Source of the DNA: Eledone cirrhosa | Lineage: Eukaryota | Length of the DNA: 64,000 nt | Assembly (NCBI GenBank): GCA_964016885.1 | Contig: OZ024749.1 | Span: 22,196,001-22,260,000, forward strand | Reading direction: 5' to 3' | In this document: positions 1-64,000 of the stretch, one piece after another | How the letters are laid out: the number at the start of each line of letters is the position of its first letter | Numbering within the stretch: the first letter of the stretch is position 1 | Position numbers and translations under genes: made by a program | The notes under the pieces: generated by a model | Told to the model about the DNA's origin: nothing | Databases searched by the model: none | Seen by the model: only the letters and a program-made list of their open reading frames with translations

Positions 1-3123
<3,123 letters not shown>

Positions 3124-3129
3124 AATATT

Positions 3130-3857
3130 ATACTCTTGATTTGGCCAGAGATGAATATTTCCAGATACCTTTTAAGTGTAACTTTCCGTATTTATTATTA
3201 CTATGAAATATTGATTGTTATTCTGGTATCATATCTCTGTTTTTAGCCTAAGAAAATACCTATATGCGTGTATAAATAATACATGCATATATTTATTTTT
3301 AAAAAATCTAATTGAGTTCTTCACACGCAAGGTTAAAATTATTGAAAAAATTAATTGACCCGCGTGTATATTATTTTACTTTCTTATGTTTCCCGATGAC
3401 CTCCCCTTTCCGCTTGATGACAGTGTGAAATTTCTCACTCTGAGACTGCTGGAATTTCAAATTTGGCGGTCATTCTGATACGGAGAGGGACCATCGCTAA
3501 CATTAGATTGAATATCGGTAAGAAAGTTTTTTTTATATCGATGTTTGACGGGCATCCACTGATGATTTATAAGTGTCCATCTGCATATATTCCTACGGAC
3601 TATGTGCAGGCTTCTACATAACCTGGACACACTTTTCCCAACTTGTAGAAAACTTATAATGAAACAATTGTTTGGAAAGGGAGATATATTTTAATTATGT
3701 CTCACATAAAATAATACAACTGGCTATCCGCAAAATACATATAGTTAGCACCCCAAACGTAAAATTGGGATTATACTAAGGTATATCCTAATGTTTGTTG
3801 AGTGAGATGGAAGCCAGTCAGAGTATAGCTTAAAGCTTTCTCTGTTAATGTATTAAA
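3130..3857 (+). mobile_element. ~730-bp non-coding HHR-bearing interspersed element, family B copy 1
   Basis: Colinear with 48143-48836 from tcttga(t/a)ttggccagagatgaa to ctctgttaatgtatta; both ends flanked by (TA)n; 3' part also present at 17055-17374. Confidence 0.85.
3555..3676 (+). ncRNA. Type I hammerhead ribozyme with ~95-nt branched stem II domain (family B)
   Basis: tcca-CTGATGA-t-ttataagt...acttataa-t-GAAA-caattg-TT-tgga: stem I tcca/tgga, 8-bp stem II, palindromic stem III, GUU site. Confidence 0.8.
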
Positions 3858-3877
3858 TATATATATATATATATATA

Positions 3878-3962
3878 GGAAAATATATGACCCGGACGGC
3901 AAAGCTCAAGCCGTTTCGACGGCTATTTATGGTCCATCTGGTTCCTTACCGCAACTCCATCG

Positions 3963-3964
<2 letters not shown>
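3878..3964. mobile_element. Short inverted remnant of HHR family F
   Basis: aggaaaa..gacccggacggcaaagctcaagccgtttcgacggct followed by the tail tatggtccatctggttccttaccgc; matches 17452, 33575, 35600 and 63001. Confidence 0.7.
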
Positions 3965-3997
<33 letters not shown>

Positions 3998-4079
3998 GAT
4001 AAATCTATATGTAGATAGATCGTTAAATAGTGAACTTTTTTTGTTTAATATAAGGAATTGTTTGTTCATTATTTGTTTA

Positions 4080-4141
<62 letters not shown>

Positions 4142-4164
4142 CATATATATGTATATATACACAT

Positions 4165-4237
<73 letters not shown>

Positions 4238-4260
4238 CTATATATATACTATATATATAT

Positions 4261-4313
<53 letters not shown>

Positions 4314-4745
4314 ACTATACATATGTATATATATACATATGTATATATACATATGTATATATATTTATATACGTATGTGTGTGTGAGTGAGTTTGAGAAG
4401 GAGAAACGTATATATATGTATATATATAAACATACACACACACACATACACACATATATATACGTATGGGTCTTCTCATTCCACTCAATGTCACTCTCTC
4501 TCTCTGAGTCTCTGTGACTTTGTCTCTCTCTATATATTCCTGTATCTTTCTCTCTCTTTTCTCTCCCTCTCTGGAGACAAACCTTTAATTAAATCATGCT
4601 ACCTCCCATATTATTGACTTATATATATATCAAAGGGCCGCAACTCTGTACTCAACGGGGGCAGACATGGCTCTCTGGTTATGATTTCCGTTTGAACTGT
4701 TTGTTGGCACTGATTTTAATTTGAATATCTCTCTAACTCCCCTCC

Positions 4746-4783
<38 letters not shown>

Positions 4784-4787
4784 CATC

Positions 4788-5057
4788 CGAGTGATTGGGC
4801 CTTCTCTGTTTATAAGCCTGTAGGTTGAGGAAGAGAGCAAAAGGAAGAAAGGAGCACTTGCACAACACGCTCCTTGAGTTGAGGGTTGTTCTATCGACGG
4901 GGTATTAAACAACCCATTTGTGGCGCCTCCCCCCTATTGGGGATTTCGATTGTTGAAATTGTTTGTTTATATATTTTTTACACGATTGTATGTAAAATCC
5001 CCGGCATGTCTTTGTATTGTCCCCTTTCTTGTTGCGCCCTTGTGGCTAATAAAGAAA
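4788..5057 (+). mobile_element. Tx1-type LINE 3' UTR fragment with 18-19 bp target-site duplication in a (TCTA)n tract
   Basis: Shares ccccctattgggg and cccttgtggc(t/c)aataaagaaa with the 3' UTR of the 26.6-32.5 kb Tx1; tctatctatctatccatc occurs at 4770-4787 and 5058-5075. Confidence 0.8.
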
Positions 5058-5159
5058 TCTATCTATCTATCCATCTGTCTGTTTCACTCTATATCGTTCA
5101 TCCTTTTTTCTATCTACCTGTCTGTTTTCTCCCTCTCTTTTTCTCCCTCACTCTCTCTC

Positions 5160-5216
<57 letters not shown>

Positions 5217-5674
5217 TCCTCTCTTTTCCACCTTTCTCCTGATTAATGGGCTTATGCCAGAAACGTCGTCCCCCACCCTCCACTCTCAAGCGTGAACCTA
5301 ATACCTAACACCTTTCGTAACTGTACTCCTTGTTGTTGTTATTTACTTTCCCTATATATATATATATCCTTTTCTCTCTCTTTTTCGTTCCTTCCCCCCT
5401 GTCTTTCTCTGTTTTTAGGACATTACTTTACTTCGAACATACAGACATACAAACATAATTTCATAATACATACATTGTGAAACTGCATCCCAATGTTTAG
5501 AGTACATACATTATAGCTACTCTGTATTCAATGGTAGTGTTTTGCTTAACATGCCGTTCTCACATACGCTTCCACAATCTCCTCTTTCTCCGCTTTTGAG
5601 TACGCCATCTTGTAGAGAAAGCTAGAGATATTCAGACAACGCATTCTTACAATCAACTAATGTGGTGAGGATTT

Positions 5675-5905
5675 TAATAATAATAATAATGGTTTCTTAT
5701 ATAGGCAGAAGGCCAGCAATTTGAGGGCAGGGGGAAGTCGGTTAAATCGACCCCAGTGCGTGACTGGTACTTTATTTTATTAACTCCGTAAGTATGAAAA
5801 GCAAAGTTAACCTCGGCGGGATTTGAACTCAAATCATAAAGGGCCGTAACTCTATGCTTGCAAAGCATTATGTCCGACCCTGCACCGATACTGCCAATCC
5901 ACCGA
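5675..5905 (-). mobile_element. tRNA-derived SINE with (ATT)n tail
   Basis: Minus strand: A-box-like tggcagtatcgg, B-box gagttcaaatcc, core ttttcat..taaaataaagtaccag, tail gaaaccattattatt; homologous to 16645-16846. Confidence 0.8.
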
Positions 5906-5906
5906 A

Positions 5907-6245
5907 AATGAAAATTATTTTGTACAGTGCTCAGGTGCACTACAACTCATCAATGGTGTATGTATAGTACATAGAATAATGTACAAATGTCAGGAAAGTA
6001 ACCAGTGTATGAGTCATGATATACATCAGATACATGTGTGCGTGTGTATGGAGGGCGAATATCAGGTGTAGAATTGGCGATTTTCAGTCAGCATGTAAGA
6101 TTTGAATGATGCAGTGTCCCGACAGCTAACAACTGATGCAGGTAGTTTGTTCCATGCTTCAGCAACTCTGAGCGTGAAAAATTCTTCCGAAAGTTATAGG
6201 AGCTGTGCTGTTTTCTGACTTTGTAGGAATGTGCACAGGTGTGAG
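5907..6245 (-). mobile_element. CR1-type LINE 3' fragment
   Basis: Minus-strand translation gives ...FFTLRVAEAWNKLPASVVSCRDTASFK, typical of the CR1/L2 ORF2 C-terminus. Confidence 0.7.
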
Positions 6246-6751
6246 AATAACAAACAGTCAACCAATAGGGCCAACAAACAGCTTAACAATAACGACATTA
6301 TTTTCTTCAAATTTCTTTATCCTAAATATTTAAAGTACCACTCCCACTATATTACTTGATTGACGATGTGAAATAACGTATCTTGCTGAAGGACACAACA
6401 CGTTGCTGGTGGGGAATCAAACTTTCTACCTCATGATTTATCGATTTATCGTAAAATCACTTAACCTTTAACTCTACAAAATACTTCAGGAATGCCACAG
6501 TCTCTCTTAACTATTGCGTCATCTTTGTTCAGTAGTTACAAACGGTGGACACAAAACAATGACGATTGCTAACGAAAGTCTGGTTGCTTTTTCGTGTATA
6601 TATAAATTTATTTCTGTATTCACACTATGCTACGAAACCTGGGATTCTTTTTTATTTTTCCGTGCGCTACCCTGTATAATAGGATCTGCAATATTTCACA
6701 ACGAGCTCTCAGTTGTTGGAGCAACGGACATTTCTGTATGTAAGTAGATAC

Positions 6752-6752
<1 letters not shown>

Positions 6753-6782
<30 letters not shown>

Positions 6783-7452
6783 TGTATGTATGTATGTATG
6801 TATGTATGTATGTATGTATGTATGTATGTATGTATGTATGTATGTATGCATGTATGTATGTATATGTCAATAATTGTCACAAGTGTAGTGTTTGTACCAG
6901 AGTTTTCAAGTCGCTGGCTGGACTAAAAAGTCACACTCGTTCAGTGCATCGGTAGGGGTTCTCCTACATGGATATAAAGTAGTGGCCGTACTCGAAAACG
7001 AGTTGGCAGCCACCATGTAAGTATGTATGTATGTGTTGAATGAATGTATGTTTGTATGTATGTATCTATTGTATGTATGTATGTATGTATGTATGTATGT
7101 ATGTATGTATGTATGTATGTATGTATGTATGTATTGTATGCATGTATGTGATATGCAACAAAGTGTGTAGAACTAGTTCCGGACTAAAAAGACAGATGGT
7201 GGTACATAAAGATTGTGTCTCACAGGGTGACCCCACCAGTCCTGTGGAAAGCACAACACTCTTCTATCACCTGTGTCATAAACCATGAAGATCTACAGCT
7301 GGTCTACAAAGTCATCTACGAAGTCAAGGACGCAGATCGGATGATAACGAAGAATCAATAGGAGACAGCAATCGTCTGTGAAGACGCTGCAATCCTCATG
7401 TATGTATGTATGTATGTGTGTATGTATGTACATGTATGTACATGTATGTATG

Positions 7453-7486
<34 letters not shown>

Positions 7487-7620
7487 TGTATGTATGTATA
7501 TATATGAATATATATATACACTCGTTCAGCGCATCGGTAGGGGTTCTCCTGCATGGATCTGAAGTAGTGGCCGTACTCGAAAACGAGTTGGCAGCCACCA
7601 CCATGTATATGTATGTATGT
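6753..7620 (+). mobile_element. Nest of RTE-type 3' fragments (6864-7016, 7150-7397, 7519-7603) each ending in a (GTAT)n tail
   Basis: C2H2 zinc-finger remnants ([22 protein letters not shown]; ICNKVCRTSSGLKRQMVVH); two share the end gtggccgtactcgaaaacgagttggcagccaccat, also at 61981-62013 and 63713-63745. Confidence 0.75.
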
Positions 7621-10530
7621 TTTCTCTTTCTCTTAATTTTGAGTATATTTTTTTGACCGGCCACCTTCCTGGTGGCAAGGTTGTAAAAGAAAAGAAATTG
7701 TCATCCCTTGAATCGCAAGAATGTTTTGCAAATTTTGAAGGTGCCAGCTATCGCAGCCATTTGTAGACTATGAATTAGGGAGCTGCGCTTTTTGTCCGCA
7801 AATCCAAGTTCAGTCATACTTTGGTCCAAGCGGGTTGGTATATAACCCGTAGCACCAATAATAATGGGTATGAAGCTAAAGGTGTATCTTGGATACTGGA
7901 TTTGTAAACTCCTCATCAATGGTCCGTAGATGTCCTCCTTCTCCTGTATTTTTCTGACAACGTTTACATCAAGTGGGCAGCTGATCTCCACAACAGAACA
8001 CGTTTTCAATGTGTGGTCCCAAACTACAATATCAGGCCGGTTGTGCTTTAATTTGGTGGCAGTTTTTATTTTCAGGTTCCACCAGTATTCCTTAGTGCCA
8101 TCTGTCTCAATATATTCTTCCTCGTTTGTTGTTAATTTTGTTTTCCGAAGTGCGTTCCAGATGGTTCTAGCTATCCCATCGTGTCTCATGGGGAGGTAGT
8201 AGCGAGATGACATTCTTTCGCAGCTGGCAACAATGTGGCTTACATCCTCGATCTTTGTTTTACATAGCTACAGTTATTGTCAGCTGCTGGCCCTCCTCTT
8301 TTGTGCAGCAGATATTTGGTAGGGAGTTCTTGTTCCTGTATTGCATAGAGATATCCCTCAAGGTGTGATGTCATAAACTTGTCGGAACTCCATGCCAGGC
8401 TTTTTGAGTGGTTTATCCCCTCTATGGTCTGTGTTTTACGCCTCAAGTATCCATGCACAACTTTTTCTGTAAATTGGTCAATTTTTTTTTCTTGTTTGAA
8501 CATTGAATAGGATCTTCCGATTTCTCTGGGTGAGAGATTTATATCGGGCTTTATTCCATATCTCTCCTCCAGATCAGTCGCTATTCTAATGATATTTCTT
8601 TTTTCATGGTCATAAACCTGGGCAAGATGGTTGCCAACCTTTTTCCTCTGTTGAAGGTGTTGCTTCAGTGTCACTATCCGGGTCTCATATGTTGTTAATA
8701 TTGATTTTAGACCCCGGCCACCTTCCTTGCGTGAGAAGTATAGCCTATCCACATCACCATTGATGTTAAAGTTCCCAGTAACACTGAGAAGTTTTCGAGT
8801 TCTAACATCCATCTCACTTAGTTCTTGCAATGACCAGTTCAGTAGGCCAAATGTTGGCGTTAGAATTGGTACAGCATAAGTATTGTGGGCAATGTATTTG
8901 TTGTATGCTGACAGTTCTGATGACCATATTTTCTTTACTCTTCTGAGGTATTCAGTTCTGGTTCTCTCCTTATTTATGGGTCCATCATATCTGACATTCT
9001 CATCCTGTCCAAGATATCTGTAGTTGTCACCTGACTGCAGAGGTTGTATTGTCAGGCCGTTCATCTCTAGATTTCTAGAGGAGGGCACAGCTCTTCCACG
9101 TTTTACTGCCAAATATGCACACTTGGACTCACCAAATTTCATTTTGATGTCGGTTGAAAATTGTGTAATGAGGTCCAATTGTTTCTTGATGTCATTGATA
9201 TTTGGCCCATACAACTTCAGGTCATCAACAAAGAAAAGATGGGAGATACTTCTGGTCCCACTTCTTTGTTGACCTTGTTTCCTGAGTAGGTAAGATAGTG
9301 GATTCAGTGAGAGAACGAAGAGTAGCACTGACAAGCTATCACCCTGAAAGATGCCCTTCTGGTAATGTATCTTATCAGTCTTAACCTGCTCCTTCTCACC
9401 TCTAAGGATCAAACTGGTGTACCAGTTCTTGGTCAAGCGTTCAACAGCAGCTACCAATGGTTGTGGGACTTTAGCTAACTGTAAAGCCTTAACAATCCAC
9501 CCATGAGGTACACTATCAAATGCTTTTTGATAGTCCAGCCACACGACAGTCATGTTTCTGCGATTCTTTGTTGTTTTTTCCTGAATCATTTTGTTAGTTA
9601 GTAGGTGATCTATGCAACCCCACACCTCCCTCTTTCCACCAGCTTGCTCAGGTGTTATGATGTTGTTGGTAGCACAGTGATCCTGTAAGAACAGGTTAAG
9701 GCACCCAGTATATAATTTATACATGATGTTTTGGCAGGCAATTGGGCGGTAATTTTTAGCAAGGGTGGTTTGGCTATTTTTGGGAATGAGGAGAGTAGAG
9801 GCAGTTGATAACCATCTGGGCAGTTCTTGTGTGCCCTTAATGGTTTCTGTAAACAGCCGTATGAGATCTTGCCGATAGAAAGTGAAATTCTTCAACCAGT
9901 ATCCTGTAATGAGGTCTGGGCCTGGCGATTTCCTATTCGACATTTTCTGTAGAGCTGTTTCCAGTATTGACCCATCTATGTCATATTATTTTGTCTGGAC
10001 ATGTTGGCAGTAGTCCTGTTCCAGTTCTTTTAGCCAATTAGCTTGTCTGTTGAATCCGTCATCCGTTTCCCATACAGATCTCCAGTAGCTCTCAACCTGT
10101 TCTTTTGAAGGGGTGTCATTTACACAGATTGAGCTTTTGCCACCGAAGCTGCGATAAACTGATTTAGGATCTCTGGCAAACAATCTATTTAGCACTTGTC
10201 GTTTATGTGCTGTTGACTTATATTTTAGTCTTTCTGTTGTAGCTGTGAGTTGTTGTTTCAACTGGTGTAATTTGGAGTTCAAAGTTTTAAATTTTGTATC
10301 TCCAAATCTTCTCTCTAACTTTTTCTTTAGGTCTTCCTGGTGTCGTGTGAAGTTGCTCTCTATGTTACATTTCATAACGACTGCGATGTGTGAGATACTT
10401 CGTCTCAGGGACAAAATTTTGGTTTTTAAATTTCGCATCCACGCTGGTTCAGGCTTTCTGTTTGTATCTTGATTGCGTGGTTTTAGATGTGTGTTATATG
10501 CTAGCAATGTGACAGCTGAAACATATAACA
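7621..10530 (-). mobile_element. 5'-truncated R4/Dong-clade non-LTR retrotransposon (RT plus restriction-like endonuclease) inserted in (TATG)n
   Basis: Three consecutive minus-strand ORFs with RT and RLE motifs, an ~80-bp 3' UTR with a GCCACC/GGTGGC hairpin, and (TATG)n on both sides. Confidence 0.88.
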
Positions 10531-10531
10531 A
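7701..10531 (-). pseudogene. Disrupted RT-RLE polyprotein (one stop at ~9986, one frameshift at ~8265)
   Basis: KSPGPD, NYRPIAC, WLDYQKAFDSVPH, GIFQGDSLS, LFFVDDLKLY, YRYLG; CCHC region, RHD, and HNRPDIVVWD..VVEISCP (PD..E RLE core). Confidence 0.9.
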
Positions 10532-10722
10532 TGTATGTATGCATGTATGTATGTATGTATGTATGTATGTATGTATGTATGTTATGTATGTATGTATGTA
10601 TGTATGTATGTATGTATGTATGTATGTATGTATGTATGTATGTATGTATGTATGTTATGTATGTATGTATGTATGTATGTATGTATGTATGTATGTATGT
10701 ATGTATGTATGTATGTATGTAT

Positions 10723-11181
10723 GTCAGGTCGCTCTCGTCTCATGGTCGGGTCGTCGGTGACTAAACCGGCAACCTCATCAAGCTTGCTTGGTGAGGAGGG
10801 TGATATTTGGACACCCTGTGGGACGAAATGCAGGACCCGGCAAAGGACGGAGGAACTCAGAAGAGTCAACGGCCATCCAAATAGTACTTTCTTTTTTCAC
10901 CTGGGAGTGTAAGTCTCCCAGTTTGTAGGAGAGGGAAATTCTGAAAAAAACCTGCATCCGATGTTGTTGAGAAGTTCTCCTTTTCGGGTAGTGTTTTCGA
11001 TGCTCAGAGAGTGGGATTGGTCGAGTGCAAGGCCTTTCCCCACTTAAAAAACCTTCAAAGCACAGGCATTGCTTGTTCAGAATCAGTTACAGGTTCGTGT
11101 GCCAGGCCGTAGCCTAAAAGTCCACCAAACTCTATAATCTGACAAGCGATTGCAATAATCTTAGCAGTGTTTGCAGCCATC
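10723..11181 (+). mobile_element. Non-autonomous RTE-derived element (RTE-like 5' region plus gcagccatcat-(GTAT)n tail)
   Basis: 5' ~300 bp is homologous to 61450-61800; the end matches the RTE tails at 7016 and 7603. Confidence 0.65.
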
Positions 11182-11427
11182 ATATATGTATGTATGCATG
11201 TATGCATGTATGTATGTATGTGTGTATATATATTTGTTTGTCTCTATGTGTGTCTGTGTATCTGCACGTGTGTGTGTGTTGTGTGTGTGTGCGCGTGTGA
11301 GAGAGTGTGCATGTGTGTGTTTTTGAACAGAGTTTCAATAACATTTGATGTAAGCCTTGCGGCATCTTTAGGATATGTATTCTGTCTTTTACCTCTGGTT
11401 GGAAATCACGTGAACGAGTGTCTCAAG

Positions 11428-11463
<36 letters not shown>

Positions 11464-11691
11464 GAGGAGGAGGAGGAGGAGGAGGAGAGAGAAGGAAGGA
11501 AAGAAGAAGGAATGTGTTTCGTGAAGTGGTATATATAGAGGAATACACACACACACACGCGCGCACACGCGCGCACACACACACATGCGCCCCCCCCACA
11601 CACACACAGACACACACACACACACACACACTCTCTCACTCTCTCACACACACATATATATATATATACACATACATATATACACACACAT

Positions 11692-11862
11692 ATCTATCTA
11701 TCTATCTAAGGCGGGTAAAATTCCCGAGATCCATGGACGAGTTCTCTCCAGCGGTCTCTGTCCCTCACTATCGCTGCCATATCCTGCATCTCCAACAGAC
11801 CAGTGTCTGTCCTTAGGGCATCAACATATGTTAACCTTGGTCTTCCTCTTCTAGTGTATCCA
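11692..11862 (-). mobile_element. RTE-like LINE 3' fragment with (AGAT)n tail
   Basis: Translation [21 protein letters not shown]...DRDRWRELV is typical of the RTE C-terminus. Confidence 0.75.
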
Positions 11863-11863
11863 C

Positions 11864-12018
<155 letters not shown>

Positions 12019-12059
12019 CTCTCTCTCTCTCACACACATATATATACACATACATATAT

Positions 12060-12134
<75 letters not shown>

Positions 12135-12696
12135 CATGAGTACATACATGGTTATGCATACACACACATACACACACATATTTATAAGATAACAATTAGT
12201 TTTCAATGATTGCCAATATGGCGTCTGCTAAAGAAATGTTATACAGCGTGGATATCTGTTAGGTCTGTTAGGCTTGTTTGTAAGACGGACGCCATAACAC
12301 AACACTGCAAACGATTCATTCGTAAGCACTGAACTCTGGCCTATCATGGCTTCTATAGATATATCTATGTGATAACAACAATATATCACAGTGTTATAAA
12401 TAGATTCTGGAAGTATAACATTTCTTATTGATTTCTGCGGCAAATATGATGTTTGTTTTGCGCAGTACTGAATGCATATCAGCACGCTGCTTGCTCTGAT
12501 TGTATATATGTAAGTTTGTAATATATGCAATGTGTGTGTGTGTATGTGTGTGAGTGTGTGTGTGTGAGTGTGTGTGGGTGTGTGTGTGTGTGTGTATATT
12601 TGTGGTGTGTCTACGTATATGCATATGCACATTTATATGAAGAATTAATTTATAGCATAGCATGCAGAATATATATATATATATATATATACGCAC

Positions 12697-12893
<197 letters not shown>

Positions 12894-12945
12894 TATATAT
12901 ATATAGATACACACACATATATATATATATATAGAGAAACACACG

Positions 12946-12985
<40 letters not shown>

Positions 12986-12990
12986 CATAC

Positions 12991-13690
12991 ATCGCCATTT
13001 CAGAGCACAATCCTAATACTTAATTTTTGCTGGACCGGCAATCGCTCTGTATAATCAGCTCCTGATTATGACTGGAATTATATAAGAATCCAGCTTCTAT
13101 AATTTTCGGCGGAAGGGGACAGTATGTATCTCTGATGATTGCCAACAGCATGAAACCGACTGTTAGCAAAAATTGAAAATTAGAATTGATGCTCTGTCAG
13201 CTTATCTCACCTTGTTTGCTGAAAATAGAAGTAAGTGACATAGTCACTACTTTAAAACAATAGCGTAAGGTCTTCAAAATGCTTTTAATTAAGCATACAG
13301 TGTATTGCAAAATACAGTATATATACATTCATATATATATCGCTATTTCAGAGCACCAATTATAATTTTCAATTTTTGATGGACCGGCAACCGCTCTGTA
13401 TAATTAGTTCCTGTTTATTACTGGAATTCTATAAGAATCCAACATTCATAATTTTCAGCAGACAGGAGGAGTGCTGAGCTTTGATAAATACCAACAAGTA
13501 CGAAACAGAGCTCTGTCAGCTTATCTTCCCTTGTTTGCTGAAAATAGAAGTAAGTGACATTGTCACTACTTTAAAACAATAACGTAAGGTCTTCAAAATG
13601 CTTTTAATTAAGCATACAGTGTATTGCAAAATACACTATATATACATTCATATATATATATATCGCTATTTCAGAGCACCAATTCTAATA
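12991..13690 (+). repeat. ~325-350 bp tandem repeat (2.1 units) with decayed hammerheads, family E
   Basis: Unit start atcgc(c/t)atttcagagcac at ~12991, ~13339 and ~13663; CTGATGA-ttgc-caaca-gcat-GAAA at 13132-13155; agct-ttgataa..GAAA-cagagctctg-TC-agct at 13477-13521. Confidence 0.75.
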
Positions 13691-14973
13691 TATTTATAAA
13701 CACACACACACAGAAACAGTTGCCGAAAGTAATGCGGAGCTGACTCGAAGCAGAGGAAGAAAAAAAAAAAATGAAATATCATAACAATACAAAACATTAT
13801 AACATATTGTTCCAAGGTAAAAAATAACGTTTTTTCTCTCACACGGTCATGCCAAGGAAGAAATGTGTAACGGGTAAATATAAATTAAACTGTATATATA
13901 CGTAAAATGAAAAAACAAAAAAGCTGATATGAAAACGGACAAATTAGATATATAGATAGCAGTAATTATTTTAACTTGTCGTTGACCCCTGCTTGTGTAT
14001 TTCTAAATCAAATTTTGTGTAGTTGTAAATCTAATTTTGCGCAGAAAGTTTACATATACTTCGTGTCAAATATTTCGTGTTGTTCTTACATGTTCAAAGA
14101 TGGTTTAAAAGACTTATAATACTCATAAAATGTTCACATGTTTATAACAGTCATTACGAAGGTTTCACGAAATCTGACACTGGGTCATGACTCTCTCCTC
14201 AAAGATTTGCAGAATTCTATATTTTGTTTATTTGTATTTTAGAATACATTTTATAATATATTATATAAAGAAATTGCTTAAAGAATCCTGACACGTACAT
14301 ATTTGGCTAAATTTAGATAAACTGGAATGATGGTTTATTCACCTAAAATGGTGGCCTTTGGTGAAATACTAGACGCGGGAAGTAACGTTATGAGGTGATG
14401 ATAACAAAAGAATGATAGGAAAAAATAACAGAAATGAGAGAGTGAGAGGGGGAGGTGAGAGAGGGGAGGAGGGGGAGAGAGGGGAAGAAAGAAAACTGGT
14501 TAACGGAATAAAAACATATATCTGATTGTTTTATCCCTCTATCTTTAGAGAGTGAAGGAAGACACACGCATATACACTTTCACACACACACACACAAACA
14601 CACACACATTCACACTTTCACACACACATACATATATATATACATACATACATGTGAATATATATAAATGCATATTCAAAAATATGAAAACGCATATAAT
14701 ATATATATATGTGTGTGTGTGTACTTATATATATATATATATATATATACACACGCATGTATATAAATGATTGTTTTTATTCCTCCATGTATATAACATA
14801 TTACTCATTTCTCTCTCTCTCTCTCTTCTCTATATATATACACATGTGTAGAGATGACCTTATACCACAAAGCAATGATAGAAAATGTTGGCTCTGATTT
14901 CTTTTTCGTTTTGTATGTACCTCACTGAATATATAAATAATTTAGTTCATCATATATACCATATATATGTACT

Positions 14974-15094
<121 letters not shown>

Positions 15095-15257
15095 AATTAA
15101 TATCTAGTAACATATATATACATACAGATGCATATCAATGCTAGCAAATATATAGGTTTTGTCATAGTAACTTTGTGGTTCAATGCATGGGGTTGCAGAA
15201 CAATAATATGAGAGACGTAAAATAAGAAAATTATAAAATTATCTTACTAAAATATCA

Positions 15258-15337
15258 CTTCCAACTAATTAGTTTCTGGAATGGAGTAAATATATTTTCC
15301 GAAGAAGACATGGAGAAACATTCCGTCGTCAGGGAAG
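15258..15337 (-). ncRNA. Hammerhead ribozyme, family A (inverted copy)
   Basis: Reverse complement of cttcc-CTGACGA-cggaatg...cattcca-GAAA-ctaattag-TT-ggaag. Confidence 0.78.
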
Positions 15338-15431
15338 ACTATTCTCATCTAAGTATCCAGGCAAAGCGTGGACTCTGGAAACTTATTAAAAAATAATTCA
15401 GTGGATAGGAAATAGCAAAGCGTGGACTGAA

Positions 15432-15510
15432 TTCCCTGACGACGGAATGTTTCTCCATGTCTTCTTCGGAAAATATATTTACTCCATTCCAGAAACTAAT
15501 TAGTTGGAAG
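15432..15510 (+). ncRNA. Hammerhead ribozyme, family A copy 1
   Basis: ttcc-CTGACGA-c-ggaatg..cattcc-a-GAAA-ctaattag-TT-ggaa. Confidence 0.78.
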
Positions 15511-15953
15511 TGATAATTTAGTAAGTAAGTTAATTTTATAATTTTCTTATTTTACGTCTCTCATATTATTGTTGTGCAACCCCATGCATTGAACCACAAA
15601 GTTACTAAGACAAAAACCTATATATTTGCTAGCATTGATATGCATCTGTATGTATATATATGTTACTAGATATTAATTCTTTATAATTATCTCCAAATTA
15701 TTTGTCGAGCAATATCGGCCATGACTGCTGCTATGGTAGCAGGCAGGCCGCTGTCTTATTAGCAAACCACTTTCCACTGATTGACCTCGATGTCACGTGA
15801 TTGATTCTTTTTGAATTTGCCACAGACGCAGAGGCAGTGATTTTCTCAATGGCTAGGAATTCAGTCCACGCTTTGCTATTTCCTATCCACTGAATTATTT
15901 TTTAATAAGTTTCCAGAGTCCACGCTTTGCCTGGATACTTAGATGATAATAGT

Positions 15954-16033
15954 CTTCCCTGACGACGGAATGTTTCTCCATGTCTTCTTCGGAAAATATA
16001 TTTACTCCATTCCAGAAACTAATTAGTTGGAAG
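15954..16033 (+). ncRNA. Hammerhead ribozyme, family A copy 2
   Basis: Stem I cttcc/ggaag, stem II ggaatg/cattcc enclosing ~35 nt, palindromic stem III, GUU site. Confidence 0.8.
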
Positions 16034-16471
16034 TGATATTTTAGTAAGTTAATTTTATAATTTTCTTATTTTACGTCTCTCATATTATTGTTCTCCAACC
16101 CCATGCATTGAACCACAAAGTTACTAAGACAAAACCTATATATTTGCTAGCATTGATATGCATCTGTATGTATATATATGTTACTAGATATTAATTCTTT
16201 ATAATTATCTCCAAATTATTTTTCGAGCAATATTGGCTATGACTGCTGCTATGGTAGCAGGCAGGCCGCTGTCTTATTAGCAAACCACTTTCCGCTGATT
16301 GACCTCGATGTTACGTGATTGATTCTTTTTGAATTTGCCACAGACGCAGAGGCAGTGATTTTCTCAATGGCTAGGAATTCAGTCCACGCTTTGCTATTTC
16401 CTATCCACTGAATTATTTTTTAATAAGTTTCCAGAGTCCACGCTTTGCCTGGATACTTAGATAAGAATAGT

Positions 16472-16551
16472 CTTCCCTGACGACGGAATGTTTCTCCATG
16501 TCTTCTTCGGAAAATATATTTATTCCATTCCAGAAACTAATTAGTTGGAAG
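16472..16551 (+). ncRNA. Hammerhead ribozyme, family A copy 3
   Basis: Same motif as 15954-16033. Confidence 0.8.
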
Positions 16552-16597
16552 TGATATTTTAGTAAGTAAGTTAATTTTATAATTTTCTTATTTTACG

Positions 16598-16644
<47 letters not shown>

Positions 16645-16646
<2 letters not shown>

Positions 16647-16846
16647 TTGTAATAATAATTGTTTCTACTTTAGGCACAAGGCCAGCAATCACCCAGTGCA
16701 TTACTGGTACTTTTATTTTATCGACCCCGTAAGGATGAAAGGCAAAGTCAACCTCGTCGGGATTTGAACTCAGATCGTAAAGGGACGTAACTATGCTGGA
16801 AAGCATGGCGTCCGACCCTCTACCGATACTGCCAATCCACCGCCCT
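16645..16846 (-). mobile_element. tRNA-derived SINE (same family as 5675-5905)
   Basis: gggcggtggattggcagtatcgg start, gagttcaaatccc B box, gcctttcatccttacggggtcgataaaataaaagtaccag core, (ATT)n tail. Confidence 0.8.
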
Positions 16847-16927
16847 TATATTGTAATAATAATAATAATAAATGTGATGACTAAAATCCAAAGATTCTTT
16901 GCTTAAACTTTAATCTGTTATTTTAAT

Positions 16928-17020
<93 letters not shown>

Positions 17021-17054
17021 GGAACAATATGTAAGAATTTTTTATTATATCAAA

Positions 17055-17371
17055 GTTTAATGGGCTTCCACTGAAGATTTATAAGTGCCCACCTAAATAT
17101 ATTCTTACATGAATATATGTTAGGCTTCTACATAAACTGGAAACATTCTCCCAATTTGTAGAAAACTTATAATGAAACAATTGTTTGGAAAGAGAGATAT
17201 ATTTTAACCTTAATTATATCTCATAAAATAATACAACTGGCTTTCCACAAAATACATATAGTTAGCACCCCAAACACTTAAATTGGGTTTATACTAACAT
17301 ATAACCTAATGTTTGTTGAGTGAGATGGTTACCAGTCGGAGTTTAGCTTTAAGCTATCTCTGTTATTGTAT

Positions 17372-17374
<3 letters not shown>
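17055..17374 (+). mobile_element. 5'-truncated family B element
   Basis: Homologous to 3545-3857 with the same 3' end. Confidence 0.8.
17066..17190 (+). ncRNA. Hammerhead ribozyme with branched stem II domain (family B)
   Basis: ttcca-CTGAAGA-t-ttataagt...acttataa-t-GAAA-caattg-TT-tggaa. Confidence 0.8.
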
Positions 17375-17451
<77 letters not shown>

Positions 17452-17455
<4 letters not shown>

Positions 17456-17603
17456 AAAAGAGTCAGGACTCCGACGGCTGAGCTCCGGCCGTTTCGACAG
17501 CTAGATCCGAACTGTGGGTAATTTCCTATTACTCACTCTGCTACATAAAGTATTGAGTACTCTGGTGCATTATGGTCCACCTGGTATCTTACCACACCAT
17601 CTT

Positions 17604-17605
<2 letters not shown>
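17452..17605. mobile_element. Family F remnant (inverted HHR 3' half plus tail)
   Basis: Homologous to 35700-35840 in two orientations. Confidence 0.7.
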
Positions 17606-17634
<29 letters not shown>

Positions 17635-17715
17635 CTTATATATGTATATATATATATATATAAACTATATGTACACAATATAAGCACTATATATATATAT
17701 ACACTATATGCATAC

Positions 17716-17747
<32 letters not shown>

Positions 17748-17814
17748 TGCTGTTAAGTTACTAAATTAACTATATATGTATATATGTACACTTTATATGA
17801 TGTTTTTCTAGGGA

Positions 17815-17955
17815 GTTCGGCACCAGTGACGCCATCACTGTTAAGTAAACTGGAACAATAGGAAATAAAATGTCTTGCTCAAGGACACAAGGTACTGCCG
17901 AGTACCAAACTTCCGACATAAAGCCGAACACTCTAACCAGTAAACTACACGTCAC
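17815..17955 (-). mobile_element. Degenerate tRNA-type SINE (tgtgtccttgagcaagacatttta core)
   Basis: Homologous to 60559-60702 and 23803-23920. Confidence 0.6.
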
Positions 17956-18241
17956 ACCACTACTACACTATATATAACACACATACACTATATATAACAG
18001 TTAATCAGAAATTATTAAATGTGAACGACAGGTTTCTTTCTCCAAATATATTTAAGACGTTATTTTAAATGTAACCTGCAGTCATTGAGGTAAGGGGGAC
18101 GGGATGATGGGGCCAGGGTGGGGTATGGTGGGATGGCGGGGCAGCGTGGGGTATGGTGGGATGATGGGGCAGGGTGGAGTATGGTGCGATGATGGGGAAT
18201 GGTGGGATGGGTTACGGTGCAGTTTGGGGGAGGCTAGAATA

Positions 18242-20210
<1,969 letters not shown>

Positions 20211-20453
20211 AACGCTCCCAAAATATTTCGTGATATGCAAAAATGTATCTTAATATACAGAGACGCCAACACAGTAATACACGTACCATTTTATACTTTT
20301 ATACAGCGTGTGTATATAAATATATATATATTCACACATACACACACACATGTATATATATATAGATATACATATATGTTTATATATTGGTACCGCCCCC
20401 AGTAATTCCTTGAATCATATATATATATATATTAGGTTATTTATTTAGGGTAT

Positions 20454-20511
<58 letters not shown>

Positions 20512-20515
<4 letters not shown>

Positions 20516-21297
20516 AAATAACGAAACGAAATTAAATTTCGGTTCGTTTGTAACTCACTTTTGTATGACTGACACTTAAACAATTAAGTTAAAAATGTAC
20601 ATCCACATATGTATACTGAAATACTAGTATGCATATGAATACACACACGTGTACATATGTAGATGTATCGAGTTTTTCACTGGTCACTTTACTGTGAGTG
20701 TCCAGCTATTCTGTATGTAAACACACAGACAAACCGGTTTTTAGAGTCATACTGGTTTTTGAGGAAACACCTTTCCTCTATTCTCCAGAAAGCCAGACAA
20801 GGAATATTGGACTAGTTTCGATGTTGTTACATCTCATCAGCAATATTTACCTATCTTCCGGCCTTACTAGAGAATCGTAAAAGCACATATCGTTGTATGC
20901 TTTTTCTATGAAAATTAGTAGTGGGCAGACTAATTTGCATAGAGCGTGAGTACGTACCGGTTCAACGGAGACGATAAAAACAAATAACGAAACGAAATTA
21001 AATTTCGTTTCGTTTGTAACTCACTTTTGTATGACTGACGCTTAAACAATTAAGTTAAAAATGTACATCCACATATGTATACTGAAATACTAGTATGCAT
21101 ATGAATACACACACGTGTACATATGTAGATGTACCGAGTTTTTCACTGGTCACTTTACTATGAGTGTCCAGCTATTCTGTATGTAAACACACAGACAAAC
21201 CGGTTTTTAGAGTCATACTGGTTTTTGAGGAAACACCTTTCCTCTATTCTCCAGAAATAGTATACATATGTGGATGTACATTTTTAACTTAATTGTT

Positions 21298-21299
<2 letters not shown>
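20512..21299 (-). mobile_element. Retrozyme-like array, family C: 1.6 x 466-bp monomers plus a 5' inverted 42-bp piece (21258-21299)
   Basis: aaacaaataacgaaacg at 20512 and 20978; the terminal segment is the reverse complement of an internal segment; (TA)n flanks. Confidence 0.88.
20803..20847 (-). ncRNA. Canonical minimal type I hammerhead ribozyme
   Basis: aatattg-CTGATGA-gatgt-aaca-acatc-GAAA-ctag-TC-caatatt: 7-bp stem I, 5-bp stem II, ACTAGT palindromic stem III, GUC site. Confidence 0.92.
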
Positions 21300-21333
<34 letters not shown>

Positions 21334-21479
21334 ATTTGATGCAGAGAATTACTGGTGGCAGTACGAATATGTATGAGCACTGGTAAAGTTTATACGTTAA
21401 GAGAGACAATGAGGTTTTGTATATATGTATTTAGGTAATTGTGTATCGACTGATTGCGCGCGTTTCGCACAGGATTGGC

Positions 21480-22030
21480 TCAAGGTCTTCTTCTTTGCTC
21501 ACTTTTTTCTGGCAGTCCTCAAACTCTCATTCCAGCGGGTCCTGTCAGAAGCAACAGTCTCCAATTGATCCGGCTCGATCCCCAACAGAGACCAGCCGAG
21601 CTCATGGATGTAATCCAACCATTTGCATTCCCGACAAAAACACATCATCATCATCATCATCATCATCATCCGGGAAATCGACTGAACATTTGATCTCCAT
21701 GTGGATCTGTCATTCATTGCCGCTTCCAAATCCTGGATTTCAATACCAGAATGTCTGCAGATGACATAGGGATAGGAGAGCCTGTGCCCCTTGTTATTAG
21801 TGAATGCTTGTAGTTTCTAAAGCACTAATGTGGACATAGGGATACAACCCCATAGGTGGCACGATGGCAGTGGCCAGCAAACCTTACACTACTTTTACGT
21901 ACGACAGATATACGTGGGAGGCTGGCATATTTCTTTCAAAGTCAGATGTCGCCAGCTTATGTTCTGAATGCGTCGAAGCAGGCGAGTGTAGGTGAAATCC
22001 AGGTACTATTGTTGTTTGGATGAAAGCGTC
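21480..22030 (-). mobile_element. Two RTE-like LINE 3' fragments separated by a (GAT)n tail
   Basis: Translations MEAAMNDRSTWRSNV and WLDYIHELGWSLLGIEPDQLETVASDRTRW. Confidence 0.65.
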
Positions 22031-22148
22031 CATGTTTCACCCCCCCCCCAAAAAAAGGCAACACACACACACAATCACAAACCTTTTTCCCCGATGCCTT
22101 TTTCCATGTTGCTCCTGTCCACTTCTGTCCAGGGATGAGTTTTATATA

Positions 22149-22255
22149 CTTATCAGACCCATGCTTATCTCGGTTAAATTGGTATTAAATATATAAGATT
22201 TATATACTTATATATTTAATACCAATTTAACCGAGATAAGCATGGGTCTGATAAG
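22149..22255. repeat. Perfect 49-bp-arm palindrome with 9-nt spacer
   Basis: cttatcagacccatgcttatctcggttaaattggtattaaatatataag followed by its reverse complement. Confidence 0.9.
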
Positions 22256-22454
22256 CAACACTCCACCGTTTAACCTTCTAATGTACTCGGGTAAAGGCCA
22301 CACACGATCATACGCCTTTAGTAAATTTTGCATACATGCTCACATACACACACACGCACACACACACACATATATATAAATATACAAACACCCATACATA
22401 TAGATCAGTATATCTGTGTGTATATATATATGTATATATATGTATGTGCATATA

Positions 22455-22503
<49 letters not shown>

Positions 22504-22565
22504 CGGCGAGTGTGTTCTGTTATTAATTCTGGCAATATTACACAAATATGACCCTCCCCAAGTAT

Positions 22566-22626
<61 letters not shown>

Positions 22627-22749
22627 TATACATGTATGTATGAATGTATATATATATGTGTATATAAGTATGTATACGTACATACATATATGTATACAGA
22701 CGTAAAGTAGTATGTATATATATATATACATACATGCACACATATATAT

Positions 22750-23425
22750 ATGTACGTATGGATTGACCGAACATTTATTATATTCCTCGGTGTGTTTGTA
22801 AACAAACAGCCCGAATTAAGCCGTAGTGTCTAGCAACCATCGTTGCTCATATGTTCAACACTGTACGTATACATACTTATGTACGTGTACATACTTATAT
22901 TTAAGTAACAGCCGTACTAAGAGTGAGAAATGAAATTTCGTTTCATTTTTTCCGTTTATCGTTTTCGGTACCCCGGCCGATTAACTCACTCAATATGCAA
23001 ATTAGGCTGCTCAGCAGTTAATATGCATAAGGAAAGAATATACTTTCAGACGTTCAACCATCTGGCAGGAAGGTATACGTTGCTGACGATAGCTAATAAG
23101 CTTGAAACTAGTACAGCGTTCCTTTGTAAGTGTTGAACAAATGAGCAACGATGGTTGCTAGACACTGTACAGCTTAATTCGGGATGTTTGTTTACAAACA
23201 CACCGAGCATTATAATAAATGTTCGGTGAATCCATACGTACATATATATATGTGTACATGTATGTATATACATATATATATATGTGTACATGAATGTATA
23301 TATATATATATATACATACTACTGTACGTTTGTATACATATATGTATGTAAGTATACACACTTATATTTAAGTAACAGCCGTACTAAGAGTGAGAAATGA
23401 AATTTCGTTTCATTTTTTCCGTTTA
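22750..23425 (+). mobile_element. Retrozyme-like array, family C': 5' inverted piece (22750-22861) plus 1.2 x ~467-bp monomers
   Basis: cttatatttaagtaacagccg at 22894 and 23361; 22750-22861 is the reverse complement of ~23130-23241. Confidence 0.85.
23077..23119 (+). ncRNA. Minimal type I hammerhead ribozyme (U.U-closed stem II)
   Basis: acgttg-CTGACGA-t-agct-aata-agct-t-GAAA-ctag-TA-cagcgt. Confidence 0.88.
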
Positions 23426-23692
23426 TATATATGTATATATATATATTTATATATGTATGTATGTAATATATCTATGCATGTGTATTCGTTTGTATGTGCC
23501 TGTAGGTATACGTAAGTGATATTATGTGTGTTTGTATGTGTTAAAACGTACTAAAGCCTTATAGTCATTTGTGACATTTTTATAAAGTGAACTGAATATA
23601 AAAGGAATATAATACAAAACAATAAAATAAAATAATAAATAAATATCATAGTTTTTCTATAATTTTTGAATCTGTTCGCAATATGAATCTTA

Positions 23693-23925
23693 AAATGGTC
23701 CTCCGTCGGTTAAGACGACGAGTGTTCCAGTTGATATGATCAACGGAACAGCCTGCTCATGAAATATAACGTGCAAGTGGCTGAGTATTCCACATTGAAG
23801 TAAGCGTGGCTTAGTGGTTTAGACGACTGGATTCGCAATCATGATGTAGCGAATTCGAATTACCCATCAGGTGATGTGTTATGTCCTTGAGCAAGGCACT
23901 TTATTTCATGTTGCTCCTTCTACCT
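23693..23925 (+). mobile_element. SINE fragments (repeat segment, then tRNA-type head with tgtccttgagcaaggcacttta core)
   Basis: agcgtggcttagtggt A-box-like start at 23803; homologous to 60559. Confidence 0.6.
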
Positions 23926-24114
23926 GGAGTTGTGACCGTAGATAGTACCACCGAGTGGAAAGACAAATGGAAACTTTGTTTCCTTGGTCCAATTTGACAC
24001 ACACACACACACACACTATATATATATATATATATATACAGTGCCCCCCCCCAAATATATACATAATTAATCAGTATTCTAATCAAAGTGTGTATACATT
24101 TTGTATACACACCT

Positions 24115-24167
<53 letters not shown>

Positions 24168-24175
24168 ATAATAAT

Positions 24176-25535
24176 AAATTTGAAGACTAAAATCCAAAGA
24201 GGGCTCGATAAGGATAAATATATATCAAATATATAAGAACCGTAGAGCAAATATTTATTAAAATAACAGATTAAAGTTTAAGCAAAGAATCGCTGCTTTC
24301 ACCCTTAACGGGATCTTCTGAAACTAACAAAGTCAATCTGTAAACGCAGAACTGGATATTTCAAAAAACGTTGCAACCGGAGGAAGACAGGAAGACGATA
24401 CTTTGGTTCGTGGAAACGTTCGCTGGCTAAGAACGGGAAAAAACGAATATAATACGTCATTAATAGGAGCGGTGAAAAACAATTACGCGCAAAGACAGAA
24501 CCACGTTTATGGTATAATAGAGGTCGTAGACTAATGTTCTCTTAGGTGGTGCATAGAGACGTTCTCTGGCGATGAACGAAAAAAACCAAGATAATACGTC
24601 ATATGTGGAGCGTGGAGAACAATAGCACGCAAAGACAAAACCACGTAAATGGTATAGCAGAAGTCGTAGACTAAATTCTAACTAGGAGACCGAATGAATC
24701 TCCGCTACGGAGTTAAGAACAAAGTAAATAAATACAATACAGAAGTAATAGAAATAAATAAATACATACACGCAAACAGAAACGTACATACACAAGCATA
24801 CGCAAAAACTTACCATAGGTAAACAAAACCACGCACATATAAATATGTGTGTGTGTGTGTAAGCGTGTATACAAATAAATAAATAATTATATAAACGTAT
24901 ATAAATAAATAAATACGTATATAACAAGCGCACACACATACCTACATGTAAATACACGAATGTTCGGAGACGTAAGTCAACCAAAACATGAAGTACACAT
25001 ATACACACGCCCTACATACGTACGAACCTGCATACTCACACAGACGCAAAACTCCCGTATACACATAGCCGAACCATATGTACCAGAATATATAAAAACA
25101 TTATACGCCATAACAATCAAATATACGTACGAGAAGGTATACGTACCTTCACAAAACATACGGATAATATATACTTACCTATGCAAATAAGTAAAGGTAT
25201 AAACAAAACATATACTTAGCTCCCACATCGAGACGTAAAATATCCACGTATAGATCATACTATCCGTTAGGGTATAACGTGGGGCTGTAATACAGGAAAG
25301 TTTTGTGCAATTTATGTTTACAAGCCGAAATTGCCTCAGATTTTTTGTTTAAGATGTGGTCTGTGGCGTAGAGTATTTCCAGGGCCTCAGCGGCGCAGAG
25401 GTCACATGGTCTTTTATTTCCGTTATACGATCTAGCCCTAGCTAGGATCTCCCAGTGTAACTTATATTGGGTGTGGTTGTCTTTTAGACTCCAGATATAA
25501 GCTGAAAGTGACGTCATATTCCTTCTTAGAGGGTA
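24176..25535 (-). mobile_element. 5'-truncated Penelope-like element (GIY-YIG C-terminus, 3' region, pseudo-LTR)
   Basis: Minus-strand [45 protein letters not shown] at 25260-25535; the 24176-24324 terminus recurs as a palindrome at 46631-46855. Confidence 0.85.
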
Positions 25536-25676
25536 ACGAAAAGAATGGGTATGCATGTATACGTACATACATACATATGTACAGACGTACAGTAAGAATG
25601 GGTATGCATGTATACGTACATACATACATAGTACAGACGTACAGTAGTATGTATATACATACATGCACACACACAC

Positions 25677-25802
<126 letters not shown>

Positions 25803-25989
25803 GTGGGTTTACCGAACATTTATTATAATGTTCGGTTTGTTTGTAAACATATATATATACTTTTGGATCCTGTCCTTATTTTGATACTCCTGAAGAAGAG
25901 CTAAAGCCCGAACAACTAATTAGACATTTTGTACCTCTGTTTGTTGTTCCTTAAACTACACACACACACATATATATATATATATAAAG

Positions 25990-26482
25990 GCAAAATATGG
26001 CTCAGTCATTAGGACAGAGGATTGGATGCTTTGCGATATTCATTCCGGGTCTCTGTGCTTTGTGTTGAAATCACGTCAAGACCAGCTTTGCCTTTCATCC
26101 TTTCGAGGTTGTTAAATAGAGTACCAGTCCATTAATGGCGTCGATTCTTTCTCTGTAAGTAAAGTGGTTATTTCGATTCCTGGACCACATCTCGTGCTGT
26201 CTAAGCTAGAATATTGAGTTGTAGCGTCACTAGTGCCGAGCTATATTTGCCCTACACCTTAGAAAACATCATATATAATCTATACATAGTGTATATAATC
26301 TATATATAATCTATATATAGTGTATATAGTTTATATAGAGAGCATACCGTACGCAGATTTGTGTCCTGACACATGCGTATTATTATTTCGTTCTAACGAG
26401 GTCGATAAAATAAAGTAATCGACTTTTCCCTCCCCCCAAATTGCTGGCCTTGTGGCTATATAAGAAACCATTATTATTATTA
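25990..26482 (+). mobile_element. Degenerate or split SINE ending ttgctggccttgtggctatataagaaacc-(ATT)n
   Basis: Core gcctttcatcctttcgaggt and tail match the 5675 and 16645 family. Confidence 0.65.
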
Positions 26483-26484
26483 TT

Positions 26485-26648
26485 TTTGAATTTTCATTGT
26501 TGTATTTTTCTTGTTTATTGTTATTGTTTTGCTATTTTTTACTCGATTTTTGTATAAAACCCCTCTGTCCCGTCTATTGTATTGTTCCCTATATGTCGGC
26601 CCTTGTGGCCAATACATGAAACCATTATTATTATTATTATTATTATTG
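26485..26648 (+). mobile_element. Tx1-type 3' UTR fragment with (ATT)n
   Basis: Resembles 32350-32530 (ttttcattgtt...aaaaccc..ctgtcccgtct..gtcggcccttgtggccaata). Confidence 0.7.
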
Positions 26649-26864
26649 TTGGTGAAGCCACGCTTCTTATCGCCTCCAGTCTTTTTCAACGTTTTACCTC
26701 TTTTTCAACCGTTCTAAACCTTTTATTCAAGTTTTAAATTTGATAAAAGTTTAGAAGAAGTGACCCACCTAATACAGGGGTTCACTAGTAAATAATACGG
26801 CACCCCTTTACGGGGTGTCGTATTCGTATTTGTGTAAAAATATATATTTTTTAAAAATTTCAAC

Positions 26865-28838
26865 ATGGATATCACAAAAAAAAAAGAGAGAGCGCTGTCA
26901 GACAACACAGAGAGAGGGAGACTTTATCAGCATGTCAACAAGACAGCGTTCCAGCGGAGGTAAATATAAACGAAAATATTACAAACGAAAAAGAAATTGT
27001 TACAGATTTAAAATTACCAAATATTTCTAACACAAACAACACCAACAATAACACCAACAACATCACCAACAACAACACCAAAAATAACAGCGATAAAGTC
27101 GAGAACGACAATAACAAAAATAACAGCGGTAAGGTCGAGAACGACAATAACAATGACAATAACAACAGCCACAACAACAATAATAGTAGGAACAGTATCA
27201 ACAAAAACAACAATAATAACAACAGCCACAATAACAGTAACAGCAGCAACAGTATCAACGAAAACAACACCAACAACTGTACCAGCGAAAAGAACAGCAA
27301 TGACACCGATACCTGTAATAGCGACCTCAGCACCACCAGTAAGACCAGTAGCGGCAGCAATAGTGGTGCTGCTGAAAAAGGGACCACTTCTTTTGCAGGT
27401 GTCGCCCGAAATATCGAGACAGTGTTAGTCACAGAGGAGGAGATGGCAGTCGCAAGGGCCATGGTGACAAGAAGCGCAAATAGAGTTTCCCTGAAACCTC
27501 CACCCGATTTTTTCAAGGACCAGCAGCTACGGACGGTGACTTACCGCACCGTAAACAAAATCTCACATCGAGTGGAGAGAGCCACGGAGGCTCAAATCCA
27601 AAAGGCCTTGGGGTGCGTCTGGGCACGCAAAACCCACATCACCCGAGGCAGAAAGTACGCCACAGTAGACATACTTTTCGCCACCCCCCAGGAAGCAAAG
27701 TCTCACTCTTTGGAAACCCTAAAGAGTGACGAGTTAGTCTTGGTGCCCTCCCACTGCGGGCAGAAAATCGTGAGGGTCAAAGTGACCCAGGTCCCACCCG
27801 ACGTGCCCATACCTTGGCTGGCCGCGTCTGTCCTTGCTGGAATTGAGAACAGGGCGACCATGCTGGAAGTAGAAAAAATAGGGAGAGAGAACTGGTCAGG
27901 TATAGGCATGCAAATGCTTATACAAACTGACCAGGAATGTATCGAGGCTATCCCCGATATCATAGACTTCGAGGAAGGACTCCAACTCCCTATACGTGTA
28001 GAAGAAAGACGGCCAAAATGTTATCTCTATGGGTTGAAAGGTCACCTCAGGGCCTTTTGCCCGCAGAAGACACCGAAGAGGTCCGCTGCTACCAAGAGCA
28101 GGACAGGCAACAAACGAAGAAGCCCCTTCCACGGTGAGTAGGAGGGCAACGTCCGTAGCACCCGTACCAAGGCCATGGATAACTAAAGCAGCATCATCAG
28201 TAGCGGCAACACCAATAGCTACATTTGAAATAGCTACACCAGCAACACAATTGCCGAAGAGGGCTCCACAACCACCACCAAAAGCCGTGGAGCACAAACC
28301 CCTCCCAGACGCCACAGAATCCGACGTGGAGTTTGAGGCGGGAGTGACGTGGCAAACAGTCTGCCACAAAAAAGAAAAAAAAAAACCCCTTAGATTCACC
28401 CTCCAAAAGCGAAGGCATACAAAGAGGGGTAAAGGCAGCAAGGAAACTTGCAGCAACACCACCACAAACACCAACAACGCAAACACAAAACACACACACC
28501 AAACAGCAACAAGAAGAAAACGGCAACAAAATCACCCCTCCCCCCAAAAAGTACACAGCCATAAACATAGCAAAAAAAGAACTCATAAAATATATAAAGC
28601 AGCACACAGACATCACGGAAAAAACTACTACACCCCACCAACACCAAGAACTCTCCCGACAAACATAAGCATCATCGAAATCTCAATAGAACAGTACAAA
28701 CCTTCAAAACAAAAATTCCCCAACGGAGTTGGAGACTTCAGAGGTACGCTTACCAAGAGGATATACACTGACATCCTCTTGGAAACGCCCATGACCAGCG
28801 AAAGGGACGGTTCTACTGTCCCTTCACCACACGAATAA
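26865..28838 (+). pseudogene. Tx1 ORF1 (Asn-rich N-terminus, RRM-like region, degenerate CCHC knuckle), frameshifted
   Basis: RPKCYLYGLKGHLRAFCP (second Cys mutated); pieces 27422-28141 and 28134-28838; start position approximate. Confidence 0.75.
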
Positions 28839-28879
28839 GGTAAGTGACCCTTTCTCATTTGCCTCGTTTCTCATCCAAC

Positions 28880-31800
28880 ATGGCTGTACTCAGAATAGGC
28901 AGTATAAATGCACGTGGCCTGGGGTCATCTTGGAAGCAGGGTCACCTGCTCAAAGACCTCAGGTCACTAAACATAGATGTGGTGGCCATCAGTGAAACCA
29001 GAATCTCCGAGGCACGGGCCTTCGCACTGATCTTCGGCGGCTACGATGTATACGCATCTTCCAGCCGTCCAGGATCGGGGGGAGGGGTTGCCGTCCTTTT
29101 TCGGAGAGGCTTGGATCTCGCGATACGGGCCTTCTTCCTGGACCCAGAAGGTAAGTCGGTGGTGCTGGACGTGACCGGCAGCGAAGGCAATGCTTTCAGG
29201 CTAGTAGCCGTCTACGCCCCAACAGGGGCAGGACGGCCAGATTTCTTCAGACGTCTAGAGACCTTTCTTGGAACGTCCCGCTCTTTAGTGTTAGTGGGCG
29301 AGTGGAACGGTATCTTGGATGCACGCTGGGATCGTGTGGGGCTAGTGGATAGGGGAGGAGGGTGCAAGAGCCTCACCAATCTGCTCAGACGTTTTGAACT
29401 GTCTGACAGGTATCGACTGGATCACCCGAATGTGCCAATGTGGACATGGACAAACCGCATCGGGTCATCCAGATCGTATCTAGATAGGGTATTCTGCAGG
29501 GAACTAGATAAGGCTAGTATAAGTTGTCCACATTTAAAATAGTCGACTACACAGACCACACATTTGTGATCTGTGAGATCGACATAGACAAGGGCCTGGT
29601 TACTGGAAGCTGAACGCGTCTTTCCCGGCGCGCAAGGCCTACAGAGACCGGATTAGCGTATTAGTTAAGCGGGCGTTGACGGGAGCGGTCGTCAACAACA
29701 GGTGGTGGTTCGCCCTGAAAAGGGCAATTAAAGTAGAGTCGATTAGGTTTAGCAAAGGAGTAGTGATAGAGGAAAATAGAGTAGAGGGAGAGCTAGTCAG
29801 AAATCTAGAAGAGGCGTTTAGGACAGGCATCGCAACCGACGTGCTTGCGGCGAGATTGGCACTCGACCAATTCTTCAACGCAAAACACGAAGGCTGCGTT
29901 GTCAGAGCTAGAGCGCGTGCTCTGAAACACGTGGGGACAAAATCCGTCCAATGGGCCCGGGTGGCAGAGGCGCGACGTGGAAACAAATCCACAATTCGGT
30001 CTTTGCCTGACCAAAACGGGTGCGGGATGCTCGAACCCGAGCGGATGTGTGAAGCTTTTCAGCAACACTTTGCTGAACTGTTCGGGAGCGGCGGCGGCCC
30101 GGATCGGGGCATGGACTTCAGTGCATACCTCGACGGACTGCCTCGGCTCTCGACGACCGCAGCACAGTGTTGCGAAAAGCCAATAACAGCCGGTGAAATA
30201 CGGGAAGCGATGGCTGACTGCACAAGAGGTAAATCGCCAGGTTTAGATGGTCTGCCCTACGAGCTTTATGCATTTATGCCAGACTTGTTCGGTGACCTCT
30301 TGGCAGACGTCTACTGCAACTGGCAGCAGAACGGGAGCATTCCCAGTTTTGTGAGCCGGGGAGCAGTGGTGCTGCTGAGAAAAGACCCGAACAAGGAGGA
30401 TGTTATTGATAATTTCAGGCCCATAACCCTGCTAAACGCAGAATTCAAGATTTTGGCCAAGGTGTTAGCAACGAGGTTGGCGCTTGTCGTCAAGGGTCTG
30501 GTGGGAGAGGCGCAGACATGCGCCATTCCGGACAGATCCATACACGACAACCTCCACCTCATGCGATACATCATAGAGAGGGTGGTTAAGGAACCTGGCA
30601 AGGGTGGGGCCCTGATCAACTTGGATCAATCCAAAGCATTCGATAGGGTCGACCATCGGTACCTGGTGGCGGTCCTCGAGGCAGCCGGTTTGGGGCTCGT
30701 TTTCAGGCGTTGGATCGCAGCAATGTACAGCGACATCTGCTCAGTTGTGAGGGTGAACGGTCACCTGTCGCAGCCGTTCAGCATCATGCGCTCAGTCCGC
30801 CAGGGTTGTCCCCTCTCGTCCCTCTTGTACGTATTGGCTCTCGAGCCGTTACTGCACAAACTGGGTGCGATGAGGCGCGTCCCACGCGAACTAGGATGCG
30901 GGAAATCCGAGTCGGCTTACGCTCGGCACCGCTCTCAAGGAATACGAAGCGGTGACAGGAGCAAAGATAAACCAGGAAAAGTCGGTGGGCTTGCAGCTAG
31001 GCACCTGGAGAGGCAAGTCCATGCCGTCCGACAGCGTCGTGGGGCGTTGGACGGATGGACCGGTTAAATTGCTCGTGGTCTGGTTCGGACCGGACTTCCA
31101 GATGGAGAAAAACTGGAACGAGGTGACGAGCAGGGTGGCCTCCCTCACCCAGAAATGGGCTGAGAGGAAGCTGTCTCTGAAAGGCCGGGCGGAAGTGGCG
31201 AATGCGTACATCGCATCCGTCACCTGCTACCGCCCCACCGTCGTCCCTTGCTCCAGCCCAACTCTCACCAAAATGGAGCGCCTCCTCTTCCGCTTTTTGT
31301 GGAAAGGACGCGCTCCCATGGTCACACGATCTATCTGCTGTCAACACCCGTTGCGTGGAGGACTGGGCATGCCATAGCTGATGATGGGCAAACATGCGCT
31401 GAGGCTGCGACATCTCTGGTGCTTCCTTGATGGTGAACGTGTGTGGTCGCCGTTCGCCAGGCACATTTTCCCACAGCTCGTCTCCTTGACGGAGCTGCAG
31501 TCCTGGGTCAGAAAAAGACCGAAGAATAGCGCTTGGAAACTGGAATGTCTCCAGGCGCTCACTGCCCTTTCCCAGTTGGGCACCAGTATTGGTGGAACAT
31601 CCACCTCGGCGTTCTATAGAGGACTAGTGGAGGGGAAGAGCGACGACATTCTCGGAGAGATCCTGGGCGTCGAAGAAGATCAGCTGTTTGCTCTCTTCCG
31701 AAGAACTTTCAGCCCGGAGCCTATGGATAACTTCCAAAAATCCCTGGCCTGGCAGTGCTACCGGGGAGCGCTGCCGGTTCGAGATAAGCTCTACAGGCAC

Positions 31801-32238
31801 GGAAGTGCCGTCAGCCGAGCCTGTCCGAGATGCGCGCATAGCGACGAAACCGTTGTGCACGCACTCGTTCAGTGCTCGAGCATTGCTGACTTGTGGAGCT
31901 ATGTCGAACAGTTGCTGTCGCGTGTGGGACTGATCCGGTTGTCGACTGAGTCCATTGTGCAGATGGTCTCGCCGTCTTCCTTCGAGGAGGAAGGGCAGGC
32001 GGTTTTCATCTGCCTGGTGGTCATGGCGAAAGAGATTGTGTGGTGGACAAGGTTAAAAGGATTAAAGACAAACACTTTCCTCTTCGGCGAATCCCTAATT
32101 AACTTTTTCAAGTTTCACTTGAAGAGGTAAATCAGGGTGGAGAGGCAAGTGCTGCTTTCTAGCAAGTTTGTTGAAAGGTAGGTGAATGTAGCGAGAATGG
32201 TCCGAGTGAATTGGACCGCTCTGAATATACGTCTGTAG
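28880..32238 (+). pseudogene. Tx1 ORF2: APE endonuclease, reverse transcriptase and C-terminal zinc finger; multiple stops, frameshifts and deletions
   Basis: IGSINARGL, ISETR, VYAP, SYLDR; GKSPGLDGLP, FRPITLLN, LDQSKAFDRVDH, VRQGCPLS; CPRC...ETVVHALVQC; the YADD aspartates are deleted at ~30925. Confidence 0.92.
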
Positions 32239-32688
32239 TTTGAGGGATGGAAAAATTGAGAGAGGGCGCTTGCCCTGGTAGTCAGGGTGGCCGTGGTCTT
32301 TTGTGTGGTTTTCGCCACGAGTAACCCTCGGAGGTTTCCCCCCTATTGGGGAATTTTTCATTGTTTCAATTTTCATTTTATTGTTTATATATAATGCTTT
32401 ATGTCTTTTTTTTTTCTTTTCTTATATAAATAATAAAACATATTTACACGCACAAAACCCACATCGTACCGTCCTGTTCCGTCTGTGATGTTTTTCTTGA
32501 TGTCAGCCCTTGTGGCCAATAAAGAAATCATTATTACTATTATCATTATTATTATCATTATTACTGTTATTACAACAGTAATTAAAAAGGAAAACTTGGG
32601 TAAAACGGCTTATAAACTAACTTCCGATTAACTCAAGGCAAATTTATTTTAATCTTTTAATATTCCATCGTGATTTACAAGAAATGCC

Positions 32689-32750
<62 letters not shown>

Positions 32751-33638
32751 ATCTCCTTGTCTCTCTCTCTGTCTCTCTCTATCGCCCTCTCTCTCTCAAT
32801 TCCCCCAATTCTCTCAGTCTCTATCGTTCACTCCATCTCTCCCTCCATCACCATTTCTCTCGGTTTCTCTTTGTCGCTCCCCCTCTCTCCACACACCGTC
32901 ATCACTCTCTAAATCTCTTATCACATATGAAGAAAAACAAACTTGTTATATTTTTAATGGTTTATTAATTATTTTTTTGGGGAAAATGAAAAGATTTTAC
33001 ACATCGCGTCTGAAGAAGAATTATAAGAGCTGAAAGAACACACACACACACACGCACTCACACACACACACACACACACACAGACACACAGACACGCACA
33101 AAAACGATATCATATAAGGTAACATAATACAATATATAATATAATATGATATAATATATGTTATATGATATTAATATATAATATAACATAAAATAATATA
33201 TAATAATACAATAATATAATATAATATAATATAATAAAATATAATATAATATAATATAATATAATATAATATAATATAATATAATACATATAATAAATCT
33301 AAAGTTGCCGCTAACTACAAAAGTACGAACTCCGAACCAGTTTCTTATTGTGCTCCTTTGAAAAAGGGTTTTTACACCCGAAATATTAAGACAGGTAAAT
33401 AAAACAACAGATGTCACACCGACAACTTTGTTGGCTTCAGTTTATTCCAAAATCTACCGTCGTCCATTTTGCATTGTTGTAGCCTTCGAATAACAATACT
33501 TTATACATTAACACAATACTTCAAGCAAACTACAACGCAATCATATATATATGTATATGTATATATATGTAATATGAAGAGAGTCAGGACCCCGACGGCT
33601 GAGCTCCGGTCGTTTCGACATTACATCCGAACATCCAG

Positions 33639-33730
<92 letters not shown>

Positions 33731-33837
33731 GTATATATGTATAAGTGGTATTTTCCAGGGATAATTTGAACCGTTAAGGTATATAATAGAATAAATATGG
33801 TTTTATATATATAGTTTCCATTTATTTAATATCAATT

Positions 33838-33912
<75 letters not shown>

Positions 33913-33915
<3 letters not shown>

Positions 33916-34106
33916 GTGGTTACACAACAGTTAGTTCACCATACCATGTCGTCCTTCCTGTTACTATAACCATGCCCATTCCCAGCTGAATATTCGCCAA
34001 GGTGAAACAATTTTTCTCGGTATGGTGAACTAACTGTTGTGTAACTCCTACCTAACTCGTCCCTTGGACTGAGTGCTCTACCACTATATTACCTTCCAGT
34101 GTTCCA

Positions 34107-34110
<4 letters not shown>
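33913..34110 (+). mobile_element. Short pLTR-like remnant with 27-bp inverted repeat and a decayed HHR-like core
   Basis: Arms 33919-33945 and 34019-34045; ctgaata..cc-aa-gg-t-GAAA-caatt between them; (TA)n flanks. Confidence 0.6.
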
Positions 34111-34142
<32 letters not shown>

Positions 34143-34151
<9 letters not shown>

Positions 34152-34716
34152 CGTAAAATAAGAAAATTATAGTAATTAACTCACTTACTTAAATTTCACT
34201 CCAACTAATTAGTTTCTGAAAGAGGATATACATAGTCTCCAAATGGAGGCCATGGAGAATCCTTTCTTCATCAGGGAGTCATTCTCGGCTAAGATTCCTG
34301 GCGATTCGCAGATACAGGGATCGAATACAAAAATAATTCAGTGGATGGAAAAAAGCTAGCGTGGACTAAATCCCAAGCCATTGAAAACTTCACCGCCTTC
34401 CTGGTCAGTGGCAAATTCAAAAGAATCAATCACGTGACATCGAGGTTAATCAGTGAGGAGTGGGTGTTAAAAAGACAGTAGTCAGGCTTAATACTATGAA
34501 CCATAGTAGTAATTTAGGCAAATTTTGCTCAACAAAATAATTTGGAGATAATTATAAAAAATTAGTATATTTACCAACATATTTATACAGATGTATACTT
34601 ACGCTAGCAAAGATATAGGTTTTGTCTTAGTAACTTTGTGGTTCAATACAAAGAGATGTAGAACAATTATATAAAAGACGTAAAATAAGAAAATTATAGT
34701 AATCAACTAACTTACT

Positions 34717-34720
<4 letters not shown>
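34143..34720 (-). mobile_element. Divergent family A element, 1.1 monomer (~527 bp plus ~50-bp terminal direct repeat)
   Basis: tataaaagacgtaaaataagaaaattatagtaat at ~34143 and ~34669; colinear with the 15-16.6 kb monomer. Confidence 0.85.
34198..34279 (-). ncRNA. Hammerhead ribozyme, family A divergent copy
   Basis: actcc-CTGATGA-a-gaaagg...tctttc-a-GAAA-ctaattag-TT-ggagt; stems I and II covary relative to the 15-16 kb copies. Confidence 0.82.
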
Positions 34721-34764
<44 letters not shown>

Positions 34765-35283
34765 ACAGTATGGTTATATATTTTACAGGGTCGATCATAT
34801 TGAAATATTGTCTGATCTATAGCAGTTATGTAACTGTATACTATCAGACTTCATATATAGGTTCGATCAGACCTTCCTCTTCGTAAACTATTGGTTTCTT
34901 GCTCTATTTTTTAATTCATATGTATTACATTCGCAACAACGCAGCACGCCATCTTTCATTCCTATATTTTTTCCCCTCGCAGTGACCTTACTGCTATCCT
35001 CTTTCTCTCTGCCCCTTCTCTCTCCTTGTACCTCTTACTTTCATTCCCCCCCTCTCTGCTGGTCACCCTCTCTTGGCTGGACTCTTCCTCACACTTTCAC
35101 TCACTCACTCTCTGTTACTCCCCCTCCCTCACTTCCTCCCGTCTGACCTGTGTGAAATCCTTTTCTCGCTTACATTTCGCAGGGTTCGGACGCGTCCTTC
35201 GGCTTCTCGTTATTGATTTGCTAGAACTTAAGTTCACATGTATCACTGACTTGTTTTCTTATTTTGCTCTCTTTACGTTGCCT

Positions 35284-36189
<906 letters not shown>

Positions 36190-36543
36190 CATATATATAT
36201 AACTCCATATACACTTGCTGTCATGCTTGATGATATCCAGATAACTACAGAAACCAAAATAATTATATAACAAATAATGATACTTCCTTGTTATCAATTT
36301 GCTGAGAGTTGAGTTTTTTTCCATAATTTCATTTGCTATACATTGAATGACACCTATCGGAAAACAAATTACAATTTGACAGCACTTCTTCATCTTTTAG
36401 CCATTTTCTCTCTCTGTCAGTCGTAGCTTTACTATCTGTCTTTCTTTTTCATACAAGGATTCTCATTCTCGACCAGTCAAATTATATATCTATCTCCTTC
36501 TCTCTTTCCCTTGTTTTCTCTCTCACTACCCCCTCTCTCTCTC

Positions 36544-36586
<43 letters not shown>

Positions 36587-36714
36587 TAGACTGTATTAAC
36601 TATACTAAGATATATATATAGCACCTCAGAGCATGAACAAACCACTTTTTATATATATACAACAACAGAAGACTGGACTGGAAAATTTACTTTAGAAATT
36701 TAATCCCACGAATG

Positions 36715-36785
36715 CACTATACATATTTCGATGGCCGAGCCCTATCATCCGATTATGATGTAAGACTAGACGATTTCATCAGGTG
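36715..36785 (-). ncRNA. Hammerhead ribozyme with long imperfect stem II
   Basis: cac-CTGATGA-..agtctta..tagggct..-GAAA-tatgta-TA-gtg. Confidence 0.6.
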
Positions 36786-37448
36786 TTATTTGCAGAATTT
36801 TCTAATAGTGAGCCCAAACAGAGAATATAAGAGAGAAGATACAAATAAATCGAAAATAGAAAATAGACCCATAAAAAAGACCAATTCGATTCGGGGACTG
36901 CCTGTTAATTTGGTGTTATATCGATAGCAGGCGTATGTGTTTGTGTGTGTATATAATATATATATATGTATGTGAGTGTGTGGCGTGTGTTTGTGTATGT
37001 AAGTGTATGTGAGTGTATGTGAGTGTGTATGGTGTGTGTGTGTGAGCGTGCGTGTGTGTGTGTTTGTGTGTTTGAGTCTGTGTGTATCAAGAATAAGAAA
37101 AGTCGAGTAATTATAAATAAAGCTTATATTTATGTATGGCTCGTACACACGAAAACTCCATTGCAACCAATGTCAAACATCAAGCAGCCATTTAAACACA
37201 GATTCCCTTAATGATACGAGTAATAAATATAACATGCACTTATGCAGACCTGTTTGCTCATGAAACCATGAGTTGCAATGGAAATTTGGGTTTATGAAGT
37301 TGTGGTAGTGGTATTGGTGTTGCTGTTACTGATGGTAGTTGTGCTGGTACACATTAATATAGTGGTAGTGGTGGCGTGGGGCATGCTTAGATAGGTTCTA
37401 AGCTTGTGAATTCTTCCACAAAATTGTGTGGGGTTGTGTGAGTGTGTT

Positions 37449-37508
<60 letters not shown>

Positions 37509-38009
37509 TGTGTTTGTGTATGTGTGTATCTTTGTGTGTGTATGTGTGTGTGTATATGCGTGCGTTTGAGGTCTGTGTGCTTGTGCGTGTGTATATGTTT
37601 TTCTGTGTATGAGTATGTTTGTATATGTGTCTGTGTTTGTTTGTGTATGTGTGTGTGTGTGCATGCATGTATATGTGCTTATGTGTATGTATGTGAATGC
37701 GTATATATGTGCCTGGGCCTGTATCTGTTGTGTGTTTGTGTATGCATGTGTGTATGTGTATGCACGTGTGTGTATGCGTATGCACGTGTGTGTGTGTGTG
37801 TGTGGGTGGGTGGGGTTGATATGTGTATGCACGTGTGTGCGTTTATGTTTGTCTGTATGTGTATGTGTGTGTGTTTATCGAGACCAGTGAACACATTTCT
37901 ATGCGTGAAGAAAAGGAGGACCAAGGATTACGAGGACAACAATTGGTAATTTTACGGAGAGTGACTCTTTTGAATTGTTCCGCTTGACTGAATATCTGGA
38001 CACAATGAT

Positions 38010-40470
38010 TAATTTTTACACAACAACAACAATACCAACAATAACAACACTACCATCATCACAACTAACAACATCAACATCAGCAGCAGCAACATCACCA
38101 CCACCACCACCTCTACCAATAACAACTCTACCAGCAGCAGCACCATCGACACCACCACTACCACCACTACCACCACCACCACCACCAATAACAACAATAA
38201 CAACAACGATGACAACACTACCATCACCACAACCAATAACAACAACATCAGCAACAGCACAATCACCACCACCACCACCATCACCACCACTACCACCACC
38301 ACCACCACCATCACCATCACCACCACCATCACCACCACACCACCGCCACCACCATCACCATCACCACCACCATCACGGCCATCACCCCCCCCCCCCCCCC
38401 CCCCCCCACCACCACCACCACCACAACCAACACCACCACCACCAGCACCACCACCACCATCAGCACCACAATCACCACTATCACCACCACCACCACCAAA
38501 ACCACCACCACCATCACCACCACAACCAACACCACCACCACCATCACCATCACCACCACCAACATCACAACCACCATCACCACCATCACCACCACCACCA
38601 CCACCACCACCACCATCACCACCACAACCAACACCACCACCACCATCACCATCACCACCATCACCACCACCAACATCACAACCACCATCACCACCATCAC
38701 CACCACCACCACCACCACCACCAGCACCAGCACCACCACCATCACCACCACCACAACCAACACCACCATCACCACCATCACCACCAACATCACCACCACC
38801 ATCACCACCATCACCACCACCACCACCACCAACACCACAACCAACACCACCACCACCACCATCACCACCATCACCACCACCATCACCACCACCACCAACA
38901 ACACCACCACCACAACCACCACCACCACCACCACGACCATCACCACCATCACCACCACCACCACCAACACCACAACCAACACCACCACCACAACCAACAC
39001 CACCACCACCACCATCACCACCATCACCACCACCATCACCACCACCACCACCACCAACAACACAACCAACATCACCACCACCACCACCACCATCACCACC
39101 ATCACCACCACCAACACCAACACCATAACCAACACCACCACCACCACTACCATCACCACCACCACCACCATCACCATCACCACCACCACCATAACCACCA
39201 CTACTACCACCACCACCACCATCACCATCACCACCACCATCACCACCACCACCACCACCACCGTCACCACCACTACCACCACCACCACCACCACCATCAC
39301 CATCACCCCACCATCACCACCACCACCACCATCACCACCACCACCACCATCACCACCACCACCACTACCACCACCACCACCATCACCACCACCACCACCA
39401 CCACCACAACCACCACCACCACCACCATCACCACCACTACCACCACCACCACCACTACCATCACCATCACCACCACCACCACCACCACCATCACCACCAT
39501 CATCACCACCACCACCACCACCACCACCGTCACCACCACTACCACCACCACCACCACCACCATCACCATCACCCCACCATCACCACCACCACCACCATCA
39601 CCACCACCACCACCATCACCACCACCACCACTACCACCACCACCACCATCACCACCACCACCACCACCACCACAACCACCACCACCACCACCATCACCAC
39701 CACTACCACCACCACCACCACTACCATCACCATCACCACCACCACCACCACCACCATCACCACCATCATCACCACCACCACCATCATCACCACCACCACC
39801 ACAACCACCACCACCACCACCATCACCACCACTACCACCACCACCACCACTACCATCACCATCACCACCACCACCACCACCACCATCACCACCATCATCA
39901 CCACCACTACCACCAACACCACCATCACCACCATCACCACCACCACCACCAACACCACAACCAACACCACCACCACCACCACCATCACCACCACCACCAC
40001 CACCATCACCACCACCACCACCACCACCACCACCACCACCACCATCACCATCACCACCACCACCATCACCACCGTCACCACCATCATCACCACCACCACC
40101 ATCATCACCACCACCACCACCACCACCACCATCACCACCACCATCACCATCACCACCACCATCACCACCATCACCACCACCACCACCATCACCACCACTA
40201 CCACCACCACCACCACCACCACCACCACCATCATCACCACCACCATCGACACCATCCCCACCACAACCACCACCAACAACATCAACACCACCACCACCAC
40301 CACCACCACCAGCAACAACAACAATAACACCACCTCCACCACCACCACCACAGCCAATAACAACACTACTAGCACCACAACAAACAACAACAACAACAAC
40401 AAAACACCACCATCATTACAACCAATAACGAAAACAAGAACATCAACAACAACAACAGCAACGACACCAC
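38010..40470. repeat. ~2.4-kb (CAC/CAT/CAA)n trinucleotide array with internal ~266-bp duplication
   Basis: The 817-aa 'ORF' switches between poly-P, poly-H and poly-T as the phase shifts, so it is not a gene. Confidence 0.92.
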
Positions 40471-40475
40471 GACTA

Positions 40476-40870
40476 CTCCAGTATTTAACTGGTACTTGAT
40501 AGTTACCTGCCCCAGGAGGGATAACATACATAGCTGATCTTGGTTGTTACATCGGCACCAGTATTTAACTGGTACTTGATAGTTACTTGTCCCAGGAGGG
40601 ATAAAATACATAGCTGACCTTGGTTGTTACATCGGCTCCAGTATTTAACTGGTACTTGATAGTTACTTGTCCCAGGAGGGATAAAATACATAGCTGACCT
40701 TGGTTGTATTTGAACTCAGAACGTGACAACCCAGAAGAAATACCGTAAACTATTTTCTAAGTTCATCCCCCGACTCTCTAACGATCCTAGCAGTATTATC
40801 GACAGAGATGAAGGTGGTGCCCCAGTATGGCCTCAGCCTCATGCCTGGAACCAGTAAAAGAATAAAAGAA
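40476..40870. repeat. 3 x 80-bp tandem amplification of a SINE core (minus strand) plus SINE head and tail remnants
   Basis: ccagtatttaactggtacttgatagttac at ~40478, ~40558 and ~40638, then atttgaactc (reverse B box). Confidence 0.75.
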
Positions 40871-41139
40871 GATGAAATGGGATATAAGCAATATTCCTTG
40901 TCGAATCTCTTTGATGTATGTGGTAGGATATTTCAAAGAACTCACTAAATGTTAGGGGTTTCGCTCTTTGGGAAACCAGAGAAAATTTTATTAAAGGACC
41001 AGTTCTGAATGATTTCCACAGAGGTCAGAGTTGAGGTATTGGATGGCCCGGATGTAAAGCAAAGGGTAGCATTCGGGTGGCGTAAGTGTGGCGTAAGGAT
41101 GGCGTTAACGATGGCATGAGGGCGATATAAGTGCGAGAT

Positions 41140-41505
41140 ACGGGTGGTGTAAAGGTGGCGAAAGAGTGGCGGCGGTGGGAGTGATTTCATGCAGGATTTG
41201 AGGAAATGGATGGCGTGAGGGAGATGTAATGGTGGTGTAAAGGTGTTGTGAGGGTGGGGGCGATGATTTCATGCAGGATTTGAGGAAACGGGTGGCGTGT
41301 GGGTGAGATAAGTTTGGTGTAAAGGTGATGTGAGGGTGGCGGCGGTGGTGATTTCATGCTGGATTTGAAGAAACGGGTGGTGTGTAGGTGAGATAGGTGT
41401 GATGTAATGGTGGTATGAGCGTGGTGTGTAGGTGAGATAGGTGTGATGTAAAGGTGGTATGAGGGTGGCGGCAGAGATGATTTCATGCTGGATTTGAGGA
41501 AATGG
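41140..41505. repeat. GT-rich ~83-bp minisatellite (4 units)
   Basis: gatttcatgc(a/t)ggatttga(g/a)gaaa at ~41183, ~41265, ~41350 and ~41479. Confidence 0.75.
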
Positions 41506-42130
41506 ACTTTGATAAAGGTATTGAAGTCTATATATATGTTTGTGTGTGTATGTGTGAGCGTGTGTGTTTGTATGGATGTATGTATACACGTGTATGTAGA
41601 TGTGTGTGTATTAAAGCAGGTGCGTATATACTGATGTGTATGTGCATGTAGGTTTTTTGGTATCAAAGGGCTCGTGTGTATGTGAATGTGTGTGTATAGA
41701 TCGTTGGGCACTGCAACGTGTGTGTTTGTATGTATATACATGTGTGTAATAAAGCGTGTATGTATGTGTAAGTAGATCGTTGAGTATTAAAATGTGTGTG
41801 TCTGTGTATGTATGTAGGTACATGTGTTGCAGTAGTGGTGGTGGCGGAGATGGTGTTAAGGAAGGGTTGTAAGTCGTGAACAACACGGATCTGCGCTTGG
41901 GAAGTTCATTTCCAATGTGCAGGCCTGCGTTTTGTGGAAGACCAGCAGTCCACCCACATTATATTCACACGTATGTCCCCTCCTAGGAGGGCATCTGACA
42001 GATACGGGGTTCGATTCCTAGCGGCTCTGTCCCCTTTTTTCCATCTCCAAGGTATAATATTATCAGATATTATAACAATTATTTGTAGCGTTTGACTATT
42101 AATATAGTTATTATACCTCTGCGTTGGGAG

Positions 42131-42188
<58 letters not shown>

Positions 42189-42442
42189 TTTAAACTCAAA
42201 AAGTCATTTACAATTAATTAGCTCAAAGAAAGAAGCATTTCTGAGCCGTGAAATACAAGTTAATATAAATTAATATATGATAAACACATAAGTGTTTGTA
42301 TTGCAAAATACGAAGTTAGCTAGAATGAAATAAACTAATTAAAATAAATATAGTTTGTCTGTCTCGATATAAATCAATAAAAACAAACCTATATTGGCAA
42401 AAGCCGTGATTCCTGAACAAATTTAAATTTCAAAATCCAAAC

Positions 42443-42530
<88 letters not shown>

Positions 42531-42711
42531 GAAAAATTGAACGGGAACAAAACAGAGAGGCAGTACAAACAAATGTTTATTAATTTCACGCTCTTGAGAG
42601 TGTAGTAAGATACCAGCGGGTGTAGTAAGATACCAGGTGGACAATAACATACCAGAGTGCTCAACACTTGGGGTTGTAGAGTTGATAATAGGAAAAGAAT
42701 CAGGACCTTTT

Positions 42712-42788
<77 letters not shown>

Positions 42789-42837
42789 AAATAAAGTTAA
42801 ATAAAAGTCAAATGATTAAAATTTAGCTTCGTTTATT

Positions 42838-42892
42838 ACTGCTATATATATTTCAGTGACAGCCATCTTTGACTGTGACCTCTTCAGGCAGT
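42838..42892 (-). ncRNA. Hammerhead ribozyme in inverted pLTR
   Basis: actgc-CTGAAGA-ggtcacag..ctgtcact-GAAA-tatata-TA-gcagt. Confidence 0.85.
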
Positions 42893-42955
42893 TTGAATTA
42901 GTATGGTATAGACAAGTACATATGTTGTTTAGGTGTATGATATTGTCAATACTCT

Positions 42956-44910
42956 GGTTCAAAATACTGCATGAGAAAAGTAGGACCAGCTTTATACAAC
43001 TGGAGATCGCAAGCTACTACTCCTCAATCTCACCCATAGTACTTAATAAGGCCCTATTTTTAGCGATGTCCAATACGGACCTAACCCGAGAAAAGGTGAG
43101 CATCATCCACGCCGCAAGAAAGACCTTAATCCGCTTCGATGGAGACCTGTGGACCAGGAGTGATTGGCCAAATAACTTTGACATCACGATGGGCTCCAGC
43201 GACTCAGCGCAGGTAACGGACCTGGTTGGGCTCTACCTGCTGAAGCAGATAAAAGATGAAATCCCCTGCCTGGGCGGCGGATTATATCGTGACGATGCTC
43301 TATTCACAGTACATGACCACAGCACCAATATGTTGGAGGGTATGAGGAGACGTATTCGCCATTTCTTTAAGAACCAGGGGCTCAGCATAGAAATTGACCC
43401 AAATAGGAAGGTAGTTAACTTCCTAGACACCACCCTAAACCTGAACACCGAGCAATACTACCCCTACCACAAGCCCAACGAGAAACTAGTATATGTTAAC
43501 GCCAAATCAAACCACCCTAGATCCATAACCAAGGCAGTGGTGAAGAGTGTCTCGGACAGGATCTCCAGCCTGTCCGCAAGTAAGAAAATATTCAACAACC
43601 ACGCGGAATATTACAACGCAGCTCTAAAGAAGGCGGCACATGGACAAAATATAACATATAGTCCGAAAAGCCGGGAGGTGGATAGCCCAACAGACACCCA
43701 CAACCGCGTTACCAGAGGGGGGAGGGCGAACCCTAACAATACAGGCAGAGCAAAATCAAATAGGCACCATGTACCAGACACCACCACACGGGCGGTGGGG
43801 ACTAGTGCGCTTGACCACGAGATGGAGCACAATATGAGTAGCAGTCTCAGGCGTGATGCTAACTACCCCAGGACGGACAACCCCAACCGCAGGACACGTG
43901 GGGGGGGGGAGGAAACGGGCGACCACCCCACGATGGATCTCCCGGGGCAGACAACAACCACCCCACAAATCCGGGCCGTGAAGATAACAAAAAGTATAGA
44001 GCCCAAAAGGGAAGCAACAGTGCGGAAACCACCAGCAAACCAACAAATCTCCAACAAATCACGAAGTCCCCAACCCACACATATAGGAGGAGACACCGAC
44101 AAATCACGTGGTACAACCCACCCTACTCAGCGGCCCTAAAGAAAAGCTTGGCCCGATTGTTCTTTGGAGCACTTGACAAATGCTTCCCGAGGGACCACAG
44201 ATACCACAGGATCTTCAACAGACACACTGTGAAGCTTTCGTATTCCACCACGAGAAATTTGGCCCAACACATAGCTAGCATCAACAGAAGTAGGCTTAAA
44301 AACCACACACAACCAGATGATGGCAATACAAACACTCAGCAGAACCATGTGAAAGGAGGGAAGGGGGGACCCAGAGCCCACCCAAGAAACACAAACAGAC
44401 CCAAGGACCCCCCACCGAGCATGGGGGAAGACCAACATGTAACACATAATGAGAACCCTAATCTAAGCACGCAGAGGCCGCCCACCCTCTGCAACTGTAG
44501 AAACCCCGAATCATGCCCCCTTGGTAATGAATGTCTCAAGAAGAACATAGTGTACGGTTGTAGGGATAAAACCCCCAACTCCGAACACCTCTAGGAGCCA
44601 CATCAACGAGCTTTAAGGACCGCTGGTACAACCATCGCCATTCATTCAAGAAGGAGGCCAAAAGGAAAAGCACAGCTCTCTCCGACCTGATCTGGAAGCT
44701 TAAGCTGGACAGGACCCCATACTCTCTGGCCTGGTACATAATCAGGAAAGTACCACCCGATAAAGGGGGATCTTGCATATGCAAACTATGCCTGAACGAG
44801 ACCCTCGAGATACTAAGAGGTGGAAGCGGCCTGATAAACCTCAGAACCGACTTCTTCGGGACATGCAGACACCTTAGAGCCGGGACCTTTCTCAAAATAT
44901 ATGGACAGTA
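42956..44910 (+). pseudogene. Penelope RT plus GIY-YIG endonuclease, N-truncated, two frameshifts (~44100, ~44590)
   Basis: ITMGSSDSAQVTDLVGLYLL, GGLYRDDAL, VNFLD, SNHP; CNCR..CPL..CLKKNIVY; LGATSTSFKDRWYNH; CKLCLNE; CRH. Confidence 0.9.
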
Positions 44911-46095
44911 GCAACATAAGAAGATGTGAACTCCCCTCAAGCTATAGGGACTTCTACAGAACATGAAAACACCTCTCGGCCAGACCTCCCTCAAGCTATA
45001 TGGACAATTACAACACCCTAGGTTGTGAACTCCCCTCAAGCCATAGGGAACAACCCAGGTGGAGCAGACACCATGATAGCCTAGAGATAGAATCGGACAC
45101 AGCCATAATAATCTGGCCAACATCTATAACACAAACACTTTTAATTTACCAGATTTCTGACTTTAAAGTTCCAATCTTAAATCTTGATTTCTCTTTATTA
45201 ATTTGTTATTTGTTTTCTGCCCTCTTCACTGTATAACCTTATATTTATTTTAAGTTGAGATAGATTATAACACAAACACATTGAATATCTCATCTTAACA
45301 TCTTGTATCATACCAATCTATCCAACATATTCTGACCTTGAGATTGGTTATAGCACACACACACACACACTTTATCCTACATTATTTCTCACTTCTCCAT
45401 ATACATTATCATTACTTTTTCACCAGTCTCTCATTTACTCTTTATTCTTTATTCTCTATTTATTTATTTATTTTCAAATTACACAAATTATATTAATTAT
45501 TTTATTTTATTATATTATTTATTTATCTTCTGTTCTCTTCATTTATTGCCTTATATTTCTTCATATACATGAAAGAACCCCCCCCCCGCCACCACCACTA
45601 CGATGGTGGCGGGTGGGATGAAGAGAAAACACAAACTGAATACTTCTAAATTGTTAGCAGCAGCAAGGTATAAGCTGACCACTACAACAACAACAGTACC
45701 AAAATAATGGTGGAGGTCAAATGTACTGAACAATAGCAGGCATAAACACCACAGGGAGCCTCACCCCAGAAAGAATTCTATAGACTTCTGACTGAGGAAT
45801 GCTCTCAGAACTGAACAATGGGAAGTTTGACACATTTTTTGCTATTTTGTTCCTTCAACACCTTGTCCCTTCTACCATCTTATCAATTTTTAAGCTAACT
45901 CCAACAATGACAACACTAATAACTGACCAATGAGAGGAGAAGGGGACCTGTGACATGAAAATTCGTTTGTTTGAATTCATATGACTCCAGTTCCCCAGTG
46001 AATTAACAACCCAGCAAGGAACTGGGCATATCAGAGTATTGACAATATCATACACCTAAACAACATATGTACTTGTCTATACCATACTAATTCAA

Positions 46096-46150
46096 ACTGC
46101 CTGAAAAGGTCACAGCCAAAGATGGCTGTCACTGAAATATATATAGCAGT
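46096..46150 (+). ncRNA. Hammerhead in 3' pLTR with a G8A core mutation
   Basis: actgc-CTGAAAA-...-GAAA-tatata-TA-gcagt. Confidence 0.75.
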
Positions 46151-46292
46151 AATAAACGAAGCTAAATTTTAATCATTTAACTTTTATTTAACTTTATTTT
46201 ACACTACTCCGGAGTAACCAAACCAACCTGCGCACTTCGTCGAGTGCTCCAGCCTGCATACTGAGGTGTTGGTATACAACCAACATAAACTC

Positions 46293-46390
<98 letters not shown>

Positions 46391-46427
46391 TGTACTGCCT
46401 CTCTGTTTTGTTCCCGTTCAACTTTTC

Positions 46428-46606
<179 letters not shown>

Positions 46607-46630
46607 TGTATATATATATATATATGTGTA

Positions 46631-46855
46631 TATTTATTAAAATAATAGATTAAAGTTTAAGCAAAGAATCGCTGCTTTCACCCTTAACGGGATCTTCTGA
46701 AACGGGAGTTTCAGAAGATCCCGTTAAGGGTGAAAGCAGCGATTCTTTGCTTAAACTTTAATCTGTTATTTTAATAAATATTTGCTCTACGGTTCTTATA
46801 TATTTGATATATATTTATCCTTATCGAGCCCTCTTTGGTTTTAGTCTTCAAATTT
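46631..46855 (+). mobile_element. Solo palindromic pLTR remnant of the 24-25 kb Penelope element (73-bp arms)
   Basis: Arms 46631-46703 and 46708-46780; near-identical to 24176-24324. Confidence 0.88.
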
Positions 46856-46927
46856 ATTATTATTACTATATATGTGTATATATATATATAAATATGGTTT
46901 TATAAATAGTTTCCATTTATTCAATAT

Positions 46928-46958
<31 letters not shown>

Positions 46959-46991
46959 CATACAGAGAGAGAGAGAGAAAGAGAGAGAGAC

Positions 46992-47066
<75 letters not shown>

Positions 47067-47421
47067 GACATGAATGGATCAGTTTTTTTCTTAAAGAAAA
47101 TTCTTTCCGTTTTACACTGCCCACTCTCCTCTATCTTTCTATTTCTTCTTTAATTCCTCATTCTATTTTCTGACAAAGGACTAGTGTCCGAAAGGGTAAG
47201 ACTCTTCTGTTAGTATATCAAGCGTAGAACTAATATATTTCTTCATTGTACGATGCTGTTTGTTTTGTTATTTATGTTTACCTTTTTCATATATATATAT
47301 ATATATATTGTTATACTTTGGGTGTGTTTCTTATTGGCAACATGACCCTCCCAAAGTATAACAATATCGGTTTCAACACACGATTTCAGATAAAGAATCT
47401 TGCTAAACAAATTCAGAAACG

Positions 47422-47540
<119 letters not shown>

Positions 47541-47730
47541 TACACACAGACACACACATATATATATTCCAAAAGGGCTGACGGAATACACGCGTGTTTT
47601 TTTCTCCTACTATCTTCTGATGAACTCATGTCCAAAACCTTATGACGCTTTCCCCAATAAATCAAGCGTTAAATTAATATATTTCTTCACTATTTTGTGT
47701 CGTTTGCTTTGTTATTTCTGCTTACTTTTT

Positions 47731-47806
<76 letters not shown>

Positions 47807-47919
47807 CCACACACACCCATATATGTACATATATATCCACACACACACGTATATGTGTGTATATATGTAAATATACTCAAACATGCACACATAAACATGC
47901 ACATATATACATGCAAACG

Positions 47920-47952
<33 letters not shown>

Positions 47953-48069
47953 CCATACTCACGTATATATGTGTATATATGTAAATATACTCAAACATGC
48001 ACACATACACATGCACATATATACAAGCACACACATATATGTATATATATGTATATATATATATATATA

Positions 48070-48142
<73 letters not shown>

Positions 48143-48144
<2 letters not shown>

Positions 48145-48831
48145 CTTGAATTGGCCAGAGATGAACATTTCCAGATATTTTTAGGAATGACTTTATTTAT
48201 TCTTTATATGAAATATTGATTGTTTTTCCGGTTTCTTGTCTCTGTTTTTAGCCTGAGAAAATACCTATATGCATGTATAAATAATACATGCATATATTTA
48301 TTTTTTTTATATCCAATTGAGTTCTTCACGCATGGTTAAAATTCTTGACAGAATTATTTGACCTGCGTGCATATTATTTTATCTTTTTATGTTTTGCGAT
48401 GACCTCCCCTTCCCGCTTGGTGACGGTGTGAGATTTCTCTTTGTGAGACTGCTGGAATTTCAAATTTGGCGGTCACTCTAACACTGGCGGGTACCATCGC
48501 TGAATGTTAATATCGGTAGGGTTTTTTTAATATCGATATTGTTGGGCATCCACTGATGATTTATAAGTGCCCACCTACATATATTCCTATAGACTATGTG
48601 TAGGCCTCTACATAACCTGGACATTATTTTTCCAACTTGTAGAAAACTTATAATGAAACGATCGTTTGGAAAGAGGGATGTATTTAATTATGTCTCATAT
48701 AAAATAATGCAACTGGCTATCCGCAAAATACGTATAGTTAGCACCCGAAACGTACAATTGGGGTTATACTAATGTTTGTTGAGTGAGACGGAAGTCGGTC
48801 GGAGTATTGCTTAAAGCTTTCTCTGTTAATG

Positions 48832-48836
<5 letters not shown>
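48143..48836 (+). mobile_element. Family B element copy 3 (~695 bp)
   Basis: Colinear with 3130-3857 with the same two ends. Confidence 0.85.
48549..48670 (+). ncRNA. Hammerhead ribozyme with branched stem II domain (family B)
   Basis: tcca-CTGATGA-t-ttataagt...acttataa-t-GAAA-cgatcg-TT-tgga; stem III palindrome changed from caattg to cgatcg. Confidence 0.82.
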
Positions 48837-48862
<26 letters not shown>

Positions 48863-49143
48863 CGTATATATAACTTAAAATGCAGTGGGAATACGAAGAA
48901 GGCAAGGACAGAGGGGGGGGCTCATCAGTTGTCTACTGGGGTCTAGGATATTTCTACGCTTTAAAGACAAGATACCACTTCACCCCAGGGCGTCAATAAC
49001 TTGATAAGTTATTGGGAAAACGAAGGCAGGAGGGAAGGAAAGCAAAGCAGGAAGAAAAGAGAAACGGCAACAAAACACCGGAAAAAAACAACACAAACCA
49101 AGCAATGTGCGAGCAACTATAGGTAGGAAATCCAAGACCACAC

Positions 49144-49203
<60 letters not shown>

Positions 49204-49209
<6 letters not shown>

Positions 49210-49396
49210 GAAGAGCTTCTACAGGACTAGAACTGTTTCATTCATGAGAAATCATCAGCGAGCTCCCTGATGATTTCTCACGAATGAAATAGTTCTAGTC
49301 CTGTAGAAGCTCTTCTATATTAAAACTTTTATACTCTGCTATGAATTGAGTACCTTATTTACTGTGGTTACCTCCGATTCAACCCGGAATAACTGA
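49204..49396 (+). mobile_element. Palindromic pLTR-like remnant (~58-bp arms) carrying back-to-back HHR-like cores
   Basis: Symmetry centre gagctc at ~49262; CTGATGA-t-ttc-tcac-gaa-t-GAAA at 49267-49289 and its mirror image. Confidence 0.75.
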
Positions 49397-49465
49397 TATA
49401 TATATATATGTAGACTTGACACTTTCTTGTTGACAAGTGTTTTTAGGCCTCATATCATGTTACGT

Positions 49466-49535
49466 TATTTTATCTGATGAGAACACAATTTTAGTCCCAG
49501 GATGATGTTGTTTTCGAAATGCGCATAATAAAATA
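49466..49535 (+). ncRNA. Hammerhead ribozyme, family D (element ~49410-49660)
   Basis: tattttat-CTGATGA-gaaca...tgttttc-GAAA-tgcgca-TA-ataaaata: 8-bp stem I, ATGCGCAT palindromic stem III. Confidence 0.85.
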
Positions 49536-50389
49536 TATGGAACTTTTTTAACCTTCTTTTAATTTCTTCTTTAATATATACTCCAATTCTACCAACTGTT
49601 AAGTGCTACTTATCTGATATATGCATAGTTTTATTGTTCTACAATATTACTCACCCTCTATATATCTATCTATCTATATATATATGATATATATGTATAT
49701 GCATTTGAGGTATTTATGATTTATTTTCATTTTTACAATTTTTGGTAAATTTCATTGGAATTTTCTCGCAAAGAATTAAAAAAAAGAAAACAAGTGGAGA
49801 ATTTGACATCTTTCGTCAAGAATTTCTGCCGTTTTTTACTTTCATTTAATTTCACGTAATTCTAAACGGATTAAGATAAAACAGACTTCACTTGTCATTG
49901 TGCGCATGTCTATCATGACATGTGTGTGTGTAAGTATGTCTCTCTCTCTCTCTCCCCCTCTCTCTCTTTGTGTGTGTGTGTAAGTATGTATGTCTCTCTC
50001 TCTCTCTCTCTCTCTGTAAGTATGTCTCTCTCTCTCCCTCTCACTCTCTCACTCTCTCTCTCTCACTCTGTGTGTGTGTATGTAAGTATGTCTCCCTCCC
50101 TCCCTCTCTCTCTCACTCTGTGTGTGTGTTTGTGTAAGTATGTCTCTCTCTCTCTTTCTATGCCCCCCTCTCTCTCTCTCTGTATGTCTGTCGCTGTGTC
50201 TCTCTGTGTGTATATGTATGTCTGTGTGTGTATGTCTCTGCGCGTGAGTGTGTGTGTGATTGTTAATTTATGATGTGTTCACGTGCATGTCGCTGGGTGT
50301 GTATGCATAAGTATGTTTCGATTTGTATTAGAAAGTACGTAGGTACGTTTGTGTATGTATTCATGTATGTTTCTATGTGTGTGTATGTA

Positions 50390-50607
<218 letters not shown>

Positions 50608-50615
50608 AATCATAA

Positions 50616-52329
50616 TCTATAAAGCTCAGTGTGTGGTTATGCTACTTTGTTATAGAAATCTACGATATAGAATTTCTTCAATTTAAATTTACAATTCAGT
50701 ATTCGAAATAGCTTCGATTGCGTCTTGGCACAGATAATTGTTTCAATTTCACCCGCAATTACGCAAAAAATAGATAAAACTCAATATTTTACGATTTTCT
50801 CTCTCATTTAAACTGCTAAACTCTTTCCATTACCATTCAAAATCTATACAACTTCATACTTACTGCTACTTTCTCTTTCCAAGCTTGATGGTGATACTAT
50901 CCGTTTTACTCTCTCATATCATCTGCTGCCCTCTATCTACAACCCACATATTTTGCTACTTTCTCTTTTATATTTCAAACTTGCTGATTTATTTCCAAAC
51001 GCATACAAACACACACTCACTTCAAATGATAAAAAAACATTTAAAGCAATTAAACAACGTGCGTGATTTATAACCACACTAACTTTTAGTTGCTTCAAAC
51101 TTAATGATTTATTTACAAAGACATACAAACACACACTCACATAAATTGATCAAAAAAAATTTAAAGCAATTAAACAACATGCGGGATTTATAACCACAAA
51201 TACACGACTATTCATTAACAACATTTAAAGCAATTAAACAACGTGCGTGATTGCCGAAGAGAGAGAGAGAGAAGAGAGTGAGAGGGAGAGAGAGAGAACG
51301 TTTATTATTACATAAAGTACAAGTAACGTACTGGGTAATTGCTGGCCTTGTGCCAAATAAGTAGAAACTATTACATTTCATACGAAACGACAATTATTCA
51401 AAAGCAACAGATACATTTATTCAACAACAAGCGATAAATCTTTTTTAAAACCTCTAAACGAACGTGGATTCTTACAGACTTTGAGTCGAATCGGTTTGAA
51501 ATTGTGCAAATGTATAAACATGGAACATGTGCACACACACAACAACAACAATCTGCCTTTTATAGATAATGATAAACAATAATATCTTCTATGAGGTCAC
51601 TAAACCTGCTAGAAACAGTAGCTAACTCTCCCCCATATCACACCCCTCCCTACTGTCTTAAATTTAGAAAACATATCTTCTATGAGGTCACTAAACCTGC
51701 TAGAAACAGCAGCTAACTCTCCCCCATATCACACCACTCCCTACTGTCTTAAATTTAGAAAACACATATCCTCTATGAGGTTACTAAACCTGCTAGAAAC
51801 AGCAGCTAACTCTCCCCTATATCACACCCCTGCCTACTGTCTTAAATTTAGAAAACATATCTTCTATGAGGTCAATAAACCTGCTAGAAACAGCAGCTAA
51901 CTCTTCCCCATATCACACCACTCCCTACTGTCTTAAACTTAGAAAACACATATCCTCTATGAGGTCACTAACCCTGCTAGAAACAACAGCTAACTCTCCC
52001 TCATATCACAACCCTCCCTACTGTCTTAAATTTAGAAAACACACAGACAACCATGCAGAAAAACTCCATCGCAGCTCTGTTGTTCGGCTGGCATCGTCTA
52101 CGCGCGTGTTGCGCAAGTACTGTGAAACAATAAATTTCAACACTTTTTTGCACAGAGATAATATCCATAGGCGAAACTACAATTGTCACTGCTGGCGCAG
52201 CTCATGCTTCAAGGTATGCAATTCATTCACCCAGTGCCTGGTAGACAAAAAAGTGCTGCCATAAAATAGGTGGTGCAACCTAACTTTGGTAACTTAATGA
52301 CCCCGAGCAACGCCGGGCTTTACTGCTAG
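50616..52329 (+). mobile_element. Probable non-autonomous Helitron
   Basis: 3' end cccgagcaacgccggg hairpin followed by CTAG|T at 52326-52330; candidate A|TC start (tctataaagct) at 50616. The 5' boundary is uncertain. Confidence 0.55.
51582..52042 (+). repeat. 5 x 91/93-bp minisatellite
   Basis: Unit starts at 51582, 51673, 51766, 51857 and 51950. Confidence 0.9.
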
Positions 52330-52368
<39 letters not shown>

Positions 52369-52438
52369 ATATATATAAATATATATATGTGTATATATAT
52401 ATATGTGTATATATATATATATGTATATATATATACAC

Positions 52439-52482
<44 letters not shown>

Positions 52483-52503
52483 ATATATATATATATATGT
52501 AGA

Positions 52504-52558
<55 letters not shown>

Positions 52559-52720
52559 AATGAATAATAACAGGTAGACATCATAAAAAGGTAATTTATT
52601 CCGTGTGCGTACAAATGTTTCCACGGTGGTACTACAGCCTAGTTATGCTATGTGCAAATTTACAACTATTTGCAGAATTCTAATAGCCAATTCTGTGACC
52701 ATATCTGTGACCTATACCTA

Positions 52721-52754
<34 letters not shown>

Positions 52755-52804
52755 ATATATATGTGTGTGTATATAAATATATATATATATATGTGCATAT
52801 ATAA

Positions 52805-52858
<54 letters not shown>

Positions 52859-52861
52859 GTG

Positions 52862-52892
<31 letters not shown>

Positions 52893-52929
52893 GTGTGTGT
52901 GTATATATATATATGTGTATATATATATA

Positions 52930-52970
<41 letters not shown>

Positions 52971-53069
52971 GTGTGTATATATATATATGTATATATATAT
53001 GTGTGTATATATATATATTTATGTATATATGTGTGTATATATATATATATATGTATATATATATGTGTA

Positions 53070-53139
<70 letters not shown>

Positions 53140-53145
53140 TATGTT

Positions 53146-54677
<1,532 letters not shown>

Positions 54678-54903
54678 CATACATATATATATATATTTAT
54701 ATATATATATATATATACATATATATATTTATATATATATATATATATATATAAGGATTAGAATACAGGAGCGTTTTGAAGTTAAACACCCTCTTCGTAT
54801 TATAGAAATGACAGTAAAAGGTATAGCTCAATGCAGTTAAACAGAGCCAAAAAATTAAGAGAGTAAAACAAAGAATCCTTTAATACATCAAAAGTTTTTA
54901 TTA

Positions 54904-54941
54904 GCCGACAATGTTTCGTCCTATTAAGGACTCATCAGGGC
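54904..54941 (-). ncRNA. Minimal hammerhead ribozyme in the Penelope 3' pLTR
   Basis: gcc-CTGATGA-gtcct-taat-aggac-GAAA-cattg-TC-ggc. Confidence 0.88.
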
Positions 54942-56869
54942 AATCAAAACAACAAGAAGTAATATCGGCAGATACAAGCCGGAAGTCATGCAAAAATATA
55001 TAATAAAAATAAAAATAAAAATAAAAATAAAAATAAAAATAAAAATAAAAATAATAAAAATATATAATAAGAATAACTAAGGGTGTATATAACATTAAGA
55101 ACCATATTACAAATATAGTCCAAAGCAACTAAGCTAAATCTAAACAAATGTGGTTATATAGAGCAGGAATTATATATAACACAATGTAATATAACATAAT
55201 ACATTATAATAATATACCTTTACCAACATTAAAATTACAATTAAAAATCAAAAGGTACAATATATACATGTATATATGTGCGCGCGCACACACACACACA
55301 CACACACATATACAACAATACGCACATCTATGTTCAACTACACAAATTAAGCCTTATTAGAGGTTTGAATATAAAAATAAGCATGATAAGAGTGAAAATA
55401 ATACCAATACATCTACCCAATGTACATGAGGCAATAATATGATATAATTACAAGAGACACATAATAAATAATAAACAATAAAATTATATAGTTCAATATA
55501 ATATAATATAATAATAGATAATCCCCGGTTAATTTACACAAACAATATAGATGTCACAATAATAATATAATGATAATATGTTAACAATGTACTAACATTT
55601 ACAATAAACAATATATACAAATCGATTCATACTGGGTTACAGAGTAAATGAGGAAAAATAAATTATACAATACTCAAAAAACACTATGATGGTACAGAAA
55701 AAATTATGATGGTACAGAAAAAAATATACAGACATCTTACATGATATGTAAAGTCTAAATATCATAATGTTACATATAATGAACAGTAAGTAATAAGGAT
55801 CAATATTACAATATTACAAAAATACAGACATCTTACATGATATATAAAGTTTAAATATCATAATGTTACATATAATGAACAGTAAGTAATAAGGATCAAT
55901 ATTACAATACAATATAATATAATATATTATAAATTGACATAAAATAATATATAAATACTTATAATTACAAGGTTAGTAGACAGACATATGTGAATGTGTA
56001 AGTAAAGCCAGACAGTGAATAGTAAATAGAATATAGAATAAAATAAATAAATATAATCAACCGGAAATTACAAAACAAAAACAAATATATACACATTTAG
56101 GTCTCACATGCGGTTGAGTAGTTAGGTAAAAACTAAGGAAAACAATCACTTTAATTGACTCAAAACCCTATTTGATAAATTAATATTAAAAATATTAAAA
56201 CTATCCAATAAGGTAGTATAATATTAGCTGTAGTTTAAGTCATTAAAGTTTATAAACTTTAATGTTTCGTTACAAATGTTTACAAAAAGGAATGAAATAT
56301 TTTACTATCATATACATAACGATATCTAAAAAACTAACTTAAGTAGAATAATTAAGGTAGGCTAATGGGGACAGAATTGAAGAAATATATGGAGGGTGCA
56401 AAGGGGCATAAAATATAGTCGAAATACTATAATAAATAATAGAACGGAGCGTAAAAGAGGGGGGGGGTTAAATATAATCATAGTCAATCTGGAGGGGTTG
56501 ACAATAAGTTTATGTGCGCATGGGGGAGGGGGAGGGGGAGGGGGAGGGGGAGGGGGTTATCCAAAGATGAATCGGAATAAAATTAAAAATAAAATTAATA
56601 ATAAAAATAAAAATAAAGATAATAATAGAATAAAGTAAATGGCGTAATCTTATAATAATAGAATAAAGTAAATGTGTAATCTTATGTATATTAACAAGGT
56701 GTAATAGTGAAAATATAGATATGGTACAGTAGCCAAATGATTATGAGAGCTAGAATGAAGAGTCATCAAAAACCAATGGTAATAATGATGATAACAATAA
56801 TGTTGGCAAACAAAAGAACCTAAACTAAAAAATAAGTAATGGAATATATCTGCTAATGGGTACAATTTG

Positions 56870-59514
56870 TACTACTAGAACGTTTGGGTTTATAATAAAA
56901 GTAAGAATTAGAAATGGCGTGGGGGCAAGAAGAGAATATCTCAGACTTTCTATTAAGTAAGGATACGCTAGAGAAAATTATAGAGTGTGGCTCAAGGATA
57001 CAGAGATTACAAAACTTAGTATGTGTAGAAAGGTGGTAAGGCTATATGGTATATAAGCTCCCTTAAGATCCCAGATATAATGCGCTAAAGAAGTAGAATT
57101 CTTAAACCTAACATGTTTGAAGTTAGAGATATGAGAGTTAAACCTAGTCTTAAAAGTGTTTGAAGTAGATCCTATATAAGTTCTATTAGAGGAATTAGTT
57201 ATAACTTCGCAAGCGTAGACAATGTTCTTAGAAAGGCAGTTACCGTTTAAAGGGCAGTTAGCACTCACTCTACAATTGCACTTCCGGGTGTTATTAGTTG
57301 GCTCGAGTGGTGATGTATTACACGTAGGACTTCTATTAGATAAGGACTGTTCTGGTGGTAAAGCATTGTCAGATCCGTTCAGACTAGTAGTATGTAGAGA
57401 GGAGAATCCATCCCTAATTTTCCTATTATTAGTGCTAGCTAAATGAGAACTAATATTAGGGGTGGTAGAGAATTTGAGTTTAATAACATTTTTATTAAAA
57501 ATACCATGGTATTTATGAGAAGGGGGGACATTTTTCTCTAAGATAGTGAAGAAAGACCTAGGGATATTAGTTGATATATCCTGATTATATGGCGGGTTGA
57601 AATAAGTATTTAATCGCCTTCTATTTTTATTCTTACCGACCCTACCTTTATCAAATGTCCCACCATCGAGACTAGGGTTACTACCAGGATTAGTTAAAGC
57701 CACATTCATAGAATCAGCCATAATTTCGTTATGTCTATTATAGTTTCTACCTCCAGTAGATCTGCTGCTGTCCGGAATCCCTTCAAGAGGATTAGGGCCA
57801 ATGATAAGATCAGTAGGAGCAACATTATTAGAATAAGATCCAGCAAAACCAACACCAATGCGTGAGCGCACAGGGGGTTCAACTTGTCTCCTAGAGGTAT
57901 TATATTTGCTATTACGAGTCCGGTGGGTTAACTTATGGATGGGTTCAGATACACCTATATAATTTCTACGGTTACTATATTTGCTACTCCCATTCATGGC
58001 CAAGTTATGTGATATAATGTTATTATTGTTAAGAGTAAGCGGAGACTTTCTAAGGTTACTATTATTATAATGTATTTTACTAGAGTGACCTGAATTTGCT
58101 AGGGCATTATTGTAGTACTCCGCATGTTCATTAAATGTTCCTATGTCCTTAGAGAGTGTGGAAATCCTATTAGATACGCCCTTAATTATTGAGTTCATCA
58201 TAGACTTAGGGTGGTTAGAGTTGGGGCTAACATAAGAAAGAATTTCATTAGGCTTATGGAAGGGTTTAAAACTATTAGTGACCAAGTCCAAAGTCACATC
58301 TAAAAAGTTAACCGCTCTATCATTTCTATCTATCGTGATCGAAAGGTTGTAGCTTTTAAAAAACTTATAAAGCTTCTTATTATTATGTTCTACATTGTTG
58401 GTGCTAGAGTTAATTACAAACAATGCATCATCACGATATAGTCCGCCTATAAGGTGCGGGAAGGTAGCGTATAGTTCATTAAGGAGGAACAACCCAACAA
58501 GATCAGTAACCTGGGCCGAATCACTCGAACCCATTGTAACGTCGAAATTATTGGGCGTGTTTTTACGGGTCCAAAATGTGTCCTCAAATTTAATAATAGT
58601 TTTACCGGCTGCTAGTATAATATCTACCTGTGATCGTGTAAGGCTGGACACTCTCATGGCCAACATTAAGGCTTTATTGAGGAAGATGGGTGAAATTGAT
58701 GTGTAGTAGGCATCAATATCGAATTGGATAAACTTATTAGATTCAAGTCTATTAATCCCAGAGAACCAATCTATAACTTCCCTAGTGTTCCCCCATAGGT
58801 TAAAATTAACCTTATCCCTAACATCTGGTATACTAAGGTCAAGGATTTTTTTACTGATAATGGCTATATCCGACTTAGAAGGACAGATAAGTCTAACAGA
58901 GGGGTTACTAATAAAATCAACCTTATGATCCTTAAGTGTGAATCTCGGTTCTCGAGGGTAATATGGCTGGGTATACTTATCGAGTCCGAGGTCAGAGACT
59001 ATTCTAAGGCCCTCATTATTGATGTGGTTCAAATTCTCTAGCGTAGTTTTTTATAGTTTCTATATAACTCTTTATAAATAAAATCGCGGTATGCACTATA
59101 GTCCATGGAGTATAGATTCTTAGTCTTATCTGCCGGGACAAGAATGGACTTATTCTCACCGAAACCCGTAACAATATTTTTAAGTCTGGACTGGAACTTA
59201 TCAAAGTTATTATAATTTCTATGTCTATTATTTGGCCTAAACCTAATATTTTTGACCAGAGAGAGTAAGTCACTTTCAAAACTATCTAATAGTATATTGC
59301 GTGGTGGGCTCTTATAAGTTTTGAAGCCATAGTTATTAAAATGTGTTCTATTCCTGGGGTCCTTCCTATTCTTATTATTATCGTAGTGGAAAACACGCCA
59401 TCTAATCCTTTTTACAAAGGAGTTAACACTAGCTATCAGTAGTTTTTGGTTAGTATTCTTAGAGGCGGTGGGAATATTCTTCAGAGATAAAGGCAGGTAA
59501 CTCTTTGTTAGCAT
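56870..59514 (-). pseudogene. Penelope RT plus GIY-YIG ORF (frameshift at ~59035, damaged C-terminus)
   Basis: SLKNIP..KRIRWR, PADKT, KDHK, FIQFDIDAYYTSI, MGSSDSAQ, GLYRDD, FNPPY, CNCR..CPLNGNC, NIVY..TYIGST..FKTRF..H, LLNRKSEIFSSCPH. Confidence 0.92.
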
Positions 59515-59684
59515 ACTGTCAGATAAATATATATAAAGGCCAAAATACCAGTATATATGTGAGTAAGCTCAACCGGTCGGGAGCAGTGACAAGGATTAGA
59601 ATACTGGAGCGTGTTGGAGTTAAACACCCTCTTCGTATTATAGAAATGACAGTAAAAGGTATAGCTCAATGCAGTTAAACAGAG

Positions 59685-59732
<48 letters not shown>

Positions 59733-59737
59733 CATAG

Positions 59738-59803
<66 letters not shown>

Positions 59804-59806
59804 CTG

Positions 59807-59935
<129 letters not shown>

Positions 59936-59961
59936 CTGTATATATATATATATTTATATAT

Positions 59962-60063
<102 letters not shown>

Positions 60064-60076
60064 ATATATGTATGTA

Positions 60077-60120
<44 letters not shown>

Positions 60121-60384
60121 TATATATATATGTATGTATATATATATATGTATATATGTATATATATGTATATATGTATATATATATGTATATATATATA
60201 TGTATATATGTATATATAGGTGTATATATATATGTATGTGTATATATGTATATATATATATGTGTGTATGTGTGTATATATATATGTGTATATGTATATA
60301 TAGATGTATATGTATATATATGTGTGTATATGTATGTGTATGTATATATGTGTATATATGTGTGTATATATGCATATATATATG

Positions 60385-60418
<34 letters not shown>

Positions 60419-60558
60419 TGTATATATATGTATATATGTGTATATATCTATGTATATATATATGTATATATATGTATGTATATATGTATATATATATGTA
60501 TGTATATGTATATATATGTATGTATGTATGTATGTGTATATATATATGTATATATATA

Positions 60559-60897
60559 TGGAGGCACATGGCTTAGTGGTTACAGTATTGGCCTTGCAAT
60601 CGAAAGGTTTGGAGTTCAATTCTCAGACCGGGTGATGTGTTGTTTCCTTGAGCAAGACACTTTATTTCCCATTGCTCCAGTTTACTCAGCTGTAGAAATG
60701 AGATGATAGGGACTTAGGCCCCTATAATTCCACTGTAAAGTGGTCGTGGAGGTGGCACGGCAAAAAAGCACCCAGCACTCACTGTAAATGAGGTTGGGTT
60801 TAGGAAGGGCATCCAGCTGTAGAAATCAAGCCAGAATCAGTTCCTGTCCCACCCTTGCGGGCGGGGACAGGCGGACGTGGAATGATGATGATGATGA
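60559..60897 (+). mobile_element. tRNA-type SINE head and core plus 3' segment with (GAT)n tail
   Basis: ggaggcacatggcttagtggt A box, gagttcaattc B box, ccttgagcaagacacttta core. Confidence 0.75.
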
Positions 60898-60908
60898 TAT
60901 ATATATAT

Positions 60909-60963
<55 letters not shown>

Positions 60964-61028
60964 GATGTATATATATGTGTGTATGTATATATGTATGTAT
61001 ATATGTGTATATATGTATAATATATATG

Positions 61029-61064
<36 letters not shown>

Positions 61065-61324
61065 TATATAGGTATATATGTGTATGTATATGTATGTGTA
61101 TATATATATATATGTGTATATATATATGTGTATATATATATATATATATGTGTATATATATATGTATATATATGTGTATATATATATATATATGTGTGTA
61201 TATATGTGTGTATATGTATGTGTGTATATGTGTATATATATATATGTGTATATATGTATGTATATGTGTGTGTGTATGGGTATGTGAATGTATGTATGTA
61301 TATATATATATATATATATGTGTA

Positions 61325-61416
<92 letters not shown>

Positions 61417-61449
61417 AGGTCACCAGTTGGTGTGTATATATATATATAT

Positions 61450-62013
61450 GTCAGGTTACCAGTTGGTGCTACTGGTAACATGTATCCCAGTACAACCTCT
61501 CTCATGGTAGGGTCGTTGGCGACTAAACTGGCAACCCCACCAAGGTTTCTTGGTGAGGAGGGTGACTTTGGACATCCTGTAGGACTAAAAACAAAACCTG
61601 TCAAAGAGTCAATGGCCATCCAAAATCACCGGGAGAGATGACCCCTTAGCCTTTGTAAAGGCAGAATTCTAGGAGAAGGAAAACTCTGATATAACACCTG
61701 CAACCCTGACGGTATCCAATGATGTTGACTTGTTCTTCTTTTTGGTAAATATCATCTTGGTTAAGAGAGTGGGACTATAAAAGCTTCACGGCACAGGCAT
61801 TTCTTTATATCTGGAGATCTCTCTGCACTTGTCGTCACATGGAACCATAGACCCAGCACTATGTGTCAATAATTGTCACAAGTGTAGTGTTTGTACCAGA
61901 GTTTTCAAGTCGCTGGCTGGACTAAAATGTCACACTCGTTTAGCGCATCGGTAGGAGTTCTCCTACATGGATATAAAGTAGTGGCCGTACTCGAAAACGA
62001 GTTGGCAGCCACC
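61450..62013 (+). mobile_element. Non-autonomous RTE-derived element (5' region fused to the zinc-finger/3' tail)
   Basis: 5' part matches 10723; 3' 150 bp matches 6864-7016. Confidence 0.75.
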
Positions 62014-62074
62014 ATATATATATGTATGGCCTCAGCCGGATGGCTGAAACAGGTAAAAAAGTAAAAGAGTAATA

Positions 62075-62163
<89 letters not shown>

Positions 62164-62166
62164 ATA

Positions 62167-62210
<44 letters not shown>

Positions 62211-62222
62211 TATATATATATG

Positions 62223-62262
<40 letters not shown>

Positions 62263-62330
62263 CATATATATATATATATACATACATATATATATATATA
62301 TTTATATATAAATACATATATATATATATG

Positions 62331-62797
62331 GAGGAGGTTATAGTTCACTTGAAGCATTGTGTAATGAGGTATAAACGTTAGAATATGTGTAATAAGGCCA
62401 AGACAATGCAGATATGGACATAGAAACATACCTACACCTTCATGCTTTCTCCCACACACATATACAGGCACGCATATAAAATTTAAAAAACACAACAAAA
62501 ACATAAACAAACCCCTCTTAAAGGGAGACTACTCTTTACCCACCTAATTTTAATTCTTTGATATTAAAGTTAGAACTCTATACTATTTCCGGTCAGCATG
62601 GCTTCATTGGAAATTTAAGACGCTGGTCTGAGACGTTTACTTCCCTCCGAAGAAGAGATATTATCTCGAAAATTAAGGACATTTAAATAAATTCAAGGTG
62701 AAAGACGAATTCTCATCAATATCTCTCACTATTGCATTCTTTTTCTATGTCCATATCTGCATTGTCTTGGCCTTATTACACATATTCTAACGTTTAT
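62331..62797 (+). mobile_element. pLTR/retrozyme-like remnant with 56-bp inverted repeat and decayed HHR (62644-62678)
   Basis: Arms 62371-62426 and 62742-62797; cct-CCGAAGA-a-gagat-att-atctc-GAAA-at-TA-agg. Confidence 0.65.
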
Positions 62798-62819
62798 ATA
62801 TATATATATATATACATAC

Positions 62820-62850
<31 letters not shown>

Positions 62851-63000
62851 TATATACATACCTATATATATATATATTTATATATAATATATATATATAT
62901 ACATATATATATATATCTATATATATACATACATATATATATATATTTATATTTATATATATATACATACACATATATACATACATATATATATATATAT

Positions 63001-63180
63001 AACAAAGGAATTGTGGTAAGGAACCAGATGGACCATAACGCACCAGAGGACTCAATACTTAGGGTAGTAGAGTGCGAAATAGAAAAAAGTATGACCCCGA
63101 CGGCAGAGCTCAAGCCGTCCATTTAGTCCAGAAATAGCCGTCGAAAAGGCTTGAGCTCTGCCGTCGGGGTCATACTTTTT

Positions 63181-63185
<5 letters not shown>
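63001..63185 (-). mobile_element. Family F palindromic remnant
   Basis: Arms ~63079-63119 and ~63146-63185; tail matches 35760-35840. Confidence 0.75.
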
Positions 63186-63242
<57 letters not shown>

Positions 63243-63267
63243 TACATATATATATATATAAATATAC

Positions 63268-63318
<51 letters not shown>

Positions 63319-63349
63319 CATACAATGCATATATATATATACATATATG

Positions 63350-63380
<31 letters not shown>

Positions 63381-63474
63381 ATATATAAGAAAGATCGAGT
63401 ATCGAAAAATCGGCGCACGAGTTCACGATAAACAAAATTCGATACATATATGTATATATATATATGCATGTATG

Positions 63475-63528
<54 letters not shown>

Positions 63529-63548
63529 TGTATATATATATATGCATG

Positions 63549-63603
<55 letters not shown>

Positions 63604-63648
63604 GTATATATATGTATATATATACATACATGCATATATATATATACA

Positions 63649-63686
<38 letters not shown>

Positions 63687-63712
63687 CATATATATATACA
63701 TATATATATATA

Positions 63713-64000
63713 TGGTGGCTGCCAACTCGTTTTCGAGTACGGCCACTACTTTATATCCATGTAGGAGAACCCCTACTGATGCGCTGAACGAGTGTGACTT
63801 TTTAGTCCAGCCAGCGACTTGAAAACTTTGGTACAAACACTGCACTTGTGACAATTATTGACACATAGTGCTGGGCCCATGGTACCATGTGACGACAAGT
63901 GCAGAGAGATCTCCAGATACAAAGCAATGCCTGTGCCGTGAAGCTTTTATAGTGAGAAAAGGCACTGCACAAAGCCAGTCCCACTCTCTTAACCAAGATG
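63713..64000 (-). mobile_element. Second copy of the 61450-62013 RTE-derived element, tail-to-tail, running off the window
   Basis: Reverse complement of ~61753-62013 with an extra ~25 bp. Confidence 0.8.

Follow-up and report, generated by a model that had tools for sequence, protein, structure and literature searches.

Comparison of two tandem loci in the 64-kb window (the whole stretch of DNA analyzed here) places them, as judged from their sequences, in homologous, multi-copy dispersed and non-coding repeat families, which we term C and C'. What the loci present directly are units in register, a fixed junction, hammerhead motifs, two arms, matching arm ends and, for C', a high copy number. 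We consider it very probable that each locus holds a truncated member of one of two non-LTR retrozyme families, with mobilization likely due to Penelope-like elements. The C and C' loci bear on two questions, the transcription and the reverse transcription of animal retrozymes. Two diverged families side by side offer a natural footprint of requirements, consisting of an octamer block, a hammerhead and two arm-end hairpins, which makes both questions amenable to small, direct experiments. Every component has precedent in retrozymes, Penelope footprints or newt satellite 2, so the pair should be useful to specialists more than surprising.

Units of the C and C' families

Inspection of the family C locus on the minus strand reveals a forward arm (20510-21257) of ~1.6 units, one full (20973-20508) and one partial (21257-20974), that runs into (TA)n. 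Its 466-bp period appears as a 284-nt direct repeat (20508-20791 and 20974-21257) at 98% identity. The inverted arm lies on the plus strand (21259-21298) and is a 40-nt copy of 21083-21044. The family C' forward arm on the plus strand (22860-23426) holds ~1.2 units, a full one at 22960-23426 and a partial one at 22860-22959, and ends in a TA-rich repeat; a period of 467 bp is seen in a 92-nt repeat (22868-22959 and 23335-23426) at 92% identity. The C' inverted arm on the minus strand (22648-22862) spans 215 nt equivalent to 23129-23367, is 36 nt shorter within an AT-rich stretch, and has 4 nt in common with the forward arm where the two join. Both periods and both inverted 5' arms agree with the first-pass annotation of this DNA. 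TA microsatellites flank C and C', as seen when the flanks were inspected for target-site duplication.

The same annotation described two families that differ over most of their length and share an octamer and a terminal hairpin. The divergence and both common elements hold, and the conserved block is larger than the octamer, at ~115 nt with ~72% identity. Alignment of C with C' from hairpin to octamer scores 58 versus a maximum of 28 in 500 shuffles, and the hammerhead region scores 33 versus a maximum of 23, also in 500 shuffles. In-register alignment of C with C' runs from the terminal hairpin through the unit junction to past the octamer and resumes at the hammerhead; in the middle part of the units, matches are confined to AT-rich sequence. 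The junction falls at a homologous base in both families, which argues for defined units over chance joins of truncated pieces.

Such chance joins are part of a different reading, in which both loci are nothing more than pseudo-LTRs, the 5'-truncated 3' ends left by autonomous Penelope-like elements. PMC8557442 and PMC4209133 between them describe minimal hammerheads, tails, inverted arms and partial tandems as features of Penelope elements, and at 25541 an endonuclease frame directly borders a C'-like fragment. Beyond the homologous position of the join, this reading is opposed by the recurrence of the 466 step in independent contigs: a 495-nt contig of run X4, matching window positions 20620-21085, closes on itself to give one clean family C cycle of 465 nt, and one contig of run X12 steps back 466. 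The longest ATG frames of C and C' (50 and 81 codons) leave the units with no protein-coding frame and likewise speak against it, and we regard a pseudo-LTR origin as quite improbable.

The retrozyme reading is favored by the combination of features found in both families, namely a type I hammerhead, a head-to-tail unit with a fixed junction, no coding capacity, GC content below 50% (36% for C, 34% for C'), a predicted RNA that is highly self-paired, and multiple copies. In PMC7229834, the non-LTR retrozymes of coral, mussel and axolotl share this profile as short, low-GC, non-coding tandem units with a type I hammerhead, strong self-pairing and high copy number, in genomes with Penelope-like elements; the C and C' units lie slightly above the 150-450 bp range given there for metazoan retrozymes. 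Copy number was assessed for C' over the stretch 22895-23240, which is matched by 10,360 contigs in run X1, 107 in X9 and 27 in X5; over this stretch no X4 contig matches, a result that proves nothing. Sequence words of family C occur in 20 of the 24 listed runs, and ten contigs from three of the four runs compared were aligned; the listed runs include no RNA run. Matching words in 17 organisms were considered as a host range and rejected, as depths are low outside organism A and no read of the raw-read run X23 could be aligned.

The first-pass annotation had further proposed that both monomers are held near 466 nt by a length constraint. In its favor, the family C unit measures 465-466 nt in the window, X4 and X12, and the segment-by-segment differences between C and C' (+2, -12, 0, +25, -9 and -5 nt) sum to +1, as constraint would give, with a rough chance estimate of ~4% for a pair that was chosen after the fact. 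Within C', however, the two arms differ by 36 nt over the same anchors: the distance between these anchors is 99 nt in the forward arm and 63 in the inverted arm, and the fragment at 25.7 kb has 171. Periods of ~350 and ~520 are found for other hammerhead-like repeats of the window, and published families range from 51 to 972 bp (10.64898/2026.07.22.740005) and carry 20-nt indels (PMC7229834). Tight selection on length is therefore unlikely, and the best reading is that unit length is loosely inherited.

Hammerheads and the predicted RNA fold

Minimal type I hammerheads with an ACTAGT stem III lie at both loci, as previously annotated. The C motif occupies 20803-20847 on the minus strand, with its core at 20840, a palindromic stem III and predicted cleavage after 20810; the C' motif occupies 23078-23118 on the plus strand, with its core at 23083 and predicted cleavage after 23113. 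Rfam returned 0 matches in the 64-kb window at gathering thresholds. The C' hammerhead has a G-U pair in stem I, and its stem II starts with a U-U mismatch at the base, as does that of axolotl HHR_Amex2 (PMC7229834). Like the Penelope pseudo-LTRs described in PMC4209133, both loci combine a minimal hammerhead with a short palindromic stem III and an expected action as dimers. Pair differences between C and C' in stems I and II are compensated, and the C' stem I pair 23080/23116 varies on both sides among sister copies (22% and 14% at 23080, 41% at 23116).

Predicted circular folds of the C and C' units are more stable than those of shuffled sequences (z of -9.5 and -8.9, 60 shuffles). With the AT-rich hairpin removed, z becomes -7.4 for C and -4.8 for C', as compared to +1.4, -2.2 and -0.4 for three control stretches. 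The antisense strands fold as well (z of -3.9 and -4.3), so folding alone leaves the strand unfixed. Eight predicted hairpins occur in the same order in both families, with two additional loops in C'. Polymorphic sites of C' are paired in 56% of cases versus 67% overall, and several disrupt predicted pairs; as modeled, the fold outside the hammerhead has weaker support than the hammerhead itself.

Each locus carries one hammerhead, which means that neither alone can release unit-length RNA, and the expectation of a ~466-nt RNA from these loci is not upheld. Under the definition of Li, Clavereau and Pollet, by which an 'active' retrozyme copy has two hammerheads, both copies are classed as truncated members, and the window copies are probably dead ends. 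A good-looking hammerhead may also be inactive, given that in vitro cleavage failed for 8 of the 9 Xenopus dimers predicted (10.64898/2026.07.22.740005). As a side observation, the 495-nt X4 contig has six private changes, of which four read A>G when viewed on the hammerhead strand, three of those four in predicted stems, a pattern from one contig that is too weak to use; this contig could represent a homogeneous array or an edited circular RNA.

Arm ends and a probable Penelope-type insertion

The forward arms of C and C' stop at a homologous TTTAT directly after the terminal hairpin. This hairpin occupies 20519-20548 in C (minus strand; second copy 20985-21014), with the forward end at 20510, and 23393-23416 in C' (plus strand; second copy ~22926-22949), with a fixed forward end at 23426 (= 22959). 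For C', passage from the position equivalent to 22959 into TA repeats recurs in at least 61 contigs of X1, at least 4 of X9 and at least 2 of X5. The annotated role of the terminal hairpin as the end of the unit is hence borne out, with a fixed insertion end directly after it followed by TA repeats. The inverted arms stop at a second site, in the loop of a small ACTTA/TAAGT hairpin that lies at 20573-20589 in C (minus strand; arm end equivalent to 20578, then (TA)n) and at 23360-23373 in C' (plus strand; arm end equivalent to 23367). This site is 68 nt upstream of the forward end in C and 59 nt upstream in C'. Two matching arm-end sites common to both families are new here; the first-pass annotation mentions neither the second of these sites nor the common fold. 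In the literature searched (main texts without supplements, for the most part outside subscription journals), there is no report of cephalopod retrozymes or of two fixed arm ends, and the portions examined of two metazoan retrozyme accounts (PMC7229834 and 10.64898/2026.07.22.740005) contain no two-armed layout, fixed arm ends or internal promoter.

Both forward arms span the predicted cleavage site with the ribozyme intact, from which we infer a template that was either circular or a multimer left uncut. Two of the four arm starts lie shortly after predicted cleavage (18 nt at 20791 in C and 15 nt at 23129 in C'), a proximity that is too weak to use because the span was picked afterwards; starts 15-18 nt past the cleavage site might mean that a cut RNA was copied almost to its end.

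The overall layout of C and C' is that of a Penelope-type footprint, with a partial tandem, an inverted 5' arm, a tail at one end and a microsatellite target. Penelope insertions are described in PMC8557442 as partial tandems with an inverted arm, a one-sided tail of 30-40 bp and (TA)n targets. The likeness to the EN+ Penelope-like elements in that text extends to the 5' truncation of the inverted arm and the one-end position of the tail. In contrast to those elements, C and C' lack the RT plus GIY-YIG endonuclease frame of an autonomous Penelope-like element, cycle at 466/467 nt, and have tails of 68 and 59 nt instead of 30-40 bp. Comparison of the C and C' ends and octamer blocks with five neighboring elements, three of them Penelope-like, gave no significant similarity in 20 comparisons (best 5 of 200 shuffles), and no partner emerged among these window elements.

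Penelope-like frames with their own hammerheads and inverted arms occur elsewhere in the window, at 42.8-46.3 kb and 54.7-59.7 kb, and resemble RT and GIY-YIG domains. In the first (42787-46290) the frames are broken and a hammerhead lies near 46100; its inverted arm of 170 nt (42787-42956) stops ~85 nt before the forward end is reached. The second (54750-59690, minus strand) has a 690-codon RT/GIY-YIG-like frame and a cysteine-rich linker; its hammerhead at 54938 looks canonical, and its inverted arm measures 98 nt. Across four Penelope-like frames, Pfam gave a GIY-YIG hit in only one, below threshold, and solved structures gave 0 matches. A diverged C'-like fragment with an expanded TA tract (25541-25849, minus strand) directly adjoins a Penelope-like endonuclease frame of which the 3' part is present (25260-25540); the join within 25260-25849 could reflect a nested insertion, or else a switch of template from one RNA to the other, passenger and partner.

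The octamer block and the promoter question

The octamers lie where the first-pass annotation located them: that of C (20933-20940, minus) precedes stem I by 85 nt and that of C' (22995-23002, plus) by 75 nt. The 64-kb window contains five octamers versus 5.26 expected, and at this chance frequency the presence of the motif alone means little. In both families the octamer forms the 5' arm of a predicted hairpin (-11.3 and -13.2 kcal/mol), positioned at 20906-20942 in C (minus strand; octamer 20940-20933) and at 22994-23029 in C' (plus strand; octamer 22995-23002). A TATA-like position follows 43 nt past the octamer start in C (20893-20897, minus strand) and 42 nt past it in C' (23037-23042, plus strand). 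The box is altered in both window copies, which read TACAA in C and have A at 23037 in C'. Sister copies of C' have T at 23037 in 99.9% of X1 depth; for C, the base is T in both contigs that cover the place (X4 and X16), a count of two contigs only. An internal octamer-plus-TATA promoter is plausible on these sequence grounds, and we place it at an even balance. Promoter function is a candidate role only, as the octamer is also a predicted hairpin arm and its invariance is not significant alone.

Conservation of the octamer across copies had been set beforehand as one of the points on which the proposal should stand or fall, and the motif is conserved: one variant row falls within its eight positions in C' (40 of 48 variant rows examined), at 0.014% of X1 depth. 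In the smaller runs the variant reaches 5% in X9 and 25% in X5, where contigs are few. Given 27 polymorphic sites among 346 in C', eight invariant sites are expected by chance at P 0.52, and octamer invariance by itself is not significant. The partner strand of the C' octamer hairpin exists in two forms, with 23023 and 23025 changed at 7% in X1 and the minor form identical to that of C. Either form leaves one mismatch, and the octamer-side change that would close it is the variant found at 0.014% in X1. That is to say, the octamer stays constant while its partner varies, which favors a requirement for the sequence.

These observations bear on a reading in which the octamer is kept as a part of the RNA, either as a hairpin arm or as a protein-binding site, or by descent, with transcription arising from read-through. 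The hairpin position in both families, the location of the octamer within the ~72%-identity block, the chance-level invariance and the uniform octamer spacing among metagenome loci (below) are consistent with such a role. The one-sided constraint, with a variable partner arm beside a nearly invariant octamer in X1, argues against it, as does the TATA-like box at +42/+43 in sister copies of both families (for C, in two contigs). We judge this reading a serious contender that falls somewhat short of an even chance.

Returning to the candidate promoter, both units contain internal T5-T6 runs, which favor polymerase II and disfavor polymerase III as the source of unit-length RNA. Tissue-specific POU control, as suggested by the annotation, is not implied by the motif and was rejected. 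The octamer also serves ubiquitous snRNA-type promoters such as those of H1 and U6. A mollusc snRNA proximal sequence element was not found in the literature searched. The promoter of newt satellite 2 reportedly contains an octamer and a proximal element. That satellite is a 330-bp hammerhead tandem repeat reported to have an internal snRNA-type promoter used by polymerase II (Coats, Zhang and Epstein 1994 and Cremisi 1992, as cited by later work). C and C' resemble it as hammerhead tandem repeats in which an internal snRNA-type promoter is a candidate only. They differ in that newt satellite 2 is amphibian, has a 330-bp unit and is reported to be transcribed, whereas C and C' are known from sequence and have their TATA-like box in sister copies. 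A further likeness is to the hammerhead SINE-like repeats of Schistosoma, which carry a promoter in the 3' part of the cleaved unit such that only tandem copies propagate (PMC6765202). Those repeats use a polymerase III promoter; in C and C', the T5-T6 runs would probably halt polymerase III before it left the unit.

In the mechanism that we favor for the two families, multi-unit loci elsewhere would be transcribed from the internal octamer-plus-TATA promoter, more likely by polymerase II, a step on which we are evenly divided. Paired hammerheads would then cut out unit-length RNA, which a host ligase may circularize by analogy with the mussel and axolotl retrozymes, for which such circularization was shown in vitro (PMC7229834). 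A Penelope-like endonuclease would nick both strands of a TA tract, the accompanying Penelope-like reverse transcriptase would prime at two structure-defined sites 59-68 nt apart, from both sides of the break, and the two cDNAs would be joined at their 5' ends. Penelope mobilization of retrozymes has been proposed, with its mechanism not demonstrated, in the available portions of PMC7229834 and 10.64898/2026.07.22.740005. A stronger version holds that C and C', which do not align over half their length, keep in full the cis code by which a circular-RNA parasite would promote itself, consisting of a hairpin-borne octamer-plus-TATA promoter, a dimer-type hammerhead and two structure-defined priming sites, used by a Penelope enzyme from either side of a DNA break. 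If true, the pair would define the minimal RNA mobilized by Penelope enzymes; we hold this version to be tentative and rather doubtful.

A metagenome scan for an octamer combined with a hammerhead core was also considered as support. The scan yielded 99 loci of ~700 estimated, 42 of them with good stems in 31 clusters. Octamer spacing was uniform over 70-100 nt (KS p 0.49), which indicates no general octamer-hammerhead rule, and comparison of the 99 loci with C and C' gave nothing beyond AT-rich or octamer-anchored matches of 19-31 nt. Given the uniform spacing and the lack of a real match to C or C', the metagenome loci were rejected as support. Six of them (L002, L009, L010, L075, L093 and L097) form a repeat family of their own, in which a minimal hammerhead is preceded by an octamer, an inverted octamer-like arm and a TATA-rich stretch; its spacing is unlike that of C and C', and its sequence does not match theirs.

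The window at large is AT-rich and rich in microsatellites and retroelement frames. A two-armed tandem family at 15088-16604 has a period of ~518-523; it lacks an exact octamer, and its CTGACGA core departs from the ordinary order of a hammerhead. A relative at 34129-34723 is 77% identical. The tandem repeat at 12963-13700 (period ~350) carries a hammerhead-like core at 13132 and a second, decayed one. Short hammerhead-bearing fragments lie back to back beside a TA tract at 49205-49310, and an inverted repeat with arms of ~55 nt (22135-22260) is situated between C and C'. Two non-LTR retrotransposons of other types, both decayed, and a CAC triplet array of 2.2 kb account for 7701-10654, 26855-32130 and 38096-40351.
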